This document shows, in pieces, positions 1-64,000 of a stretch of 64,000 nt of DNA (its first letter is position 1; each line of letters opens with the position of its first letter). The translations under genes and the position numbers were made by a program. The notes under the pieces are model-generated. The model had not been told where the DNA came from and did not search any database. It was given only the letters and a program-made list of their open reading frames with translations. Origin of the DNA: an uncultured virus (IMG/VR IMGVR_UViG_3300044657_000873) (lineage: Duplodnaviria > Heunggongvirae > Uroviricota > Caudoviricetes); IMG/VR virus record IMGVR_UViG_3300044657_000873. One strand, 5' to 3'.

Positions 1-3000
1 GTATTTGAAACTAACCATCCATATTTTATTGAATTGGGACTCGGCACGTTTACTACCGGAACTTTACTTGAGTGGTGGAATGAGCGTGATAATTTAGGAA
101 GATATCTAAATAGGCGGCACATCAATGTTCCTTCTGGCCCAACTGATAAACTTGATGATTCTGGGAAAACTCTACAAAACCTCTTGGGTATAACTGATAC
201 TACAGAATTTTCTTGGTACGGATGGAAACCAAACTTGGATCTTGAAAATGCTGGAAGATTCACAAAGCAAAATCTCAAAGGTTTAGGTTCTAACGAGGGT
301 GGAGAAGATAGTCAAATATGGTCATATGCTGGGAAAACAACCGCAGGAATAGGTGATATTGGGGAAACCATTGATACCCTAAAATTAGACACAGAAAATC
401 CGGTTATTGGAGTTTATCTTGACGGTGATGATGATCTGTTTACTGTTAGGCCGTTGTATGTCGGTGCAGCAGACCCGTACAGCCCTCCCGACCCTCCTAC
501 CCCAGAACAATTAGCGAAGGAATTTTTAGAATCCATTAATGCAGATGACCCTGATGACTCTGATGACTCTGCTGCTCTTGATGAGTATTATGCCCCATTA
601 AAAGATATAACCCCTCTGTATAGCTTGATTCAACTTAACAAGTTTATGAATCATTTCGATGATTACTATCCAAGAGAAACTTGGAAATTGAATGAAGCCA
701 ACACACATCCCGGACTAGAAAAGAAACAGGCTTTTGGCTCATACGCACTCTTAAATGAAATTAAATCAGCCAAAGGTAGCCCTAAAGTGCAATGGTCTGG
801 TGACGCTACATTCTTTATAAATCAGAATGATGGGCTTATAGAAGGCTGTCCTCCGATAACAGAGAATATTACATTTAGTCTTTACCTCAAAGACGAATCA
901 ATGATTGCAAAGACTGGCAAAGCAATCACTATGAAGGAAATGACGTTTGTTGGACCAAGGCGAGATGCTGTAGGTGCAACTGGTGGAGTAGATGGTGAGC
1001 GACTTGACAATAATCCAGAAGATGTTACTGGGCAGGCTGCTGGAGAGGTAGATCTTCAATGGAATCCTGTTAGTAAGAAGTGGCAAAGCGGAAACGTAAA
1101 CATGTTTTGTAAACTTGTTACGCAACTGAAACCCGGAAAAGCTCCCACACTAGACTATCTCTTAAGTAATGATATTAAAGAAACACTAGAAGAAGAAGAT
1201 AATGCAAATTGCTATATTCCTTCTCGCGGCTCTGGTATGCTCATTAGAACACAGAACAGTATGCCCCTTCAGTGGTCGCCCAACTACGCACAAACAGCAG
1301 ATACAAGATGTGGTCCAGATGGCAATACAAACAAGCAAATTGTTCCTGTTTACAACTTTAATCCAAGAAAAACATATCCATCAGGCGAAGAAGTTTTGCT
1401 TACGCAGATTGACGGTGTTTGGCATGTTAGTGACTTGGGTCAAGGTGAAGAAGAAGAAGCAGCACCGCCGGTTGCTACAGGTATTGGAAAATGGGGACCA
1501 TTTACTTACACTATGACATCCAGTCAGTTTTTCTTTAAGGGTATACCCATTTTTGACGGAAACCGTCCTCAGGATGAGGATGATGGACGAGGGTACGTAG
1601 ATGTCACCCCTAGAGATGCAGAGCTAGGCTTTCATGTTAATTATTATCTTTCCGCTGGAGAAGAAGATAAATATTTAAACTTGTATCGTAAATACGATCT
1701 CCCCGGTGATGAAGTAACTGGCAGAACACCCAACGGTGGATACAATTTTACTCAACCGTTCAACACTGAAAACTATAAACGGTGGAGTGATCGGCCTGCA
1801 TATTTTCAGCAAACATCATTTGATTACCTAGACAGTAAAGTTTTTGGAATACGAGGAAAACAAGGGTCCATCGGCACGCACCCAGACACGTGCTCAATTG
1901 CTTCTACTTCTGCCACCGTTAATTCTGCGGGTCAAGTTATTCCTTTTGAGGCTTCTGAATACACAGTCAGAAACTCTGCAAACTGCGGTGCATTTTTTGG
2001 GTGCGTATTCCCCGATGGTTATAAAGGTACAGAAGAATATGACTCTGATGATTCTAGAAGTTTTACTATAGTAGCAACAGGGGCAGGTAGTATTGATGCA
2101 TCAAAGTACTTTACAGAAAAAAATGATGATGGGAGTAATCCCTTTGATCCGGGGAACGGTATAGAGGATAGAAATGACGCCAGCGTTGGGGCACTTGGTC
2201 AAACCGAAGACCCACTTAAGTCTTACGATGTAACGGAAAACGGTTGGTCTAGAGGAAGCGAAAGGTATCAACCCAATATATTCTATATGGGTGCCGCCAA
2301 CAAACGTAAAAGTATGCCAGCAGATGTTATGCTTAATGCTTCTCCAGATGGAAAGAATGGAAGCCCAATCAAGCCAATAGGCGTGTTCAATGATATTTAT
2401 CCCACTGGGACTGGGGATATGTTTAATAGTTTTATAACATCAATACCGGGTAAAGTTAATGCAGGAGCTTGGTTATCCAGACAATTAGAAAATGGAAATA
2501 ATGATCAGAGTGCATTTGATTTTGAGCCTGTAAGTCCGGGTAATATCATGTTTAGACCTCTGAAACTAGAGGCTTATCTTGGTATGGGAAGGTTAAGTAC
2601 TCCATTTTCTGAAATTGGTAATCCAATGAATGTGGAAGATGTGAAAGATTGGGTAGAAAAACAGAGTATCCCAAATTTTAGCCAAGCAAGAAGCTTTCCC
2701 TATACCATATTTACTGAAATAGCAACATCTACGGTAAGTAGAAACTTGCCAATTTCTGCATATGCACCTGATCGTGAATTTCCAAATACTAAGGGTAATC
2801 TTGCTGGATATGAAAACGGAAATAACTCCGCTCATAGTCCGTTAAAATGGGGGGCTTGGACACTACACAAGAAAAACTATAGCAAATTGCATGAGTATAG
2901 CTATTGGGAAGAAAATATCGACTACGGTGGAATGTTTTGGACTAAGGAATTTATCTTGAACGGTGATCCGTACAGAATAGATCCAGCGAAAGGTGCAACA

Positions 3001-4419
3001 GGAGAAGAGAATTGGAAGGGTGCGGGAGCTTTTGGAATTATTGGAACAAACTTAAAGGTTAAAGCAAACACAACTATAGGATTCACCACAAGAAATCTGT
3101 ATGGTATGGGTGCAGGAGCCGCTGGTAGCTTTACCATTCAAGGTGGTTACGCACAACAGAACAAGACTTGGGGCGTCAGCAACTTTATAGAAAGTTATAA
3201 GCAAGAAAACATTATAGACCTCAGTGTTAGAATTTATCAGGGGCACCCTGCGGATCAAACTCTTTATGACCCAAGGTATTTTGCGGTCCATCACTTTAAT
3301 CCGGGTGTAGACTTTGTGCTTGACAAATATCGAGGAACTGGGACTATTCCAACAAATGAATTGGGGCAAGGTAAACCTATTCCAAGAAATTACCTGTCTT
3401 ATGAGTTTAAAAATCTGAGAGGTAGTGATGGCGATCTTTTAGATACCGTAACTTACGAGTTCCCAGAGGCTAGTGGTGCCGATATTAGAATCCCAAGTAG
3501 GTGGGAGAAGCACATAGACTCTGAAGTTGGAGATGCTCACCAAAATGACAGAACATATGATCCAATTAAACTTCCCTCAGATAGTACTGTTTTCAAAGAT
3601 GCTACGGTAGACTTGGGTGCCAGTACTCCTTCGCCACCATTGATGGATGATAAATATTGGTTGGTAGACACAAAAAGAAATGGTAAATTATTGCCCTATA
3701 GATACTACGCAAAAACACTAGGTATTCCTACATCTTCTTCTCATGTTGAAATGGTTAAAGAGGAGGACGTTAAAGGTGAGCAAGTTTGGGGCCACGCATC
3801 AAAATTAATTGTGACCAATTATGGCACAGGGTTCGCCATAGACGATGCGGTTGGTATATTTGAAAAGGATATTGTTTTAAGAGTTACAGGAACGGGCGAG
3901 TTGGGTTCCGTTACTGGATTATCAGTAGAAAGATTTGGATCTGGTATTTCGGTCAATCAAACGAGAGCTACTGGAGATCTAATTGGTAGCTTTACGTCCA
4001 ATTTTACAATATCTCCAATTGTTGGTGCCGGTGAGGGCTTCAATGGATACTTTGTCGCTGCTGGACTGCAAAATAGTATTCAATATGATGACAAACCGTT
4101 CCTTATAAAAAGAAATGGTGAGGAAATAAACAGGATCGCTGCCAACGAACCCGGACCAAAAAATGTTTCTACTGGGGCAAACGCTCAAGCAGAATCGCTG
4201 GCGTTTATTGAAGATACTGAGACCGTCGAATATACCATTCACGATTTGCTCAAGTCTGACGATGGTTCATATGACATTTTCTTCCATTTTCATAATGACA
4301 TAAGTATGACTTGGTTTGCTTGCGGTTCCCACTCAAATTCAACTCCGTGGGGCGATCTCAGAAACATAGCAGAATCCAACGAACAATTTATTTCAATTGA
4401 AGGTATAAACTTACTCTAA
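1..4419 (+). CDS. Large probable virion structural protein (tail/baseplate-associated), 5' truncated
   Basis: Frame is open from base 1; >1460 aa, Gly/Asn/Asp/Thr-rich, no enzyme motif; lies opposite the replication genes. Confidence 0.55.
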   Translation, partial: VFETNHPYFIELGLGTFTTGTLLEWWNERDNLGRYLNRRHINVPSGPTDKLDDSGKTLQNLLGITDTTEFSWYGWKPNLDLENAGRFTKQNLKGLGSNEGGEDSQIWSYAGKTTAGIGDIGETIDTLKLDTENPVIGVYLDGDDDLFTVRPLYVGAADPYSPPDPPTPEQLAKEFLESINADDPDDSDDSAALDEYYAPLKDITPLYSLIQLNKFMNHFDDYYPRETWKLNEANTHPGLEKKQAFGSYALLNEIKSAKGSPKVQWSGDATFFINQNDGLIEGCPPITENITFSLYLKDESMIAKTGKAITMKEMTFVGPRRDAVGATGGVDGERLDNNPEDVTGQAAGEVDLQWNPVSKKWQSGNVNMFCKLVTQLKPGKAPTLDYLLSNDIKETLEEEDNANCYIPSRGSGMLIRTQNSMPLQWSPNYAQTADTRCGPDGNTNKQIVPVYNFNPRKTYPSGEEVLLTQIDGVWHVSDLGQGEEEEAAPPVATGIGKWGPFTYTMTSSQFFFKGIPIFDGNRPQDEDDGRGYVDVTPRDAELGFHVNYYLSAGEEDKYLNLYRKYDLPGDEVTGRTPNGGYNFTQPFNTENYKRWSDRPAYFQQTSFDYLDSKVFGIRGKQGSIGTHPDTCSIASTSATVNSAGQVIPFEASEYTVRNSANCGAFFGCVFPDGYKGTEEYDSDDSRSFTIVATGAGSIDASKYFTEKNDDGSNPFDPGNGIEDRNDASVGALGQTEDPLKSYDVTENGWSRGSERYQPNIFYMGAANKRKSMPADVMLNASPDGKNGSPIKPIGVFNDIYPTGTGDMFNSFITSIPGKVNAGAWLSRQLENGNNDQSAFDFEPVSPGNIMFRPLKLEAYLGMGRLSTPFSEIGNPMNVEDVKDWVEKQSIPNFSQARSFPYTIFTEIATSTVSRNLPISAYAPDREFPNTKGNLAGYENGNNSAHSPLKWGAWTLHKKNYSKLHEYSYWEENIDYGGMFWTKEFILNGDPYRIDPAKGATGEENWKGAGAFGIIGTNLKVKANTTIGFTTRNLYGMGAGAAGSFTIQGGYAQQNKTWGVSNFIESYKQENIIDLSVRIYQGHPADQTLYDPRYFAVHHFNPGVDFVLDKYRGTGTIPTNELGQGKPIPRNYLSYEFKNLRGSDGDLLDTVTYEFPEASGADIRIPSRWEKHIDSEVGDAHQNDRTYDPIKLPSDSTVFKDATVDLGASTPSPPLMDDKYWLVDTKRNGKLLPYRYYAKTLGIPTSSSHVEMVKEEDVKGEQVWGHASKLIVTNYGTGFAIDDAVGIFEKDIVLRVTGTGELGSVTGLSVERFGSGISVNQTRATGDLIGSFTSNFTISPIVGAGEGFNGYFVAAGLQNSIQYDDKPFLIKRNGEEINRIAANEPGPKNVSTGANAQAESLAFIEDTETVEYTIHDLLKSDDGSYDIFFHFHNDISMTWFACGSHSNSTPWGDLRNIAESNEQFISIEGINLL

Positions 4420-4430
4420 ACTAATTTTAT

Positions 4431-4443
4431 GTGTATAATACAC
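4431..4443 (+). promoter_or_regulatory. Candidate late-type promoter GTGTATAAT (here within palindrome GTGTAT-A-ATACAC)
   Basis: Upstream of SD AGGAG and ATG 4472; same 9-mer at 49311-49319 and 54598-54606 (- strand). Confidence 0.4.
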
Positions 4444-4471
4444 TGTAAATCTTTACAAGGAGATTAAAAAT

Positions 4472-5221
4472 ATGGCGACAATAACATTTCACGCAAATAA
4501 CGAAAATATCTATACAGAGGGCACTGGAAATCAGCCAGACCTTATCAATAGTGACGCTGGATCGGGTCTAGGGTTCTTTGGTGGAGGCTTTGGTATTTCT
4601 GTCCCAGTTAGCCAGTATCAGGATTCTACGTATGTTACTGATGCAAATGGCACAACTTCTGGAATCAAATGCTCTAATTTAAAGTATTCGACTGACACAA
4701 CTGCCTATATTCAGGGTGAGGTATCAGCTAGCGTAATTTCTGGTGTTCCAAATATTGCCGCACCGCTAAATATTAGGTTTGAAAATGCGGACGCAGTTCG
4801 TGTTCAGAACTGCAAGTTAAGAATTTTCGACCGCCAGAGCATTGATAGCCATGCGAGTGGTGTTGTAACTCAAGTTTACGAAATTAGACATCCGCATCCA
4901 GTTGTTGGTGTAGACTTTGATGCAAACAAAGGGCCACTCAAATTTAGAGGTGTTACAGGCGATAATGAGTGGGGACAGTTTTCTGACGGGTTTGCTATGG
5001 CGGATTACGTGATGACTCCCGGACCCGGACCTAGTGGTTTAAATACATCGTCAGATGACCCTATGGCAACTGGTGATGGCACACACTTTAATTACATTTC
5101 TAAATCTGGTGAATCTTGTCGTGCTAATCGTCACGACTGGTATGTTGCTTTGAGTGCATCGCCAAACAGCATTGGGAGTAAAACAGATTTCGGACTTTAT
5201 TTTACTCTAGAGTACCTATAA
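4472..5221 (+). CDS. Probable virion structural protein
   Basis: 249 aa, strong SD, beta-rich composition, follows the large structural gene. Confidence 0.5.
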   Translation: MATITFHANNENIYTEGTGNQPDLINSDAGSGLGFFGGGFGISVPVSQYQDSTYVTDANGTTSGIKCSNLKYSTDTTAYIQGEVSASVISGVPNIAAPLNIRFENADAVRVQNCKLRIFDRQSIDSHASGVVTQVYEIRHPHPVVGVDFDANKGPLKFRGVTGDNEWGQFSDGFAMADYVMTPGPGPSGLNTSSDDPMATGDGTHFNYISKSGESCRANRHDWYVALSASPNSIGSKTDFGLYFTLEYL

Positions 5222-5257
5222 GGAGCAGATATATTTCCTTGGGATTCCTTGTAAAGT

Positions 5258-5318
5258 AAAAAAAAGGCCTGCGTGAAGGGTGAATAGATGTGAAATCTAT
5301 GACCTTTTCAGCAGACCC
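5258..5318 (-). terminator. Long imperfect hairpin followed by a U-run (terminator or small RNA)
   Basis: CTGC/GCAG, TGAA/TTCA and ATAGAT/ATCTAT stems next to an A-run on + strand. Confidence 0.5.
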
Positions 5319-5324
5319 TAAGAG

Positions 5325-5362
5325 AAAAAGGGCAGGGCCAGAAAGCCCCGCCCTTCTTTTTT
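5325..5362. terminator. Bidirectional rho-independent terminator
   Basis: AAGGGCAGGGC-cagaaa-GCCCCGCCCTT flanked by A and T runs between convergent genes. Confidence 0.8.
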
Positions 5363-5372
5363 AGATCCCCTT

Positions 5373-5705
5373 TTATTCGTTCTTTTCAGTCTCCGGGTTC
5401 CATTTTACCCAACCACGGTCGGGCAACCAATTGTCGCCATCTTTACGTTTCGGGAACAATCCACCACCCTTCTTATGAGAACCAAAGGATAACCTCGCCC
5501 CACAATCTCCACAACGAAGCTCATAATATAGATTATCATCTACATTTCTAACAACGAAGCGGATATTTTCAGAGCCGCATTTAACGCACGCAGTTTCCTC
5601 AAATACTTCTTGGAACCGCGAAATTTGTTCGAAAATCTCTTTTTGAGAGTCGCCCTCAAGCTCAACGCTTAGACGACCATTCTTAGTTTGGTAGTTTACC
5701 TTCAT
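5373..5705 (-). CDS. Small zinc-ribbon protein
   Basis: CVKC...CGDC; abuts the putative annealing protein gene. Confidence 0.6.
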   Translation of the reverse strand: MKVNYQTKNGRLSVELEGDSQKEIFEQISRFQEVFEETACVKCGSENIRFVVRNVDDNLYYELRCGDCGARLSFGSHKKGGGLFPKRKDGDNWLPDRGWVKWNPETEKNE

Positions 5706-6467
5706 TTAGTCTCTCCAATCAGGTTTATAACCCATGAAATTAGCATATAAACTCTTGTCTTTCTGATAATCACCGCCCAACAAGCGAATAGCATCGCTGG
5801 CCTGACTCTTCGTTACTTTACGCTTTACATCCGCATTGAATATCTCCTTAAAAAATACTTCTACGTCTATATTTAACTGTTTACATTTGCCATCAACAAA
5901 CCTAGCTTGCGGATCAGTTATTCTTGATGAGTCATTGTACTCACCATCTGTATTCGCCATCTCTTTAGCTTGGCTGATACTGCGTACAATACTAGCAGTA
6001 TTCTTCTTGGTCATCTCTTCAGCGGCCACAGTCTTGATTCTAAGGGCTTTTCTTAAAGCACGCCCTTCAGCCCTCGTTGCTGCTGTAGCGGTGTTAAACA
6101 CGCAAAATGTGTCGTCTGTGTTGCCTTCCCAGCAGTCTGCAACATCACTGAAAAGACTACCATCTTCAAACACTACTTCCCAGATAACAGTAGCTCTACC
6201 AATAGAATCCCCCTCCGTGGGGGGAAACACTTGAGTTGGTCTACTACTAACGATCCTTCCTAGCAGAAGTTCTGCTACTCTCCTCAACCCTGCACACAAT
6301 GGTCGCCCATCGTACAGTTCATTCTCATCAAACAGCCCTAAAACATAGTCATTCCACTCTATATCAGTGGGGCTTGGTCCTTCTGTCACAATCTCGTCCT
6401 TTACACTAGTGTCAACATTTTGTGGAGTATCAAGAGCTACGCCCACGAACAAATCATCATTATCCAT
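5706..6467 (-). CDS. Putative ssDNA-annealing protein (Rad52/Erf-like)
   Basis: Beta strands followed by helix ATAATRAEGRALRKALRI, plus a C-terminal ITDPQ helical domain. Confidence 0.45.
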   Translation of the reverse strand: MDNDDLFVGVALDTPQNVDTSVKDEIVTEGPSPTDIEWNDYVLGLFDENELYDGRPLCAGLRRVAELLLGRIVSSRPTQVFPPTEGDSIGRATVIWEVVFEDGSLFSDVADCWEGNTDDTFCVFNTATAATRAEGRALRKALRIKTVAAEEMTKKNTASIVRSISQAKEMANTDGEYNDSSRITDPQARFVDGKCKQLNIDVEVFFKEIFNADVKRKVTKSQASDAIRLLGGDYQKDKSLYANFMGYKPDWRD

Positions 6468-7231
6468 TATTCAACCTCAATAAAACGTTTACCTTTTGGC
6501 GGAAACTTTTTAGAGATCTTGGTTACTTCATCTACTACAGATGACAACATCTCTTCACGTTTTGCCAAACTTTCCTGTCCCAGTGACTTCAAACGGATCA
6601 CTGCGTATCCTTTAGACAAAAGGGCACCTGACTTTCTTAAGTCTGCATTTACCTGTTTCTGGAGCTTTTTCTCTCCCCAAATAGGTAAGAAATGACTTGG
6701 CCCGTCTACCTCTATTATAGTCTTCAAATCAGGAATGTACAAGTCAATTTCCAGATTTTCTGCCGGAATTATTAAAACATGCATCCTGACCGAGAAACCA
6801 GCTTCTTCTAGTTTCCCTTTTACCCATAGCTCCATTTTAGAGCCTTCTTTTGCGGCAGTTCTAATTGCAGCAATACCCTTAGATCGCATTTCTTCTTTCT
6901 GTTTTGCAGACATATTTTGCCAGTTATTTTTTGCCTGCTTGACTCTTCGAGCTTTCTCTTTGTCGCTCATTTCCTCCCAGTAGTTCACGAGACTCTGACT
7001 AATTGCGATCTTCTCAGCGTCAGTTCTTTTTTTACCGGCAGTGGGGTGAGAACTGCGACCAGATTTTAGTGCAGCTTTTTGTGCCGCACTTTTATCCTTC
7101 AACTCATACCCATGCTTAATTAGTGTTCGCCTAATCTTATTTGGGTAAGTGCTTAGTTGTTTCGCAATCTCATACGTACTTTTATTTTGCTCATTATACA
7201 AGCTAACAACTTTATCGTCAAAACTAGCCAT
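6467..7231 (-). CDS. Homing-type endonuclease: HTH + NUMOD3-like repeats + DUF559/Vsr-like nuclease
   Basis: STYEIAKQL HTH; GKKRTDAEKIAIS; EIDLYIP...IEVDGPSH. Confidence 0.7.
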   Translation of the reverse strand: MASFDDKVVSLYNEQNKSTYEIAKQLSTYPNKIRRTLIKHGYELKDKSAAQKAALKSGRSSHPTAGKKRTDAEKIAISQSLVNYWEEMSDKEKARRVKQAKNNWQNMSAKQKEEMRSKGIAAIRTAAKEGSKMELWVKGKLEEAGFSVRMHVLIIPAENLEIDLYIPDLKTIIEVDGPSHFLPIWGEKKLQKQVNADLRKSGALLSKGYAVIRLKSLGQESLAKREEMLSSVVDEVTKISKKFPPKGKRFIEVE

Positions 7232-7664
7232 TGAAAATCTCCTTTAATTTATCGACCGACCAATCCTCTACGAGAACCGGCTTGTGCCCTGTCAGTCTGT
7301 AAAACGTGTTATAGTCTACTAGATTATCTACGAGTACCTTATATGTCTGTGCTATACCAACAAAGTCAAACAAGTTTTTTTCTATATCTTCACTGGAACT
7401 AAAGAGATATACAAGTTTAATATTGTTGACAGTTGACACCGCCCTTCTTAAATTATCTATTGTGGTACAAACTAGGTTGCCACTAAAGCTCCACATATCA
7501 GCAGAGTCAAACATTCCAAATCTAGGAGCTACAGGATTAAACCCAATGTCGTTGAAAAATACAGAAGCGGAGGTGAGGTCTTCAACTGAATTGTTTAGAA
7601 AATTGTAAATCTTTGTATTTTGTGGAGTGCCAGCACTAGTAGGTACGAAAAATCCTAAGTTCAT
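7224..7664 (-). CDS. Hypothetical protein (end of glycan cluster)
   Basis: 146 aa, translationally coupled to neighbours. Confidence 0.5.
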   Translation of the reverse strand: MNLGFFVPTSAGTPQNTKIYNFLNNSVEDLTSASVFFNDIGFNPVAPRFGMFDSADMWSFSGNLVCTTIDNLRRAVSTVNNIKLVYLFSSSEDIEKNLFDFVGIAQTYKVLVDNLVDYNTFYRLTGHKPVLVEDWSVDKLKEIFNG

Positions 7665-8674
7665 TATTTATTCTCCTTTAAAAACCATTCTATTGTATGT
7701 TTAAGTCCAGCTTGTAAATCTGTTGAAGCTCTAAAGTTCAACTTCTCAGTAGCCTGATGGGTGTTTAGACAACGACGAGGTTGCCCATCAGGTTTATCTG
7801 TTTCCCACCTGATTGTTCCTTCATATCCCATTTGTTCTGCAATCTCAGTCACTAGGTCATGAATTGTGATCTCTTTGCCAGTTCCAATATTGATTGGTTC
7901 TGGCCCAACGTCGTTATGAATAGCCAAACGAATCGCTTCGGCACAATCGCCAGCATACAAAAACTCTCTAGACGCTGTACCTGTACCCCAAACGTTGATT
8001 TCTTGCTCGCCGTTTTTAATGGCGTTATAAAACTTCAAAATAAGGGCAGGTATTACATGGCTACTTGTGAGATTAAAATGATCGTATGGGCCGTACATGT
8101 TTACAGGAATGAGATTAACAATATTCATCCCATATTGTTCATAATAAGTCTCGCCCATCTTCATCAAAGTCTTCTTAGCGATACCATAAGGTGCGTTAGT
8201 TTCCTCTGGATAACCTTCCCATAGGTAGCTTTCCAAGAATGGTGTCGGTGTGTGCTTTGGATATGCACAAACTGTACCCAACATGATAAACTTTACATCT
8301 TTCTGAGTTTTATCTCGGTATTGTCGAGTACGCTCCATCATGTTCATACCCATAGCAAGATTGTCGTACATAAACTTTCCGGGATTTTCACGGTTAGCTA
8401 GAATACCACCAACACTACCAGCAGCATGAACAACAACATCGGGGGTATAATATTCTAATGCTTTCTTACAAGCATAGCTGTCTCTAAGGTCGTAGATCTT
8501 GCTACTCATAGGTATTACATTGTAGCTTAGTTCAGATTTGTCTTCTAATACAGTGCCGCCCGGACCATCACTAAGTGAGTTCCACGAAGAACCGTCACAG
8601 ATATTCACTACATTGAAATGACCTACGATATTCTTTCCTAGAAATCCCGAACCACCAGTTAATAATATTTTCAT
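7664..8674 (-). CDS. fcl: GDP-L-fucose synthase
   Basis: TGGSGFLG, VGGILAN, GTVCAYPK, YGIAK, SHVIPAL, WGTGTASREFL, KPDGQPRR. Confidence 0.93.
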   Translation of the reverse strand: MKILLTGGSGFLGKNIVGHFNVVNICDGSSWNSLSDGPGGTVLEDKSELSYNVIPMSSKIYDLRDSYACKKALEYYTPDVVVHAAGSVGGILANRENPGKFMYDNLAMGMNMMERTRQYRDKTQKDVKFIMLGTVCAYPKHTPTPFLESYLWEGYPEETNAPYGIAKKTLMKMGETYYEQYGMNIVNLIPVNMYGPYDHFNLTSSHVIPALILKFYNAIKNGEQEINVWGTGTASREFLYAGDCAEAIRLAIHNDVGPEPINIGTGKEITIHDLVTEIAEQMGYEGTIRWETDKPDGQPRRCLNTHQATEKLNFRASTDLQAGLKHTIEWFLKENK

Positions 8675-9177
8675 ATATTTAATTCCTTTGTCAATTTATC
8701 CATGTCTGATGATTCATTGAAAAATATTGTTGTCCAAGGGGACTCAAGCGTATAATCTAATCTAGTCCAACCTTCGGGTTTTAGAATTCTATCCCAACCA
8801 TAGCTTGATGTTTCTGTGTCGTGGGTTGCAACAATATTCGTAAATTTAAACGCCTCATTTATACATTCTGGCCTACTTGATCCATGACCATCAACAAAAA
8901 CCAAATCGTATCTCTTTCCTAGATTAGAAAAATAAGTTATTGCATCAGTTGGCCCCATCATGATTTCATATTTAAAATGCTTATTATGACCTAGTTCTTT
9001 TTGGACTGCTTGAAACCATTCTTCGCTTTGCATTTCTACACTATGAACTTCACTAGACCCCTCAAGAAATATAGGTGTACTACCTAGCCCACTACCGAAT
9101 TCAAATACGCTTTTAATGTCCAAGCATTTCATTATTGCTTCTAGGACTTTTCTGTGACTATGACCTTGCCAACTCAT
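8671..9177 (-). CDS. Class I SAM-dependent methyltransferase
   Basis: VFEFGSGLGST; DLVFVDG; HD. Confidence 0.75.
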   Translation of the reverse strand: MSWQGHSHRKVLEAIMKCLDIKSVFEFGSGLGSTPIFLEGSSEVHSVEMQSEEWFQAVQKELGHNKHFKYEIMMGPTDAITYFSNLGKRYDLVFVDGHGSSRPECINEAFKFTNIVATHDTETSSYGWDRILKPEGWTRLDYTLESPWTTIFFNESSDMDKLTKELNI

Positions 9178-9962
9178 TTCGTTATCTCCTGTAAATGCTT
9201 AGTAACCGGACTGTACCATTCTTGCGTAAAGGGTCTTGGCCCATGAATTTCAAAGTAATCTTGTAAGTTTTCACCCTCTAAGGTTTTCCATTTTTCTCTG
9301 TCTATTCTTCCATAAACAGTATATCCTCCGTCTGCGTGTTGTTTAAAATCTCCAGACTCTTTTCTCAGTATTCTACTCACTCTACTGTCTTTTCCCGACC
9401 AATTATCTAGAAGGCATTTGATTAGAGATTCGTCACAAAAATATCCATTCATCATAGGTCTCGCTCGATAGTCTGGCATGGAAATATCCCAACCCGAAAC
9501 ACAAGCTGTCAAACTCTTATCGTTCGGGTTAATGATTTCCTTGAACGTACCACCCTTTCCAGCAGTACCATGCATGGGCCATTTTCCAATATCTGGATGT
9601 CTCTGGAAGGCCGGATGCTCATAGCCGAATTGAGCTATATGATCTTCTGGAACCCTACCATAAGCTATAAGAGGTGCATCACTCAAGGGGACCATATCAA
9701 TGTCTGCAATCATACACACTTCGTCGCCATATGTGCTTGCGTTATACATCCTAATAAACTGAGATTGCTTTTTACTCTCTACATGCGGTAGATTGTCCCA
9801 GTTCACAACGTCAGCAGTCTCCCCTACGTCAACGGTGTGGTTTCCAACAATGTTTAACGTTACTTTATAACCTAGCTTATGCCATGCCCAACACGTAAAT
9901 TGTGCAAAAGAGATATAATCCGGGTTATCATTTATTGATGTAATGATTCTATCAATCTTCAT
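9174..9962 (-). CDS. Putative GT-A glycosyltransferase
   Basis: IADIDM DxD motif; cluster context. Confidence 0.55.
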   Translation of the reverse strand: MKIDRIITSINDNPDYISFAQFTCWAWHKLGYKVTLNIVGNHTVDVGETADVVNWDNLPHVESKKQSQFIRMYNASTYGDEVCMIADIDMVPLSDAPLIAYGRVPEDHIAQFGYEHPAFQRHPDIGKWPMHGTAGKGGTFKEIINPNDKSLTACVSGWDISMPDYRARPMMNGYFCDESLIKCLLDNWSGKDSRVSRILRKESGDFKQHADGGYTVYGRIDREKWKTLEGENLQDYFEIHGPRPFTQEWYSPVTKHLQEITK

Positions 9963-10669
9963 TTAGCAGACCCCCTAAACAATAAGTGTGTCTTACGAAT
10001 TAACTCTGGATTAATTGTGTGGCAGAAGTAATAGTGGTAACATTTCCTATCCCAAGAATCTCTTAGTTCCTGTTCATTACCAGCTAGGACTCTATGTCCA
10101 TCCCCCGTTGGCTCGATACCTTCTGAACAAAGATACTGGGCGAGACTTACATCGTCTATCATTTTCCAACCATCTAAATTGATCTTATCTTGATTTTCTA
10201 CTATCAATTCTACAACATCTCTACTGAACAACATACATGCACCAGAGATGAATGGAATACCTTCGTGCTTACCAAGAATACCTCCGAAATACTTTTCTTT
10301 CGGCCTGTCCTGCAAAAATTCATACAACAAGTCTGTTTTGACGTAGCTACCGCAGTTTGGTCTAAAAACATAGTCCAAATCTGGGTATTTCAATAAGGCA
10401 CATTCCATGCCCTTAATTGTCTTGATAAGTAGATTCGCTCTATGTTCCTCTGTATTTATCAGAAGATCATTTTCTTGAGTGAGTGTCCACTCTCCTTCTT
10501 TTACTTTTTCTGTAATGTAAGGTTGGTATGTTTTACCCCAAGTAGCGATAACTTCTACATTAGGGTGCCTGTTTGCGATCCATGTTTCTTTACAGGCAGT
10601 TACCATGTCCATATAAGAACGACCATTTTCCTCATTGTTCGAGGCGAGCATAAGTCCGACTATTCTCAT
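9959..10669 (-). CDS. Glycosyltransferase, GT31/Fringe-like
   Basis: LIKTIKG, DYVFRPN, FISGACMLFSRD, DDV. Confidence 0.7.
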   Translation of the reverse strand: MRIVGLMLASNNEENGRSYMDMVTACKETWIANRHPNVEVIATWGKTYQPYITEKVKEGEWTLTQENDLLINTEEHRANLLIKTIKGMECALLKYPDLDYVFRPNCGSYVKTDLLYEFLQDRPKEKYFGGILGKHEGIPFISGACMLFSRDVVELIVENQDKINLDGWKMIDDVSLAQYLCSEGIEPTGDGHRVLAGNEQELRDSWDRKCYHYYFCHTINPELIRKTHLLFRGSAK

Positions 10670-11526
10670 AGCATCTCCAATATTTGTTGTGCCCTATTTT
10701 TATAGGTATGGTTTTGTTTAACGAGTTCATAGCCCTCCCTCGCAATGTCTTCTCTATAATTATCATTGTCAATTGCATATTTAGCTTTGTTAATCATTTC
10801 CATCGTATTGCTATAAGTAAGGCAGTTTACTCCGTCTTTAATTCCAAGCGGGCCGTAGGCGGAGTGTTCAGAGGTTAAAAGCATTGTTTGACAACCCATC
10901 GTTTCGAAGTTTCTGTAATTTACATCAACTCCAATATTAGCGTTCCAATGCACAAGATATGAATTGACTGCCTCAACCATGTCCGGCCCAATCACAAATT
11001 CGTCAAATCTAAACTGTGGGAAATTAGCCTTTAATATGTCAATGTATGGCTGTCTATTTACTACATTGCCACAGAAACCAATGCCATGACTTTTGTAGTC
11101 GATATTTTCTTCCCAGTAGTGTAAATTTTCTAACGGATAAATAATAGTGTCGTCGTAGCAATTTGGAAGCCAACAACCATCCTCTGCAAACATCGAGGAA
11201 GCATGTAGAACCTTGTCAAATCCATACTGCTCGTATACTCGCGAGCCTTTACAGTGTGCGTCAATCGCCCAGATAAATTTCTTGGTGTGTATTCTACTCA
11301 TATCTGGCATCCAGTCCCAGTTTTCAATAGCAATCACTAGATCGAAGTGGCTGAAATATTGGTCATACATTCGCTGGTCTGGATTTGGATCGAAACCATC
11401 GTGACCCTTACCCCAAATTTCTACTGTAGCACCATGATGCTCAAAACCACGCTTTAGACAAAAACATTCTCTAAAGTTTCTGTTTAGGTCATGATGACCG
11501 TTTTCTTGTATAATTAAGATTTTCAA
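10666..11526 (-). CDS. CgeB-like glycosyltransferase
   Basis: IGFCGN, NYRNFETMGC, HTYKNRAQQIL. Confidence 0.8.
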   Translation of the reverse strand: MKILIIQENGHHDLNRNFRECFCLKRGFEHHGATVEIWGKGHDGFDPNPDQRMYDQYFSHFDLVIAIENWDWMPDMSRIHTKKFIWAIDAHCKGSRVYEQYGFDKVLHASSMFAEDGCWLPNCYDDTIIYPLENLHYWEENIDYKSHGIGFCGNVVNRQPYIDILKANFPQFRFDEFVIGPDMVEAVNSYLVHWNANIGVDVNYRNFETMGCQTMLLTSEHSAYGPLGIKDGVNCLTYSNTMEMINKAKYAIDNDNYREDIAREGYELVKQNHTYKNRAQQILEML

Positions 11527-12149
11527 AATTGTGGCCTTTCTTTTTCATCAAATACTTGCCCAACGAAGTCTTGAGTATCCTCTCTCACGGTTGGAAATTC
11601 ATGCCCTACGCTAAAATATGGGTCATGAACAAATGTTTTATCTCGGACTATAGGCCAAACGACCTCTCTTAAAAAGTTCTGATCGTTCTGATATGTCTGA
11701 TCGTAGTCTCTCATATCATAGTTAAACACCATATCTCTGATGCCACTAAGGATGCCATTTCTACAACCCCACATTCCCGCAAGAATCTCTGTTTGGTGGT
11801 ATGGATGGTCACGCATGATGTGAAAGTCTTTATCACTAGCAAGCCATTCGTCTACTGCGGCTTTTTCTCTTGGGCTTAGCCGAGAGTCTGTATCTCTTGA
11901 AATAAAAACATCAGCCTTATCAGCAGACAGGAAACGCCAAAAGGTAGCGTTCCAGCCTGATCCATTCATTAGAATAACAGTGTTATCAGTGGATAGTGTA
12001 TCAATGACATCTTGCGGCACATCATCGCCAATATAAAAGTGGCACTCCCAACCCGGATAAATCTCAGGTGCGAGTTGTGCGTTTCTTATTGCACCGACAG
12101 TATATTTTGGATTGTCTCCCCATAGAGAGAAACCAATAACTTTAGTCAT
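11523..12149 (-). CDS. Glycosyltransferase-like protein
   Basis: FSLWGDNPKY, FWRF, SRDTDSR, HIMRDHPYH, AGMWG, DQNFL. Confidence 0.7.
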   Translation of the reverse strand: MTKVIGFSLWGDNPKYTVGAIRNAQLAPEIYPGWECHFYIGDDVPQDVIDTLSTDNTVILMNGSGWNATFWRFLSADKADVFISRDTDSRLSPREKAAVDEWLASDKDFHIMRDHPYHQTEILAGMWGCRNGILSGIRDMVFNYDMRDYDQTYQNDQNFLREVVWPIVRDKTFVHDPYFSVGHEFPTVREDTQDFVGQVFDEKERPQF

Positions 12150-12852
12150 TTGTTATCCTTTGCTTAGGGAAGCCCATCTTTTTACGCTCGTTAAACACAA
12201 GCTGATCTCGCCCAGAGTAGTGCAGGGTTTTTTGAACAGCGATATCTGCTTGATTATGATTCTCAGAACCTTCAATACTCCAATGCTCATGAGAGATAAT
12301 GACTTTATTGATATACTTCTCTTTACCCATACGTTTTACCTCTTGCGTGAACTCATCGTCGCAATAAAGGCTTTTGTAGTCTGGGTGATAGATGTAACCA
12401 AAATGGTCATACAATGCTTTTCCAAGAATAGAAAAGGTAATAAGTTCTCCATCTGTGTTCCCATCATTAAAATGAATACAACCATCTAGATCTGGAAAGT
12501 GTTCTTGCATGGCAATCGCAATCTCATTGTCCCAACCCAAAGCCTTGGGAACCATATCGTCGCTGGCACAAATAACGATGTCAAACTCATGCTCGTCGAT
12601 GTGATCGTTGATTGCACTGATCTTGTTGGTGTTCTCATCATAATTAACTACTCCACTTACATTAGACATCTTACCCAAGATAAACTTAATCCTTTCTTGG
12701 ATATAAGCATTTGTCATAGTTAAATCATTCAGATCACAATTAATGTTAAAAAATACGTCATGGTGAGGACTCACCGTCTCAACGTATTGGTCCAGCACAC
12801 GGAGGAACTTCTCCGATCTTCCGTATGTTGGGAATTGTACCAATAGTTTCAT
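12142..12852 (-). CDS. GT2-like glycosyltransferase
   Basis: FPTYGR, ASDDM, YCDDEF, HEH. Confidence 0.75.
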   Translation of the reverse strand: MKLLVQFPTYGRSEKFLRVLDQYVETVSPHHDVFFNINCDLNDLTMTNAYIQERIKFILGKMSNVSGVVNYDENTNKISAINDHIDEHEFDIVICASDDMVPKALGWDNEIAIAMQEHFPDLDGCIHFNDGNTDGELITFSILGKALYDHFGYIYHPDYKSLYCDDEFTQEVKRMGKEKYINKVIISHEHWSIEGSENHNQADIAVQKTLHYSGRDQLVFNERKKMGFPKQRITND

Positions 12853-13742
12853 TTCATATCCTTAATCAATGTTGGTAGTTGATTTTTTACGTTGTCAATT
12901 TTAGACATCGCATCTTTGTCACCCAAGAATTTCATTAATCTCCAAGCTCTATGAAATGGTGTATGCCTATTTTTGATTTGGTTTCTAATTTCACCCATTA
13001 AATTGTCTTCAGGGTTTGCCTCTTGGAAGACATTCTCCAAAAACTTATTGAAACCTTCTTGGTCCGAACTTATAATAACTGGATTGTCGGAATACATCGC
13101 CATGTCAAAGAACAACTGAGAGCAACACAAGTTATTGTCTCCAACTAAAGACATCTTGTCATACACTCTGTAAAGTTGGGAAAGGTTTCTGACATTTACC
13201 CTTATGTCAAAGTTGCTGTCTTTGTCTCCCTCCGTAATATATAATAGATTGAAAACGTCCTTTTCACCAATATAATTCTCAACATTTTCGTCAAATTTAT
13301 CAGAGATTATAGCTTCTGGCAAAATAGACTTAACATTTTGTTGAGGTGGAAGATTAAACAGGTCTGCCGCAGGTAGAAGGTTGTGTAGCTTGAGTTTTGT
13401 TTTTATTTTATTTTCAAGACTGTTCGTAAACAAGAAAGACACCTTGATACTCGACTTCTCTAGTTCTTTCTCGATAGAGTCAACTTGTGACTGAGATGCA
13501 CCAGTTACATTCAATACTAGAGAGCATCCATTATTCTGTTCCATGTATTGAAAAATGTCTTGACTAAATGTCTTGAAGTGCGTTACAAATACATCTGGCT
13601 TTGTAGTGTCAAAAACATCGTAAGCACTCATACTGGGATCGCCCCAAATAAAGCTCTCCACTCCGCACTTTTGCAATGCGTTATGAAGGTACAGAGGTTC
13701 TGTAGAGGTTGAACTTGCGTAATTATGGAACAAAATTTTCAT
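12849..13742 (-). CDS. Hypothetical (possibly degenerate GT-B) protein
   Basis: MKILF start, KPDVF, terminal HTPFHR resembling the CgeB end. Confidence 0.4.
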   Translation of the reverse strand: MKILFHNYASSTSTEPLYLHNALQKCGVESFIWGDPSMSAYDVFDTTKPDVFVTHFKTFSQDIFQYMEQNNGCSLVLNVTGASQSQVDSIEKELEKSSIKVSFLFTNSLENKIKTKLKLHNLLPAADLFNLPPQQNVKSILPEAIISDKFDENVENYIGEKDVFNLLYITEGDKDSNFDIRVNVRNLSQLYRVYDKMSLVGDNNLCCSQLFFDMAMYSDNPVIISSDQEGFNKFLENVFQEANPEDNLMGEIRNQIKNRHTPFHRAWRLMKFLGDKDAMSKIDNVKNQLPTLIKDMK

Positions 13743-14484
13743 TGGTTATCCTTTTGAGGGTTTTTATGTTGTCAATTTTAAATATTGGGTCAGAATCGTT
13801 TTCAAAAATACTTAGTTGCTTTCTGCCTTTCCATAAGTTTATAGCCTCAAACAGAAATTTGTTTTTAAGTTCTGCCTTGGATATTAAGTTGTAGAAAGAT
13901 TTTACGAGTGGCTCTCCTGTCAAGTACAGTAGCTCGGTCCATACATTGTCTTTAATCGCTAGAGACATATTTTCTAATCTTGAATCGTTTGGTATCACCC
14001 CTATCTCAAATGTGTCTTCTTTCTTTCCCACCTGAGTTAATATTGATGACTTTCTAAGATTAAGACTTTTCAAGAATTTTGGTGTCAGCACTACACCACC
14101 ACCGCATACTAATATCCTGTTGTTGGTCGTATTGTTCATGCATAATCTCAGACCCTCACAACAATTTGAATGATAATAAACTTGATTTTCTACTATTCTA
14201 ATGTTATAACTGCTTGGGAATTTAGAGTTTACAAAGTGGTAAACTTTGTTTGTTTCAAAACCTGAACATAAGATTATTTCGGACTCTAAAAAAACAGACT
14301 TAATCGCACTTACTTGTCTTTCTAATAACGTTTGACCTTCAAATTCTATCAAAGAGATGGAACCGTAAGACTTCATCCTGTAGCCATAATTTTCAGCCAG
14401 AAGTATTACAGTTATCTTCCCATCTCTGAGTAACCCAGAATTATTAGATCTAGCGTTTGTAATGAAGCTATTAGATTTTTTCAT
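13723..14484 (-). CDS. Sugar-phosphate nucleotidyltransferase-like protein
   Basis: VILLAENYGYRMKSYGSISL...TLLERQ (degenerate LAAGxGxRM...PK). Confidence 0.6.
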   Translation of the reverse strand: MKKSNSFITNARSNNSGLLRDGKITVILLAENYGYRMKSYGSISLIEFEGQTLLERQVSAIKSVFLESEIILCSGFETNKVYHFVNSKFPSSYNIRIVENQVYYHSNCCEGLRLCMNNTTNNRILVCGGGVVLTPKFLKSLNLRKSSILTQVGKKEDTFEIGVIPNDSRLENMSLAIKDNVWTELLYLTGEPLVKSFYNLISKAELKNKFLFEAINLWKGRKQLSIFENDSDPIFKIDNIKTLKRITNENFVP

Positions 14485-15190
14485 ATTTGCCCTGCTCCAT
14501 AGAGATTGTTTTCAAGCCTTTTACGGCTTTTTCATAGCTTCCATAATTGTAATATATTTGCTGAATGACACTCTTTAGCACGATGTGTATTGAATTATTT
14601 TCTATAAAACACAGTTGTTTCAGTTCGTCATTAAGCATTTTATCTACTACCTGAAAAACGTCTAGGTTAAATCTGTCTTTCACGTTCATCTTGACAAAAT
14701 AGGTAGCTTCTAACATTTTTTTAAACGTTTCATTGTCTCTTGCATTTGCTTCGTTGTGCAGATGTAGCACCAACTCTGCTGCGATAAAGTTTTCTTTTAA
14801 CATCATAAATCTATGCAATAGACTATCTGCATATTTTAGACCGCTAGGTGCTGAAATTACGATCTTCAGCTTTTCCTTTGGATATTTCAGAGACTCAAGA
14901 TGTTTACACAGTGCGTCAACCTCTTCAAAAGTATCTTCAGGCTTAAGAGATGCAATAATTCCGAATAGAGGCATTACATTGTATCTTTGCTTATCTATGT
15001 CACACTCTTCTTCCCTGTACATATTGCAAAACTGGGTCAATTCGTACACAGTCTCGCTTGCTGGCATACCAAACATTAATGTCTTCAAATCAGCCTTGCC
15101 TTTATCAATCAATTTCTGAAGGCGACCAACACTACATCCTGTTTGAACGCCTTCATTTTCCATCTTAAACACACACTTGCTACAATCCAT
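14471..15190 (-). CDS. Hypothetical protein with Cys-rich N-terminus
   Basis: CSKC...C...C; coupled ORF. Confidence 0.45.
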   Translation of the reverse strand: MDCSKCVFKMENEGVQTGCSVGRLQKLIDKGKADLKTLMFGMPASETVYELTQFCNMYREEECDIDKQRYNVMPLFGIIASLKPEDTFEEVDALCKHLESLKYPKEKLKIVISAPSGLKYADSLLHRFMMLKENFIAAELVLHLHNEANARDNETFKKMLEATYFVKMNVKDRFNLDVFQVVDKMLNDELKQLCFIENNSIHIVLKSVIQQIYYNYGSYEKAVKGLKTISMEQGKYEKI

Positions 15191-15609
15191 TATTTCCTCA
15201 CTCCTTTAACCTCGTAGTGTAGTCCATCCATATGCACAGTGAGGATTTCTAACCCTAGACTTTTCAATGCCTCTACAGCCATATCAGAGGTAGACATGGA
15301 ATATGTAGCGGTAATAATTTGACACGCACTCTCTACATCAAGAAGACCGTTCGCCAGAAATTTATAGAAAAATCTAACGTCTGTTCCACCAATAGAAACT
15401 TCACCGCCGAGCCTAAGTTTGGATACTAATGCTTGACAAACCTGCCGCACAGTATTAGAACTGAAAGAATCCATTAAATCTGCCGCTAGAATAGATTCAC
15501 AAGAATTGTCTACAATATGGGACAACTCAAGCGAATTAGGCTGTGTAATTTGTGCTACCTCGTAGCCGCCAATCGTATCTTGCTCTGGTCTGATAATTTG
15601 TAGTTTCAT
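15190..15609 (-). CDS. Degenerate methyltransferase-like protein
   Basis: DNSCESILA...SKLRLGGEV. Confidence 0.45.
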   Translation of the reverse strand: MKLQIIRPEQDTIGGYEVAQITQPNSLELSHIVDNSCESILAADLMDSFSSNTVRQVCQALVSKLRLGGEVSIGGTDVRFFYKFLANGLLDVESACQIITATYSMSTSDMAVEALKSLGLEILTVHMDGLHYEVKGVRK

Positions 15610-16586
15610 TTAATTACTCCATATGTTTTGTCAAAAGTAGTGTTCCACTCATTAATAAACCTATCTTCTGAGAACCTTTCTAGAATAGTTTGTCTGGCAG
15701 ATTCTCCTATTTTCTTTGCTAGTTCTGGATCAGCTAATAGTTTTTCGATATAACCTCTCAATTCGCCCTCATCGTTGCTCAGAAAGCCGTTCTCGCCGTG
15801 TTTAATAATATTTGGAATATCACACGTATTCGTAGAAACGACCGCACAGCCGCACGACATGGCTTCTAACATGGATGTAGGAACAGGACTGAGAGTGCTT
15901 GGATTAATATAAACCAAAGACTCTTGATACTGCTTCACCAACTCATCCACCGATGCTGCTGCTTTGGATAACCCTTCTGTCTCTCCAACTACAACTCTAT
16001 TCATCCCATCTGTAATCCTATTCCAACCATTGAAATTTAAAGCATAGTCACGATTAATAAAGTCGTGAGCAACGGTTAGGACTTGAGGTTTACGTTCAAC
16101 GTCAGACGGTTTAAATAACTCTGCATCAATAGAGTGGTAAATCACTTCACCGGGAATACCCCATTTACTTTTAGAATATTCCGTAATAAATACATTGACA
16201 TCACCACGCATTTTCTGGAATTGCAGAAGATGCTCCGCAGGCCAGTTAAGATGTGGCAACGTATGCTCTAAGCACAATACTGGCAACTGCAAAGAAGAGT
16301 TAATCTGTTCAGCAATTTGATATTGTCCAAATTTACTATTGACAAAAATAAAGTCAAAGGTTACACCCGGAAAAACAGAATTTTTGGGAAGTTGATAGTA
16401 ATTACTTGGCATGGGTGCATGTTCAGTAAGCCAATCTTTCCCGCCATCAAAATTAAATGCGTAAAAATTATGACCAGTCTTTGCAACTTGAGTCTGGTAA
16501 CGCTCATGAGTATTGAAGGTTAGGATGTTATAAACCTTGTCTTTTGGCCTTTGCACTTTTTGAATCAAAGAGTGAATTTTAAGCAT
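15606..16586 (-). CDS. GT4 family glycosyltransferase
   Basis: SMLEAMSCGCAVVST, IKHGENGF, RFSEDRF. Confidence 0.88.
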   Translation of the reverse strand: MLKIHSLIQKVQRPKDKVYNILTFNTHERYQTQVAKTGHNFYAFNFDGGKDWLTEHAPMPSNYYQLPKNSVFPGVTFDFIFVNSKFGQYQIAEQINSSLQLPVLCLEHTLPHLNWPAEHLLQFQKMRGDVNVFITEYSKSKWGIPGEVIYHSIDAELFKPSDVERKPQVLTVAHDFINRDYALNFNGWNRITDGMNRVVVGETEGLSKAAASVDELVKQYQESLVYINPSTLSPVPTSMLEAMSCGCAVVSTNTCDIPNIIKHGENGFLSNDEGELRGYIEKLLADPELAKKIGESARQTILERFSEDRFINEWNTTFDKTYGVIK

Positions 16587-17679
16587 TTAGATTCTCCTTC
16601 ATATAATTTCCTATATTTTCTAGCGACATTACTTCCAATATTTCAAATGCTTCTCTTTTTCTATTTACACTATAAATGACTGGGTTTTCTGACCAAGCAC
16701 TGTACAATTTTCTCATCGTCTCTTTCATTTCTTTTTCGCAAGGTATGATAACATAGTCCTTGCCATTGTTCAAATCCGGCCACATTTTTGATCGGTTTGT
16801 ATTTGTTTGATAGATAGATGCTACAACACATTCATAATCATAAAAGTATTCCTCTGCGTCTGTTGAATTTGGTACAATTGGTGTGTTGCCAAAGGCGAAG
16901 GCTTCAAACTCTTCTAGATTCAAAGTTCTTTGAGTTCCACAACTAACATAACAATCTGAAAAAATATGAAGTGGCTCATGAGACCCGCTTAGTCTTGGAA
17001 CGAATACGTCTTTCCTGTAATCGGATGCTTGCGGCTTGAGTCCTAAGTCTGTTTTTACCTTTTCAATCTTCTGGTCGATAAGTTGCTTGTTACATGATTC
17101 GTCTACACCTAACAGGAGTACAACATTATCTGTGTCATCAAACTCGGAATGGAAACATCTCAATACTCTTTCTACTCCATCACCCTCATTATTGATAATG
17201 GTATAGAATCTGAACTTATCTTTTGTTTCAATCCCCCCATTTATTGCACTAGTAGTGGCTTTGTAGTTATCTTTGTTAAATGCATATGGGACTCGTTTAA
17301 TCTTATCTTCGATAGGCGTATCCTTAAAAGCAATTTCAGCCCCCGCACTTGGAACCCAAATCTGATCGAAACGATCTAGCTTTTCTATAATAGTAGAGTG
17401 TTTAGCTTCAACAAATTCATTTGCTAAAATAGCGATGTTTTTCTTGAATTTAGACGATGGAAGCATATGGTCTGGGAATAAGTGCTGTATACAAACATCG
17501 CAATCTTCAATGTCTTTTTCTTCAAACCTTCTCATTTCTTCTGGAGTATGGTCGATGCCAAATACAATTGACCGACATGCAACATCTACGCCAGCAGAAT
17601 CTAGGGCTAGAATGTTGTTCCTAGCAATCTTACCCCAATCGCTATGTTCTTTGTAATATCCAATGTATAAAACTTTCAT
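16579..17679 (-). CDS. GT4-like glycosyltransferase
   Basis: DQIWVPS, FEAFAFGNTPI. Confidence 0.7.
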   Translation of the reverse strand: MKVLYIGYYKEHSDWGKIARNNILALDSAGVDVACRSIVFGIDHTPEEMRRFEEKDIEDCDVCIQHLFPDHMLPSSKFKKNIAILANEFVEAKHSTIIEKLDRFDQIWVPSAGAEIAFKDTPIEDKIKRVPYAFNKDNYKATTSAINGGIETKDKFRFYTIINNEGDGVERVLRCFHSEFDDTDNVVLLLGVDESCNKQLIDQKIEKVKTDLGLKPQASDYRKDVFVPRLSGSHEPLHIFSDCYVSCGTQRTLNLEEFEAFAFGNTPIVPNSTDAEEYFYDYECVVASIYQTNTNRSKMWPDLNNGKDYVIIPCEKEMKETMRKLYSAWSENPVIYSVNRKREAFEILEVMSLENIGNYMKENLNA

Positions 17680-18308
17680 TATTTTTTCCTCCTAATTGCC
17701 CAATCAGGAAATGGCATATCGCTACTAACTAAGGCACACATCCCAACTACCGGATTGGATTCTAAATATTCGTCTACGGCCTGTTTAATTCCGTATCCAA
17801 GTTGATTGGTATAGGTAACACCCTCTTGAATAAACAACGTTTCCTGACTAATGTAATCGTGCCCACCCAAAACGCCTTCAGGTTGCACCTTAAGCACATA
17901 GCACTCGATGTCTTTCTTTACAGACTCATACAAATGACAACCATCTAAATAAATAAAGTCAAAGTATGCTGTTTCAAATTCATCGACTAGTTCATGAGAG
18001 TACCCTCTGTGGATATGAATTCTGCCTTCTGCAATTTCTTTTTCGTACTTTCTCTCCAGCACAATCTGCATGTTCACATTGCTGTGAGCAGTGGGTACAT
18101 TTCTCATATGACCTTCTTGATAGACCAGTCCATTGTCGAGATTCCAGTCCCAAGGGTCTAACAAGTGAAGCTCTGATGGCTCCAGAACTTTCATAATCTT
18201 TTCTGAAAAATGCCCATGCTCTACACCAATCTCCAGAACTTTCGGGTTTTCTGGAAGCAGTGTTTTGATGTAGTCTAGATAGTCATCTCTCGTATCTAAA
18301 ACTTTCAT
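17679..18308 (-). CDS. Methyltransferase (Methyltransf_24-like)
   Basis: LEIGVEHG, DFIYLDGCHLYESV, GGHDY. Confidence 0.85.
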   Translation of the reverse strand: MKVLDTRDDYLDYIKTLLPENPKVLEIGVEHGHFSEKIMKVLEPSELHLLDPWDWNLDNGLVYQEGHMRNVPTAHSNVNMQIVLERKYEKEIAEGRIHIHRGYSHELVDEFETAYFDFIYLDGCHLYESVKKDIECYVLKVQPEGVLGGHDYISQETLFIQEGVTYTNQLGYGIKQAVDEYLESNPVVGMCALVSSDMPFPDWAIRRKK

Positions 18309-19066
18309 ACCATTCCTTTTAAATCGTAGTCTTGAATGAACTCCATACCCGCAGAATTAAACTCGCCGTGAAAACCAAAAGAGTTATAACTAAACAGCAT
18401 ATTTCTATTAAAAATACCAAAAGGTGTTTGATGTTCTTTAGAAAATTGTGCTGCTAGTTCTGGTGGTGCAAACTTAATTCCTGCGGAGGTCATAGTGTCA
18501 TAATTGAAAACACAAATATTAAGGTCTTCGTTCTTGTGTTCCCATCCTAGTTTTGCTGATTCCTCTACAAATGCTCGTGTTCTCAAAGAAAACCCTCCGT
18601 TGCCAACAACGTTCGGGATTTCTTCTATGCGTCCAGCAACCATATCGCTCGCTTGAATGATGTGCATAGGCCAAGGGGCACCAATATAATCATACTGCAA
18701 GAAGCGATTATCCCACTTCTCTATATCTATTATAGTCGAGTCATGCTGAACATTCAAACAGAAATCGTCAAAAATATACTTATTAGTTTGCTGAACGAAA
18801 CTTTCGCAGAATCCACTTCGATTCGCGTCATCATTCTGAAGGTTGCCATTGAGATCGACACTCATATCACACACTTCGATATTGTGTCTATCAATGACTT
18901 GGCCGAATAAAGATAAATCAGTTTTAGAACTATCAGTAATCAGGACGCTACGTTTGAAGTCTACCTGATCCATCGCAATCAGCATGGCTCTGAGAGATTT
19001 CTCTACGTGCTCTGTACCCCAACAGAAAGTAAATACTGCTACATCTAGCAACTGCAATTTAGTCAT
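18305..19066 (-). CDS. DUF5672-like glycosyltransferase
   Basis: QHD, YDYIGAPW, VGNGGFSLR, NED, FGFH. Confidence 0.8.
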   Translation of the reverse strand: MTKLQLLDVAVFTFCWGTEHVEKSLRAMLIAMDQVDFKRSVLITDSSKTDLSLFGQVIDRHNIEVCDMSVDLNGNLQNDDANRSGFCESFVQQTNKYIFDDFCLNVQHDSTIIDIEKWDNRFLQYDYIGAPWPMHIIQASDMVAGRIEEIPNVVGNGGFSLRTRAFVEESAKLGWEHKNEDLNICVFNYDTMTSAGIKFAPPELAAQFSKEHQTPFGIFNRNMLFSYNSFGFHGEFNSAGMEFIQDYDLKGMV

Positions 19067-19170
19067 TTCTTTTTAACACTCCCAATCCATTGGAGATGCT
19101 CATTAATATCGCTACTCCTAGAACATTCCACATTATAATGTTCGTCTACTTTTTTATTTCCAGTAGTCAT
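19063..19170 (-). pseudogene. Internally deleted methyltransferase remnant
   Basis: N-terminal SDINEHL joined out of frame to C-terminal NGLGVLKRND*. Confidence 0.65.
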
Positions 19171-20167
19171 AAATCCCCTTGTGTACTTCGTACTGCATCT
19201 TCTTAGTTTCTCTTTTTGGCTGAACGATGGCCCATTTGAACATTTCATCAACCGTTTCTTCTAGATTAGTGTCGTCGCTAAAGTTCAACATCTCTTTCGC
19301 TTTGGAGTGGTCGCAAAAAGCGTGTTTAGCTTCGTGACGACCCTCTACGTGCTTCTTCTCTGCTTCAAAACCATTCTTCCAAGCTACACGTTGAACTGTA
19401 TTTGCAAGCTCATTAATTGTGTACGCCCTGTCTGCACCAATATTGAAAAGTTCATTATCGTGACCGTCGATAAGTTGCTCAAAAGGTTTCATGTAATACT
19501 TGATGTCAGAAAACGCACGAGTCTGTTCGCCATCTCCGTAGATGAGCATTGGTTCACCATCAAGGATGCGACGAATAAAAATGCCTGCAACGTTACGATA
19601 TTTGTCCCAGATATTTTGATAGATACCAACGACATTATGTGGACGAATGATATTATAGCGTAATCCGTGTTGCTGATTTGCAACTTTGATATCTTGTTCA
19701 ACAGTGTACTTTGCAATACCATAAGGGTCGATTGGTTCTGGAGTCATTTGCTCGAAAAATGGTGCGGAATGGTTTCCGTAAACAGCCATACTGCTAGTGA
19801 AGATCAGCTTTACGTTGTTGTTGATACAGGCGTTGATAACGGCAGCGGAGGCCAGAACATTGTTCTTGTAGTTGAACGTGCGGATAAAGGGCGACAATCC
19901 TTCCGCAGCATACGCTGCGAAGTGATAGCAAGCCACGACATCTCTACGGGGATCAAAGATATGCTCAAGTGATTTTGGAGTCCATGAACCATCTGTCAAA
20001 TCCAAGGGCCAGAATTCAAACCCCTCTTTAAGTTCTGATGGTAAATAATCAGCGTACCCACCACTAAGGTCATCAATACCAATGACCCTATACCCCTTGC
20101 TTAAAAGGTGCCGACTAAAATGAGAACCAAGTAGTCCTGCACATCCTGTTACTACGATTGTTTTCAC
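19154..20167 (-). CDS. NAD-dependent sugar epimerase/dehydratase
   Basis: TGCAGLLG, TSSMAVYG, YGIAK, YGDGEQTRAF. Confidence 0.9.
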   Translation of the reverse strand: MKTIVVTGCAGLLGSHFSRHLLSKGYRVIGIDDLSGGYADYLPSELKEGFEFWPLDLTDGSWTPKSLEHIFDPRRDVVACYHFAAYAAEGLSPFIRTFNYKNNVLASAAVINACINNNVKLIFTSSMAVYGNHSAPFFEQMTPEPIDPYGIAKYTVEQDIKVANQQHGLRYNIIRPHNVVGIYQNIWDKYRNVAGIFIRRILDGEPMLIYGDGEQTRAFSDIKYYMKPFEQLIDGHDNELFNIGADRAYTINELANTVQRVAWKNGFEAEKKHVEGRHEAKHAFCDHSKAKEMLNFSDDTNLEETVDEMFKWAIVQPKRETKKMQYEVHKGIYDYWK

Positions 20168-21852
20168 TTAATAACTCCCTTATTTTTTAGTACTTCGATT
20201 CGTTTTTGTTCCCAGCTATTGATTCTACCCCTTTGTGCCACCATAGAATCGTAAGCAACATGAAAATCAAAAACTTGTCTCTGATTTGCACCATCAAATG
20301 CCTGACTACATTCATTAAAGTACATACCACCAGTTGATCCCGTAGACGACTTATAAGTTAAATCTCTGATCATTCTAGATTCAAAAAATGTTCCTACCCT
20401 TGATGGATCTCTCAGAACATTTCTGATAAGGTACTGAGCCTGCATAGTTGGACTTACATTCTCCAATTGGTCATCTGGAATCTTACCTGCGGGATCTAGA
20501 ACCCGTGGAGGCGAAGCCCAAGTTTGCTCAATAGGTCTAATAGGAGCATTGTCAAAGATTTGCTCCCACTTGTTTCCACTAAGGTGCCACTGGAAGTGCT
20601 TTTCAAAGTTCTTCCTTGTTCGCTTACCTTCTGCGGCACGTTCTTCGTCAGTTTTATCTTCAAAGAAGTGACGGAAATATTCCGCTGCCGCATCATTATC
20701 TGGAACAGCACGAAGACAACCAGTCTCTAACTCTTTATAAAGTGCAGCCGGTTTGATGGGATGACCTTGCAGTTTACGAATCTCACTCTCCATAGCAGAG
20801 TAGTCAGTGCCGCATACTGGAACGCCACAAGCAGCAGCTTCTACATAGGGCAAGCCAAAACCTTCACAGTTAGCATACTGAGTGTAAAGATCAAAGAGGT
20901 TCTGGATTCGAGACAGATCCTCGTAAGACGCACCATTCTTTACGTTTGATAGAGTAGAACCCCATTTTCCAGTGTATGGAGACTGTGCTACAGCACCCTT
21001 AAACAATGATGGGAATGGCTTTTTTGTCTCAGGACAGATATAGGTGAACAAAATATGTGAAGACAGGTTGTTTTGCAAGATTAACTCTGGAATATCCCAA
21101 CCAAGATCAGGATAAGAAGTATGACAATAAAGATAATACTTCTTGCTTTCCGACTTATCTAAGAATTTCCTAAATGCTTCAAATAAATCTGGGTACAGTT
21201 TACGTCGTTGATTACGCATAACAGTTCCAATGATTTTATATTCTGGGTCAATCCCCATAGATAGCTTGTGTGCTTTCTTATCTTCAATGGGGTGATATGC
21301 TGGATGAGCAGAAGGCGGTGAAGATCCATGATACTTAATCTTACCACCAGACTGATCTGCAAGTACAGTTCCTGCCCAATCAGAGTATGTCAGACAAGCA
21401 TCAGCACCAGCATATGTTGAAATCCACTGTCGTGCTTGCGGTCTAGCATCGACCGTTGGCATAATTACCCAATCGAAATAGGGTCGAAAAGGGCTTCTCT
21501 CTGCGAAGTCGAGCATCCAAAAGTCTCGAATATCGCACACGATATCAGGCAAGAAATCTAAGCAAACATGCTCAAAAATCCATTCTCCAAATTGGTTTGT
21601 AGCGGATGATCCAAACGCCTGAAGTTCTTCCTGACTTGCCTTCGGTTCGCAGTCTGTGTTTGGCTGAACGCCGTAGAATTTCCAAGGAATATTTGCTGCC
21701 CTTGGGTCATTTCGTTGACCGTAAGCTGCCAATTCTGCAAGCTCATATTTTCCAGTGGAGTGTAGGTAATTCAAGATCTCACGAGTGTAGGTCGCGTATC
21801 CAGTGTTAAGGAAAGTAGCTTCGCTACAGAACAGAATTCGTTTTTTTCTCAT
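20164..21852 (-). CDS. Large GT4-like glycosyltransferase
   Basis: RNQRRK, EGFGLPYVEAAACG; probable start MRKKRILF. Confidence 0.85.
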   Translation of the reverse strand: MRKKRILFCSEATFLNTGYATYTREILNYLHSTGKYELAELAAYGQRNDPRAANIPWKFYGVQPNTDCEPKASQEELQAFGSSATNQFGEWIFEHVCLDFLPDIVCDIRDFWMLDFAERSPFRPYFDWVIMPTVDARPQARQWISTYAGADACLTYSDWAGTVLADQSGGKIKYHGSSPPSAHPAYHPIEDKKAHKLSMGIDPEYKIIGTVMRNQRRKLYPDLFEAFRKFLDKSESKKYYLYCHTSYPDLGWDIPELILQNNLSSHILFTYICPETKKPFPSLFKGAVAQSPYTGKWGSTLSNVKNGASYEDLSRIQNLFDLYTQYANCEGFGLPYVEAAACGVPVCGTDYSAMESEIRKLQGHPIKPAALYKELETGCLRAVPDNDAAAEYFRHFFEDKTDEERAAEGKRTRKNFEKHFQWHLSGNKWEQIFDNAPIRPIEQTWASPPRVLDPAGKIPDDQLENVSPTMQAQYLIRNVLRDPSRVGTFFESRMIRDLTYKSSTGSTGGMYFNECSQAFDGANQRQVFDFHVAYDSMVAQRGRINSWEQKRIEVLKNKGVIK

Positions 21853-21853
21853 C

Positions 21854-22171
21854 TTATTCCTTGTCCAAACATCCAAAGTCGAATTGATTAACTCTAAAAA
21901 TAATATCGTCCACAGAGTCGGTTTTAAGAACACCGTTTCTGGCAGAAGCGTGTACGGTCATTTTCATCCCCCTCTTTCCTAGTTTAGCGATGGCATCTGC
22001 ACCACTATCAAAGGCTTGGAAGGTTACGGTTGTTGGGTAACGCTTCTTTTCACCACGCCTGTTTCTTGTGTACTCGTATGTTACCAGTTTAAAAGTGCAA
22101 ACTGATGGATTCGGTTCGTAACCCACATTTGGGTCAAATAATAGATACCCTGTAAAAATACAATGGTTCAT
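21854..22171 (-). CDS. Divergent short single-stranded DNA-binding protein
   Basis: MNHCIFTGYL OB-fold start, AIAKLGKRG. Confidence 0.65.
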   Translation of the reverse strand: MNHCIFTGYLLFDPNVGYEPNPSVCTFKLVTYEYTRNRRGEKKRYPTTVTFQAFDSGADAIAKLGKRGMKMTVHASARNGVLKTDSVDDIIFRVNQFDFGCLDKE

Positions 22172-22182
22172 GTGTACTCCTT

Positions 22183-22211
22183 ATTATAGCTCACTAATCA
22201 GTTTTTTACAA
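22183..22211 (-). promoter_or_regulatory. Sigma70-type promoter
   Basis: TTGTAA-17-TATAAT upstream of the SSB-like gene and glycan cluster. Confidence 0.6.
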
Positions 22212-23777
22212 CTACATTTCGTGAATTTTATTAACAATAAACGAATTATCCTTCTCGATCTCACCGCAGAGCATGAGATTGGCACCTTCATAGAGAACAA
22301 ACTGATATTTGTCTCTTGCGTCTGGGAAAACGATAACATTGTCTAGAGAGCAAGTGGCATCTTCGATTGTCAGGAACGACATAATCCGGCCCTTTTGCTT
22401 GCTATTCTTCTTGTTAATTTTATGATTAGCTACACGTTGGACATTCGCTACAATGCAAATATCCTTGCCAAACTTTCCGTTGGCTACTTCTTGACATGTA
22501 GTGTTAGCGATTGATGCGTCGATAGCATCTGTGTATTGATACGAAATTGGACAACCCAAGAGTTTGACCTCTTCTGCAATAACCCATTGCGGCTCATCAG
22601 ACATTTCATATGGTGGATTTTTTAGCATCTCAATCTCACCGTACACAATCTGACTACGATTGGCGTTGCTACAGCCACCACCCATCTTCTTGGTAGGAGA
22701 CAGATCTTTGAAACAATCCTGTAGTTTTGACCACTTCTTTTCAGGATAGTTCTCTGTTACCCATTTTACTTCTGTCTTAGTTAGCTCACGCCAAATTAGG
22801 TATTCGTAAAGAGCTTGATTCCTAGTCACTCCAGTTGACTTGGTAGAGAAAAATCCAATACCAGAAAGTGCCTTGAGAGCCGTAGATGTGATCTTAGGTG
22901 CGATGTAAACGAGAACATCCATCCAAGTAAAATCTTTTAGAGGCTTATTGATTTCTTCTGACGTTTCGTGAATAGCTTTGATAACTTTATCACCAGTGAC
23001 ACCAGTAAGACCTTTAACGTCACGAACTCCAAACTGAATGTCATCGCCAAAGATGGCAAACTTCTCAGAGAACCTGTTTAGTTTAGGAGTCTTTACTAGT
23101 ATATTGAATAGTTTAGCTTCGTTTACTAGCTCATAGATTTCCCGATGAGTATCTTGCTTTTCATTCGCATAGTACAGATAGGACAAGAAGAACTCTTTTG
23201 TGTAGTTCGCCTTATAGTACGCAGACCAGTATGAATCGAGTGCATAGGCAACGGCGTGAGACTTATTAAAAGAATAACGAGACGACTTTTCAATCCAGTC
23301 AAAAATCTGGTTTGCAGCGTCTTGATCTACAAGTCCGACCTTCCCACACCCCTCAATAAACTGTCCACGAATCTCAGTCATGAGAGACGCTTTCTTTTTA
23401 CCAATAGCTTTACGAAGGTTATCTGCCTCCATCTCATTGAATCCCGCAGCTTTAACCGCGATAAGCATAGCCTGTTCTTGGTATACAAGTACGCCATACG
23501 TGGTCTCTAGAATTTCTTCTAGACTAGGATGAGGATAAACGACATCTTCTCTTTTATGTTTACGGTCTACGAAGTGCTGAGTCATAGACTTGCCCTCGCT
23601 AACCGCCTTCAACGTTCCGGGCCTGATGATAGCGATCAATGCCGCTAGTTCTTCAAGGTTTTCCGGTGCAACTCTTTTGGACCATGCACGACCAAGGTTA
23701 CTCTCAAGTTGAAAAAGCCCCTTAGTCAATCCGTCTTTGTATAAGGCCCAAGCCTTTGGATCATTTTTGTCAATCAT
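22212..23777 (-). CDS. dnaE: DNA polymerase III alpha, C-terminal part (fingers, HhH, OB)
   Basis: GLFQLES, IRPG, TYGVLVYQEQ, LRKAIGKK, YSFNKSHAVAY. Confidence 0.92.
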   Translation of the reverse strand: MIDKNDPKAWALYKDGLTKGLFQLESNLGRAWSKRVAPENLEELAALIAIIRPGTLKAVSEGKSMTQHFVDRKHKREDVVYPHPSLEEILETTYGVLVYQEQAMLIAVKAAGFNEMEADNLRKAIGKKKASLMTEIRGQFIEGCGKVGLVDQDAANQIFDWIEKSSRYSFNKSHAVAYALDSYWSAYYKANYTKEFFLSYLYYANEKQDTHREIYELVNEAKLFNILVKTPKLNRFSEKFAIFGDDIQFGVRDVKGLTGVTGDKVIKAIHETSEEINKPLKDFTWMDVLVYIAPKITSTALKALSGIGFFSTKSTGVTRNQALYEYLIWRELTKTEVKWVTENYPEKKWSKLQDCFKDLSPTKKMGGGCSNANRSQIVYGEIEMLKNPPYEMSDEPQWVIAEEVKLLGCPISYQYTDAIDASIANTTCQEVANGKFGKDICIVANVQRVANHKINKKNSKQKGRIMSFLTIEDATCSLDNVIVFPDARDKYQFVLYEGANLMLCGEIEKDNSFIVNKIHEM

Positions 23778-23784
23778 TTAAATC

Positions 23785-23874
23785 TCAATAATCTCCTAAA
23801 ATACTTTCTTCTAGATTAAATTTTGGTATAGACAAAATATATCTTTTAATTTCCTCTAATTCAATGTCGCTCAT
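23785..23874 (-). pseudogene. 29-aa ORF or gene remnant
   Basis: ATGA overlap with the exonuclease stop; MSDIELEEIKRYILSIPKFNLEESILGDY. Confidence 0.35.
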
Positions 23875-24545
23875 ACGAACAATTTCCCATCGGCAAATGC
23901 TTTTTCAAATTTCATATTTCTGTAGACTGCTCGTCTGGACTTTTGCAGTTTGATCCAGATATTTGCTGTATCCTTAACGTCTTGGAGAGCATCGTGAGCG
24001 TTCTCACTGGATAGTCCCATTCTTTCTCGCAAGCTATCCATACTAATAGACTTAACATTTGGATCTCCTTCTGTCCACATCCACACATCGTCCATTACGT
24101 CAATTTTATAAATCTGATGAAAGAGTTTCTGGCAGCATCGCTTGTCATCATACGGTCCATACTGTTTGCACAGCCTGTCAACGATCTTCATGTCGTATCC
24201 GAGAATGTTGAATCCGCAGGGAATGGGTGCGAAGTAGGGCGTGCCCTTCCAATTGTACTTATTGACAAACGTACAGAACTTCTTCCAAACGCCCTTTGGT
24301 AGTGGTGCCTTGGCAAGTTGTTCTCTTGTTTGCCCCGTTACTTTCAACGCTCCTTCTTCAATAGGGTCAACACCAGCGGCAATAGCTTCATCATCATCTA
24401 TAATGGGACGCATCATACTATTAAATGAACCCTTTAGCTTAAAGTTCCTACCGTCAAGTGCGATAGCAGCAATCTGTGTAGGTTGGCAACGGAGCGGGTT
24501 ACGCCCTCCTGTTTCAAAGTCGAACACGACGATATCCCGATTCAT
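23871..24545 (-). CDS. DEDDh 3'-5' exonuclease (epsilon-like)
   Basis: FDFETGG, GFNILGYD, AHDALQD. Confidence 0.88.
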   Translation of the reverse strand: MNRDIVVFDFETGGRNPLRCQPTQIAAIALDGRNFKLKGSFNSMMRPIIDDDEAIAAGVDPIEEGALKVTGQTREQLAKAPLPKGVWKKFCTFVNKYNWKGTPYFAPIPCGFNILGYDMKIVDRLCKQYGPYDDKRCCQKLFHQIYKIDVMDDVWMWTEGDPNVKSISMDSLRERMGLSSENAHDALQDVKDTANIWIKLQKSRRAVYRNMKFEKAFADGKLFV

Positions 24546-24547
24546 AG

Positions 24548-24735
24548 TTATTTCCTATCTGAATGTGAAAAAGTTTTTTGTATCTCTTGGCTTTTATTTT
24601 GAAAAGTAACAGCTTCACAAAAGTCTAAAAACTCTTGTTCTTCCATGTTGCCTTTCATTATATTAACCCTTTTGTGCAACCACTGCACGTTTCCTTCGAT
24701 ATACCCTTTCGAGCTATCAATTTCAAGACACGTAG
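24548..24735 (-). pseudogene. Truncated HNH-type homing endonuclease
   Basis: IDSSKGYIEGNVQWLHKRVNIMK...FLDFC*; N-terminal part missing. Confidence 0.7.
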
Positions 24736-26367
24736 TTATGCTGATTTTCCCAGCAATTCTTCAATATACATCAATTTATCGAGGAGATTCAACCCAAGAA
24801 GGTCAAACTTAACGTGACCTAGTGCTTCTAGATCGTTCATTTCCAATCCCGCAATCTTTTCGCCGCCACTCTTTTGGTTCACCATAGGGCAAACTTTGTA
24901 TAGTGGTGCGGAAGAGATAACAACGCCAGCAGCGTGTTTTCCCTGTGTCTTAAATGTACCTTCAATATCAATGGCCTGCTGGAAGTATTCTGCAAAGTCT
25001 CCCTGCAATCTACCCTCATCGTCGATATGGCAGTAGTCCATAAGGTCGTCTGCACGATTCTGTAATGTCCAGCGAATGATAGAGCGATCTTCTTCGTCCA
25101 TCTGTGAAAGTTGGTCAGAAATGGCGGCTTCGTCTGGAATGTACTTTGTGATCTCGTTCATTTCGGCAAAACCACAAGCATCATTTACACGAAGAACTTC
25201 TTTCATCGCACTTCGCCCTTGCAATCTACCAAACGTGAGCATCTGACTAACATTGTTAGATCCGTACTTCTCTTTGAGTCTAGCGATGATCTCATCACGT
25301 TTATTTCCGGGAACGTCCATATCAACATCAGGTAAAGAGATGTGATCTTCTGTATTACGACCCTCATTGTAGAATCGTTCAAACAGCAGATTAAACTCGA
25401 TGGGGTCAATCTCTGTAATACCAACTAGGTAGGAAATAAGGCAACCGGCAGCAGATCCACGGCCCGGACCTACCATCCAGCCCTGCTCACGACACCAATT
25501 TAAAATATCCCAAACGATGAGAAAATACCCAAACAGATTTGCTTTTTCAATAACGGCAAACTCTTTGTTAAATCTGTCGCCATAGGTTTTTCTATCTAGC
25601 TCACTCTTGATCTTGTCATTTAGTAGTGTCATCCAACCTTGTCTTGCGAGGTGACGTAGGTAGTCGCCCTCGCTTTTATAATCAGACGGTATATCAAACT
25701 TGGGAAGGATGGGCTTGCTAAGAATATTAAAATTCTCTACCTTGTTTAAGATTTCATCAAACTCATCCATACGAGGGTCGTCGATAACTAACTTTGCAGA
25801 CTCTAACTTGTCTTTAAGGTAAAAATCACTAGAATCAAAGAATACAGAAAGGTCATCTTGTTCCACGCCATTCTTCTTTACTTTATGTAGAGTGGTCTTT
25901 AGTTTTCCACAAAGCACAATCCTGTGCAAATCTGCTTGGCTTTTATCTGAGTAAAAAGTTTTTAAGAAAGCATCAGACCATTGGTAAAAGTCATCGCCAG
26001 TAATTGGAGACAGAGCCTCTGAATTGGCAATGCAAATAAGGTTGCCTTGTCGTGCTAGGCGAACCATAGTGCCTCGATCCTCATTACCGTCTGTATCAAT
26101 TGTAGAGACAATCTCGATGAGGTTCAGCCATCCCTCATGGTTTTTGGCAAAAAGAGCAAAGCCATCGAAAGAACAACCAATAATAGGTTTGATATCATTG
26201 TCGATGCAGGCTTTATAGAAAGATACAGCACCACTGATTGTTTTGTAATCAGCGATGCCACATGCGGGGTAAGAATTCTGCTTGCACTTCTTAGCAAGCT
26301 CATTTGGCTTGGAAAAGCCGTACTGTAGCGAATAGTGGGTGTAGTTCAGTAGCGGAAACCACTTCAT
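24736..26367 (-). CDS. dnaE: DNA polymerase III alpha, N-terminal part (PHP, palm, thumb)
   Basis: THYSL, GPGRGSAAG, FERF, PDVDMD, GKHAAG, VKFDLLGL. Confidence 0.93.
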   Translation of the reverse strand: MKWFPLLNYTHYSLQYGFSKPNELAKKCKQNSYPACGIADYKTISGAVSFYKACIDNDIKPIIGCSFDGFALFAKNHEGWLNLIEIVSTIDTDGNEDRGTMVRLARQGNLICIANSEALSPITGDDFYQWSDAFLKTFYSDKSQADLHRIVLCGKLKTTLHKVKKNGVEQDDLSVFFDSSDFYLKDKLESAKLVIDDPRMDEFDEILNKVENFNILSKPILPKFDIPSDYKSEGDYLRHLARQGWMTLLNDKIKSELDRKTYGDRFNKEFAVIEKANLFGYFLIVWDILNWCREQGWMVGPGRGSAAGCLISYLVGITEIDPIEFNLLFERFYNEGRNTEDHISLPDVDMDVPGNKRDEIIARLKEKYGSNNVSQMLTFGRLQGRSAMKEVLRVNDACGFAEMNEITKYIPDEAAISDQLSQMDEEDRSIIRWTLQNRADDLMDYCHIDDEGRLQGDFAEYFQQAIDIEGTFKTQGKHAAGVVISSAPLYKVCPMVNQKSGGEKIAGLEMNDLEALGHVKFDLLGLNLLDKLMYIEELLGKSA

Positions 26368-26413
26368 AGTTATCCTTTTCAATTTTTAATTCAATGTTTT
26401 GCTCGACTACCCT

Positions 26414-26442
26414 ATTATAGTCTACGGGTCGCTATTTTGTAA
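26414..26442 (-). promoter_or_regulatory. Promoter with GTAGACTATAAT extended -10
   Basis: TTACAA-17-TATAAT. Confidence 0.6.
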
Positions 26443-26456
26443 GGGGTTTCTTAAAA

Positions 26457-28433
26457 TTATTCTTTTCTTTCTGAGAAAAATCTGTAGAACCTTTCGGAAG
26501 CAACGTATTTATCTTTAACAAACTCGTATATGCCTTCATCATTTATGAATACGTCTTCATACAAATCTAAATTACACTCTTGAATTATCGAATGTCGTTC
26601 TGCATATTGTCTGTGCTTGCTATCCCCATGCCAGAAATGATAAACTGGGCAGTTTTCTACAGTGGTTACGGAAAACAAATATTTAGACATATCAATTATT
26701 TTCTCTGTCATAAATTGTGCGTATTTCTTTATTTGTGGACACTCTTCTATTGATTTGACCCCTGTAGCCCGAAGATATGGTTGTGCTATAAGATCGTCAA
26801 TCATCTTTACAATAAGTGAAACACCCCCCTTTGTCGTTCTGGTTACGCCGAGGGCAAAATATTCGTCTCCGCTCCCGATGACAGCATTTGGAAACGGATT
26901 CTCTCCCATTCTTTTTAGAGCATCGACCCTACCACCCCAAACAAGTCCGGGGTTTCCATAAGGATTTTTCGGAAAGGCATCTGACCACCCTGAGTATGGT
27001 TCGAGATCTCTGAGTACAGATAATCTCGATGGTTTATATATGTGTACTTTTCCTGTCCTATCTGCCCAACCAAGATCCGTAACCAACTGAACAAAATCAA
27101 AACCTGATTCCATCTTGCTTATGGATACTTTTAACCATTCTTTGTTTAAAAACAATAAATCATGATCTAGCCAGACAATATACTTCTTTTCATCTTCAAT
27201 GTTTTTGACTGCAACATTTAGAAGTGCTTCTTTTTGCCACAAGCAATTCTTTTGCAAAGAACCTCTTATAATTATCGAGCCTTCTATTTGTTGCTCTTGA
27301 TCGTCGAATAGTAGTTCGTAGCACTTTACGAATGGTGCAACATTCCTCAAACCTTCTAAGAAAAGTGAATGAGTTTTTCTCAAGGTTTCTGAGCCTGTCG
27401 GATTAAAATGAACCGTTACTAACTCTACTTCATCCATGTTTTCGGGTAAGTCATATTCTTCTACCTTTGGAAAAACATCGCTCCAAATCGAAGAAGTTTT
27501 AAGATCAAATTCTGAGATATTTGTATTCTCTGCCAGCGTAGCTAGGGCGTGTCTTCTAGAGTCTTCGTGAAAACTCTCTGTATCCCTCATGTTGTTAAAG
27601 TGAAAAACATAACTTTCTTCAAAACGTTCCCAAAAATCTGATGCGTCAAAAACATTATTCCATTCTCTTCCCAGTTTGTAAATTTTTTCTATTGGTGTGT
27701 TTAGAGTCAACCACATTTGGTCAAAGCACCATAGGCGTGGGTAAGGAACTTTCGGCTGGGAATAATATTGAGAGCAGGATTTAGGGATTACCATAAATCC
27801 ACTATTTAGCATAGTCTTTCCACGATAAGCAACATTAAGAGCCTTTGAGATTCTGTGCATAGAATCATCTATCCAAAGATGGTTGTTGGTCCGATGATCT
27901 AGGTATACGCGATATTCATCGAAAGCAGAGATCTTATCATTGGGTGTTATCTCGAATATATTTGGTGCAGATTCTTTTATCACAATATCGCAATCTACAA
28001 AGAGTGTTTTCTCGTAGGTTTGTGCAACTTTCTCTAGTCTGAATTTATTAGAAATAGGGAATTCTTCGACCTGATCTCCTGTCAATTCTATATAATCAGC
28101 ATTACACTTTTCTGCGTACTTCTTGATGTTTTCGCGGGTAGCATCAAGAAGATTCATTGCCATTTCATTTGCTGGAATTACGCAAACTGCATAATCGCTT
28201 GTTGGTTCAGGAATATCATCAACAAAGTTTACAGTGCCTACTAAGTGTTTACCTGTAGCTTTTCGGACGACTCTCACTTCACCGTTAACCCTGTCGTGAT
28301 ATTGTTTTCTTCCTTCTTCTGTTAGCTCTTGACACCACTGCCAATTAGGAGGGGTGGCGGTCATTTCCTTTTTAAGAAGATCGCACCACCCCGCCTTTGG
28401 ACACTGACATTTAGAAAAGTCCTTCTCTACCAT
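26457..28433 (-). CDS. Two-domain glycosyltransferase with Cys-rich N-terminus
   Basis: FVDCD...NSGFMV...DQ (GT8-like) then WQKEALLN...WLDHD...GSGD...HFWHG; start overlaps upstream stop. Confidence 0.7.
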   Translation of the reverse strand: MVEKDFSKCQCPKAGWCDLLKKEMTATPPNWQWCQELTEEGRKQYHDRVNGEVRVVRKATGKHLVGTVNFVDDIPEPTSDYAVCVIPANEMAMNLLDATRENIKKYAEKCNADYIELTGDQVEEFPISNKFRLEKVAQTYEKTLFVDCDIVIKESAPNIFEITPNDKISAFDEYRVYLDHRTNNHLWIDDSMHRISKALNVAYRGKTMLNSGFMVIPKSCSQYYSQPKVPYPRLWCFDQMWLTLNTPIEKIYKLGREWNNVFDASDFWERFEESYVFHFNNMRDTESFHEDSRRHALATLAENTNISEFDLKTSSIWSDVFPKVEEYDLPENMDEVELVTVHFNPTGSETLRKTHSLFLEGLRNVAPFVKCYELLFDDQEQQIEGSIIIRGSLQKNCLWQKEALLNVAVKNIEDEKKYIVWLDHDLLFLNKEWLKVSISKMESGFDFVQLVTDLGWADRTGKVHIYKPSRLSVLRDLEPYSGWSDAFPKNPYGNPGLVWGGRVDALKRMGENPFPNAVIGSGDEYFALGVTRTTKGGVSLIVKMIDDLIAQPYLRATGVKSIEECPQIKKYAQFMTEKIIDMSKYLFSVTTVENCPVYHFWHGDSKHRQYAERHSIIQECNLDLYEDVFINDEGIYEFVKDKYVASERFYRFFSERKE

Positions 28434-29386
28434 GCCCGACAACTCCAATATCGTGCTTTCCAACGAGGACCGGGATTGTCACAGTTATGTCTAGCTCGGA
28501 ATGATTTTCGTCGTTCAGGAATATTCTTCTTGATCTTCATATTAGGATCACCAAAACGAACAATTACAACCTTGCCAGAACCATTCTTAACATAAACAGC
28601 ACTTTTCTTTGGCCCCTTTGGAGTACGGAAAGGTTTACCAAGCTGAACCTTGCGACCTTGGTATTCCGCAGCACGAGCAGGAACAAGAGTGCGACCATTT
28701 TTACGATAGATGCCCTTACGCTGATATTCGTATACTTCTCCAGTCTTAGGATCTTCATACTTGAAGCTGGCTTCTGTTTTATTGGCCTTAATAAAGTCAT
28801 AAATGTTTTGGATATAGACTTCAGACTTAGAAATCATATCTTTAGTCCAATCTTCAAACTTTACGCCTTCTAAGTATTCTTCGATTTCCATAAGCTGACG
28901 GTGCATCTTCATCAGTTGTTCACGTTGCATCTGACCTTCTTCGTACTCAGCAACGGTTTTATTCCATAACGATTGGGCTTTCTTCCAAGCCTCTGGATCA
29001 GGTCGATCTTTGTCGCCCTTCTTTGCTGGTTTGTAATTCTTACCTTCACGATCTTTCTTTTTACGAATATTTTCCCAGAGTCCGGGTTTGGCTTCTGAAA
29101 TGTCCCATTCCTCTGTCGCTTCACCCCAATCAATATCCGTCTCGTATTCTGCTTCCGCAGGGCAGTACCAATTGTCTTCTGTAATCTCTTCTGTAAATCC
29201 ATACTCTTCAAAGTTGATCTGGAAGTCAGCAGCTTCGATATGAGACATCCCATCACAGGCTTTGCTCATACAGACCGCTGTACGCTGCTTCTGATCTGGA
29301 TATTCTTTGTTAATTTTTGGATCACTCATACAGCGAGCAATAAATTCTACGGGCTTTTCACCGTCACGCTTTTCTGGTAGGGGCAT
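28427..29386 (-). CDS. Modular phage protein with C-terminal DUF6321-like domain
   Basis: FIARCMSD...QRTAVC; GLWENIRKK; VRFGDPNMKIK...SFRARHNC...ARYWSC. Confidence 0.65.
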   Translation of the reverse strand: MPLPEKRDGEKPVEFIARCMSDPKINKEYPDQKQRTAVCMSKACDGMSHIEAADFQINFEEYGFTEEITEDNWYCPAEAEYETDIDWGEATEEWDISEAKPGLWENIRKKKDREGKNYKPAKKGDKDRPDPEAWKKAQSLWNKTVAEYEEGQMQREQLMKMHRQLMEIEEYLEGVKFEDWTKDMISKSEVYIQNIYDFIKANKTEASFKYEDPKTGEVYEYQRKGIYRKNGRTLVPARAAEYQGRKVQLGKPFRTPKGPKKSAVYVKNGSGKVVIVRFGDPNMKIKKNIPERRKSFRARHNCDNPGPRWKARYWSCRAW

Positions 29387-29483
29387 TTTTAACTCCTATA
29401 AGGTTGTAATCGAGGAAATAATTTATACCGTATTGGTAAGTGTTGCGACTCTAACTAATAATAATAAAATTTTCTTCTTTTTA

Positions 29484-30746
29484 TTATCCTACCCCTACGT
29501 GGATATCTGTTAATATATTCTTCTCTTCACTACCAGTAATAGGCATTGGTCTTCCATTAATGCCCATCCAAGTGTTGTTTTTGTGGATTCCCACATGGTT
29601 TAACACAGTCCATCTTAAATCTATAGGACTGCACTCACCGTTTTCTGGAAATTCGGCGTTTGCACTGGAGGTTCCAATTACACGGCCCAAGTCGTATCCT
29701 CCACCAGCAAACATTAAGGGGACACTACCACTCCAGTGGTCACGCCCTGCGTTACCGTTTATTTTTGGCGTTCTACCAAACTCTGTGGCTACAACCAGAA
29801 GAGTGTTCTCAAATAAACCCCTGACCTCTAACTCGTCCATAAGTAGGCCAACATATCTATCTAGAGTTACCTGTCTAGTATTTAACGAATTTACTATATT
29901 ACTGTGCATATCCCAGCCACCATACTGGATATTTACAAACTTGGCACCGTTCTGTATAGCTCTGACTGCGGCTAAGGCATCCTTGCCCAACTGGTCATCC
30001 TTAAATGTACCGTATTTAGAATCTTCTTCAATTCTAAAAGTTTCAGCCGCTTTGCCGGTTATAGCCGTGAGAGCTTGATTTTGGAACTCTCTCCAGTCTT
30101 CTCCTCGTCCTTTGAAGGGAGAATGTTTCTCTACTAAGTCTAGCAGACCTTTTCTCTCCATGAATTTTTCCTTAGACATCTTTAACTGGAGATCGCCTAC
30201 GCCTTCTCTATTGGCTTCGTAGCCCATATATTTCTGACCAAGAAAAGCTGCTCCATCCCCATCAATTTTGTTCATCTTAATATAGGTGGGTAGACCATGA
30301 GGTTGAGATACTGGCCCGTAATAGCCAGCAATCATAGCTCCGTAACTAGGATAATTCTGAACAGTACTGCCTTGGTTTCTCTCGCCACCAACAACCCAAT
30401 GAGTAGCAGTTTGATGGTTAGAATCTTTATGAGCGAAACTTCTGACAATGTTAATTTTATCAGATCTTTTAGCTACTTCCTTGAAGAGTCCACCTATCTT
30501 TACCGTTGGAATTTTAGTCTCTATATGACCAGTGGCAGACCGTCTTTCTACTGTGGAATTTGGGATGGGATTAAATGTCTCGATGTGAGTCGCTCCTCCA
30601 CCCATCCACAGAAAGATTACGCTTTTGTCGTTTTTAGTAATTTTGGGGGAATATTCATCAGCATAAGAAACAGCGATATTGTCGCTCGCTAGATATGCTC
30701 CACCAAGAAAACTAGTTCCGTAAGTTAAAAAATCTCGCCTTTTCAT
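29484..30746 (-). CDS. Tat-exported DUF1501 family protein
   Basis: MKRRDFL, VIFLWMGGG, GGWDMH, EFGRTPKIN, GRDHW. Confidence 0.9.
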   Translation of the reverse strand: MKRRDFLTYGTSFLGGAYLASDNIAVSYADEYSPKITKNDKSVIFLWMGGGATHIETFNPIPNSTVERRSATGHIETKIPTVKIGGLFKEVAKRSDKINIVRSFAHKDSNHQTATHWVVGGERNQGSTVQNYPSYGAMIAGYYGPVSQPHGLPTYIKMNKIDGDGAAFLGQKYMGYEANREGVGDLQLKMSKEKFMERKGLLDLVEKHSPFKGRGEDWREFQNQALTAITGKAAETFRIEEDSKYGTFKDDQLGKDALAAVRAIQNGAKFVNIQYGGWDMHSNIVNSLNTRQVTLDRYVGLLMDELEVRGLFENTLLVVATEFGRTPKINGNAGRDHWSGSVPLMFAGGGYDLGRVIGTSSANAEFPENGECSPIDLRWTVLNHVGIHKNNTWMGINGRPMPITGSEEKNILTDIHVGVG

Positions 30747-30747
30747 C

Positions 30748-30878
30748 TTATTCGCCTCCCACGACCGTTATGGTCATCATTATGTGATTTTTGTAATTGG
30801 AGACACGTTCAGGCTGCGAACCCGCTACTGCGGCTAGACTCTCAGAGACAGAAATCTTTAAGAATTCTCTCTTTTCAT
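30748..30878 (-). pseudogene. Frameshifted remnant of a Tat-signal gene
   Basis: ATGAAAAGAGAGAATTC; restoring one A gives MKRREFLKIS...LAAVAG. Confidence 0.55.
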
Positions 30879-31918
30879 TATCCGGGTGCCTCGTAGAATC
30901 CAATATTAAAGTCGGGTGCAGTGCGTTTCTTCACCACCTCGTCCATCCCAAGCTGAACTAATTCCTTCTCTATAGTTATACACATATTATCAGTTTCGCC
31001 CTCGAAGTTATTTTTGCAAAAATGACATAAATATTTACATCTAAAGTCAGTTCTGGTTGGATCTAGTACGGATGGATTGGTATTTTGTCTAATTTCTTCT
31101 ACCCGCTTTCTGAGCATTCCTAGAAATCTGTCTTCATCTTCCTTGGTAAAAGAGAAACTATACGGTGTAGGATCTGGTTTCCCCTCAATGTCTTTATAAA
31201 AGAAAATACTCATAATTCTATTGGGAAAATCAGGGAACATCTTGGACATAGCGTAAAAATACAGCAATAACTGTGGGTCATTCATCATTTTTTCGTAGGT
31301 TTTTTCTTCGCCACTAGCCCAGTTCAGACGACGACCGCTTTTCCAGTCAACCACCTCAATTGTATCTTCGTCAAGAAGTGTAACGAGGTCAATTGTGCCC
31401 TTGATAGCTAACTGCCCTTTTTGGGTGTTTCCGCTAGCGTCTACGAAGTCGAACTTTGCCCAATCTTCCTCGATTGGCATGTCGAAGTGCGGTTCTGGAT
31501 AGTAAATATTTCTTTGTCTAGGGTCGAATTGACTATTATTCCAAGTCAAGAACGTATAAACAGTATCAGTAATCTCCTGACGTTCCTTACGGTAGAATTT
31601 GTGGGTAGATGTTTCGCCGTAATCCTTGATGGATCTGGCGATCAATTCGTCTACAAAAGCGTCAGTGTAGAGATCATCCTTGCTAACTCTGACTTTGCCA
31701 CACTTATCATCTTCAATTTCTAGCCATTTTCTACGAGGATTGTCCTGCTGAAACTTTTTAAGTCCAGCGAGAATTTCCATGACCTTGTGGGCCATAGTTC
31801 CCATATCTGCTCGTTTACCGCTAGAACCTCTCCAACCTAGATTATAGGTCAGGAAATACTGCATTTGGCAAAAATCATAATTGTTATATGATGAACTTCT
31901 AACATAGGTTACTAACAT
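30878..31918 (-). CDS. PD-(D/E)XK exonuclease (RecB/Cas4-like)
   Basis: SSY...FCQ, GTMAH, GTIDLV, VDWKSG, QLLLY, CKYLCHFC. Confidence 0.85.
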   Translation of the reverse strand: MLVTYVRSSSYNNYDFCQMQYFLTYNLGWRGSSGKRADMGTMAHKVMEILAGLKKFQQDNPRRKWLEIEDDKCGKVRVSKDDLYTDAFVDELIARSIKDYGETSTHKFYRKERQEITDTVYTFLTWNNSQFDPRQRNIYYPEPHFDMPIEEDWAKFDFVDASGNTQKGQLAIKGTIDLVTLLDEDTIEVVDWKSGRRLNWASGEEKTYEKMMNDPQLLLYFYAMSKMFPDFPNRIMSIFFYKDIEGKPDPTPYSFSFTKEDEDRFLGMLRKRVEEIRQNTNPSVLDPTRTDFRCKYLCHFCKNNFEGETDNMCITIEKELVQLGMDEVVKKRTAPDFNIGFYEAPG

Positions 31919-32723
31919 GTCGCTCCTTTAGGTTACGGTAAAATTCTTTGACCTTCACCATCAGAACGTCGATGCTTTCAATTTTATTGTCAATATAATC
32001 TGTGAAGGGGTAGTCATCCAAAGCCGATTCACTCGAATGGCTATCGTCGTAAACCTCGCGTGTTAGTCGAACAACCTTGCCACCGGCTTGTTCAACAGCT
32101 TTCGCTTCGTTGGGGAAGCGAATATCTGCAATTATTGCTAGTTGTGACCTTTCTTTTTGTATCTTCTCAATGCAAGACTTTACCCATATAGGTTCGTACA
32201 TCTTACGCATAACGTCTGTGCCAAAGAACTGCATAAATTCACGGGCGGTCATTGGGCCGGGGTCATGCACGGTGAGATTAAGTAAGGACTTACGTCTATG
32301 GTTTCCGTTGTACAAATGACCATCCGACTCTAAATGAAAGGCAGCAGACTCAGAAATTACTCCCGGCATGTTTTCCCATAGTAGATGTTCTTGGGTTTGG
32401 TTCTTTTCCGCATCTGTGCCGTACAAGCACCTAAATGGGATATCGAATAACTCCATACAAATAGTTTTTAAATAGTCTGCAAAGCTGTAGAGCTTAACAA
32501 AGGGCCACATATTATTATCTGCCCAAGTTACAAATTCTTCGTCTTTACGCTCTATCCAAAACTCTCCCCATCCAGAACCACCATCGGATGGAATCAATAA
32601 CTGACCATTAGAACCAAGGTTCCAATCTTTGATGAAGCCCTGTTCTTTTAATACAATTCCATGTAGGATGTTTGCAGTAGTATTCTTGCCTGCCTGCTTG
32701 CGTCCTGATATTCCTAAAATCAT
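31899..32723 (-). CDS. Deoxynucleoside monophosphate kinase
   Basis: ISGRKQAGKN, SFAD, REFMQFFGT, DIRFPNE, HSSE. Confidence 0.88.
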   Translation of the reverse strand: MILGISGRKQAGKNTTANILHGIVLKEQGFIKDWNLGSNGQLLIPSDGGSGWGEFWIERKDEEFVTWADNNMWPFVKLYSFADYLKTICMELFDIPFRCLYGTDAEKNQTQEHLLWENMPGVISESAAFHLESDGHLYNGNHRRKSLLNLTVHDPGPMTAREFMQFFGTDVMRKMYEPIWVKSCIEKIQKERSQLAIIADIRFPNEAKAVEQAGGKVVRLTREVYDDSHSSESALDDYPFTDYIDNKIESIDVLMVKVKEFYRNLKERHVSNLC

Positions 32724-33799
32724 TAATAGTACCCCTTTAAATCCTGTAAAATATTCTTATCAACTTGTTCACATGTCATGCTTCCCAAATCTTTTGTGTG
32801 CATCTTGGGAAACACCAACTTAAATAATCTTCCTAGTTCTCGCTTAATTTTAATCTTCGACTCTCGCCCTGCTTGGTCGTTGTCAGTGAGGACAACAAGT
32901 CTGGTCGCACCACTACTAAGCAATAACTTGCGTTGTTGTGATGATACGTCTTTACCAAATAGTCCAACTGCATTTTTGACTCCGCACTCCCATAGTCTCC
33001 AAACATCGCCCTGCCCCTCTACCAGAAAGAGGGTATCGTTTTTCCAATCTCTGGAATTAGAACCTCCCGCAGTGGCGTTGTAGTAGTTGTAGAGGTAATC
33101 TGTTTTTCTGATTCCCTTAGAAAAAATGTATTTGGGTTGTATGAAATCTCGTGTAGATCTCGCGATCCAACCACAGTAGCTTCTGTCAACGCCCCAGATG
33201 GGGATAGTTGCCCTATATCGAAGGATGCCTCTGGTATCACTTGTTGTTTCTCGAACCCCAAAAAATCGCAACGTTTCCGGTTCGTATCCTCTAGCAATGA
33301 AATACGGCGAAGGACACGATTCAGTTTTTGGTCTTGCAACATGCTCAATTTCACATGAGCTTTTTTCTGTTCTTCTATATCCTTTAATTTGACGTATAAG
33401 CTGACTAAAATCAGCATCAGGCTTATCACCATCATTATTACTACTACTGGTTCCATTTTTGGATGCTCCATTTACATCATACAATTTACAAACATACTTG
33501 AGTGCATCAGAGAATGAGTCTGTTTGCAGACAACCTTTGATGAATCCCCAAATATTACAACTATAGTGATCGTGACACCCACGAGTCCAGCAACGCCATA
33601 CCTGCTTATCAAGTGCAATAGACACACCGAATGGGTTGTCGCTGCCCTCATGAATAGGACACTTCATAAAAATGTTTTCTGCGTCCTGAGTGTACTCTAG
33701 ATTAAAACTATCTAACAATTTATAAATATCTTGGAAGACGATCTCTCGCACTTTGTTCAGATCTAGCGTTGTGTTTTGACGTACAGTCTTGCTACACAT
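32723..33799 (-). CDS. dnaG: DNA primase (CHC2-like zinc finger + Toprim)
   Basis: CPIH...WRCWTRGC, VEGQGD, DNDQAG; exact start uncertain. Confidence 0.85.
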   Translation of the reverse strand: MCSKTVRQNTTLDLNKVREIVFQDIYKLLDSFNLEYTQDAENIFMKCPIHEGSDNPFGVSIALDKQVWRCWTRGCHDHYSCNIWGFIKGCLQTDSFSDALKYVCKLYDVNGASKNGTSSSNNDGDKPDADFSQLIRQIKGYRRTEKSSCEIEHVARPKTESCPSPYFIARGYEPETLRFFGVRETTSDTRGILRYRATIPIWGVDRSYCGWIARSTRDFIQPKYIFSKGIRKTDYLYNYYNATAGGSNSRDWKNDTLFLVEGQGDVWRLWECGVKNAVGLFGKDVSSQQRKLLLSSGATRLVVLTDNDQAGRESKIKIKRELGRLFKLVFPKMHTKDLGSMTCEQVDKNILQDLKGYY

Positions 33800-34227
33800 G
33801 TACAGTTACTCCCACAGTATTTACAGTCGCTTCTAGTATTATTATAGTATTCAGGAAGCTCTTTTGAAAGTTCAAAGCCGAAATTTTCTAGGTTTTTACA
33901 CGACATACATCTACCATCTGGTCTAATCCAAGCATAAGAGATCACTTCTTTGCAGTCTCCTAAATGCTTTAATCTTTCTTCTGTTAATCTCTTTCCAATG
34001 CCTTGTCCTCGATAGTCTGGATGCACAACAATGCATCGGAGTATACAGTCTCCAACCGCTGCCCATCCCACTACTTTCTCACCATCAAGTGCTATCCATG
34101 CACATTTAATTTCTACTAGATGGTTCTTAAAGTACCCAGCGGCAAACGCTTCATCTACAAGTTCAATTGCGTCGTCCATTTGTTTGTGACCAAACAGTGG
34201 ACTGGGTATCGCTGCGTATGTAATCAT
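33763..34227 (-). CDS. GNAT acetyltransferase
   Basis: VHPDYRGQGIG; terminal CKYCGSNCTC. Confidence 0.85.
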   Translation of the reverse strand: MITYAAIPSPLFGHKQMDDAIELVDEAFAAGYFKNHLVEIKCAWIALDGEKVVGWAAVGDCILRCIVVHPDYRGQGIGKRLTEERLKHLGDCKEVISYAWIRPDGRCMSCKNLENFGFELSKELPEYYNNTRSDCKYCGSNCTCVARLYVKTQR

Positions 34228-34329
34228 TAGACACTTTGATCGTTATAATATTTGTAGTAATCTCGATCTTTGTGGTACGAGTAATACATCATCAAAGTCT
34301 AGTTTCGGTTCTGGATCAATTTTCAACAT
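34227..34329 (-). pseudogene. GMP reductase/IMPDH-family remnant
   Basis: MLKIDPEPKLDFDDVLLVPQRSR matches the GuaC/GuaB N-terminus; stops after 28 aa. Confidence 0.7.
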
Positions 34330-34745
34330 CGAACACTTTGCCTAGAACTGAATAATGGTTTTGTCCGGTTATAGTCATCTTCTAATCTGACAATATCTTG
34401 CTCAGAACACTTACCAAATTGCAACTCTGCGATCACGCACTTTTCCGTTGTGTCGTTAATAAGTCTATGAACATCTCCCTGTTGTATAAATATCCAATTT
34501 GAGTCCAACGTCTCTCCCCTTCCAAGTCTGCGAACGTTTTCATTTATTTCACAAAGACACTCGCCCTCCATAACAACCCAGATCTCGGCACGTTCTTCAT
34601 GGGTCTGTAGAGATAGTCTTTGCTTCGGACTTACTTCAATTGTTTTAAATACTACATTGTCAGCCCTAAAGTAATCTGTATAGGAACCCCAAGGTTTATT
34701 CGTCACACAACATTGTGCTGGTGGTTTACATTCCGGCATCATCAT
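34323..34745 (-). CDS. Mannose-6-phosphate isomerase type II cupin
   Basis: KPWGSY, RLSLQTH, HRLIN, ELQFG, EQDIVRLEDDY. Confidence 0.88.
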   Translation of the reverse strand: MMMPECKPPAQCCVTNKPWGSYTDYFRADNVVFKTIEVSPKQRLSLQTHEERAEIWVVMEGECLCEINENVRRLGRGETLDSNWIFIQQGDVHRLINDTTEKCVIAELQFGKCSEQDIVRLEDDYNRTKPLFSSRQSVRC

Positions 34746-36180
34746 CTCCCTCTATACAGAATGGTATATCAGAACCTTCGATCACATCACCATCGGGTGA
34801 GGATCTTATTTCATCTCTAGTTCGCAACTCGGTCAACTGTGCATGTTCGCCAACCATATTCATATTAATATAATTACCGTCAAGTAATCCAGCACCGTGA
34901 CGAGCTTTTAAAGTGACAATCTTTCGATTACCACCGTTTGGACCGCCCTCTGCCAGTTCCTCTGCGGACTTTAATTTAAATATAGAGAAAGACGTACACA
35001 ACCAAATGATGCGGTCAGAACCGCTAACAGCATCCGTAGATTCCTTTGTGATACCATCACGGTTCAACTGAACAAATGATAGACATGGGAAGTCATACTT
35101 AACTGTTAGGTTATGTAATTCTGTGATTTGGAAACCAAGAGCCTGATACTCTTGGATATTGTTACTGATGCCGGATGACGACATGAGCTTGAGATAATCG
35201 TACACAACAAGGCAGTCGTTGGTTGTGCCATTTTCGTCCTGACCCACTTCACGAAGAATCCATCGCTTGATGATATTCATAATGGTTTCAAAGGGGGCAC
35301 CAGCTACACTAACATAGGTGTAGGGGATATCTCTAATTTCTTCTGCCGCATTTTTAACGGCAATAGCTTTCTCGTCATCTTCTGAGAACTTGCCGGTTGT
35401 AATATCCTGAATAGGAACACCACTGATATTAGCAAGGATTCTGTTGAGGTGGTCCTCTTTGCTCATCTCAGTATCGAGCATAAGTACGGGAATTCCATTC
35501 CTAGCATTATGCAGAGCAACATTATCTGCAAACACAGACTTACCTACTCCGGGCCTTGCGGATACGAGATCCACACACTTGCGACGTAAGCCACCACCAA
35601 TGACGGAATCAAATCTGGGAAATCCACTAGTCAGTCCTATTTGGTCACATTTGTTTTCGATTAGAAATTCGATGTATTCGTCAAGATTATCGCCAAGCAT
35701 CTCTGGGTTTTGGCCTGACTCATCGTCACGCAAGAAATCCATAAGTGGTGTTTCTACGAGATTGATAATATCATCAATGCTCTCATCGCCAACAATGGAG
35801 TCAATATCTTTATCTATCTTTTTAGCGATACGTTTTGCGTTGCGTGCAAACTCAAACTTTTTAACCTGTGCAGCAAAATGCAGGGTATTACCCCTTTTAA
35901 CAGGATAGTCCATAAGGTCACGAATGTAGTCTAACTCATGTTCAGTCTTGACTACTTCTGTGAGGTTAAGTTGTTCAGCAGCAGAAAGAATTGCTGGAAT
36001 GTCAGCTACAGCATCATTCTCCAACACCTTTTCGATACACTTGTAAATGACTTGATTGTTACGGTTAGCGAAGCTGTTATGCGTAAGAAAGTCACTGATT
36101 TCAACATAAGATTCAAGCCCGTATGCAAAGAGTCCAGCTAGAACTGCTCTCTCTGCACCGGTATCAGCAAGCTGATCCAT
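34726..36180 (-). CDS. dnaB: Replicative DNA helicase
   Basis: AERAVL, ARPGVGKS, DTEM, YDYL, QLNR, KARHG. Confidence 0.93.
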   Translation of the reverse strand: MDQLADTGAERAVLAGLFAYGLESYVEISDFLTHNSFANRNNQVIYKCIEKVLENDAVADIPAILSAAEQLNLTEVVKTEHELDYIRDLMDYPVKRGNTLHFAAQVKKFEFARNAKRIAKKIDKDIDSIVGDESIDDIINLVETPLMDFLRDDESGQNPEMLGDNLDEYIEFLIENKCDQIGLTSGFPRFDSVIGGGLRRKCVDLVSARPGVGKSVFADNVALHNARNGIPVLMLDTEMSKEDHLNRILANISGVPIQDITTGKFSEDDEKAIAVKNAAEEIRDIPYTYVSVAGAPFETIMNIIKRWILREVGQDENGTTNDCLVVYDYLKLMSSSGISNNIQEYQALGFQITELHNLTVKYDFPCLSFVQLNRDGITKESTDAVSGSDRIIWLCTSFSIFKLKSAEELAEGGPNGGNRKIVTLKARHGAGLLDGNYINMNMVGEHAQLTELRTRDEIRSSPDGDVIEGSDIPFCIEGDDDAGM

Positions 36181-36181
36181 T

Positions 36182-36601
36182 TTACCTCCCTACGCATTGG
36201 TTACATCTAATGTTTTCGCCGTATACGTAGGCGGGATTTACAGTAAAACTACGACCACAAACGTGGCACTCAATAGTCTTCTTTCTTGCTTGTCTGCGGT
36301 CTCGTGCTGCTTTACCCATACTCTCAAATTTAGCGGGGTCAAAGTTTGGATCACGATCCTCGCCTTTATCTACCCACTGATTTCTTCTAGCTGTCACCGG
36401 AGTTTTCCTTTTATCTAATTTATCGTTCTGAACTACTCTAAAGTCCTTTGTCACATTTGGCTGAGGTTTTGAGGAAACCGTTTCCTCTTTTAATACTGGA
36501 GCTTCTCCATTTTGATTTGACTTTAACAAGTCTTGCACAAGCTGAGCCTTTTGCTCATCTGTCAATGATTCTAACAATGTTTTTACAATGTCGTCACTCA
36601 T
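36182..36601 (-). CDS. Hypothetical protein with C-terminal zinc finger
   Basis: CHVC...CNQC. Confidence 0.55.
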   Translation of the reverse strand: MSDDIVKTLLESLTDEQKAQLVQDLLKSNQNGEAPVLKEETVSSKPQPNVTKDFRVVQNDKLDKRKTPVTARRNQWVDKGEDRDPNFDPAKFESMGKAARDRRQARKKTIECHVCGRSFTVNPAYVYGENIRCNQCVGR

Positions 36602-37059
36602 CTTCTTTTCCCTTTTTCAATTAAGATATCAGCCTTGCGGCGAACGTTGTATTCTCTACTTTTTAAAAGTTCTAGTCGGCTTTGTGCTGTCAGCAACCAC
36701 TCGTTAATGCTTCTTGCTATGTCGTTTTCTCTTTTGATGAGATCAACTTTAGTTTCATATTTCATAAACTGTACTTCGATTTGTGTCACCTCACTAGCTA
36801 TAATGCTACCAAGATTTTCTCTACACCATCCAACAACATTCTCACACTTTGATCGACACCAAGCTATATGGTCTGCATATTGGTATAACTGATAAGCGTG
36901 GTTGAAGCAGTCGTCCTGAGTCAACTTTTCCATCTTCTCTACTGTTAGAGTTTCTGCAACAGCAAACTCTGGATTAAACTTGGTTGGAGAAATATTCTCC
37001 GCCGTAACGTACCTTTCAATACCTTCAACAAATACTTTTAATCTATCTGCTGCGTTCAA
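36598..37059 (-). CDS. Helical protein, possible UvsY-like recombination mediator
   Basis: All-helical, ~150 aa, between the recombinase and helicase genes. Confidence 0.35.
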   Translation of the reverse strand: MNAADRLKVFVEGIERYVTAENISPTKFNPEFAVAETLTVEKMEKLTQDDCFNHAYQLYQYADHIAWCRSKCENVVGWCRENLGSIIASEVTQIEVQFMKYETKVDLIKRENDIARSINEWLLTAQSRLELLKSREYNVRRKADILIEKGKRR

Positions 37060-37456
37060 TTTTCTCCCTCCAGTATTCTAGACCTTCGTCCCAACGTAGC
37101 TCTATAATTGTGATTTCGTTAATTCTGCACCACTCTTTCTTATCCAAGTCTCGCTTCTTTGCTTGTGCAAACCCGATCTTAGATTTATGAAAGTACGGCA
37201 CATATTTAAAGTGCTGTTCGCCATGCACTTCAATACCTATTGCACACGATGGAATCAAAAAGTCAAGGGCTAGTTTGGATTTTTTTATAGAAGAACCGGG
37301 AAGCGTAACTTCTTCAAGTACCTGATAGGGATGAAATAGCTCGACTATAAGTTTCCTAGCTTGTAAGTGATAGAAGCTACGCTTACTTCGATTGTTAATC
37401 AAATATTTCTTGGTGTCGAGATTATACTCTCTACCATTTAAGCCTGTGACTTTCAC
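37043..37456 (-). CDS. PD-(D/E)XK/Vsr-like endonuclease
   Basis: LDFLIP...IEVHGEQH...RDLDKKEWC; GTG start after GGAG. Confidence 0.7.
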   Translation of the reverse strand: MKVTGLNGREYNLDTKKYLINNRSKRSFYHLQARKLIVELFHPYQVLEEVTLPGSSIKKSKLALDFLIPSCAIGIEVHGEQHFKYVPYFHKSKIGFAQAKKRDLDKKEWCRINEITIIELRWDEGLEYWREKIERSR

Positions 37457-37486
37457 TAAAATCTCCAAAAGGAAATCTCACCGCGA

Positions 37487-38596
37487 TCAGAATAATTCTC
37501 TAACTTCTTCAATTACAATATCTCTGAGTTCTTCGTTTTCATTTAAGAAGTTTACCAGTTTCTCCATACCCTGAAACTTAAACGCCTTGACTACAGCTTC
37601 TTCATTTGATGGATCAACTTCGTTGCTTGAAAGGTATTGGTGTACGATGGGGTGTGTAGCCTTATCGACTAAACAAGAAATTGTATACCAAGCACCTTTT
37701 GCTTGAATCAGTGCGAAGTCTGTAGCAATAGTTGCAATCTCTTGCGACTCATCAATACCGATGCCGTAACGAATCCAGCTTGCTGCCGTACTCATGGGCG
37801 TGCCACCAGCGGCAGAAGTTTTGATTATCCAGTTAGCAACTTGACCAACGTGATTTCCTGACTCTTTGGGTACTTCCCATTTGCCACGGTGCGTGATGAC
37901 CATGTTAGTTCCAGCTTGGAACTGTATCATGTTACCGCAGTCTGCCATCTTATTAGGTGAAAATCGTGAACCACCAGTGTTGGCGATATTGTGAGTAATG
38001 AACACGGCAATAGTTTTCATGCGTGATACGTCGCCGCTGATACGCTTGAAAAACATAGACAACAAGCGTGGTAGAGCATTACGAACACCTGTACGGATCT
38101 CTCCATCAATCTCGTCTTGCGGAACCATGTTAGATGTAGAATCACAGATCAAGAAAAGGTTCTCTTCTTCTTTAATCAGTCGCTCCATAATATTAAGATA
38201 TGTCTCAGCAGATACGACAGGTGTATCGTCTGTAGCTTGGACGATTTGAATAGCATCAATATCTAAACCTTTGACGCCACGAAAGTTTTGTTTGGTCAGA
38301 CGACCTTCGGTATTTAGGTAGTATACTTTCTTACCTTTAGCTTGTGCCTTGGCAGCAGCATACAGAGCGGTCGTTGTCTTTCCAGTCTTTGGGTCGCCAG
38401 TCATTACAACAACCTGACCCTCACGCAACCCACCACCGAGTGCCATATCAAGTACTGGGCTAAGACTGATGGTATCATACGTCTCCAGAGACTCTAACAC
38501 CTTGGTGCCAGACTGAATAACATTACCATACTTCTTACATAATGTTGCGACAGTAGGATCGTCGTACTCAATAGGTTTACTCTTTTTCTTAGCCAT
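37487..38596 (-). CDS. recA: RecA/UvsX-like recombinase
   Basis: LDMALGGGL, GDPKTGKTT, TEG, DS, GAWY, FQG. Confidence 0.85.
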   Translation of the reverse strand: MAKKKSKPIEYDDPTVATLCKKYGNVIQSGTKVLESLETYDTISLSPVLDMALGGGLREGQVVVMTGDPKTGKTTTALYAAAKAQAKGKKVYYLNTEGRLTKQNFRGVKGLDIDAIQIVQATDDTPVVSAETYLNIMERLIKEEENLFLICDSTSNMVPQDEIDGEIRTGVRNALPRLLSMFFKRISGDVSRMKTIAVFITHNIANTGGSRFSPNKMADCGNMIQFQAGTNMVITHRGKWEVPKESGNHVGQVANWIIKTSAAGGTPMSTAASWIRYGIGIDESQEIATIATDFALIQAKGAWYTISCLVDKATHPIVHQYLSSNEVDPSNEEAVVKAFKFQGMEKLVNFLNENEELRDIVIEEVRELF

Positions 38597-39032
38597 TCTC
38601 TAATTTCCTAAGTTTATTTAAAAGGTTCTTCCCGCCATAACTCTTTTTCCTAGTCTTGGCGTCTTTCTTAACTTCAATTTCTTGCTTCGGTTTTGACTTC
38701 TGATCTTCAATCTGTAGCTCATACTTCTTAATAATTGCAATTGCTTTCGGATGGTTTAGTGAAAAGATACCTTTGAACTCTGGTGATTCAATTACTTTGA
38801 CAAGTGCTTCTTCACTGTAGTCCTTTAGTATGCTATTGGCCTTAAAAAGCTGTTTCTTGTAAGTCCAGTCCCAAGGTTTTTTGTTCCAGAATTTGTAGGG
38901 TAAAGACCCCTCATTCTTGTTTTCTGCATTACGTTGACACATAATTGCAGCAACATATTGGGCACAAGTGCAATAGTCTCCTGTTGTTAAGTGTTTGTAT
39001 TTACTCTTTTCGCTTCTTTTTCTTTTGTTCAT
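38589..39032 (-). CDS. Hypothetical protein
   Basis: 147 aa basic ORF, coupled. Confidence 0.55.
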   Translation of the reverse strand: MNKRKRSEKSKYKHLTTGDYCTCAQYVAAIMCQRNAENKNEGSLPYKFWNKKPWDWTYKKQLFKANSILKDYSEEALVKVIESPEFKGIFSLNHPKAIAIIKKYELQIEDQKSKPKQEIEVKKDAKTRKKSYGGKNLLNKLRKLENG

Positions 39033-39435
39033 TGTAGATTATAGCCTCGCTAAAACATTCAGACAAATCATCGTCGTACTGCTTGTCTAAAATTAATTCT
39101 GGAGTCAACCACATTTGCTTGTGAACCACTCCATCGTTTAATGTTCCCACGGTGAAGTAATTTTTTGTCGGTTGACCTATAGCACCGAGAGCGGACCTCA
39201 CTAAATATAGTGCTTTACACTCTCCTATATCTATTATACATTTGTTAGACCGAAATTGCAAGTGCAAATCCTGAATAAACACAGAATTTTTCTCACAATA
39301 ATCTTTTACTTCGTACCATATATCATAATCGGAAAAGAACCAATGATTTTTATCGGTCGTCATAACCTTTACGAAGACTTTGCTTATATTTTTTCTGTCT
39401 GACGAATAAAATTCGCCCCACTTTTTATCATCCAT
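39001..39435 (-). CDS. Hypothetical protein
   Basis: 144 aa, coupled. Confidence 0.55.
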   Translation of the reverse strand: MDDKKWGEFYSSDRKNISKVFVKVMTTDKNHWFFSDYDIWYEVKDYCEKNSVFIQDLHLQFRSNKCIIDIGECKALYLVRSALGAIGQPTKNYFTVGTLNDGVVHKQMWLTPELILDKQYDDDLSECFSEAIIYNEQKKKKRKE

Positions 39436-39438
39436 TTG

Positions 39439-39744
39439 TCACCTAGTATTCGTGGTACACTTGGAGCTTCTTATCGTTCCATTATTTGTAAACTTAGAAC
39501 GTTTTTCATCTGACAATTCTGCTGCATTTTGAGTCATAACCGTAGACCCTTTTCCATTTCTGGCAAACTGCTGTAGCAGCAAGGTTTCTGCCTTTTGCTT
39601 GTCATCAACTGGAATGGTCTTAATGTATTTCTCAATGCTAGACTTAGCTCTATCTAAATCTTTGCACAAATCTTCCATCGGTTTTTCCAGATGGCCTTCA
39701 ATGTAAAACTTCTCTGCCTTGCTGAGCGGTCCCTTTTTAGTCAT
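39439..39744 (-). CDS. Putative HTH DNA-binding protein
   Basis: LSKAEKFYI...MEDLCKDLDRAKSSIEKY. Confidence 0.5.
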   Translation of the reverse strand: MTKKGPLSKAEKFYIEGHLEKPMEDLCKDLDRAKSSIEKYIKTIPVDDKQKAETLLLQQFARNGKGSTVMTQNAAELSDEKRSKFTNNGTIRSSKCTTNTR

Positions 39745-40069
39745 TTAAAAATCCTCGTTGAGCCTTGGTTAAGTAAATTGAATTATTAGTTTTTAAATAT
39801 GTAACATAAAAATCAAAAGTGCTTCTTGAAACGCTTTTAATTTGCGTATCTAGATTTCTCTCTCTTCTACCGTATGGACCCGTTGGGTCGAATGGTGTAC
39901 TTTGATAGATTCTAATATAATAAGTTTCTTTATCTTCTAAATTCTGCACAATTTTAGCATAGTGCGGCAATTTATGCTGTTCATCTTTGTTTAATACTTC
40001 TCCAGTTTTTCCAAACAGAAGTACAGTCTTTTCTTCTTGTGGTAAAAATTTTTCGTCAACAAACCTCAT
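39737..40069 (-). CDS. Hypothetical protein
   Basis: 110 aa, coupled. Confidence 0.55.
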
Positions 40070-40419
40070 TTACGGCCTCCCATGATATATTTAGTTTTTT
40101 GTTGCTGTGTCATTTTATTAATTTCTTTTGGTGTAGCATTTCCATACTTGTCGTACCAAGCCTTTGGTACTTCTGGTGTTGACTCACGTTTTTTTGCTTC
40201 TGCTTCTGCGATTTTGTTTTTGTTTTCTCTAGCGTTTTTATCCGCAAGACCTCCAATAGTTTCGCTTCCAGAAACAAATCCATAAAAACCCCCAGTCAAA
40301 ACTTTAAACAGTTTCTTCTTACCACACTCAGGGCATTTCTTGAGTGGGTCGTCAGTCATCTTTTGCAACTTTTCAAAAGAGTGTTCACATGCACTACACT
40401 CATAAACATATGTTGGCAT
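40066..40419 (-). CDS. FmdB-family zinc ribbon protein
   Basis: [11 protein letters not shown]...CPECG. Confidence 0.85.
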
Positions 40420-41091
40420 TTAGTTCTCCAATGCTCTTAAAAATCTTCCTATAATCCCATTCCTCTGAATGTCCTCATAGTCTAATTCGCAGATTCCAAT
40501 ACCGTCAATACGGTCTAGTCTATTCATGCAAAACTCAAGACCACTCCGACCACGCAGATCATCTTGTTCAATATCTCCATTGATAATGACTTTACTGTTT
40601 TCGCCCATACGAGAGACAAACATTTTAATCTGATCTTCAGTACAGTTTTGTGCCTCATCCAAAATCATGTAAGAGTTATGAAATGTAGACCCTCTCATGA
40701 CTTCTAAAGGTTTGTACTGGATCTTACCCTCATTGGAATAAAGACCGTAGTGTGCTTGACCAAGAAAGTGTTTTAGGTTTTCTTCCATTGGTAAAAGATA
40801 AGGTGCGATTTTCTCACCCATTTCTCCCGGCAAAGCCCCAATGTCTTTACCAGTACAAACTAATGGTCTAGTTACAATGATTTGCTCATTTTTTCCGTTA
40901 TATAAGTGCTCTGCTGCAATTCCTGCGGCTATGAACGATTTGCCAGAACCAGCAGGGCCAGAGCAAAAAATAATGTCATTCTCTACAATCGCCCTAATAT
41001 AATCTCTTTGATTATCTGTTTTTGCTTCTAAAGGCTTAATTTTGTGATTAGATTTCTTGTTGTCGTCTCGTCTTTGTCGTTTAGTTCTCAT
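40420..41091 (-). CDS. phoH: PhoH-like ATPase
   Basis: GPAGSGKS, GALPG, MRGSTF, DEAQN, GDIEQDD. Confidence 0.93.
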   Translation of the reverse strand: MRTKRQRRDDNKKSNHKIKPLEAKTDNQRDYIRAIVENDIIFCSGPAGSGKSFIAAGIAAEHLYNGKNEQIIVTRPLVCTGKDIGALPGEMGEKIAPYLLPMEENLKHFLGQAHYGLYSNEGKIQYKPLEVMRGSTFHNSYMILDEAQNCTEDQIKMFVSRMGENSKVIINGDIEQDDLRGRSGLEFCMNRLDRIDGIGICELDYEDIQRNGIIGRFLRALEN

Positions 41092-41114
41092 TTAAAACCC
41101 TTATCTGGAAAAGT

Positions 41115-41447
41115 TTATAGATCGGCCTCCTTAACGAACACACCGTCAACCATCTTACCTTTCCTATCTTCAATGTCATCCCATGCCTTCGCAAGACATT
41201 TAGAGATGTTTAATTTGTTCCTCTCTGCAATATTGATTAGTACAACAATCATGTCGCCAATATCGTCAGAGACATCTTTACCTTTGCAAATACTATCCGA
41301 AAGCTCACCGGCCTCCTGCATTAGCTTACAAAATTGATCTTTGTCTGTAGACCCTTCAATAAGATTACGGTCGTGATGCCACTGTGTAATCTTTGTAATA
41401 TAAGATTCAGTTCCAGTATTACAATAATCTTTACATACATTATTCAT
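41115..41447 (-). CDS. MazG-like NTP pyrophosphohydrolase
   Basis: KLMQEAGEL, DDIGD, DRKGKMVDGVFVKE. Confidence 0.85.
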   Translation of the reverse strand: MNNVCKDYCNTGTESYITKITQWHHDRNLIEGSTDKDQFCKLMQEAGELSDSICKGKDVSDDIGDMIVVLINIAERNKLNISKCLAKAWDDIEDRKGKMVDGVFVKEADL

Positions 41448-42516
41448 AAGTAAATCCTCCTAAATCCATATCGTCTAAATCATTCTTACTAGCACCGATT
41501 TTGTAGCTAGTAATTTCATGTTCCTGTGGAGCAACTTGAACGCTTTCGCTATGCATCCAAGCCTGCGTCCAACCTGCGATTGGGTTCTTTCCAACGTTTT
41601 CGTATGGAATCCCAATGGCTTTTCTTCGAGACATACAGAGCCAATCAATATACTGATGTAGTACAGTCTCATTGAGTCCAATGATTGATCCGTTTTGGAA
41701 CAGGTACGATGCCCATTCTTTTTCTTCTGCCGCTGCTCTATCAAACATTTCAATGGCGTCGTCTTGACATTTAGCGGCTGTACTAACAAACCCTTCTGAC
41801 TCTTCTGTGTGTAGAATCTTTAGAATTTGTTGAGTATTAGCTAGATGTAATGACTCATCACGTTTGATGAGCTTGATAATATCTGCATTGCCGACCATCT
41901 TCTTGTTCTCTGCAAACGCAAAGCTACAAACAAAACTCACATAGAAACGGATGGCTTCAAGGATGTTGATACTAACAATGGTCATATAGATTTGCTTCTT
42001 CAGATTAGATGGTTTGGTAGAGTCACAACTCATACCCATCAAGTTATTATAGTCTTCGATAGCACTATTTGCCCGCTTCATAATCTCTTTATCTTCATAA
42101 ATTCCGCTAAAAATTTCGGAACTGTCAGCAAAGACATTCTGAATGATATAGCTATAACTTTGTGAGTGAATCTTCTCAAAGAACTGCCAAGTCATCAGGC
42201 AGGCTTCTAGTTCTGTATTGGTGACGAACTCCAGTAGGGTAGGAACGCCACGGCAGATTACACTATCGAGCATAGTCTGGTATTTAAGATTAGACGTAAA
42301 GATAAACTTCTCATTGTCCGACATCTCTTTGAAGTCGCCGCGATCTTTCTTGAGTTCGATTTCTTCTGGTCGCCAGAAGTTCATCATCTGCTTGCTGTCA
42401 AGTTCTTTAAAGATAGGATACTTAACTACGTCATATCGCTGAAGACCAAGGTCTTTACCGAGAAAAAGCGGTTGTGACATTGGATCGACATTCTTGGTAT
42501 TAAAAATCGTCTTCAT
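41440..42516 (-). CDS. nrdB: Ribonucleotide reductase class Ia beta subunit
   Basis: FWRPEE, LDS, EKIHSQSY, EAIRFY, RDESLH, VAPQE. Confidence 0.95.
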   Translation of the reverse strand: MKTIFNTKNVDPMSQPLFLGKDLGLQRYDVVKYPIFKELDSKQMMNFWRPEEIELKKDRGDFKEMSDNEKFIFTSNLKYQTMLDSVICRGVPTLLEFVTNTELEACLMTWQFFEKIHSQSYSYIIQNVFADSSEIFSGIYEDKEIMKRANSAIEDYNNLMGMSCDSTKPSNLKKQIYMTIVSINILEAIRFYVSFVCSFAFAENKKMVGNADIIKLIKRDESLHLANTQQILKILHTEESEGFVSTAAKCQDDAIEMFDRAAAEEKEWASYLFQNGSIIGLNETVLHQYIDWLCMSRRKAIGIPYENVGKNPIAGWTQAWMHSESVQVAPQEHEITSYKIGASKNDLDDMDLGGFTYE

Positions 42517-42571
42517 TGTTTATCTCCCCTGCTTAAATTATCTAATGCTCAAAGAGGCTACAAAATAGTAT

Positions 42572-44800
42572 TCAAATCGAGCAAGCTCCAGATTCGCAAT
42601 TCATTTCTCTTTCAGTTTCGCCATCACCATCAGGTGTGTTGGCATAATAAAAATTCTTCAGTCCATACTTATAGCCATAGATTTGATCTTTAATAAGAAC
42701 ACTCAATGGGATATTTCCATCCTCATAGTGAGAGTAGTTATAATACAGGTTTGTACTTATACTCATATCCACAAACTTCTGGATCACAGCAGCCAAGTTG
42801 AGCATAGCTTTATTGTTTGGCATGTCCCACGCGAGTGTGTAGAAGTTCTTTCTCATGTGATAGTTTGGCACTAATTGTTTTAGCACGCCATTCTTTGCCT
42901 TTTTGTGAATCAGCAACGATCTGACGGGTTCAATTCCATTGGTAGAGTTCTGAATAACGGAGCTAGACTCACAAGGCATAATAGCAGATAAAGTAGAGTG
43001 CCGAAGACCGTGTTTTTTAATCCTTTCACGCAACCCCTCCCAATCCATATTATAATTAGGTTTAATTAATTCGTCTACAGTGTTCTTGTACCAGTCAATA
43101 GGTAACAAACCCTGTGAGTATTTAGTCTCACCAAACTTAGAACATGCACCCTTTTCTTCTGCCAACTCACAACTTGCATTTAGGAGATTCCATTGGATCT
43201 GTTCCATAGCCTCATGAACCAACTCTAACGCTCCGGCATCTTCGTATTTTAGTTTATTCTTAGCTAAGAAACCCGCAAGGTTAGTAATACCAATTCCAAG
43301 TGATCGCCTATTTTTGGTAAAGTTTTCGCCTGCAAGTACGGGGTAATCTTGGTAATCAATAACAGAGTCAAGAGTCCGTACAGCAATTCGACACGCTTCT
43401 TCAATATCTTTCTCATCATTCATCTCCAACAGGTTTAACGCAGACAAAATGCAAATGCCAATCTCGCCTTCTGCATCATCAATGGCCTGAATAGGTTTTG
43501 TCGGGTGAATAATTTCCTGACACAGATTTGACATATAACATGGTACATTCCACGATCCGTGTTCATTGGCTGAGTCAATATTCATACTGTAGATACGTCC
43601 AGTTTCCAAGCGTTCGCGAGCAAAGATTTCTGCCAGCTTTCTTGCTGGAATCTTCTTTCTAAACTTTAGTGATCTCTTGCCTTCATATTTAAGATATAGC
43701 TCTTCAAACTTTTCGTTATCACCAAACGCTTCATACAAACCATTTGTTTCATGAGGACTGAACAAAGTAATATCTTCATTGGCAATTAAACGGTCATAGA
43801 ATAGTTTACAAAACTGAATACTGTAGTCCAGCTTTCTAACTCTGTTATCGTCAGTCCCTGCATTATTCTTAAGCACAAGAATGTCTTCAATCTCAAAGTG
43901 CCAGAAAGGTACGTGGACTGTTGCCGATCCTCCCCGAAGTCCATTCTGAGACGTTGATTTAACTGCTGACTCAAAGTTTTTTAGGTATGGTATGAGTCCT
44001 GTATGGATGACTTCTCCACACCTGATAGGTGAGTTGATTGGTCTCATACGTCCGATGTTGAGTCCAATTCCTGCTCGTCTAGCGGTGTACTTTCCAACGG
44101 CGTGTATGCTACTAAAGATAGCATCAAGATTGTCGTCTACATCGACGAGAACGCAGGATGCGAACTGACGAATATTGGTACGCACACCAGCCATAATAGG
44201 AGTAGGAAGATTAATCTGAAACGTGGAGTAACAGTCATACGCTTGTTTTACCTCGTTAATATCATCGAATAGACACATAGCAATAGCCATATAAGCAAAC
44301 TGTGGGGTCTCATAGATATGGCCCGTACTTCTATTCTTTACTAAGTATTTATCAATCATTTGCTGTAGACCAGCATATGTAAACATATCATCACGATTGT
44401 GACTAATATACTTACCAAAGGCATCAATTTCTTCTTCACTCCACTTCTTCTCCAGTTGTGGGTCATAGATGCCATTATCTACGTTTCTACGAATGAAAAT
44501 CAGGAAGTCAGTGGGCTGATCTCCGTAGCCCCAAACTTCTTTTCTGAGTTGCATATTCAGCAGTCTAGCGGCGACATACTGATAGTTGGGTGAAGATGTT
44601 GATATCAAATCGCTTGCTGACTTGATGAGAATCTGATGAATCTCTGAGCTAGTAATTCCATCATACAGGGACAGGTTCGCGTTCATCTCAACGTCAGAGA
44701 GTGACACACCGTTAATACCTTTAACCGCCCAGCTTACAACTTTGTGGATCTTTTCTACTGAGAAATCTTCTTTAGATCCACCGCGTTTTGTAACCTGCAT
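42572..44800 (-). CDS. nrdA: Ribonucleotide reductase class Ia alpha subunit with ATP cone
   Basis: VTKR, PTP, SCVL, NLCQEI, CIL, terminal CESGAC. Confidence 0.96.
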   Translation of the reverse strand: MQVTKRGGSKEDFSVEKIHKVVSWAVKGINGVSLSDVEMNANLSLYDGITSSEIHQILIKSASDLISTSSPNYQYVAARLLNMQLRKEVWGYGDQPTDFLIFIRRNVDNGIYDPQLEKKWSEEEIDAFGKYISHNRDDMFTYAGLQQMIDKYLVKNRSTGHIYETPQFAYMAIAMCLFDDINEVKQAYDCYSTFQINLPTPIMAGVRTNIRQFASCVLVDVDDNLDAIFSSIHAVGKYTARRAGIGLNIGRMRPINSPIRCGEVIHTGLIPYLKNFESAVKSTSQNGLRGGSATVHVPFWHFEIEDILVLKNNAGTDDNRVRKLDYSIQFCKLFYDRLIANEDITLFSPHETNGLYEAFGDNEKFEELYLKYEGKRSLKFRKKIPARKLAEIFARERLETGRIYSMNIDSANEHGSWNVPCYMSNLCQEIIHPTKPIQAIDDAEGEIGICILSALNLLEMNDEKDIEEACRIAVRTLDSVIDYQDYPVLAGENFTKNRRSLGIGITNLAGFLAKNKLKYEDAGALELVHEAMEQIQWNLLNASCELAEEKGACSKFGETKYSQGLLPIDWYKNTVDELIKPNYNMDWEGLRERIKKHGLRHSTLSAIMPCESSSVIQNSTNGIEPVRSLLIHKKAKNGVLKQLVPNYHMRKNFYTLAWDMPNNKAMLNLAAVIQKFVDMSISTNLYYNYSHYEDGNIPLSVLIKDQIYGYKYGLKNFYYANTPDGDGETEREMNCESGACSI

Positions 44801-44856
44801 CTAGTTGTTCCTATCTTTATACAAATATTGTCGAATGTAGCGGGTTCTTGTACTCT

Positions 44857-44885
44857 ATTATAGTCTACGAAGCCGGTTTTGTCAA
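44857..44885 (-). promoter_or_regulatory. Consensus sigma70 promoter for nrdA
   Basis: TTGACA-17-TATAAT with GTAGAC before the -10. Confidence 0.85.
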
Positions 44886-44896
44886 GAGGAAAGTAC

Positions 44897-44941
44897 AAAA
44901 AAACCTCTCTAAAGTAGATATCGTTCCACTAAAGAGAGGTA
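44897..44941 (-). terminator. Terminator closing the membrane/protease operon
   Basis: ACCTCTCT...AGAGAGGT stem with U-run on - strand. Confidence 0.65.
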
Positions 44942-44947
44942 AAATTT

Positions 44948-45121
44948 TTATTGTTTGATAGAGAGTTCCATTCCGTCACCAATGTCGATAATCAAATAGT
45001 TTTCGCCGTTACGTTTTACGAACTCAACCTTATCCATCATTCTTTTCGCCTTGTCAATATCTTTACGCTCAATGCCGTACTTGTCCATCATTCTGTCAAG
45101 CAATACATCTATTAAGCTCAT
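44948..45121 (-). CDS. Small hypothetical protein
   Basis: MSLIDVLL..., ATGA overlap with upstream gene. Confidence 0.5.
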   Translation of the reverse strand: MSLIDVLLDRMMDKYGIERKDIDKAKRMMDKVEFVKRNGENYLIIDIGDGMELSIKQ

Positions 45122-45597
45122 TGATTGGCACTCCAAGCTACTGCTTCGAGGACATCTACAAGATCTTGACGCTTACTATCGGTCAAAGGCTGATTCTCTA
45201 AACCAATGGAATTTTGGACTGCATATTCTACAGCGTCACCGAAACCCCTGTATTTACCGGCAAAGTCTGTATCAAAATGCAGGATGCCTGCCATTACATT
45301 AAAGTTGGCAAACTGGCCCGTTGTTTTGATGATCTTATCGTCATCTCTTAAAACGTCTGCTAGTTCTAGGAAGAAGTAAGAAACAAGCTCTCTATCTTCT
45401 TTTGAAAAATCAATCTTGACAATGTCATCGACTAATTCTTTATTCTCTAAAGATGGCTCATTCACTTTTACGTCTGGATCGTCTGGCACAATATTGATAA
45501 TATCTACATTGTTTTTAACCCACTCAAATGCAGGTTCGCCAAAAAGTGCAATCACACACAGAACAGCAGCTAATATCGTTCTGAGTTGATTACTCAT
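45118..45597 (-). CDS. Membrane-anchored/secreted protein
   Basis: N-terminal hydrophobic ILAAVLCVIALFG, Pro linker, helical domain. Confidence 0.6.
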   Translation of the reverse strand: MSNQLRTILAAVLCVIALFGEPAFEWVKNNVDIINIVPDDPDVKVNEPSLENKELVDDIVKIDFSKEDRELVSYFFLELADVLRDDDKIIKTTGQFANFNVMAGILHFDTDFAGKYRGFGDAVEYAVQNSIGLENQPLTDSKRQDLVDVLEAVAWSANQ

Positions 45598-45865
45598 TCT
45601 TTACCTCCTGAATCACAAATAACGGGAAGATTTCTTTGAGTTCTCTGGCAGCATCCTCCATGCCCTGAGCCTCACAGCAATCACATAAGTGTTCCCAACA
45701 CTTAACAACATCAACCAGTCCGTCGCAAATATTCACATGCTCAGGTGCGGGTGGCACAGGTGGCGACGTAGGGGCAGATGAAATAAGCCCTTTAAACTTC
45801 TCAAAAACCACTGGTGCAACTAAAAAAATAGCAGCAGCTAGCATGACCCACTGAAATGTATTCAT
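45590..45865 (-). CDS. Small membrane protein with Pro linker and Cys-rich domain
   Basis: WVMLAAAIFLVAPVV; PTSPPVPPAP; four Cys. Confidence 0.6.
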   Translation of the reverse strand: MNTFQWVMLAAAIFLVAPVVFEKFKGLISSAPTSPPVPPAPEHVNICDGLVDVVKCWEHLCDCCEAQGMEDAARELKEIFPLFVIQEVKNE

Positions 45866-46201
45866 CTACTTTCCTCCAATCTCTTCTAAAATATTGTTCA
45901 ATTCTTTATCCGACAAATTTTTGCCAACATCAAGAAAAGCTCCGTACATCGTATTTCTACGGGAGCCTCCTTTGACCTGTTGTTTTCTGATCTCTCTTTT
46001 GAGAAAGAGTTTAAATAACCAAGAGGGATTCCGCAGTTGCTCACGAACCTTACTTTTGCTTCTGCAACTCCACCAAAGTTTTACAAGATTGGTGATGATG
46101 CTGATAATAATTGAGATAGTCATTGGGTCTAGCCCAAAGTTCTTATCTTTGCCTGCAACGTGAGAAGATATTCTTGTTGCTACTTTGTTTAAATCATTCA
46201 T
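45866..46201 (-). CDS. Small membrane-associated protein
   Basis: DPMTISIIISIITNLVKLWWSC followed by a basic segment. Confidence 0.6.
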   Translation of the reverse strand: MNDLNKVATRISSHVAGKDKNFGLDPMTISIIISIITNLVKLWWSCRSKSKVREQLRNPSWLFKLFLKREIRKQQVKGGSRRNTMYGAFLDVGKNLSDKELNNILEEIGGK

Positions 46202-46779
46202 AGTGCCTTACCCAATTGTTTAATCATGACCTCTGCACTCACTCCACCGACATTTCTTTGAAGTGGGGTATCCAAATTATCTGCATCTAACAATATAATT
46301 GTAGGGTACGAAGTCACTTTATAGTACGAGAAATACTTCTTATGATCTTCGTTGTCTGCATCGAACACAAAAAGTTTTACATTTTTATCTTTTAGAAACT
46401 CAATCATTTTTTCATCAGGCCAAGTATTCTTAATCATCTGCTGGCATGGCCCACACCATTCAGCACCAAAATGATATACATTGTATTCTGGTTCGATATC
46501 AGCAGCGACAGGTTCTTTTCCATCTTTCTCCTTGCAGGCTGGACAGCCGGGGCAAAGCGTTCTGTGACCATCACCATGAGTAATATAACCAGAGCCATCA
46601 CATTGTTCTACATCGTCTTCATCTGGAATTGTATTTGGAGTGTTCATTACAGCAACAGCTAAACGTGTCGCCTGATAAGCCCTAATTTTCTTAGCGTGGT
46701 CGTAATCTTGTGCGACAATACCACTACAACCAACAACCAGCAAACATAATGATAGTGCAAATACTGAGTTTCTATACAC
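46198..46779 (-). CDS. Lipoprotein thioredoxin
   Basis: GTG start after GAGGAG; signal ending LVVG-C; CDGSG...CPGCPAC; WCGPC; TSYPT. Confidence 0.8.
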   Translation of the reverse strand: MYRNSVFALSLCLLVVGCSGIVAQDYDHAKKIRAYQATRLAVAVMNTPNTIPDEDDVEQCDGSGYITHGDGHRTLCPGCPACKEKDGKEPVAADIEPEYNVYHFGAEWCGPCQQMIKNTWPDEKMIEFLKDKNVKLFVFDADNEDHKKYFSYYKVTSYPTIILLDADNLDTPLQRNVGGVSAEVMIKQLGKAL

Positions 46780-46789
46780 TTTTATCTCC

Positions 46790-47713
46790 TCATAAATATT
46801 TATTGAATCCGTAGTCGGGAAGTTTTCTCGCGGGGAAACCATTTACATTACTAAAGACCCAAGAGCCTCTTGATCCCAACATACCTCTAGCATCTTTTTC
46901 TCTGATCCAAAAGCTACCGTCTGGTTGTCCGTGAACCTTGGGACCATTATTCCATTTACCCCAACTGTTTTGAACCAAAAATAAGGTTTCGTTATATCTT
47001 TTTCTCGTATCGTCGCAAGCAATCCAAGCCATAGCATGTGACCAACCGTCCGATCTCTTTGCTATACCTTTAGAATCTCGCCTACTAGAAAAACCATAAC
47101 CAGAACACACTGATATGCCGTAACCATTAGCTAAAGCATCTCTGGCCTCTTCTACTGTAGAGATCAAAGATATGGTCTCTACTTGGTGTCTCTGAGCTTC
47201 AGTCTTGTAGATACTATCGGGAATGCGACCTTGTGACCCAGTGTTTGAGTTATAGACAGACAAATCAATGTCGCCATAATCTTTTCTTAAAAGAATTCCA
47301 CCCTTCTCGTAGACGTATTTAGCGGCTCCAGAGCAAGTCATCCCTTGACCTCTGTGACCTCTACTTTGATAGATAGCCTCCGTTGCACTTCTAACAATGA
47401 AATCTTCTGACTCACCCTTGATATCAATTTCAACTGCTCTGGTTAAGTCTAATGCATTTCTAGTTGCATGACTTACACAGTCGCCAGTTGTTTGCCGCTC
47501 TGCTGGGCCAAACCCCTTATCGAATTTGAGCAAAGAAAGAAAGGGCAGGGAAAGTTTACCTTCCCCTGCTCCAAATAGCTTATAAGCAGTAGTACCAAAA
47601 AGTGGGGTCTTTAACCGGCCTAACAATTCTGCGGTTTCTTCTGGGTCACATACAGCACCCTCAAAACCGTTGCGATATGCGTTAAGCAAATTGCGTGCGG
47701 TGTTAAAGTCCAT
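46790..47713 (-). CDS. Papain-like (C1) cysteine peptidase
   Basis: QTTGDC (oxyanion Q, catalytic C), SHAM (His), QNSWG (Asn), GSFWI. Confidence 0.85.
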   Translation of the reverse strand: MDFNTARNLLNAYRNGFEGAVCDPEETAELLGRLKTPLFGTTAYKLFGAGEGKLSLPFLSLLKFDKGFGPAERQTTGDCVSHATRNALDLTRAVEIDIKGESEDFIVRSATEAIYQSRGHRGQGMTCSGAAKYVYEKGGILLRKDYGDIDLSVYNSNTGSQGRIPDSIYKTEAQRHQVETISLISTVEEARDALANGYGISVCSGYGFSSRRDSKGIAKRSDGWSHAMAWIACDDTRKRYNETLFLVQNSWGKWNNGPKVHGQPDGSFWIREKDARGMLGSRGSWVFSNVNGFPARKLPDYGFNKYL

Positions 47714-47730
47714 TATTTACTCCTACTGTC

Positions 47731-47949
47731 TTAATCTTTCGGTGAAGCGTCTTTGAGCCACTTGATCGCGGTATCAAGACCAAGAGCGATGATTGGAACA
47801 ATAAGCGGAGCATAATGTCCAATGTCAAGAACATGCAAGTTTTCTGCAATAACAGTCAGTGCTGCTGCACCGCCCACCAAAATAGCGGTTTTGACGACAC
47901 CAGAAATGTCGCTCAAGTTTAAAGTAAATCTTTTACTGCCTTTGTTCAT
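47731..47949 (-). CDS. Holin-like protein with two TM segments
   Basis: 72 aa, two hydrophobic stretches, charged termini. Confidence 0.6.
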   Translation of the reverse strand: MNKGSKRFTLNLSDISGVVKTAILVGGAAALTVIAENLHVLDIGHYAPLIVPIIALGLDTAIKWLKDASPKD

Positions 47950-48530
47950 TTCTCATTCTCCTGTAAATAAAGATGAATTAAAAATCCTTCATGAATACCT
48001 TTACCAAGTTTGTAAGGGTGTCCAACAAAATGTATGGGCCTTCCATGAACGGAGATGGTTTCAATGTCAATCTTCCTGCACATTTTCAAACAAGAGTCAA
48101 ACTCTTTCAGAAAATGCTCTCTTCGATCATCTTCGATAACCGTTAGCCAATCGAATTCGTCTTTACAACCACCGTTGTCGTTTGTTAATTCTAAAAATGC
48201 TTCGTTGCACCAAGTTAATCTACCCTTAATATCTGTCTCAAAAAGCGGACTCTCGTTATAGTGAAGGGCGGCTTTCGATCTTTGATCTAATACCTTTTGT
48301 CTAGTTTCTATTCTATCACAAGCCTTTTTCAATGAATTTACAGTATCTTTTAAAGATTTGCCACTATTAGGCGTAACTTCTGCTTTAATAATGCTAATTG
48401 ATTTCTTTACTTCTTCTTCAAATCTTTGAAATGACTTGACAAAGCTAAAGATTTTGTACAAAAAACCTAACACTCCGATGAATGCACCGATAAGTGTTGC
48501 TATTGCTCCTGCAAACTCCGGCGTAACCAT
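47946..48530 (-). CDS. TM + coiled-coil + PAS domain protein
   Basis: N-terminal TM; PNSGKSLKD; FETDIKGRLTWCNEAF...WLTVIEDDRRE (PAS-like). Confidence 0.65.
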   Translation of the reverse strand: MVTPEFAGAIATLIGAFIGVLGFLYKIFSFVKSFQRFEEEVKKSISIIKAEVTPNSGKSLKDTVNSLKKACDRIETRQKVLDQRSKAALHYNESPLFETDIKGRLTWCNEAFLELTNDNGGCKDEFDWLTVIEDDRREHFLKEFDSCLKMCRKIDIETISVHGRPIHFVGHPYKLGKGIHEGFLIHLYLQENEK

Positions 48531-48549
48531 TATAAACCTCCATAAAGGA

Positions 48550-48582
48550 AAACCTAGCCCCCATCTCTGAGGGCTAAGTTAA
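48550..48582 (-). terminator. Terminator or attenuating hairpin
   Basis: AACCTAGCCC...GGGCTAAGTT. Confidence 0.6.
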
Positions 48583-48597
48583 ATTTGTATAGGAAGT

Positions 48598-49236
48598 TTA
48601 TGCTTCAGGAGCTTCTTTTGATTTGAAGTCATCCTGAATTGGGTTCGCTGAACCATCTCTGTAAACAAACTCACCGGGAATAGCACGAGTGGTATTCGCA
48701 GCAGAGTCAGCAGAGTTGGTTGCACCACCAGCAACAGCGGGGTCGATGTAATTCTTCTCAGATCCACCACCAGTAATAGTTCTGTAAGAATTGATACCCG
48801 AAGCTGGAGCAGCCAATATATCAATAGTCATATCACCATAATCACGGGTCGTTTCAAGACTAGCGATATTGCCACGAACTGGGTCAGGACCGGCTTGACC
48901 ACCAATCAAGGTTGTGTTAGCAACACCACCAAGAGTAGTGGAAACATTACCACCCTTAACAACCCACTCAGTAGTACTAGCCTGATAAGCGATTGTGCCA
49001 CCAGAAACAGCTTTACCAACACCAACCCTGTCAGTGTATTGATTACCTGTTCCATCGTTAGCAACAACCTTCGAACCAAAGGTTTGGCCTTGATCGTCAG
49101 CAATCTCGGCCAAGGTAAGGCTCTTAGTCATGACACCGGCAGCGTTTGAGCCACCACGAATGACGGTTCCACCGTCACGGACTTCTCCGTTACCAACAAC
49201 TTCATCGCCAGCACCGGAAGGACGTACAGTAGCCAT
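48598..49236 (-). CDS. Probable virion structural protein
   Basis: Gly/Thr/Ala-rich, strong SD, own promoter candidate and terminator. Confidence 0.5.
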   Translation of the reverse strand: MATVRPSGAGDEVVGNGEVRDGGTVIRGGSNAAGVMTKSLTLAEIADDQGQTFGSKVVANDGTGNQYTDRVGVGKAVSGGTIAYQASTTEWVVKGGNVSTTLGGVANTTLIGGQAGPDPVRGNIASLETTRDYGDMTIDILAAPASGINSYRTITGGGSEKNYIDPAVAGGATNSADSAANTTRAIPGEFVYRDGSANPIQDDFKSKEAPEA

Positions 49237-49310
49237 AGTAAATCTCCTAATTGAAATAAATAAAAAGTGTTAGATTTCCCGGTGTCCTGATCGTAGTCCA
49301 AGTCCGTTAT

Positions 49311-49319
49311 ATTATACAC
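49311..49319 (-). promoter_or_regulatory. Candidate late-type promoter GTGTATAAT
   Basis: Overlaps the sigma gene stop, upstream of the 212-aa gene. Confidence 0.4.
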
Positions 49320-49779
49320 TTTTTTTAAGTGAAATCCTCATCTTTTCAAGATTTTTCGCAATTCTTATTCTGACAGTCTCTCCGCATACTTTCCTGATCT
49401 TCGCAATCTCCGTAATTGTCATATTTTTATAGAATCTGTCGAAAATAAGCTCAGCATCGTCACAAACTGACTCAATTACATCTTTCATTTCAAATTCTGC
49501 CATAGGATTTCGCGTATCAGGAATGGCGTTGGTTAGTCGTCTCTTGTGCCTTTTGTTAGTTTTAGTCTGACTAAGACACTCAAATCTTACTCCGTTGTAT
49601 AGGTATGATGTAAATTTTACGTTTCTGGATTTGTCATACTTATTCACGGCTCTGAACAGTGCTTTTAAAACACAGCTTTTAATTTCTTCTGAGGTCAGAA
49701 TATTTCTGAATGAAGATGCTGCATTATAGGCAGTTTTCATAGTGTCAACGTCATTTAGGTACTGTTCGTATTTGTTCAT
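49312..49779 (-). CDS. Phage sigma70-family factor (regions 2 and 4)
   Basis: ALFRAVNKYDKSRNVKFTSYLY; MTITEIAKIRKVCGETVR. Confidence 0.8.
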   Translation of the reverse strand: MNKYEQYLNDVDTMKTAYNAASSFRNILTSEEIKSCVLKALFRAVNKYDKSRNVKFTSYLYNGVRFECLSQTKTNKRHKRRLTNAIPDTRNPMAEFEMKDVIESVCDDAELIFDRFYKNMTITEIAKIRKVCGETVRIRIAKNLEKMRISLKKSV

Positions 49780-49780
49780 G

Positions 49781-50221
49781 TTAATTTTTGTCCTCAAAAT
49801 TAGTAAGTAGGTTTTCAATATTATTTCTGACATCTGTAAATTCAAACATTTTGCCAACGCCAAGGAAGAATCTGTATCTACTACATATCTTCAATGCTTC
49901 AACACCTTCACTTTTTTCAATTTTATCTCTAATTTTTTCTGTTATGTTAAAATTAGTGTGGCCCAGCCAACAATCAAGGCTTTGTGCCATAGAAACTTTC
50001 TCCATCAATTGGTTATCAATTGAAACCATAAAATTAGGTTCAAATTGTGTAGGCATACTTTCTAACTGCTCTAATTCTTTTTCGTCTAAATCTTCCAAAG
50101 GAATCTCTGGACCCATACTTTTATTTATAATCATCTCCAAAAGAGGGTTATTTAGTTGGGACTCTATTGTGTCTTCATATTTCTGCCATCCTATCTGCAA
50201 CTTTTTATTTATTTTTTTTAT
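49781..50221 (-). CDS. Hypothetical protein (start ATA or TTG)
   Basis: CWLGHTNFNIT, GVEALKICSRYRF; SD AGGAG 6 nt before in-frame ATA. Confidence 0.6.
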   Translation of the reverse strand: MKKINKKLQIGWQKYEDTIESQLNNPLLEMIINKSMGPEIPLEDLDEKELEQLESMPTQFEPNFMVSIDNQLMEKVSMAQSLDCWLGHTNFNITEKIRDKIEKSEGVEALKICSRYRFFLGVGKMFEFTDVRNNIENLLTNFEDKN

Positions 50222-50231
50222 GATAGACTCC

Positions 50232-50570
50232 TTACATTAGGTCAGTTGGTTTAATTAATGGGTCATCCTGATTATTTTCCTTCTTCTCAACCAGTTCTCC
50301 TTCATTTAATTTGTTAAACACCCTTTGTTTTTCGAGCATTTCTTTAGTAAGCATAAGCATTTCTTTTTGTCTACCATTTGCAAGAAAAGTGTCTTGTGCC
50401 ACTTTAAGTGTTTGAACTTCGAAACTTGTTGTAGATATTGAAGCCAATAAAACTGCGAATTTTTTAATTATTTCTTCTGAATAATCCTCTAAGGATATAT
50501 CTATGTATATTTCACCATTGGCATCAATGCTATACTGAAGACTTACTAGCGTACTTCTTTCATCTCCCAT
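50232..50570 (-). CDS. Hypothetical protein
   Basis: 112 aa with GGAG SD. Confidence 0.55.
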   Translation of the reverse strand: MGDERSTLVSLQYSIDANGEIYIDISLEDYSEEIIKKFAVLLASISTTSFEVQTLKVAQDTFLANGRQKEMLMLTKEMLEKQRVFNKLNEGELVEKKENNQDDPLIKPTDLM

Positions 50571-50572
50571 TT

Positions 50573-51619
50573 TTACTCCAATACCTTTAGGATTTGATCG
50601 ACTGTATTTTCCCAAGAGAACTTTTTGGCAGTTTCAATTCCAGCTTCGTTCAAAGTACCCCTCTTGTCCAGAATATAATTTATCATCTTCATATACAAAT
50701 CAAGCTGAGTATGTTCTGTGATTTTTGCCCAGTTACCCTGACCAAAGAACCACTTCCCATCAAACGCTGGTTCTACATCGCTTATCGTCACGAGTCCGCT
50801 GTTTTCTTCAGTGCAAAACTCAGTATGAGCAGAATAATTGGTAGTCACCACATGCTTACCAGCAGACATCATTTCTAAAAGTTCCAGATTCCAGCCTTCT
50901 CCGCGAGAAGGAAAGACACCGCAATCTACTTGAGACATAATATTATACACTTCTGCTTGTGTGTCAGCCCTTGGAATTAGCTTGACTTTTGGATGGTTAT
51001 AAAGCTGACTCCATCGGGCATCTTCTTCAGGGGAGTTAAATGGATTGCTACACATCATCCACAATTCTGCATCCTCTCCATGCTCAAGCACTTTTTTGAA
51101 AGCATTAATGAGAATATCGTGCCCCTTACGGATTTCCCACTTGCCACAGTTGAAGAAGATTGTCTTGTTATCCTGCCTTACTGGTGCTGGTGGGAATAGT
51201 TCTGCGTCTACACCAAGAGGAATAACGTGAATCTTACCGTTACCACAAGCATTCTCTGCAACAACGTTTCTTGCCCACTCTGAACAAACCATGAGTTCAT
51301 CACACGATAACATATGGTGTTTTTCCATATTATTAAATGTGTCCAACTCAAAGATAGGGAAGCCAATAAACTTACCTGACCCTATACGTTCTGCCATCTG
51401 GTTCTGATGCCAAATTTTAATACAGGGTGCTTGTGGGTCAAATGTTTTTGCAACTTCCACACCCTTCCTGACCGCAGTTGCATCTTCCTGATTGGTGACT
51501 TGCGGTTGCCCGATAGGAAAAAGGGAAACTTCTGCTTTATTCTGTAATGCCTTGAGTATGTTTAGTGAGGCAACGCCGTATCCTAATTGATTAATCGGGG
51601 ATTGAAGGTTAATTCTCAT
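50573..51619 (-). CDS. GT4 family glycosyltransferase
   Basis: GKWEIRKG, PSRGEGWNLELLEMM, FSWE. Confidence 0.88.
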   Translation of the reverse strand: MRINLQSPINQLGYGVASLNILKALQNKAEVSLFPIGQPQVTNQEDATAVRKGVEVAKTFDPQAPCIKIWHQNQMAERIGSGKFIGFPIFELDTFNNMEKHHMLSCDELMVCSEWARNVVAENACGNGKIHVIPLGVDAELFPPAPVRQDNKTIFFNCGKWEIRKGHDILINAFKKVLEHGEDAELWMMCSNPFNSPEEDARWSQLYNHPKVKLIPRADTQAEVYNIMSQVDCGVFPSRGEGWNLELLEMMSAGKHVVTTNYSAHTEFCTEENSGLVTISDVEPAFDGKWFFGQGNWAKITEHTQLDLYMKMINYILDKRGTLNEAGIETAKKFSWENTVDQILKVLE

Positions 51620-52110
51620 CTTTGAAATACTCCTGCAATAAATTCATCTATAGTTTTAGTGTTTGGATTGTTTGCAAAATATTTGTTGACTTTAGCCCTT
51701 GCTTTTGATTCGTTTTCACCAAGACCCATCAAAGCGTTAACACATTCTGCCATTAATGGATTAGTTTGAGTTCCTGCTGTATCATTTCTCTTTTTGTTTT
51801 CAAGGTCTGCAATCTGCTGCTCTACTTTTATCCTTGCGTATTTGTTTCTAAGTCTCTGAATTTCTAGTTTCTCATTCTGAATCTGCACCTTTGGATCAAG
51901 CGTACAATGTGCAGCTAAGTATTCTTCATTACCTGTAGCAATAGCAAAAAGGTGTTGATCGTCTACACTACCCGCTTTATCTAACAATCTAAGTGGTACT
52001 ACTCCACCCTCTTCCCCAGCAATAAGACCAATAAAAAAGCAAATACCCATAAATACGGCGATTGCTGTACCCAACATTTTGGCAGTAAACATAAGGGTTT
52101 CTGGTGACAC
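51616..52110 (-). CDS. Membrane protein with coiled coil and RuvA-C-like end
   Basis: N-terminal TM; ECVNALMGLGENESKA. Confidence 0.5.
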   Translation of the reverse strand: MSPETLMFTAKMLGTAIAVFMGICFFIGLIAGEEGGVVPLRLLDKAGSVDDQHLFAIATGNEEYLAAHCTLDPKVQIQNEKLEIQRLRNKYARIKVEQQIADLENKKRNDTAGTQTNPLMAECVNALMGLGENESKARAKVNKYFANNPNTKTIDEFIAGVFQR

Positions 52111-52148
52111 TGATTTTCTCCTAGACTAAAGTGATTTGATTTTCCTCT

Positions 52149-52176
52149 ATTATACCATGAATCGGCTATTTGTCAA
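52149..52176 (-). promoter_or_regulatory. Sigma70 promoter
   Basis: TTGACA-16-TATAAT. Confidence 0.7.
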
Positions 52177-52197
52177 GTGGACTTTAGGAATTTTCAC

Positions 52198-52232
52198 AAA
52201 AAAACCTCGTCAAGCATCATGCTCAACGAGGT
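52198..52232 (-). terminator. Rho-independent terminator
   Basis: ACCTCGTTGAGCA-TGA-TGCTTGACGAGGT plus T-run. Confidence 0.85.
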
Positions 52233-52235
52233 ATA

Positions 52236-52345
52236 TTCTTGGCTGTGAAGGGAAAGTCAGTCGTTTAACCTGACTGTTAGCCAAGAAGATGTAAGAAAAT
52301 GGAAGGATGGGATTCATTACCCACAACATTTCATTTGTTACTCCC
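52236..52345 (-). ncRNA. Candidate structured RNA downstream of ssb
   Basis: Two long bulged hairpins (TTCTTGGCT/AGCCAAGAA enclosing AGTCAG/CTGACT; GTAA..AAATG..TGGG/CCCA..CATTT..TTAC). Confidence 0.4.
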
Positions 52346-52359
52346 ACATACAGCTAGAA

Positions 52360-52707
52360 TTAGTCTTGCTTGATCGTATGGCCCCTTGGAGTGATTGTTG
52401 AAGGATCGGGTCCAACAGAAATCTCGTCTGCCATAATGCAAACAGAACTCTTCTTCTGCTGGTTCTCGTCTTCATAGTCGTCAACCTTGAGCTTTCCTGT
52501 GATCGAAACTAGACGACCTTTGAGAAGCATGGGATTGAGAGCCTCTGCCATCTTTCCAAAGCAGAGGACATTGATAAACAACGTGTCGTCATTTCGACGA
52601 TCATTTACTGCCAAGCGAAACTTAGACATTGGTGTACCCTTCTTGGTTTCACCAAAATCTGCATCCTTGGTCAAACGTCCTGCACCATTCCAACAATTCT
52701 GATTCAT
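52360..52707 (-). CDS. ssb: Single-stranded DNA-binding protein
   Basis: GRLTKD, FRLAVN, FGKMAE, KGRLVSITGKL. Confidence 0.9.
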   Translation of the reverse strand: MNQNCWNGAGRLTKDADFGETKKGTPMSKFRLAVNDRRNDDTLFINVLCFGKMAEALNPMLLKGRLVSITGKLKVDDYEDENQQKKSSVCIMADEISVGPDPSTITPRGHTIKQD

Positions 52708-52709
52708 AA

Positions 52710-53021
52710 TTAAACTCCTAAAGCTGATCGAATTTTTCCACGAACTACTTGTGTATTACCACGATTCGAACCGCCCGTGGTAGCGTTGTAAACTGTTTCA
52801 GTAAAGCCTCGGTTCAGGCCCAAGGTTTTACCAGCCCGAAAAGTCTCCCGCTTGTTAGTTCCATAAACTGTACCCGTAGCTTTGTATGCGAGTGCGGTTA
52901 CTGGGTTTACTGCTTCGCCACGGTATTGACCGCCAGCGATTGAGCCAGTGAGTTTACCTTCTGTACTGAAATAACTACTTGGCAATCGTGTGAGTGCCGT
53001 ATAAAACTCATTACTTTCCAT
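52710..53021 (-). CDS. Hypothetical protein
   Basis: 103 aa, coupled. Confidence 0.55.
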   Translation of the reverse strand: MESNEFYTALTRLPSSYFSTEGKLTGSIAGGQYRGEAVNPVTALAYKATGTVYGTNKRETFRAGKTLGLNRGFTETVYNATTGGSNRGNTQVVRGKIRSALGV

Positions 53022-53239
53022 TAAGATCCTCCTAAACTGGGACTAGATACTGTGGATGCGGGTGCATCCTGTTTTTTTTGTGTGTTGTTTACTTGTCTTA
53101 AAGTAACCTGACCTTCTGCCAGATAATTTTTCAGCTTATCAATTTCTGTGTCGATTACAACCTTCCTTTCCTCAAGGGTTTGGATTTCACGTTGCACATT
53201 TAAAAGGTGTGCTTCTACCATTTCCGCCATACTCGGCAT
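53021..53239 (-). CDS. Small coiled-coil protein
   Basis: Heptad pattern; SD AGGAG. Confidence 0.6.
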   Translation of the reverse strand: MPSMAEMVEAHLLNVQREIQTLEERKVVIDTEIDKLKNYLAEGQVTLRQVNNTQKKQDAPASTVSSPSLGGS

Positions 53240-53290
53240 TTCTATCCACTCCTGTAAAATGTTTAAATTGGCTTTGTTTCGGTTTACTAT

Positions 53291-53319
53291 ATTATAGTCT
53301 ACAAACCGCGATTTGTCAA
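53291..53319 (-). promoter_or_regulatory. Consensus sigma70 promoter
   Basis: TTGACA-17-TATAAT with GTAGAC. Confidence 0.85.
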
Positions 53320-53326
53320 GTGTTTT

Positions 53327-53860
53327 TCATAAATTTTCAAACTTTTCTGCGGATTCAATAAGTGGATAATTACATAGGTAATTCTTAGGAAAAAACTTAA
53401 ACTCAATCCTATCTTCAATCTGCTCTAGTATTTCATTGTAACCATCGCTCCACATGCACGACTTTGGTGAAGAGATGTTGGTGTAGTAGATTTCGTGGAT
53501 TCCGCACTGCCATAACATCTGTAGACATTCTCGACATGGGATTGCTGTAATATAAGCTCTTGCACCCATTGTGCTTTGACCTTCACGGGCAGCATTATAA
53601 ATAGCGTTAGCCTCTGCGTGAATCATAAAAGGATACTTAGCAGGTCTTGTGTCAGGAAGCATGAAGTCGTTTACACCTCTAATAAAACCGTTATAACCTG
53701 TTGCTATAATTGTCTTATTCTTTACTAATACGCAACCGCACTGAGTTTCGGAATCATGACTCTTACGCGACCACAAAGTTGCAGTAGCGAAGAACATATT
53801 ATCCCAATCATCAGGTCGATTCTCTTGCATTAAATAAGACAGTATAAGTTTCTCTGACAT
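53327..53860 (-). CDS. dCMP deaminase
   Basis: TGYNG, HAEANAI, PCREC. Confidence 0.92.
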   Translation of the reverse strand: MSEKLILSYLMQENRPDDWDNMFFATATLWSRKSHDSETQCGCVLVKNKTIIATGYNGFIRGVNDFMLPDTRPAKYPFMIHAEANAIYNAAREGQSTMGARAYITAIPCRECLQMLWQCGIHEIYYTNISSPKSCMWSDGYNEILEQIEDRIEFKFFPKNYLCNYPLIESAEKFENL

Positions 53861-53878
53861 AGTAACCTCCAAAAAAAG

Positions 53879-53950
53879 TAAGCGGTCTAGGAATCGAACC
53901 TAGCCACGAGGATTTGGAATCCTTGTCGCCACCTTGGAACATTACCGCTT
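53879..53950 (-). tRNA. tRNA-Trp (CCA anticodon), 3' CCA not encoded
   Basis: Acceptor AAGCGGT/ACCGCTT, anticodon loop TTCCAAA, T arm CTAGG-TTCGATT-CCTAG; weak D arm. Confidence 0.85.
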
Positions 53951-53956
53951 GTAAAA

Positions 53957-54197
53957 GCCAGTTTGGATAATAAGGTACTGGCAAGACCCCAGACAGCTTA
54001 CGCCGCCAAAGCAAAACAAGGTTCTGCAATTAAATTTTAGTCAGCTTTTTACGAGGCCAACTGACCAACCTCGACATGCAGTAATTACCTACGCAACCAG
54101 TCGATACCATTACGCCCCCTTGGTTTGGTAATTGGAGGCGGCGAGAGTCGAACTCGCGTCCTGCGTTGTTTCAATAACAACGTCTACATGTTTAGTC
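53957..54197 (-). ncRNA. ssrA: Circularly permuted two-piece tmRNA
   Basis: Acceptor piece (~54197-54133: TAAACATGTAG...GAC, T arm, CGCCTCCA) precedes coding piece (54119-53957: GGGGGCG, PK1, tag AEPCFALAA*, PK2); G3:U70 pair. Confidence 0.9.
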
Positions 54198-54596
54198 TTT
54201 CTTGCGAAAGAACTTCTTTATTTGCTCAGACATGGTTTTCATTTCATCCTTGCCCATATCTGTCAATGTATAATAAAAGTTACCGTCCTCTCCAATTAAC
54301 TGGTCTACATATCCTGTTTTCATTAATTCTAAAATATCGTCTTGTACCTCATTCTGAAATGCCTGCATCTCTTTTTTAAGAAAACTTAGCGTTAGAGGTT
54401 CTTCATCAAGCTCAAACTCAAATACGTCATAAGCTATTTCGCTAGACACTTTGGGATCTTGATGTGTATTTGCTTCTAATTCATTTACATATTCCAATGC
54501 TTTTTCAAGTGTTGAGCATACACCAACTGGTTCTACTGAAAAGTCAGTGACAACTTTACCCTCTGCCGCAATCGAAACGATAACATATACTTTCAT
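54192..54596 (-). CDS. Hypothetical acidic protein
   Basis: 134 aa; stop codon overlaps the tmRNA acceptor piece. Confidence 0.6.
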   Translation of the reverse strand: MKVYVIVSIAAEGKVVTDFSVEPVGVCSTLEKALEYVNELEANTHQDPKVSSEIAYDVFEFELDEEPLTLSFLKKEMQAFQNEVQDDILELMKTGYVDQLIGEDGNFYYTLTDMGKDEMKTMSEQIKKFFRKKD

Positions 54597-54607
54597 TATT
54601 ATACACC

Positions 54608-54706
54608 CTAATCCAACAATTTGTAATATTTATTTAATGTTTTAAGTCGATCATCTGCATCTGTCAACTGAGGCAAAGTGTCTGACTTGTAAAGAATGTG
54701 ACTCAT
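54608..54706 (-). pseudogene. 32-aa ORF or gene remnant
   Basis: ATGA-coupled MSHILYKSDTLPQLTDADDRLKTLNKYYKLLD. Confidence 0.35.
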
Positions 54707-55059
54707 TTCTTCTCTCCATAAGGCCAAATTTTGGCAAGTTCATCTGTAACACCATCGATCTCCACCAACCAACGACCATATTTTCCTGTTTTACTTGTCC
54801 TGATTATTACCTCAGTTTCGACTGGAAACCCATGCCGATGGTATGGGTGCAGGACTGGGTTATGTATACCTGCTGATTTATATAATAAATCTTGACACAT
54901 ATCTTTAGCTTTAGCCCAAGCTGGGTGGCCACGCTCAGGTGTGTCTACTCCGAGTAGTCTGGTTCGTATAACCATATGCACCTTAAAGCCAAGATCCACC
55001 ACAAAATCTACAGTATCTCCGTCCACAACCCGTTTGACTCTAGCACGATATTCATACAT
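54703..55059 (-). CDS. Thermonuclease (SNase-like) protein
   Basis: RVVDGDT, RLLGVDTPE, GKYGRWL. Confidence 0.88.
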   Translation of the reverse strand: MYEYRARVKRVVDGDTVDFVVDLGFKVHMVIRTRLLGVDTPERGHPAWAKAKDMCQDLLYKSAGIHNPVLHPYHRHGFPVETEVIIRTSKTGKYGRWLVEIDGVTDELAKIWPYGEKK

Positions 55060-55117
55060 TAGTTTCCCCTATTCCGAAAAGTATTGGTAGTGTCGTCTCC
55101 ATAATAACCTAATAGTT

Positions 55118-55687
55118 CTACTTTGTTGTCCACTCTCTCTCCACGAAATATTTATGAAAGTCTTTTGACTTCAACACAACGCCCGATTTGTTACCCATGT
55201 AAGGTATCGGCTTGAACAGGTTGTTTTCTTTAGCGTCATCGTATAATCTTTTAACATCGGATGATTGCATGATACCCCAACCAATGTCTGATGCGTTATC
55301 CTCAATCAATTCAATGTGACGGTCAAGGTCATAGTCTTTAGGTTTTCTAAGGTTTGCACTTCCTGTGTTATAGATGAACAAAATGTCTGCACTCTCACGA
55401 ATGTACGCTTTTAAATCATTCTCTTTCAGGGTAAACTTACCAGCGGTAGGAACCCATTTAATTTCTAATGGAACTTCGTTGACCTTGTAATCAGCACCAG
55501 AGGTATTGCCCTTGGCGATGAACTCACCGTCATTACCACAACCATTATTCTCCCATGAAAGTTTAGGGTCGCGGGCCTTTGCAATCTCTAGCCACTGGTG
55601 AAAGAAATGCTTTTCCAGCATTGTGCAGAACTTGATATCTTTTTTGAAAGTATTTACGTCCCTATGGTCAAACCTACGACTCATCAT
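55118..55687 (-). CDS. Putative PD-(D/E)XK nuclease
   Basis: GADYKVNEVPLEIK. Confidence 0.5.
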   Translation of the reverse strand: MMSRRFDHRDVNTFKKDIKFCTMLEKHFFHQWLEIAKARDPKLSWENNGCGNDGEFIAKGNTSGADYKVNEVPLEIKWVPTAGKFTLKENDLKAYIRESADILFIYNTGSANLRKPKDYDLDRHIELIEDNASDIGWGIMQSSDVKRLYDDAKENNLFKPIPYMGNKSGVVLKSKDFHKYFVEREWTTK

Positions 55688-55928
55688 GTCCCCTATTTCT
55701 TTTACCCGATGACTCAATTCTTCCTACAAAACATAAGAAGCATAATGGTGGTGGAAAAATATCAAACACTCTCTTAAAATGTCGAATCCTCCCATTCCTA
55801 TCTCTTAGCATATAATGTTTAACTTCTCTACCCTTTGGTCCGAGTTCACTACTGTAAGCAAAGATCTTACCTCCATAAAATAATCTAAGTATCAAGGCCC
55901 AGCAGTAACAATTCCCAATGCAGTACAT
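55674..55928 (-). CDS. Hypothetical protein
   Basis: GNCY...H...HF; SD AGGA. Confidence 0.5.
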   Translation of the reverse strand: MYCIGNCYCWALILRLFYGGKIFAYSSELGPKGREVKHYMLRDRNGRIRHFKRVFDIFPPPLCFLCFVGRIESSGKRNRGHDES

Positions 55929-56016
55929 AATTTATTCCTTTTCCGAATTTAGCCACCAATCGTCTGACGCTCGTATATTAGATATTCAAGAGCGTCAATT
56001 ATTCCTGAGTAGCATC

Positions 56017-56574
56017 TTAGGCAACCCGCCTCACAGCTATCTGATAATCCTTATGAATCACCTCAACCCGATAATCGCAAAGACTCAAGAATGCATCGAT
56101 TCCCGGCTTCGGCAAGTGATGACGATGATTTTCCTTATCCTGCCACTCATAATCATCGAATAACAAAATCCCACCCTGTTTAAGCAAAGGCAAAGCCAAT
56201 AAAGCATCGAGTAAAACATCACAAGCCTCATGCGAACCATCAACGTAGATCGCGTCGAAAGTCTCATCAGGGAACCAACCCAACGCACGCCGAGACTTTG
56301 TCTTCTTCTTCTCAACCCGATGTGATTGCCCGGAATTAGCGATATTCAAATCGAATCTACGCTCCCTCTCCGCACTCATACTCCAAGAATCAACACAGAC
56401 CAACTTCGATGATTCATGCGTAAGCACTTTCTCCAAGAACCAAACCGCACTACGCCCCTCAAAACTGCCGACTTCCAGAAACTGGATATCAGGCTGTCCA
56501 ATGAAATCCGCGAAGAGATCTAACCACTGCGGGATGCGATAGGTGACATAATCTTGAGTAAACTCATATCCCAT
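56017..56574 (-). CDS. Methyltransferase (Methyltransf_24-like)
   Basis: LEVGSFEGRS, IYVDGSH, GGILLFDDY. Confidence 0.9.
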   Translation of the reverse strand: MGYEFTQDYVTYRIPQWLDLFADFIGQPDIQFLEVGSFEGRSAVWFLEKVLTHESSKLVCVDSWSMSAERERRFDLNIANSGQSHRVEKKKTKSRRALGWFPDETFDAIYVDGSHEACDVLLDALLALPLLKQGGILLFDDYEWQDKENHRHHLPKPGIDAFLSLCDYRVEVIHKDYQIAVRRVA

Positions 56575-56780
56575 TATTCATCTTCCCTTTCATAGTTTTC
56601 CTGCCAACTTCTAAACAGGTGGTCATCTTCCGGTTCAACAAAACACAAATTATATTCTTGCTCAAACTTTAAAAAAAGCTCTTCTGGAAAGCTGATGTGA
56701 GTACCATTACTATCGACAACATGGCTAGCTTTCTTTAGCATTTCTCGGTAAGTATTTTTAAGATCGTGAAACGAAACGAT
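56574..56780 (-). CDS. Small acidic protein missing from the ORF track (ATC/ATT or internal ATG start)
   Basis: 69-codon frame after GAGGAGG, ending in a TAATG overlap. Confidence 0.5.
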   Translation of the reverse strand: MVSFHDLKNTYREMLKKASHVVDSNGTHISFPEELFLKFEQEYNLCFVEPEDDHLFRSWQENYEREDE

Positions 56781-56790
56781 AATAACCTCC

Positions 56791-57315
56791 TCAAATAGTA
56801 TAAACCTTAATACCAGATCCTATCTCGCGGGCGAGATTACAATTCTTATCGCAGTCGTCGTAAAAGTAAACCAAGTCAAACGCTTGGCACAGGGTTTCCA
56901 AAACCTTTTTCTTTTCCACTGCGATGTCTAGCTTGACCTCATCAGAACCAACACCAAAAACTTTCATTGGCCTAACATTGTGTCCTAACAAAAAGTCACC
57001 TATTGCAACAACCACATTATCTAACCTCGCAGTTAAGATATAAACAGCGTGGCCCTCTCTGTAAACCTCTTCGGCAAGTGCCATGAGAAAAGTCGGATTT
57101 GCATTACGAATAAACTCCTCTGAATTAAATTCTGAGAAGTCATACTCCTCACCATCCTCTAAAAAGTCGGAATTGTATTCGCTTGGGTTTAATCTGCGAA
57201 CAGGTAAGCCTTGACTTCCGCGATTATTTTGGCGACGAACAATTACACGACAGTCAGTAGTTGCCAGCGTGTCATCAAAATCAAATACAAATGCTTTTTT
57301 CATGTTTTTTCTCAT
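56791..57315 (-). CDS. HAD-superfamily phosphatase
   Basis: FDFDDTL, ILTAR, KK, FYDD. Confidence 0.8.
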   Translation of the reverse strand: MRKNMKKAFVFDFDDTLATTDCRVIVRRQNNRGSQGLPVRRLNPSEYNSDFLEDGEEYDFSEFNSEEFIRNANPTFLMALAEEVYREGHAVYILTARLDNVVVAIGDFLLGHNVRPMKVFGVGSDEVKLDIAVEKKKVLETLCQAFDLVYFYDDCDKNCNLAREIGSGIKVYTI

Positions 57316-57321
57316 ATTACT

Positions 57322-57350
57322 ATTATAGTCTACGGTTGCTGATTTGTCAA
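57322..57350 (-). promoter_or_regulatory. Consensus sigma70 promoter, possibly leaderless transcript
   Basis: TTGACA-17-TATAAT with GTAGAC; ATG 6 nt downstream of the -10. Confidence 0.85.
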
Positions 57351-57827
57351 GTGGGATTCTTTAATTTTTTCAAGAATTTGTCCAAGTGCCTCCTCCATAA
57401 AGATATGACCGAACCCCAAGGCTCGCAGTGACTGGTCAATTTCTCGTTGGTCTTTCAGTATTTGTTCATATGTTTCTGGTACATCGCCATCAGGAGTAAA
57501 CTCTGCATACAATTTCCAGATAGATTTTTCTCTACCCTTATGTGGTTTGATGTTCAATTTTTGGTTATCAATCTGCATTGGGTGCTGGGTAACAAACTTC
57601 TCGTCTCTTAGTTCTTCCTTGATCTCTGCTATCAGATCAATAAAAATCGTCTGCATACTAGCAGTAACACCAATACCATGAATAATCTTAGAGTTACCGT
57701 CGATCATTTCCTTTACTGGTGCATTTGATGGTTCATTGGTTACTCTGCCCAGATAGAATCCTGCAACCGCAAAACCTATCAAAAAAACCCAACCCATAAT
57801 AACATCTTTTGTTTTATATTCACTCAT
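57330..57827 (-). CDS. Membrane-anchored hypothetical protein
   Basis: N-terminal TM WVFLIGFAVAGFYLG. Confidence 0.6.
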   Translation of the reverse strand: MSEYKTKDVIMGWVFLIGFAVAGFYLGRVTNEPSNAPVKEMIDGNSKIIHGIGVTASMQTIFIDLIAEIKEELRDEKFVTQHPMQIDNQKLNIKPHKGREKSIWKLYAEFTPDGDVPETYEQILKDQREIDQSLRALGFGHIFMEEALGQILEKIKESHLTNQQP

Positions 57828-57855
57828 TTCTCAACTCCATAATAATATCCATTAA

Positions 57856-58951
57856 TTAGCTTGACTCCAGACCTGATTTTGGAAGCCCCAAATGCACCAG
57901 TCTGACCTGATTCCCTACCTGATTCTCGACCTGATCCCTGACCTGATTCCTGACCTGATTCTCGACCTGACGCCTGACCTGACGCCTGACCTGACGCCAG
58001 ACCTGATCCCAGACCTGATCCCAGACCTGATACAAGACCTGACCCCTGACCTGACCCCAGACCTGATTCTCGACCTGATCCCAGACCTGATTCCTGTTAT
58101 TTTTCATTAGTTTGATCCCTGACCTGATTCCTGACCTGACGCCAGACCTGATTCTCGACCTGATCCCAGACCTGACCCCAGACCTGATCCACGACCTGAC
58201 TCACGACCTGATCCACGACCTGATTCCTGACCTGACGCCAGACCTGATTCTCGACCTGATCCCAGACCTGACCCCAGACCTGATCCCTGACCTGACTCAC
58301 GACCTGATTCATGACCTGATTCCTGACCTGACGCCAGACCTGATTCTCGACCTGATCCCAGACCTGACCCCAGACCTGATCCACGACCTGACTCACGACC
58401 TGATCCACGACCTGATCCCAGACCTGATTCTCGACTTGACCCACGGCCTGATCCCAGACCTGACCCCTGACCTGATCCCAGACCTGATCCAAGACCTGAC
58501 CCCAGACCTGATTCCTGACCTGATTCCTGACCTGACTCCAGTTATTTTTCATTAGTTTGATCCCAGACCTGACCCCCGACCTGACGCCAGACCTGATCCA
58601 CGACCTGATCCACGACCTGACCCCAGACCTGACCCCTGACCTGACCCCTGACCTGATCCCAGACCTGACCCCAGACCTGATTCTCGACCTGACCCCTGAC
58701 CTGATTCCTGACCTGATTCCTGTTATTTTTCATTAGTTTGATCCCAGACCTGACCCCAGACCTGATTCTCGACCTGATCCCAGACCTGATTCCTGTTATT
58801 TTTCATTAGTTTGATCCCTGACCTGATTCCTGACCTGACGCCAGACCTGATTCTCGACCTGATCCCAGACCTGACCCCAGACCTGATCCCTGACCTGACT
58901 CACGACCTGATTCATGACCTGATTCCTGACCTGATTCCTGTTATTTTTCAT
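57856..58951 (-). repeat. 12-bp tandem repeat (NNG NNT CAG GTC) organised as five overlapping mini-ORFs
   Basis: Units 58796-58951, 58723-58806, 58542-58733, 58097-58552, 57856-58107; each begins MKNN, four end QTNEK*. Confidence 0.9.
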
Positions 58952-58982
58952 TTTTAATCCGGCCCCACTGTTTTGTAGAAAT

Positions 58983-59429
58983 TTAGTCACGGGCACGATG
59001 TTCTCGTTCCTGTTCCTTATCATATTCACGTTGATATGTACAATGTACACTAAAACCAGCGGGAATAGTTACGGGGCCATGAATGGGATGCTCCACGGTA
59101 CGTTCTTGATAAAGAATCAAGTAAGGTCCAATCAAACTTTCTTCATTCCAATTTTGTGGAATATACATTTTCACTCCATCCAAAGAATCAAGCACATGAC
59201 GAGAACCAACATTCTCACCCGGAACCAACTGTAGGATTTTCTTCTTGGATTTTGTATAACCTTCTGGAACCTTGTTGGAAATAGTCAGTGCCAAATCTCC
59301 TTGCCAGATACGATCATTAACCGTACAAGCCTCACTAAATCGCAAAGGTTGTCCCGGCTGAACCTTATCGTGTTTACCATTCTTGATCTTTGCCGCATGT
59401 TCAACAATTACCTGAATTGCATTCGTCAT
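58983..59429 (-). CDS. Conserved phage protein that accompanies DUF6745 genes
   Basis: WQGDL, GSRH, HPIHGPVTIPAG, QREY. Confidence 0.6.
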   Translation of the reverse strand: MTNAIQVIVEHAAKIKNGKHDKVQPGQPLRFSEACTVNDRIWQGDLALTISNKVPEGYTKSKKKILQLVPGENVGSRHVLDSLDGVKMYIPQNWNEESLIGPYLILYQERTVEHPIHGPVTIPAGFSVHCTYQREYDKEQEREHRARD

Positions 59430-59448
59430 AATTACTCTCCTTTAAAAT

Positions 59449-60321
59449 TTAAGTTCTTCCAATAACATTACACTTACGATCAACATCATTACCAAGCCAC
59501 TTTTGAGCCTGTTCACAATTTTCTACATCATTATCTACCCCCATAACAAACACTCTACCAGTTGGGCAAGTTGCAACAAAACGTTTGCCAAAGATTTTTG
59601 TATTGTACAATGCCTCAATTGTATTTTCAATATCATTATGTCGGCTATCAATACACTCGGCATCAGTTTCTTCAAGATATTTTGTCCAACCATAACGATT
59701 GATCATGATAGATCTAATATCTTGATTACTTTCACCGTGAATTTGATGCAAAGTTAGAGTTTCTGGACTCATAACAATTTGTTCAGTAACTCGATGTCCC
59801 TCGATACTCCATATACAAAATCCATCACTAAACTTTACCGAAGGTCCATCTTCACAATGCAAAACTTTATCTTGCATACGGATCACTTCTGGTCTATCTT
59901 GAAATACAAGATATGTTTCGTCATTATGAGTATAGGACGACCACCATCCACAAACCTCTGCGAGCTTAAACAATGGGTAAATGCCATCAACTAGTTCCAC
60001 ATTAAGAACTTCACACATGTAAGAATAAAAGGAGAGCCACGCCTCATTATATCCAAGCATCATACCGTTTAGTGTTTCATTTTTAGAAATATAAAATCCA
60101 TTGTCAGTGTGAAATTTCTGTATAATTTCAATAGCTTCGATTGGAGACTTAGCAAAGAAAATATGTTTGGCTTCGGGAAGTCCAGCGATGGTGTGGACTT
60201 CTTTAGCAAACTCAATGCATTTTTCTCGGTCGCAAGGTCCGGTGGATGTACCAATCTGAATCCAACGATCCACATGTTGTTTCATTTTTGCTTCTTGTTC
60301 GGATGTAAGACTTTCAATCAT
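59449..60321 (-). CDS. DUF6745-like protein
   Basis: LTSEQEA...WIQIG, SP, WLSFY, GWW, LHCEDGPSVKFSDG, CPTGR. Confidence 0.7.
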   Translation of the reverse strand: MIESLTSEQEAKMKQHVDRWIQIGTSTGPCDREKCIEFAKEVHTIAGLPEAKHIFFAKSPIEAIEIIQKFHTDNGFYISKNETLNGMMLGYNEAWLSFYSYMCEVLNVELVDGIYPLFKLAEVCGWWSSYTHNDETYLVFQDRPEVIRMQDKVLHCEDGPSVKFSDGFCIWSIEGHRVTEQIVMSPETLTLHQIHGESNQDIRSIMINRYGWTKYLEETDAECIDSRHNDIENTIEALYNTKIFGKRFVATCPTGRVFVMGVDNDVENCEQAQKWLGNDVDRKCNVIGRT

Positions 60322-60360
60322 TTTTTACTCCAGTGGCTAAAGTTAGTAATAATACCGTCA

Positions 60361-61587
60361 TCATACTAGTCCCTCAATTATTTTTCCGCCATTTGCAATC
60401 TTCATAGGTCTTCCTCTTTTACTTATATAAGTAGTATCAGCATCAATACCAAGTGCTGCAACTGTACTAGCCATGAGATCTTGTGCGGTATACGCTAGAC
60501 CATCAATCATCTTTCCATCTTTAGTCGTTGCACCAATAGCTCGACCCCCTTTGAATAAACCTCCAGATACAAATGCACTCCATGTCGCTGCCCAATGGTC
60601 ACGACCAGCATTCTGATTAATTCGAGGAGTTCTACCAAACTCTCCCATCATCATTATAGCAGTTGTATCCCACATGTCAAGCCTCTTTAGGTCAAGAATG
60701 AGAGTTGATACTACTTTATCTAATTCGGGAAGTTTAGTGTTTAAAGTATCATGAGTCATTTGATGAAGATCCCATCCTCCAAATCCAATCTCAACAAATG
60801 GGACTCCTTGCTGTAGAAGACGACGAGCAATCAATGCACTATTGCCAAATCCAGTAGCTCCATATGCGTTTCTTACTTGTTGAGGTTCCGTATTAATTTT
60901 CAACGCATTCATCTGCGGGGAAGTATTTAGTTTAATAGTTTTGTCATACAGATTCTTATGGTCTATAGGAAGTTCCCCACGATTAGAATCAATAAAATTT
61001 TTCTCTAAAGTAGAAAGGAATTCTAGGCGATTTTTATTTAGATTTCCTCCCAAATTATTAATTTGACCATTAGAATTTACTAAAAAGGGATCATAAGTAG
61101 TTCCTAAGAATCCACCTCCAATACTTCTTGTGCCTACAGAAAAGAATGCCGGAATCTCAAGATCTTTCCTACTCCTGCCAAGCTCATAAGATACTACAGA
61201 CCCCAAAGATGGATGAACAACTGTAGGATTAGGTTTAAATCCCGTGTGTATATGATATGTCCCTCGCATGTGATCAGCTTCACCAGTAGACATACTTCTT
61301 ACGACAGAGAAATCTTTTCCAAGTTTTGCCAGTTCAGGCATGAGTTCACTAATCTGGAAATCCCCTGCCGTATTGATCGGCATATGAGGACCACCCTCTT
61401 TAGTTCCGGGTTTCAAATCCCACATATCAATAGTTGGTGGACCGCCTCCCAACCAAATCAAAATTGCTCCCTTGCGGTCATTACGAAGTTGTGATGAGTT
61501 TTTAACAATGGTTTGACCAAAGGAAAGCGATGTGGAAGCAAGAGAAGCAAGTCCACCAGCGTGTTGTAAGAAGTGTCGTCTATTCAT
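60361..61587 (-). CDS. Second Tat-exported DUF1501 family protein
   Basis: MNRRHFL, ILIWLGGGP, GGWDLH, GEFGRTPRIN, GRDHW. Confidence 0.92.
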   Translation of the reverse strand: MNRRHFLQHAGGLASLASTSLSFGQTIVKNSSQLRNDRKGAILIWLGGGPPTIDMWDLKPGTKEGGPHMPINTAGDFQISELMPELAKLGKDFSVVRSMSTGEADHMRGTYHIHTGFKPNPTVVHPSLGSVVSYELGRSRKDLEIPAFFSVGTRSIGGGFLGTTYDPFLVNSNGQINNLGGNLNKNRLEFLSTLEKNFIDSNRGELPIDHKNLYDKTIKLNTSPQMNALKINTEPQQVRNAYGATGFGNSALIARRLLQQGVPFVEIGFGGWDLHQMTHDTLNTKLPELDKVVSTLILDLKRLDMWDTTAIMMMGEFGRTPRINQNAGRDHWAATWSAFVSGGLFKGGRAIGATTKDGKMIDGLAYTAQDLMASTVAALGIDADTTYISKRGRPMKIANGGKIIEGLV

Positions 61588-61673
61588 GATTTCTCTCTCA
61601 TTTAGTTAAAATAAAATTATTAGTCACAGAAGGTTGCTTGATGTTTAACTTCCATCATTGTATACGAAGAATG

Positions 61674-61925
61674 TTATTTGTCAACTCCTTCAACAATCAG
61701 TCTTATCCAACTGTTTTGTATATCGTTAGTTAATCGTTCTCTATATTTATCTGGTGTAAGATTTGTTCTATGAGCAACACCATCAACCCAACCATCCATA
61801 TAAATATCATACACCATAATCTTCAATACTTTCATTTGTGTGTCGTTCAGACCCCAAGATTTAATAGCGTGAGCATAATGGTCTGCGTTCCAGTCGTCTA
61901 GTTTTATTCCCAATGGGTCACTCAT
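61674..61925 (-). CDS. Hypothetical protein
   Basis: Ends EGVDK via the junction motif. Confidence 0.5.
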   Translation of the reverse strand: MSDPLGIKLDDWNADHYAHAIKSWGLNDTQMKVLKIMVYDIYMDGWVDGVAHRTNLTPDKYRERLTNDIQNSWIRLIVEGVDK

Positions 61926-62134
61926 TTATCAACTCCTTCATCTATCATTGGGTTATCTGTCATATCATACAGTCCAAGTTCTTGGGACTGCTGGGTTAAT
62001 TCTTTTAAAACTTCCTCTCTTTTTGTGAGAGAAACAAATGTTAAATCTGCTGGGTAATGCTCACACCCCGTAATATATCCATTAGGAGTATCGTAACATA
62101 TTGTGCCGCATTTTTCACATTTAAAATTGCTCAT
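61922..62134 (-). CDS. Small zinc-binding protein
   Basis: CEKC...GCEH; N-terminus shared with 63198-63485. Confidence 0.55.
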   Translation of the reverse strand: MSNFKCEKCGTICYDTPNGYITGCEHYPADLTFVSLTKREEVLKELTQQSQELGLYDMTDNPMIDEGVDK

Positions 62135-62137
62135 TTA

Positions 62138-62497
62138 TCAACTCCAAGTATCGCTTTCATACCATTCTAACATATAATTACCGCCCTCGTCGTATGTTCC
62201 ATGACCTTCTGCCCCACAATGACTACAGGTTACAGAGTCTCCTGTTTTTGGGAATCTAGCAGCAAAACTATTTCCGCAAATAGAACATTTGATTATATCA
62301 ACCTTCGTTTTCGCATAATTATAATTCTTGTACATGTCTACCCTTAACTTTAATAGTTTTTCCCTATCTTCTTTTGAAATATAGATAGGGTTGGCATCCA
62401 TTAGACTTACTGGCGGCACATTCCAGAATGGTATTTTAGCATTTAAATGGGGAATGTCAATATATCCGTCTGGTTTTTTTTCTGACTTGTCAGTCAT
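62138..62497 (-). CDS. Zinc-ribbon protein
   Basis: CSIC...CSHC. Confidence 0.55.
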   Translation of the reverse strand: MTDKSEKKPDGYIDIPHLNAKIPFWNVPPVSLMDANPIYISKEDREKLLKLRVDMYKNYNYAKTKVDIIKCSICGNSFAARFPKTGDSVTCSHCGAEGHGTYDEGGNYMLEWYESDTWS

Positions 62498-62918
62498 TTA
62501 TCTTTATCCTAACTTTCAAAAACCCATCTTTGTCTTGTTTGGATGATGCCCGACCTATAAGGTCACATTGTTTTCTCCAAGTTATTTTCCCCTTTTTGGA
62601 AACGTACATTGGTTGTCCACAGGGGATTTTATCATATTTTCTACGAATACAGATTTCACCATCTTGCAAAATCATTATTTTATTTCCTGTGTTTACTACG
62701 TTTAAATAAGCGTGATGATGATATTTTGTTAAATCAATCGTTGCCACAAATACGGTAGAGACGCCCAACAATTTATCTGACGGTTTCCTGTTTTTGAAAC
62801 TTCGGGCCATCATAGGTTCATCATTACAGTCGCCATACAAAGGATCGCCAATCTCAATTTCATCTTCGCAGAACCATTGAATTGATTCGCTTAAACTTTT
62901 AGTAATTCTAACAGTCAT
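62490..62918 (-). CDS. Possible capsid cement/decoration-like protein
   Basis: IEIGDPLY, LLGV, GQPMYVSKKG, IGRASSKQDKDGFLKVRI. Confidence 0.4.
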   Translation of the reverse strand: MTVRITKSLSESIQWFCEDEIEIGDPLYGDCNDEPMMARSFKNRKPSDKLLGVSTVFVATIDLTKYHHHAYLNVVNTGNKIMILQDGEICIRRKYDKIPCGQPMYVSKKGKITWRKQCDLIGRASSKQDKDGFLKVRIKIND

Positions 62919-62921
62919 TTA

Positions 62922-63116
62922 TCAACTCCTCCATTCACCAGTTCGTTCATAAATATCTTTAGGACAATCGGGTGAACATCCACGGTATTTTGTCCCACAA
63001 TCTTTAGTATGATACATCCACCAGTTTTTAGGCGGCTTATTTGATCGTGATCTAATTATCATATAAAGAGGAAATAATGTAGCGAATGTAATAAGAACTA
63101 CACAAAGTTCAGTCAT
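62922..63116 (-). CDS. Small membrane protein with His/Cys motif
   Basis: TM followed by HTKDCGTKYRGCSPDCP. Confidence 0.5.
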   Translation of the reverse strand: MTELCVVLITFATLFPLYMIIRSRSNKPPKNWWMYHTKDCGTKYRGCSPDCPKDIYERTGEWRS

Positions 63117-63214
63117 TTGTCACCTATTAGTGATATTATAATGCAGGTCAGACTGGAACCAATCAACATTCCAGAAAGAAATCCTCTAAGCCAGCGATCA
63201 AACGCCTTGCTCAT
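63113..63214 (-). CDS. 33-aa membrane peptide missing from the ORF track
   Basis: MSKAFDRWLRGFLSGMLIGSSLTCIIISLIGDK*, bounded by junction motifs. Confidence 0.5.
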   Translation of the reverse strand: MSKAFDRWLRGFLSGMLIGSSLTCIIISLIGDK

Positions 63215-63485
63215 TTATCACTGTTTTATAAGTATGCCACCAGACTTTACATTTATGACACTCAGTTCTGTATTTTGGATCAATAATCATTTTAATGGTT
63301 TGTAGTGGAGTCGTAACCGTTTTTGTATCGTGGCACAAGGGGCAAATTTCTAATCTTGACTCAATACATTTATTTGGAACATCAATATATTTTAAGTCCG
63401 CTGGGTAATGTTCGCACCCTGTAATGTAACCATTAAGAGTATCGTAACACATTGTGCCGCATTTTTCACATTTAAAACTACTCAT
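63198..63485 (-). CDS. Double zinc-binding protein
   Basis: CEKC/CEH module plus CPLC...CHKC. Confidence 0.5.
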   Translation of the reverse strand: MSSFKCEKCGTMCYDTLNGYITGCEHYPADLKYIDVPNKCIESRLEICPLCHDTKTVTTPLQTIKMIIDPKYRTECHKCKVWWHTYKTVINEQGV

Positions 63486-63488
63486 TTA

Positions 63489-64000
63489 TCAATTCCTAAT
63501 TATTCCTGAATTCTCCCAAGCCTCAATGGTGTGCTTGAATGGTTCGCCCTCAATATCTCGCACTAACTGAAGCATCTGATCTGCGATTTCTCTGACCTCA
63601 AGCTGGGCGTGTGGAGAGCGTCTTAGCTTGACAAAGTTAGCAAAACTTCTCATATTGAACATAATGTCAGCCTGAATTTGACTATTATAAGTCTTGAAGA
63701 ATCTCGCTGACTCTTTTGCTCTCTTGCGTCCCAATACTGGTTCAAGGTCTGCCAAGCAAGCATGATATAATCTATTACCTTCTTCTGTATATTCTGCCAG
63801 CCTTTGATGCCAGTCGTCAGATGGTGTATTTAAAGCCTCTCCATTATCTGAAATTCGGATGCCTTTCCAATCTTGCGGTAGGTAGTACTTATCTTCCTTC
63901 AATTCTTTATACCTAGCAGACTCTCCGTTAAAACTGCTCATGCGGTGTTTTAGCAGATGGATGTGCGTAGCCTGATCTACATTTACTAGGAAGTGAACGA
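63489..64000 (-). CDS. thyX: FAD-dependent thymidylate synthase, 5' truncated
   Basis: Frame open to the window end: HLLKHRMSSFNGESARY, AKESAR, NMRS, LRRSPHAQLEVR. Confidence 0.92.
   Translation of the reverse strand, partial: VHFLVNVDQATHIHLLKHRMSSFNGESARYKELKEDKYYLPQDWKGIRISDNGEALNTPSDDWHQRLAEYTEEGNRLYHACLADLEPVLGRKRAKESARFFKTYNSQIQADIMFNMRSFANFVKLRRSPHAQLEVREIADQMLQLVRDIEGEPFKHTIEAWENSGIIRN

Follow-up and report, generated by a model that had tools for sequence, protein, structure and literature searches.

A compact gene block between two terminators

The DNA analyzed here is a stretch of 64,000 nucleotides (the window) from an uncultured virus (IMG/VR IMGVR_UViG_3300044657_000873). On its minus strand, eight tightly packed open reading frames (ORFs), g1 to g8, run from position 48530 to 44948, with stops and starts that overlap or abut (ATGA, TAGATG), and the block is set between two strong hairpin terminators. 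Upstream, an intrinsic-terminator-like hairpin with a 13 bp stem (48551..48580, minus strand; -20.5 kcal/mol and z -4.56 for 48580-48551), followed by UUUUCCUU, ends the preceding gene, and g1 starts 20 nt further on. The product of that preceding gene is a conserved, Gly/Thr-rich protein of 212 aa. Downstream, the terminator (44898..44940, minus strand) comprises a hairpin at 44940-44903 (-20.2 kcal/mol, z -6.76) and a U run; shuffling the sequence 200 times never gave a fold as good as either hairpin. It is followed by the perfect TTGACA-17-TATAAT promoter of nrdA (44885-44857), and nrdA and nrdB lie directly downstream of the block. All eight ORFs of the predicted two-terminator unit were recovered on the minus strand across this span, and both of its hairpins are strong; the earlier gene calls stood as ORFs, and two of their starts were revised (g4 to GTG 46779, giving 193 rather than 214 aa, and g8 to ATG 45121, giving 57 rather than 62 aa). 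A hydropathy scan placed transmembrane (TM) segments in g1, g2 (two), g4, g5, g6 and g7.

The first gene, g1 (47946..48530, minus strand), encodes 194 aa that comprise a TM helix near the N-terminus (residues 8-24), a coiled stretch and a PAS-like domain which, by the positive-inside rule, would face the cytoplasm. Residues 7-86 match phrog_1009 (E 3.5e-5). Of the original description of g1 as a TM-PAS protein, the TM part is upheld by the helix, and the PAS part leans on relatives: the g1 match to Pfam PAS_8 (18 bits, E 0.0027) lies below the 21.8 cut-off, and PAS-family matches occur in homologues L101, L117 and L123, with those of L101 above cut-off (PAS_9, 35.3 versus 27). Members of the g1 family are found upstream of the peptidase gene in 25 of 41 close and 9 of 44 distant loci.

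The next gene, g2 (47731..47949, minus strand), has a start codon overlapping the stop of g1 (ATGA), ends 17 nt before the peptidase gene and encodes 72 aa with two Gly/Ala-rich TM segments (15-31 and 40-56); its N-terminus is basic and its C-terminus charged (KWLKDASPKD tail). This small, two-TM protein with a charged C-terminus, adjoining a candidate lytic enzyme, fits a class II-like holin layout and is predicted to permeabilize the membrane. It has no Pfam, PHROG or NCBIfam match at E<=0.1 and hence none to a described family of holins, and the hydrophobicity of its TM segments is weak, which counts against a role in lysis. The g2 family is present upstream of the peptidase in 28/41 close and 28/44 distant loci. 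In support of the holin-like protein first proposed, it accompanies only peptidases that lack an export signal (66/91 loci, made up of 36/51 close and 30/40 distant, versus 0/13 loci with a twin-arginine signal), a link that is confounded by phage lineage.

Four smaller genes complete the block. The 111-aa g5 product (45866..46201, minus strand) has a single, weak TM segment (24-40), its C-terminal half is very basic, and its family occurs in 35/41 close and 0/44 distant loci. The g6 product (45590..45865, minus strand; 91 aa) combines a TM segment near its N-terminus (4-20) with a Pro-rich linker and a small helical domain; the family is present in 41/41 close loci, and the five Cys residues are not conserved in a complete relative, G003. 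The g7 product (45118..45597, minus strand; 159 aa), whose family is also present in 41/41 close loci, has a type-II signal anchor (TM 4-20) and a periplasmic all-helical bundle, the model of which (pLDDT 87.6) had no Foldseek match in the PDB at E<=0.001 and resembles no known fold. Because relatives fuse a g7-like domain N-terminal to the peptidase domain, g7 is best viewed as a partner of the peptidase. The last gene, g8 (44948..45121, minus strand), starts at ATG 45121, a codon overlapping the stop of g7 (ATGA), and encodes a soluble protein of 57 aa (family in 34/41 close loci). The suggestion that three membrane proteins of the block act as spanin-like disruptors of the outer membrane found no support: although g7 has a type-II anchor and a helical build, and g4 is a lipoprotein, the latter is an enzyme of 193 aa, relatives fuse g7 to the peptidase, and no protein of the block or of G003 matched a spanin PHROG.

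The papain-fold peptidase and its thioredoxin partner

The peptidase gene, g3 (46790..47713, minus strand), encodes a C1/papain-fold cysteine peptidase of 307 aa with no predicted TM segment or signal and no twin-arginine motif. Searches of Pfam (including Peptidase_C1 at E<=0.1), PHROG and NCBIfam returned no match, and a profile built from 38 homologues reached caricain among PDB sequences at an E of only 1.6e-5; g3 is therefore placed in a distant, unclassified branch of C1. The AlphaFold2 model (pLDDT 91.2) has the papain two-lobe fold, with a central helix that begins at residue 79, the position of the Cys. Foldseek gave 248 matches at E<=0.001, the top ones all C1A enzymes, and the best structural match was Xylellain, a C1A peptidase of Xylella fastidiosa (3OIS; Foldseek E 1.6e-9; VIA Z 21.3, rmsd 2.9 A, 232 residues aligned); VIA scores of at least 17.5 were obtained for 49 further entries listed besides 3OIS. 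Across the 38 homologues Q74, C79, H226 and W251 are invariant and N249 and S250 are at least 90% conserved, which defines a catalytic set (Q74, C79, H226, N249-S250-W251) in the Gln-Cys-His-Asn order of C1 enzymes and bears out the predicted signal-less papain-like peptidase with an intact Q/C/H/N site. Mature papains align from about residue 49 of g3, so its N-terminus is a short pro-region-like segment, one that aligns with the end of the pro-region in Xylellain and in papain and cathepsin zymogens, enzymes with which g3 also shares the Q/C/H/N set. Unlike Xylellain, to which it is only 18% identical, g3 is phage-encoded, has exported partners and carries an extra C-terminal tail with a conserved LPDYG..(F/Y)L motif.

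Identity of g3 to its counterparts at 80 viral loci is 70-86%. Compared with G003, it is 79% identical and ranks sixth of 59 matched proteins, while the other seven genes reach 30-49%. The peptidase is conserved as strongly as ribonucleotide reductase (RNR), and relatives carry inteins in it, at the catalytic Cys and beside the catalytic His, which is unusual for lysis enzymes; both observations count against a lysis function. This conservation and these inteins resemble those of replication enzymes and, with the absence of a signal or TM segment from g3, would suit a cytoplasmic protease for host takeover or processing that merely lies beside unrelated membrane genes. Such a role is improbable given the relatives: twin-arginine (Tat-type) export signals (RR plus a hydrophobic stretch) occur in 20 of 80 distant peptidase homologues, and an alignment of 14 sequences shows no variation at R3 and R4; 13 of 150 representatives are single chains that join an N-terminal TM segment, a g7-like domain and the peptidase; and among the same 150, four also have a C-terminal thioredoxin domain and four a Cys-rich module. 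An exported partner encoded downstream of the peptidase is likewise invariant. Judged from these sequences, the Tat signals, anchored fusions and exported partners support action of the peptidase family on the periplasmic side.

The partner in the window is g4 (46198..46779, minus strand), a 193-aa lipoprotein with a Cys-rich module and a thioredoxin domain. Its start is most likely GTG 46779, 7 nt after AGGAG, which yields MYRNSVFALSLCLLVVGC with a lipobox (VVGC) that fits the rule [LVI][ASTVI][GAS]C; the lipobox Cys is not kept by all relatives, many of which have a plain signal or an anchor. The thioredoxin domain scores above the Pfam cut-offs for Thioredoxin_2 (39.5 bits, cut-off 27) and Thioredoxin (34.9 bits, cut-off 23.5) and has the active site WCGPC, with W108, C109, P111 and C112 conserved across 28 sequences, while the Cys-rich module has the conserved pattern C60-x-G-S-G...HGDGH-x-T-x-C76-P-G-C. 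The lipoprotein thioredoxin of the original prediction is confirmed by these scores and by the lipobox that follows from the corrected start.

Directly downstream of the peptidase, the Cys-rich module is found in 41/41 close loci and a thioredoxin domain in 23/41 close and 35/44 distant loci, and the exported Cys-rich/thioredoxin gene that follows the peptidase is always on the same strand. On comparative grounds the peptidase and the exported thioredoxin are a real, deeply conserved pair, as had been proposed; no paper describing a papain-protease and thioredoxin module was found in the literature. Phage thioredoxins commonly donate electrons to RNR, the PHROG catalogue places phrog_22 in nucleotide metabolism, and nrdA and nrdB adjoin the block, all of which would fit a g4 that is a mere electron donor for the neighboring RNR and only accidentally linked to the peptidase. 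We regard this as very improbable in view of the lipoprotein signal and exported Cys-rich module of g4, the fusion of thioredoxin to the peptidase in some relatives, and the fact that thioredoxin follows the peptidase where RNR is not nearby (RNR lies downstream in 0/18 Tat-type loci).

Searches for lysis enzymes and the expression context

Consistent with the expectation that no canonical endolysin is encoded, Pfam, PHROG and NCBIfam searches found no muralytic family in the window and no muramidase or amidase family in the block, and no muralytic family was found in G003 (109 proteins against Pfam, 91 against PHROGs). Six-frame scans with nine Pfam families, PF00877 (NlpC/P60) and PF05257 (CHAP) among them, matched none of five records each (G001-G006); the PF05838 scan is uninformative, its control having matched nowhere. 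Seven families gave no match in Tat-type records, three of which are 100% complete (0/12 or 0/6), and no muralytic family occurred among 131 neighbors in 12 distant loci. Seven complete or near-complete (at least 94%) records from two lineages carry no endolysin recognizable by these searches, and an unrecognized muralytic enzyme could exist because the majority of ORFs in these phages are unannotated. A Pfam scan found a wall-binding domain in 0/21 long peptidase homologues, and cleavage of peptidoglycan is not known for C1 peptidases; both points count against a lysis function.

Papain-like proteases mature the capsids of some eukaryotic viruses, and the protein encoded just upstream of the block, conserved and Gly/Thr-rich, would be in keeping with a role for g3 in virion or prohead maturation, an outcome that the original prediction had named as fatal to its proposal. 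G003, however, has another protease for head maturation, of the ClpP type (phrog_94, E 3.9e-38), beside its terminase, the C1 peptidase lies far from the structural module, and the export signals of relatives are ill-suited to capsid assembly, which makes this role highly unlikely.

Late expression of the block finds no support in its genomic setting. The block is embedded in a region for replication and nucleotide metabolism, shares its strand with the early and middle genes and has terminators on both sides, which counts against a lysis function; it contains neither the early promoter TTGACAAA-N15-TATAAT nor TTTTGTGTATAAT, the motif found ahead of structural genes. Such a position behind a terminator and without a late motif, the strong conservation of g3 and the fact that its protease family normally cuts proteins would all be expected of non-lytic envelope remodeling, in which a protease and thioredoxin set made in early or mid-infection cuts or reduces host surface or periplasmic proteins while the cell stays closed, for example to remove receptors (superinfection exclusion) or to process phage-encoded exported proteins. 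Relatives carry rIIA/rIIB-like genes alongside many further membrane genes, so these phages do have envelope functions besides lysis. We consider remodeling of this kind unlikely, since it leaves unexplained the lack of a recognizable endolysin in the seven records, the finding that the holin-like g2 family accompanies signal-less peptidases alone, and gene order in the Tat-type loci. In all 18 of those loci with at least 4 kb of downstream sequence, a gpA-type (lambda-type) large terminase gene lies 1-3 kb downstream on the same strand, and the position just before the large terminase is the classical place of the lambda lysis cassette.

A candidate protease-based route of egress

The evidence leans, by a modest measure, toward the block being a non-canonical module for lysis (egress), with a holin-gated protease standing in for an endolysin. 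This reading draws together computed features, namely the gene structure, the papain fold with its catalytic set, the exported thioredoxin, the pairing of the two, the export signals and fusions of relatives, and the lack of a recognizable muralytic family. In such a module g3 would be made in the cytoplasm without a signal and would enter the periplasm when g2 permeabilizes the inner membrane, there to work beside the membrane-anchored, helical g7 and the lipoprotein g4. The WCGPC domain of g4 may keep or make Cys79 reduced in the oxidizing periplasm, may reduce disulfide-bonded envelope targets, or both. The substrate of g3 would be an envelope polymer of the probable planctomycete host, with peptide links of peptidoglycan and structural envelope proteins as candidates, and g1, g5 and g6 could be accessory or regulatory.

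The canonical holin-endolysin(-spanin) cassettes of tailed phages are exemplified by lambda S-R-Rz/Rz1. Cassettes of this type resemble the block in that a small two-TM protein gene directly precedes that of a soluble hydrolase whose site of action is past the inner membrane, genes for exported proteins or lipoproteins come next, and the block of Tat-type relatives lies just upstream of the large terminase. They differ in that the hydrolase here is a C1 papain-fold protease rather than a muramidase, amidase, transglycosylase or M15/M23/NlpC/CHAP peptidase, there is no match to a family of holins or spanins, the lipoprotein is a 193-aa thioredoxin instead of a short o-spanin, and the block sits among early and middle genes.

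Thiol-disulfide chemistry also controls signal-bearing/SAR endolysins of the P1 Lyz type. With these the system would share a catalytic-cysteine enzyme in an oxidizing periplasm and a thiol-disulfide component, as predicted for g3 and g4, and some members of the peptidase family appear, from their Tat signals, to be exported before lysis. The redox component here is instead a separate, or sometimes fused, thioredoxin-fold protein, and export proceeds by Tat, by a membrane anchor or presumably through the holin-like protein. CHAP and NlpC/P60 endolysins, with which phages cut wall peptides, are cysteine-histidine hydrolases of the wider papain-like superfamily, whereas the g3 model matches C1A enzymes and not CHAP or NlpC folds. 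According to PMC8586454, such endolysins often need reducing agents in vitro.

For action on a proteinaceous surface layer, a C1-fold counterpart is the S-layer-processing protease Cwp84 of Clostridioides difficile (4CI7; VIA Z 18.2, rmsd 3.9 A, 236 residues aligned to the g3 model), though it is a Gram-positive housekeeping enzyme with a lectin-like domain that lacks a thioredoxin partner and plays no part in releasing phage. A broader and more speculative proposal, which we hold to be doubtful, is that phages of planctomycetes and of some other aquatic bacteria use a non-muralytic exit, in which the protease (delivered by a holin-like protein, Tat or an anchor) and a dedicated periplasmic thioredoxin would dismantle a disulfide-bonded protein layer of the envelope or protein tethers rather than glycan or peptide bonds of peptidoglycan. 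If so, protein and not murein would be the decisive barrier to lysis in these hosts.

The planctomycete connection drawn at the outset is reinforced by the loci with peptidase homologues in bacterial genomes, 14 of 22 of which come from Planctomycetota, and by a DUF1501 protein of the window that is 52% identical to a Planctomicrobium protein; the source is a marine phage whose hosts are probably planctomycete bacteria. One phage contig from a planctomycete MAG encodes, two genes after the peptidase, a fusion of a signal, a trypsin-like domain and a thioredoxin domain.

A distant papain-type enzyme within an eight-gene unit

The proposal that an eight-gene unit lies between two terminators was confirmed: eight minus-strand ORFs (g1 to g8), with stops and starts that overlap or abut, fill positions 48530-44948. 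A hairpin with a 13-bp stem, followed by a U-rich stretch, stands 20 nt ahead of g1 (48580-48551, minus strand; -20.5 kcal/mol, z -4.6), and a second hairpin and U run follows g8 (44940-44903, minus strand; -20.2 kcal/mol, z -6.8), directly beyond which stands the nrdA promoter, a perfect TTGACA-17-TATAAT. Two starts were corrected, that of g8 to ATG 45121 and that of the thioredoxin gene g4 to GTG 46779 behind AGGAG, giving MYRNSVFALSLCLLVVGC, which has the appearance of a textbook lipoprotein signal. Besides this signal in g4, hydropathy analysis placed one TM segment in the PAS protein g1, two in the holin-like g2, and one each in g5, g6 and g7, and detected no TM segment or signal in the peptidase, g3, or in the 57-aa protein g8.

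The peptidase matched no Pfam, PHROG or NCBIfam model and, by phmmer, no PDB sequence. Its family is huge, with 1526 proteins at E<=0.001 among 2896 candidates, and its homologues form 1397 representative clusters (50% identity, E<=0.001). Among 38 diverse members Q74, C79, H226 and W251 never vary and N249 and S250 hardly do; in a profile built from the 38, both catalytic segments align with caricain and the cathepsins. An AlphaFold2 model (pLDDT 91.2, pTM 0.91) has a papain fold; Foldseek matched it to xylellain (3OIS, E 1.6e-9) and then to procathepsins, and the VIA comparison gave Z 21.3 and an rmsd of 2.9 A over 232 aligned residues. Together, the conserved catalytic set, the profile alignment and the modelled fold argue for a true, if distant, C1-type enzyme, and since mature papains align from about model residue 49, the N-terminus of the peptidase appears to be a short pro-region-like piece. 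The modelled fold and the family scans ruled out a CHAP or NlpC/P60 identity.

The peptidase matched 335 IMG/VR stretches. In the best 80 of these viral loci, on contigs of up to 173 kb, the window's copy is 70-86% identical to its counterpart, with most neighbouring cassette genes well below that level in most loci. One of the 80 belongs to the complete relative G003 (172,984 bp with direct terminal repeats, 100% complete by CheckV). The peptidase is 79% identical there and ranks 6 of 59 matched proteins (80 tested), below two ribonucleotide reductase (RNR) subunits, SSB, the polymerase exonuclease subunit and a small unannotated protein (5373-5705); the other seven cassette genes are 30-49% identical. 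Such constraint is unusual for a lysis enzyme. A family HMM (E<=10) found no dead peptidase paralogue in the window or G003.

As an intein host, too, the peptidase is unusual: the insertions sit at catalytic residues. In relatives, inteins lie at the catalytic Cys and about two residues past the catalytic His, as placed by HMMER stretch coordinates. Intein, Hint or LAGLIDADG Pfam matches occur in four of eight long homologues, and a further case is the peptidase ORF of L108; among the intein-bearing homologues (P0121, P0125, P0126, P0138 and L108:4678-6708), some carry LAGLIDADG endonucleases and some two inteins.

Exported partners and the site of action

Partner genes were counted with HMMs built from domain parts, at loci with at least 3.5 kb on either side of the peptidase, in a close set of 41 loci and a distant viral set of 44 whose peptidases are about 35-45% identical to the window's. 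Directly downstream of the peptidase, an exported Cys-rich module is present in 41/41 close and 24/44 distant loci, and a downstream thioredoxin domain in 23/41 and 35/44, respectively. The membrane-anchored g6 family occurs in 41/41 close and 0/44 distant loci, g7 in 41/41 and 4/44, and g5 in 35/41 and 0/44, and the soluble g8 family in 34/41 and 0/44. Upstream, the g2 family is found in 28/41 close and 28/44 distant loci and a PAS protein in 25/41 and 9/44. In every case partner and peptidase share a strand. Pfam scans of 131 neighbours likewise placed a thioredoxin-fold gene no more than three genes downstream in 7 of 12 distant loci. Further upstream in the window, between the phage sigma factor gene and the cassette, lies a gene for a 212-aa Gly/Thr-rich protein with no family match (48598-49236, minus strand), which ends at the strong terminator upstream of the cassette and whose family precedes the peptidase in 31/41 close and 27/44 distant loci; a candidate shared promoter motif upstream of it did not recur within the window and was dropped.

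The downstream proteins follow a common plan, in which a signal, anchor or lipobox leads into an EGYxAFxV-type helix, a Cys-rich part (C-x-C-x-G-(S/T)...HGDGH-x-T-x-C) and a CxxC site (WCGPC, WCAPC or WCPPC). The model of g7 is a confident helical bundle (pLDDT 87.6) with no Foldseek match in the PDB at E<=0.001. A predicted complex of the peptidase with the periplasmic part of g4 (score 0.00, mark 0.32) speaks neither for nor against binding.

Three independent observations, namely Tat signals, fusions and exported partners, argue that the peptidase family acts outside the cytoplasm. First, a twin-arginine signal (RRDFL, RREFL, RRDAL and similar) begins 20 of 80 distant homologues, and its RR is invariant in 14 aligned sequences of this Tat type. 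Second, 13 of the 150 best representative homologues are single chains that join an N-terminal TM helix, a g7-like domain (E 1e-5 to 3e-13) and the peptidase, and a C-terminal thioredoxin domain is present in four of the 150 and the Cys-rich module likewise in four; these fusions would tie g7, g3 and g4 together on the periplasmic side. Third, the unfused partner proteins are all predicted to be exported. In these phages a papain-type protease is linked to an exported thioredoxin, with three different predicted routes to the periplasm. Since the window's peptidase has no signal, it needs another way out of the cytoplasm. Where the peptidase has no signal, a g2-family gene stands upstream of it in 36/51 close and 30/40 distant loci; with a Tat-type peptidase this is so in 0/13. 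The distribution fits a holin role for g2, though it is confounded by lineage.

Lysis or another function

To our knowledge, all well-studied tailed phages open their host with a peptidoglycan-cutting enzyme, whereas the abundant, uncultured, aquatic lineages considered here have no recognizable one. The original prediction had noted the lack of a visible endolysin in the cassette, and a wider search bore this out, with no muralytic family in the window, G003 or the scanned relatives. None was found among window proteins with Pfam, PHROGs and NCBIfam, in the part of G003 outside the match to the window (109 proteins with Pfam, 91 with PHROGs), or, with Pfam, among 131 neighbours at 12 distant loci. 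Six-frame scans covered five records from the window's lineage (completeness at least 94% in four) and returned 0/5 for each of Phage_lysozyme, Amidase_2, SLT, GH25, M23, M15_4, NlpC/P60 and CHAP; a GH108 scan also gave 0/5 but carries no weight, its control having matched nothing. Seven of these families gave 0/12 or 0/6 in Tat-type records, three of which are rated 100% complete. Because most ORFs in these phages are unannotated, it is possible that a muralytic enzyme is hidden among them.

In phage lambda, the lysis genes form a block just upstream of the terminase, and the peptidase locus of the Tat-type relatives has a like position, which speaks for lysis: a gpA-type large terminase lies 1-3 kb downstream on the same strand in 18/18 Tat-type loci with enough downstream sequence, with RNR downstream in 0/18. 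At non-Tat loci the corresponding figures are 4/50 for the terminase and 23/50 for RNR. The window's cassette sits within the replication region, on the early/middle strand and behind a terminator, all of which counts against lysis. Two promoter-like classes were also seen, one before replication and nucleotide genes and one before structural genes. The first, a strong early consensus TTGACAAA-N15-TATAAT, has three perfect minus-strand copies in the window (44857-44885, before nrdA, 53291-53319 and 57322-57350) and nine matches with up to two mismatches against 1.5 expected. The second, the -35-less motif TTTTGTGTATAAT, precedes structural genes in G003, and its core occurs with one mismatch at 4429-4439 (plus strand), before a plus-strand gene at 4472. 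Neither lies before or within the cassette. Low-level readthrough of the terminator into the cassette is possible, as a guess.

A role in virion maturation would be another reason for a phage to carry a protease. In G003, a ClpP-type head-maturation protease adjoins the terminase, so a C1 enzyme is not needed for capsid maturation, which makes this alternative to the proposed lysis function very unlikely. As a separate observation, G003 has a lipid desaturase gene placed between the ClpP-type protease and the terminase, and it carries a pair of rIIA-like (HATPase) and rIIB-like genes (L087:3255-3803 and L088:4226-7437).

The best reading of the cassette, which we hold with moderate confidence, is that a protease would stand in for an endolysin here, partnered by a periplasmic thioredoxin, which makes the cassette a variant within the holin-endolysin kind. 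The lysis interpretation of the original prediction is retained in part: a periplasm-acting protease and thioredoxin pair and the lack of a recognizable endolysin speak for it, and the location in the replication region without either promoter motif speaks against it.

In the passages considered of a survey on papain-like enzymes (PMC10318531), phages come up solely in connection with CHAP, NlpC/P60, Amidase_5 and pseudomurein endoisopeptidases. The openly accessible literature covered contained no account of a lysis module that pairs a C1 protease with a thioredoxin, of phage lysis proteases exported by Tat, or of lysis by planctomycete phages. Should this module be what drives lysis, phage lysis would gain a new class of enzyme together with a redox partner, the hosts of these phages could be predicted from a marker gene, and there would be a reason why automated annotation yields no endolysin in them. 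What holds the planctomycete envelope together, which has long been disputed, could then also be approached directly.

Host and phage genome

A scan of prokaryotic genomes, one for each species, with the Tat-type alignment yielded 22 loci, 14 of them in Planctomycetota (Pirellulaceae/Pirellulales, Planctomycetaceae, Isosphaeraceae including Tundrisphaera, and Planctomicrobium twice) and the remainder in Bacteroidota, Balneolaceae, Novosphingobium, Acidobacteria and MAGs; several of the 22 are phage-like, with a portal or terminase nearby. In addition, the window has two DUF1501 (sulfatase-like) genes (29484-30746 and 60361-61587, minus strand) that are absent from G003. Along its full length one of the encoded proteins shares 52% identity with a Planctomicrobium protein; its identity to a Tundrisphaera protein is 45%, and it has 48-79 matches in these two genomes, two weak ones in a Mucilaginibacter genome and none in two further genomes. 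The Planctomicrobium similarity makes this a likely host-derived auxiliary gene and a host clue, and, with the planctomycete loci, it points to a planctomycete as the likely, though not proven, host. One Planctomycetaceae contig encodes a fusion of a signal, a trypsin-like domain and a thioredoxin two genes after the peptidase, and a trypsin-like gene lies upstream of the peptidase in another viral locus. Such extra secreted proteases with a redox partner would fit, and do not show, the protein target suggested originally, a proteinaceous wall. On Mucilaginibacter and Balneolaceae chromosomes (L179, L180, L187), lone signal-less peptidase homologues have ordinary cellular genes around them and neither thioredoxin nor phage genes close by, and these may be domesticated copies.

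The window comes from a large, uncultured marine phage. A tblastn search with the peptidase and one distant homologue found no match in 50,697 phage records, a set from which near-identical records may be missing, and no cultured phage has a large terminase more than about 26% identical to the one in G003. Nearly all window genes are on the minus strand, including those for a helicase, primase, UvsX-like recombinase, PhoH, MazG, dCMP deaminase, thymidylate synthase and a DnaE-type DNA polymerase; a class I RNR, a sigma factor and many glycosyltransferases are also encoded. The polymerase is split into N- and C-terminal halves that match phrog_405 at positions 248-616 and 626-1055, with the gene for the polymerase exonuclease subunit between them (22212-23777, 23871-24545 and 24736-26382, minus strand).

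Other features of these genomes are as follows. A tmRNA with tag peptide AEPCFALAA overlaps or abuts a tRNA-Trp (53878-54222, minus strand), and the matching region of G003 holds several tRNA-like stretches. On either side of a 151-aa low-complexity ORF (58097-58552), an imperfect 12-nt unit (ATCAGGTCNGGG-like) is repeated in long arrays (57828-58096 and 58553-58982), with local GC up to 0.46. Sugar-nucleotide epimerases/dehydratases, at least five glycosyltransferases and methyltransferases occupy one large block of the window (7664-21933, minus strand), suggesting that the phage modifies surface or DNA sugars.

Follow-up and report, generated by a model that had tools for sequence, protein, structure and literature searches.

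A predicted two-piece tmRNA gene in a large uncultured phage and its one-piece relatives

Layout of the locus and of the phage that carries it

The minus strand of the window, a stretch of 64,000 nucleotides from an uncultured virus (IMG/VR record IMGVR_UViG_3300044657_000873), carries a tmRNA gene in circularly permuted order at positions 53957-54191, set between a tRNA-Trp gene and an open reading frame of 134 aa. ARAGORN called a permuted tmRNA with the tag AEPCFALAA* on this strand, and the model RF04321 (tmRNA_permuted) aligned to 53998-54191(-) over its full length (model positions 1-213), scoring 83.8 bits against a cut-off of 47 (E 1.4e-14). An earlier note, made from the sequence alone, had claimed a circularly permuted tmRNA on this strand and named these two programs as the check; both returned the permuted form. 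The T arm and the strand CGCCUCC-A (54157-54133) lie upstream of GGGGGCG (54119-54113). We regard it as practically certain that 53957-54191(-) is a genuine two-piece (circularly permuted) tmRNA gene and, together with a 5' hairpin that extends to 54211, it is predicted to be functional. Its parts, all on the minus strand, are the following.

54192-54596, minus strand: upstream open reading frame of 134 aa, with a weak match to DUF4364; its stop codon abuts the tmRNA
54196-54211, minus strand: 5' hairpin UCUUUC-GCAA-GAAAGA, within the end of the upstream reading frame and directly 5' of the tmRNA (minimum-energy fold)
54133-54191, minus strand: acceptor piece, comprising the 3' strands of helix 2 (ACAUGUAG..), the T arm, CGCCUCC and the discriminator A54133 (RF04321 alignment and pair counts of helices 1-5)
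54191-54184 with 54081-54074, minus strand: inter-piece helix, ACATGTAG with CTGCATGT (sequence reading)
54157-54141, minus strand: T arm, GCGAG (54157-54153), loop TTCGACT, CTCGC (54145-54141) (sequence reading)
54140-54133, minus strand: acceptor 3' strand CGCCTCC (54140-54134) and discriminator A (54133) (sequence reading)
54132-54120, minus strand: intervening 13-nt spacer ATTACCAAACCAA (AUUACCAAACCAA when entered as RNA), presumably removed on maturation
53957-54119, minus strand: coding piece, comprising the acceptor 5' strand, the helix 2 5' strands, PK1, the tag frame, a helix-5-like hairpin and PK2
54119-54113, minus strand: acceptor 5' strand GGGGGCG (sequence reading)
54073-54040, minus strand: PK1, CGAGG (54073-54069) with CCTCG (54056-54052) and GTCAGTT (54065-54059) with AGCTGAC (54046-54040)
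53998-54027, minus strand: tag frame GCA GAA CCU UGU UUU GCU UUG GCG GCG UAA, encoding AEPCFALAA* (ARAGORN)
53992-54007, minus strand: helix-5-like hairpin GGCGGC-GUAA-GCUGUC, with the stop codon in its loop (minimum-energy fold and pairing in the family)
53990-53957, minus strand: PK2, GGGGT (53990-53986) with ACCTT (53976-53972) and GCCAG (53982-53978) with CTGGC (53961-53957)
53878-53950, minus strand: tRNA-Trp (anticodon CCA), starting 6 nt past PK2 (ARAGORN)

The T arm, CGCCTCC-A, spacer, GGGGGCG, PK1, tag and second pseudoknot all lie where the earlier note had placed them, and the pairing between the pieces that it described as intact is present as the ACATGTAG/CTGCATGT helix. CCA is not encoded, the discriminator being followed by ATT. 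The gene contains only two pseudoknots, a compact form that agrees with its description as minimal. The helix-5-like hairpin, the 5' hairpin and the tRNA-Trp gene were absent from that description. Minimum-energy folding of the precursor recovered the 5' hairpin, the outer helix 2, the T arm, the acceptor stem, helix 5 and one stem of PK2 (z = -2.17, with 3 of 200 shuffles folding equally well). A hairpin of different sequence occupies the same place as the 5' hairpin in family members and one-piece relatives described below; that at 54196-54211 may be a processing or protective element, and possibly what is left of the final pseudoknot stem of an ancestor in one piece. Two open reading frames that overlap the gene, 53811-54029 (-) and 54125-54379 (+), were rejected as coding because the region scores as a tmRNA and its sequence changes follow the pairing.

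The window is phage DNA, as the earlier note had held. Matches to PHROG families include a DnaE-type DNA polymerase (two reading frames), a DnaB-like helicase, both ribonucleotide reductase subunits, a UvsX-like recombinase, a dCMP deaminase directly downstream of tRNA-Trp and an HNH endonuclease upstream; a Pfam search added a single-stranded DNA-binding (SSB) protein. The upstream reading frame at 54192-54596 is probably co-transcribed with the tmRNA. A single promoter-like site, not above chance, lies upstream of it at 54627-54598, and a terminator scan of the locus found none. Two other tmRNA genes of the family (L138 and L139) are preceded by the ends of reading frames that resemble this one in a comparison by eye. 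A near-identical IMG/VR record of 95 kb (G001; CheckV 57%) carries the same tmRNA gene along with further tRNA genes, and a relative with 80% identity in the helicase measures 166.8 kb and is complete according to CheckV. Tyrosine integrase was not found in G001 and three relatives (four records, one rated complete). The carrier is taken to be a large, virulent-looking phage of about 165 kb.

This phage is distant from those in GenBank. Against 50,697 GenBank phage records, all matches of its DNA polymerase fell below 60% identity, with the 15 matches listed at 26-34%. BLAST of the tmRNA locus against the same records gave none at E 1e-5 and, at E 1, conserved stretches of 27-37 nt only. A one-piece relative of the gene (L116, see below) matched GenBank phages in T-arm stretches only.

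At least half of the sampled words from 53300-54700 were present in 16 DNA sequencing runs, mostly from estuaries and some marine. Five of these 16 may be the source of the window, and the carrier appears as a large, uncultured, estuarine phage. A contig assembled from a run of another study (X9) covers the stretch in full and differs from it by four substitutions and one inserted base; one substitution lies within the tmRNA, at 54165, where it turns a C-G pair of helix 2 into U-G. Because independent assemblies contain the locus, the junction is not a misassembly, the outcome that the earlier note had named as speaking against its reading. Small shares of the words of the locus also occurred in four RNA runs, and three RNA runs and one DNA run were compared by contig. 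The contigs of high depth from RNA libraries match only 30-40 nt of PK1 or of the T arm and then diverge from the window, so that they belong to tmRNAs of other organisms. A 248-nt contig (run X18) that is about 90% identical over 53992-54073 (82 nt) derives from the tmRNA of a relative, and the exact RNA pieces, of low depth, fall on neighbouring genes only.

A family of two-piece genes and their one-piece relatives

IMG/VR was scanned with a pattern drawn from the T arm, the spacer and the acceptor strand, which gave 91 stretches; in 16 of these, similarity to the window gene extends over 120-390 nt. Members with longer spacers came from two additional scans, and the family thereby comprises more than 20 different viral contigs. 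All encode tags of nine residues (AEPCFALAA, AEPCLALAA, ADESLALAA, ANESLALAA, VEKNFALAA, VEENFALAA, AEENFALVA, GVENYAMAA and AKPSFALAA), equal in length and ending in ALAA, AMAA or ALVA. Spacer length is 12-13 nt in ten family rows, with three others at 20, 70 and 123 nt. CCA is unencoded in all 15 distinct family sequences of one set; one subgroup (L138 and its copies) encodes it.

Family members are located in tRNA arrays. A tRNA gene begins 5-6 nt past PK2 in the window and at three further loci (L047, L022 and L032). On the other side, a tRNA gene ends 15-20 nt upstream, with a small hairpin between, in seven loci comprising five distinct sequences (L077=L066, L085, L075=L101, L056, L093, L032). 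In most of the family, an additional hairpin separates helix 5 from PK2. Since this hairpin is absent from the subgroup of the window, from a Spirochaetota-linked copy of the coding piece and from the one-piece relatives, the compact form is probably the older state of the family, and the minimal form of the window gene would then not be a recent loss.

The fold was assessed in an alignment of 14 distinct family sequences, in which 52 pairs gave 724 cells. Of these cells 90.2% pair, and changes on both sides were seen in 10 of the 52 pairs. The observed percentage paired, the counts of both-sided changes (in pairs or in cells) and the covariation score were each unmatched in 500 shuffles; the count of further pair types was reached by 30 of the 500. 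Sliding the 3' partners by 1-3 columns left 36-50% paired. The acceptor stem (7 bp) is paired throughout, and the alanine identity element G3:U70, which the earlier note had read as intact, is present in 14 of 14 sequences. PK1 stem 1, apparently unpaired in the 724-cell count through an alignment shift only, is fully paired in each of the 14 sequences when these are taken singly, in three versions (CGAGG/CCTCG, GCTGG/CCAGC and CGTAG/CTACG). The helix-5 hairpin that holds the stop codon shows both-sided changes and forms 6 of 6 pairs in all 13 sequences where the pattern located it, while the fifth pair of PK2 occurs as U-A, A-U, G-C and C-G. Every helix of the proposed fold is thus backed by compensatory changes in the family, and this pairing and covariation indicates that the gene is under selection as a tmRNA, tag frame included.

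A search for the motifs of the coding piece that did not require the permuted order revealed related genes in one piece. Three viral loci (L116, L122 and L129), identical over the 470 bases compared, carry a tmRNA of standard order with the tag AESNLAIAA, which scores 125.7 bits on RF00023. A second gene in one piece (L104), with the tag AEKNFALAA and 108.6 bits on RF00023, is found on a contig of a SAR202 MAG (G003); its tag sequence is almost that of a two-piece member (L085). The L116 and L104 genes are collinear with the two pieces of the family. Their 5' domain, PK1, nine-residue tag, helix 5 and type of PK2 loop are followed by a linker of about 135 nt of AT-rich hairpins and then by the sequence of the acceptor piece, consisting of a hairpin, GACUAA-CAAUGUAGAU.. 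and the T arm, with CCA unencoded. The 33-kb phage contig of L122 has at least eight gene regions in common with the window or with G001, at 34-63% amino-acid identity, and its tmRNA stands between tRNA-Ile(tat) and tRNA-Leu(taa)/tRNA-Arg(tct), types that also flank family genes. As this phage shares both genes and the tRNA array, the change in gene order took place within one phage group. Within a common tRNA-array setting, related phages still carry either the one-piece gene (L116 and L104) or the two-piece gene (the window and more than 20 other viral contigs).

Origin of the permuted order

Two-piece tmRNA, a textbook example of circular permutation in an RNA gene, is usually credited with only a few origins, in Alphaproteobacteria, in a betaproteobacterial lineage, in some cyanobacteria and in mitochondria. 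On the models of the three bacterial lineages, the gene stays below every cut-off. The betaproteobacterial model RF01850 scored the window at 67.5 bits (cut-off 84; E 3e-20), aligning end to end (model positions 1-331), the alphaproteobacterial model RF01849 gave 42.3 bits against 50 when scored on the near-identical G001 (positions 40-278), and the cyanobacterial model RF01851 gave 43.5 bits against 70, aligning to the tRNA-like part only (positions 56-120). The betaproteobacterial model is the best of the three for 12 of 12 family loci, with 58.5-83.6 bits, all below 84. The same scan supplied 28 more viral two-piece loci, a set biased by a search pattern derived from the window; of these, ten pass the betaproteobacterial cut-off and none passes the alphaproteobacterial or cyanobacterial one. 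Beta scores of viral two-piece genes form a continuum, from 50.9 to 180.6. The lineage-model scores alone would suggest a divergent gene of betaproteobacterial type.

The sequence hallmarks give a different picture for part of the gene. In the window, GACUAAACAUGUAG precedes the T arm and GCAUGUCGAGG..CCUCGUAAAAA stands at PK1; these sequences fit the consensus of the standard model RF00023 (GACUAAGCAUGUAG; GCAUGCCGAGG..CCUCGUAAA), and they are unlike the betaproteobacterial consensus in helix 2 and PK1 (CAUgGUUGUauuCC; AGGCAACcCGuc..gaCGUuAau). The loop of the pseudoknot after the tag, CCUUGUUACCAAAG in most family members and CCUUAUUAUCCAAA in the window, resembles the betaproteobacterial consensus; the one-piece relatives have a loop very similar to that of the family.

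Maximum-likelihood trees were computed from the coding and acceptor parts, excised from each gene and set in one order. Tree 1 holds 59 rows and 196 columns; tree 2 holds 66 rows and 292 columns and adds E. coli, a Streptomyces phage and a Cellulophaga phage. Duplicates, one locus from the same DNA as another (L103, as L100) and nine loci without located parts were left out. In tree 1, the two-piece family forms one group (84/95) that adjoins L104 and L116 (94/89), and the Spirochaetota-linked coding piece branches next. The enclosing clade with the one-piece genes of Spirochaetota has support of 98/90, the bacterial one-piece rows being a thin and biased sample, nearly all Spirochaetota and picked by similarity to L116. 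Outside it lie three rows that pass the betaproteobacterial cut-off (L011, L064 and L026), a type represented in the trees by viral contigs passing the RF01850 cut-off only. In tree 2, a clade of the family and one-piece genes (96/90) again excludes the rows that pass that cut-off, and L104 and L116 stand in a three-way fork with two family subclades, within a clade of 13 rows (84/87). The AU test did not reject a tree in which all two-piece rows were held together (p 0.164 for tree 1 and p 0.115 for tree 2). Holding the family with L011, L064 and L026 in tree 1, a group named after the tree had been seen, was worse by 39 log-likelihood units (p 0.036).

A bacterial donor was not found in a pattern scan of 185,579 species genomes or in 301 sampled Spirochaetota genomes. 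The scan gave two matches. The first lies on a 152-kb contig of a SAR202 MAG and is identical to a viral contig over the 315 nt compared; the contig therefore probably represents phage DNA binned with the MAG. The second, in a Spirochaetota MAG (G002), is a standard tmRNA joined to a family-like coding piece beside a gap of 100 N. The 301 genomes matched L116 in T-arm and helix-2 stretches only. The layout in G002, a standard tmRNA with a second coding piece directly after it, seen in one MAG, would represent an intermediate of a route by duplication and loss.

These observations lead us to favour, by a modest degree of confidence, a permutation that arose inside a group of large aquatic phages, independently of the alphaproteobacterial, betaproteobacterial and cyanobacterial events. 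The nearest relatives of the family are in one piece, and the reordering therefore probably arose within these phages. One-piece tmRNA is the default form in bacteria, so the simplest account is a one-piece phage ancestor in which one permutation gave rise to the family.

Descent from a two-piece tmRNA of betaproteobacterial type, captured from a host or spread among aquatic phages and then diverged, would require that L116 and L104 were permuted back to one piece, and we hold it to be unlikely, though it deserves serious weight. It would account for RF01850 being the best lineage model for the window and the 12 family loci, for the ten of 28 other viral loci that pass its cut-off within a continuous range of scores, for the similar motifs of the PK2 loop and for the AU test leaving a single clade of all two-piece rows unrejected; moreover, a re-permuted tmRNA gene is recorded in Jakoba libera mitochondria, according to a passage of PMC11915505. 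Against it, every family member stays under the cut-off of 84, the helix-2 and PK1 sequences fit the standard consensus and not the betaproteobacterial one, and the free trees group the family with one-piece forms (98/90 and 96/90), leaving the rows that pass the betaproteobacterial cut-off outside; joining three of these rows to the family carries the cost given above for that post hoc group.

Permutation within the phages had been proposed in the earlier note, which named clustering with the known two-piece lineages as the finding that would speak against it. The proposal stands as the better-supported reading on the strength of the one-piece sisters and of trees that place the family among one-piece forms, and it is tempered by the p values of the AU test and by the rank of the betaproteobacterial model. 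A literature search, which did not extend to the taxonomic breakdown of permuted forms in PMC11915505, found no paper describing a permutation that arose within phages.

Proposed function and comparison with known systems

From the anatomy of the family and the established maturation of tmRNA and tRNA, we infer the following route. The tmRNA and its neighbours would be transcribed as one precursor. RNase P would cut before G54119, at the tRNA-like domain, and before tRNA-Trp at 53950, leaving a coding piece of about 165 nt whose 3' end would be set by the 5' processing of tRNA-Trp. The 13-nt spacer would be trimmed to A54133 and, as CCA is not encoded, the CCA-adding enzyme of the host is proposed to supply it. 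The acceptor piece, of about 60 nt, would remain held to the coding piece by the pairs of helix 2 and of the acceptor stem and would be charged by the host alanyl-tRNA synthetase through G3:U70. With host SmpB, the tmRNA may then enter stalled ribosomes, on which translation would resume at GCA and add AEPCFALAA, with its LAA end recognised by proteases.

A large phage that carries many tRNAs and breaks down host nucleic acid may leave many ribosomes on truncated mRNA. A tmRNA of its own, working with the SmpB, AlaRS, EF-Tu and proteases of the host, could free these ribosomes and mark the fragments for degradation, and the benefit would be that ribosomes are kept free while host mRNA is degraded during infection. 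The earlier note had suggested that the permuted form resists host nucleases that target ribosome rescue; nothing in the data speaks for this.

The RNA could instead be a decoy that is made but is not productive, soaking up host SmpB or blocking host trans-translation, a reading that we consider very unlikely. SmpB (PF01668) was not found in four records of this phage group (G001, G305, G307 and G308, one rated complete), so in the 95-kb G001 and the CheckV-complete relative the RNA must compete for the SmpB of the host; an RNA consisting of the tRNA-like domain only, from mycobacteriophage DS6A, has been proposed as a decoy, according to PMC4131195 and PMC11915505. A tag frame would be superfluous in a decoy, however, and it is the conservation of that frame that makes it unlikely: across the family, compensatory changes accompany the conservation of the frame, its nine-residue length, its hydrophobic end of ALAA/AMAA type, PK1 and helix 5. 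The notion of an artefact or dead remnant, be it a chimeric assembly of two tmRNA fragments or fragments of an attachment site, can point to the use of tmRNA genes as common integration sites that leave fragments (as stated in part of PMC4131195) and to the gapped G002 MAG, but is largely refuted by the same junction in many independent runs, in the contig of another study and in more than 20 viral contigs, by the lack of an integrase in the four related records searched (one rated complete) and by functional parts that are all intact and co-vary.

Provided that the preferred reading, a permutation within these phages, is true, phages would be shown to generate permuted tmRNA genes and not just to borrow them. 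Phage tRNA arrays would be places where permuted stable-RNA genes arise, with phages as a possible vehicle for their spread, and a phage group with both gene forms would give a recent, traceable example of permutation. Beyond this, the gene is one more auxiliary translation gene in a large, tRNA-rich phage. For annotation, the family lies under the three lineage cut-offs and is detected only by the new general model RF04321 or by ARAGORN.

Two-piece tmRNA in phages is as such not new. The portion of PMC9004378 (Buchholz et al. 2022) concerned counts 53 two-piece tmRNAs called by ARAGORN in phage genomes and assigns them to the alpha-, beta/gamma-proteobacterial or cyanobacterial lineages of their hosts, so that a permuted tmRNA in a phage, the headline of the earlier note, is already on record; what remains of interest is the probable independent origin and the survival of both gene orders in related phages. 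The phages described there, Melnitz (a phage of OM43), pelagimyophages and cyanophages, resemble the carrier of the window in being large aquatic phages with a permuted ssrA and a tag frame. No phage SmpB is reported for them in that portion of PMC9004378, and the role proposed is the same, maintenance of translation or recycling of protein during infection. Melnitz differs in carrying a glutamine riboswitch (PMC9004378). The window gene differs from the genes of PMC9004378, as far as they are described in that portion, in failing all three lineage cut-offs, in having one-piece sisters in related phages and in having GenBank phage relatives by BLAST that are limited to conserved stretches of 27-37 nt.

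With the betaproteobacterial form modelled in RF01850, the window gene shares the order of acceptor piece, spacer and coding piece, PK1, a short tag ending in ALAA and a single pseudoknot after the tag with a similar loop. It differs in its 13-nt spacer, where the betaproteobacterial alignment has an unshown stretch of 29 positions, in its unencoded CCA, in having a tRNA gene in place of the terminal hairpin, and in a helix 2 and PK1 that follow the standard-tmRNA consensus, with 67.5 bits where 84 is the cut-off. The two-piece tmRNA of Caulobacter, which serves as the template for the route proposed here, belongs to the alphaproteobacterial lineage, is encoded by a chromosomal gene and has its own SmpB as partner; its precursor, in the work of Keiler, Shapiro and Williams in 2000 (cited in PMC9004378), was reportedly cut into an acceptor and a coding piece that stay paired and are active in trans-translation. 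The gene of this phage group lies below the cut-off of that type (42.3 against 50, RF01849). To the one-piece genes L116=L122=L129 and L104, the window gene is very similar in the 5' domain, PK1, the nine-residue tag, helix 5, PK2, the hairpin with (GAC)UAA-CAUGUAG, the T arm and the unencoded CCA; L116 and L104 differ from it in their standard order, in the linker of about 135 nt and in scoring on RF00023 and not on the permuted model.

Genes in the window and around the tmRNA

Three further features of the window were recorded, two of them by matches to PHROG profiles (phage protein families) and one by ORF calling:

22212-26382, - strand, DnaE-type DNA polymerase split in two ORFs (phrog_405 match)
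34-4419, + strand, 1461-aa ORF that extends past the left end of the window (ORF call)
54703-55059, - strand, endonuclease ORF (phrog_452 match)

The two polymerase ORFs cover successive portions of the phrog_405 profile, with 24736-26382 aligning to profile positions 248-616 and 22212-23777 to positions 626-1055, and a 224-aa ORF (23871-24545) lies between them. From this arrangement, the polymerase may be a split gene holding an inserted mobile element. The 1461-aa ORF, which is without a PHROG match, is encoded on the strand opposite to nearly all other window genes. The endonuclease ORF lies upstream of the ORF preceding the tmRNA, at a distance of about 100 nt, and a homologue is present near the tRNA array of G305, a phage with a one-piece tmRNA. 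Exact contigs of 151-176 nt (depth of about 2) from three estuary/seawater RNA libraries were positioned at 53456-53850 and 54261-54436, falling on the dCMP deaminase gene and the ORF that precedes the tmRNA; these may be transcripts or carried-over DNA.

Variation within the two-piece tmRNA family

The segment between the acceptor and coding pieces is long in several family members, reaching 123 nt in a group of four identical loci (L138, L141, L146 and L157), 70 nt in L126 and about 52 nt in L139. The 123-nt segment contains a T-arm-like stretch, GGTTCAAATCC, and the loci carrying it encode CCA. The usual resume codon is Ala; as read by ARAGORN, the predicted tags start with Val (GUC) in L062, L085 and L022 and with Gly (GGC) in L075 and L126, and include VEKNFALAA, VEENFALAA and GVENYAMAA; in these loci translation may actually resume at the next codon.

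Phage-family tmRNAs in bacterial MAGs

A SAR202 MAG (G003) has, in addition to a standard tmRNA (173 bits), two contigs with tmRNAs of the phage family. The first, a 152-kb contig (C7, L101/L110), carries a two-piece tmRNA with the tag GVENYAMAA and is identical to a 166.8-kb IMG/VR phage contig across the 315 nt compared; the second (C13, L104) carries a one-piece tmRNA with the tag AEKNFALAA. Either the bin has taken in phage contigs, or their presence hints at the host.

A different arrangement was found in a Spirochaetota MAG (G002):

3277661-3278240 (contig positions), chromosome, standard tmRNA followed by a second coding piece (L100/L114)

The first gene, a one-piece tmRNA of the standard type (169.7 bits, tag ADEALPVAA), is separated by a 20-nt spacer from a coding piece that resembles the phage family and has PK1, the tag AESNLALAA, helix 5 and PK2. 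Such a second piece was present in 0 of 300 other sampled Spirochaetota genomes. A stretch of 35 nt is identical to phage copies, and a run of 100 N lies about 290 nt further on from the second piece, followed by ordinary metabolic genes. Possible explanations for the locus are a tandem intermediate, a scar left by integration, and chimeric joining at those 35 nt. Since the second coding piece follows a standard tmRNA, one T arm and acceptor strand are common to the standard and the "permuted" gene.
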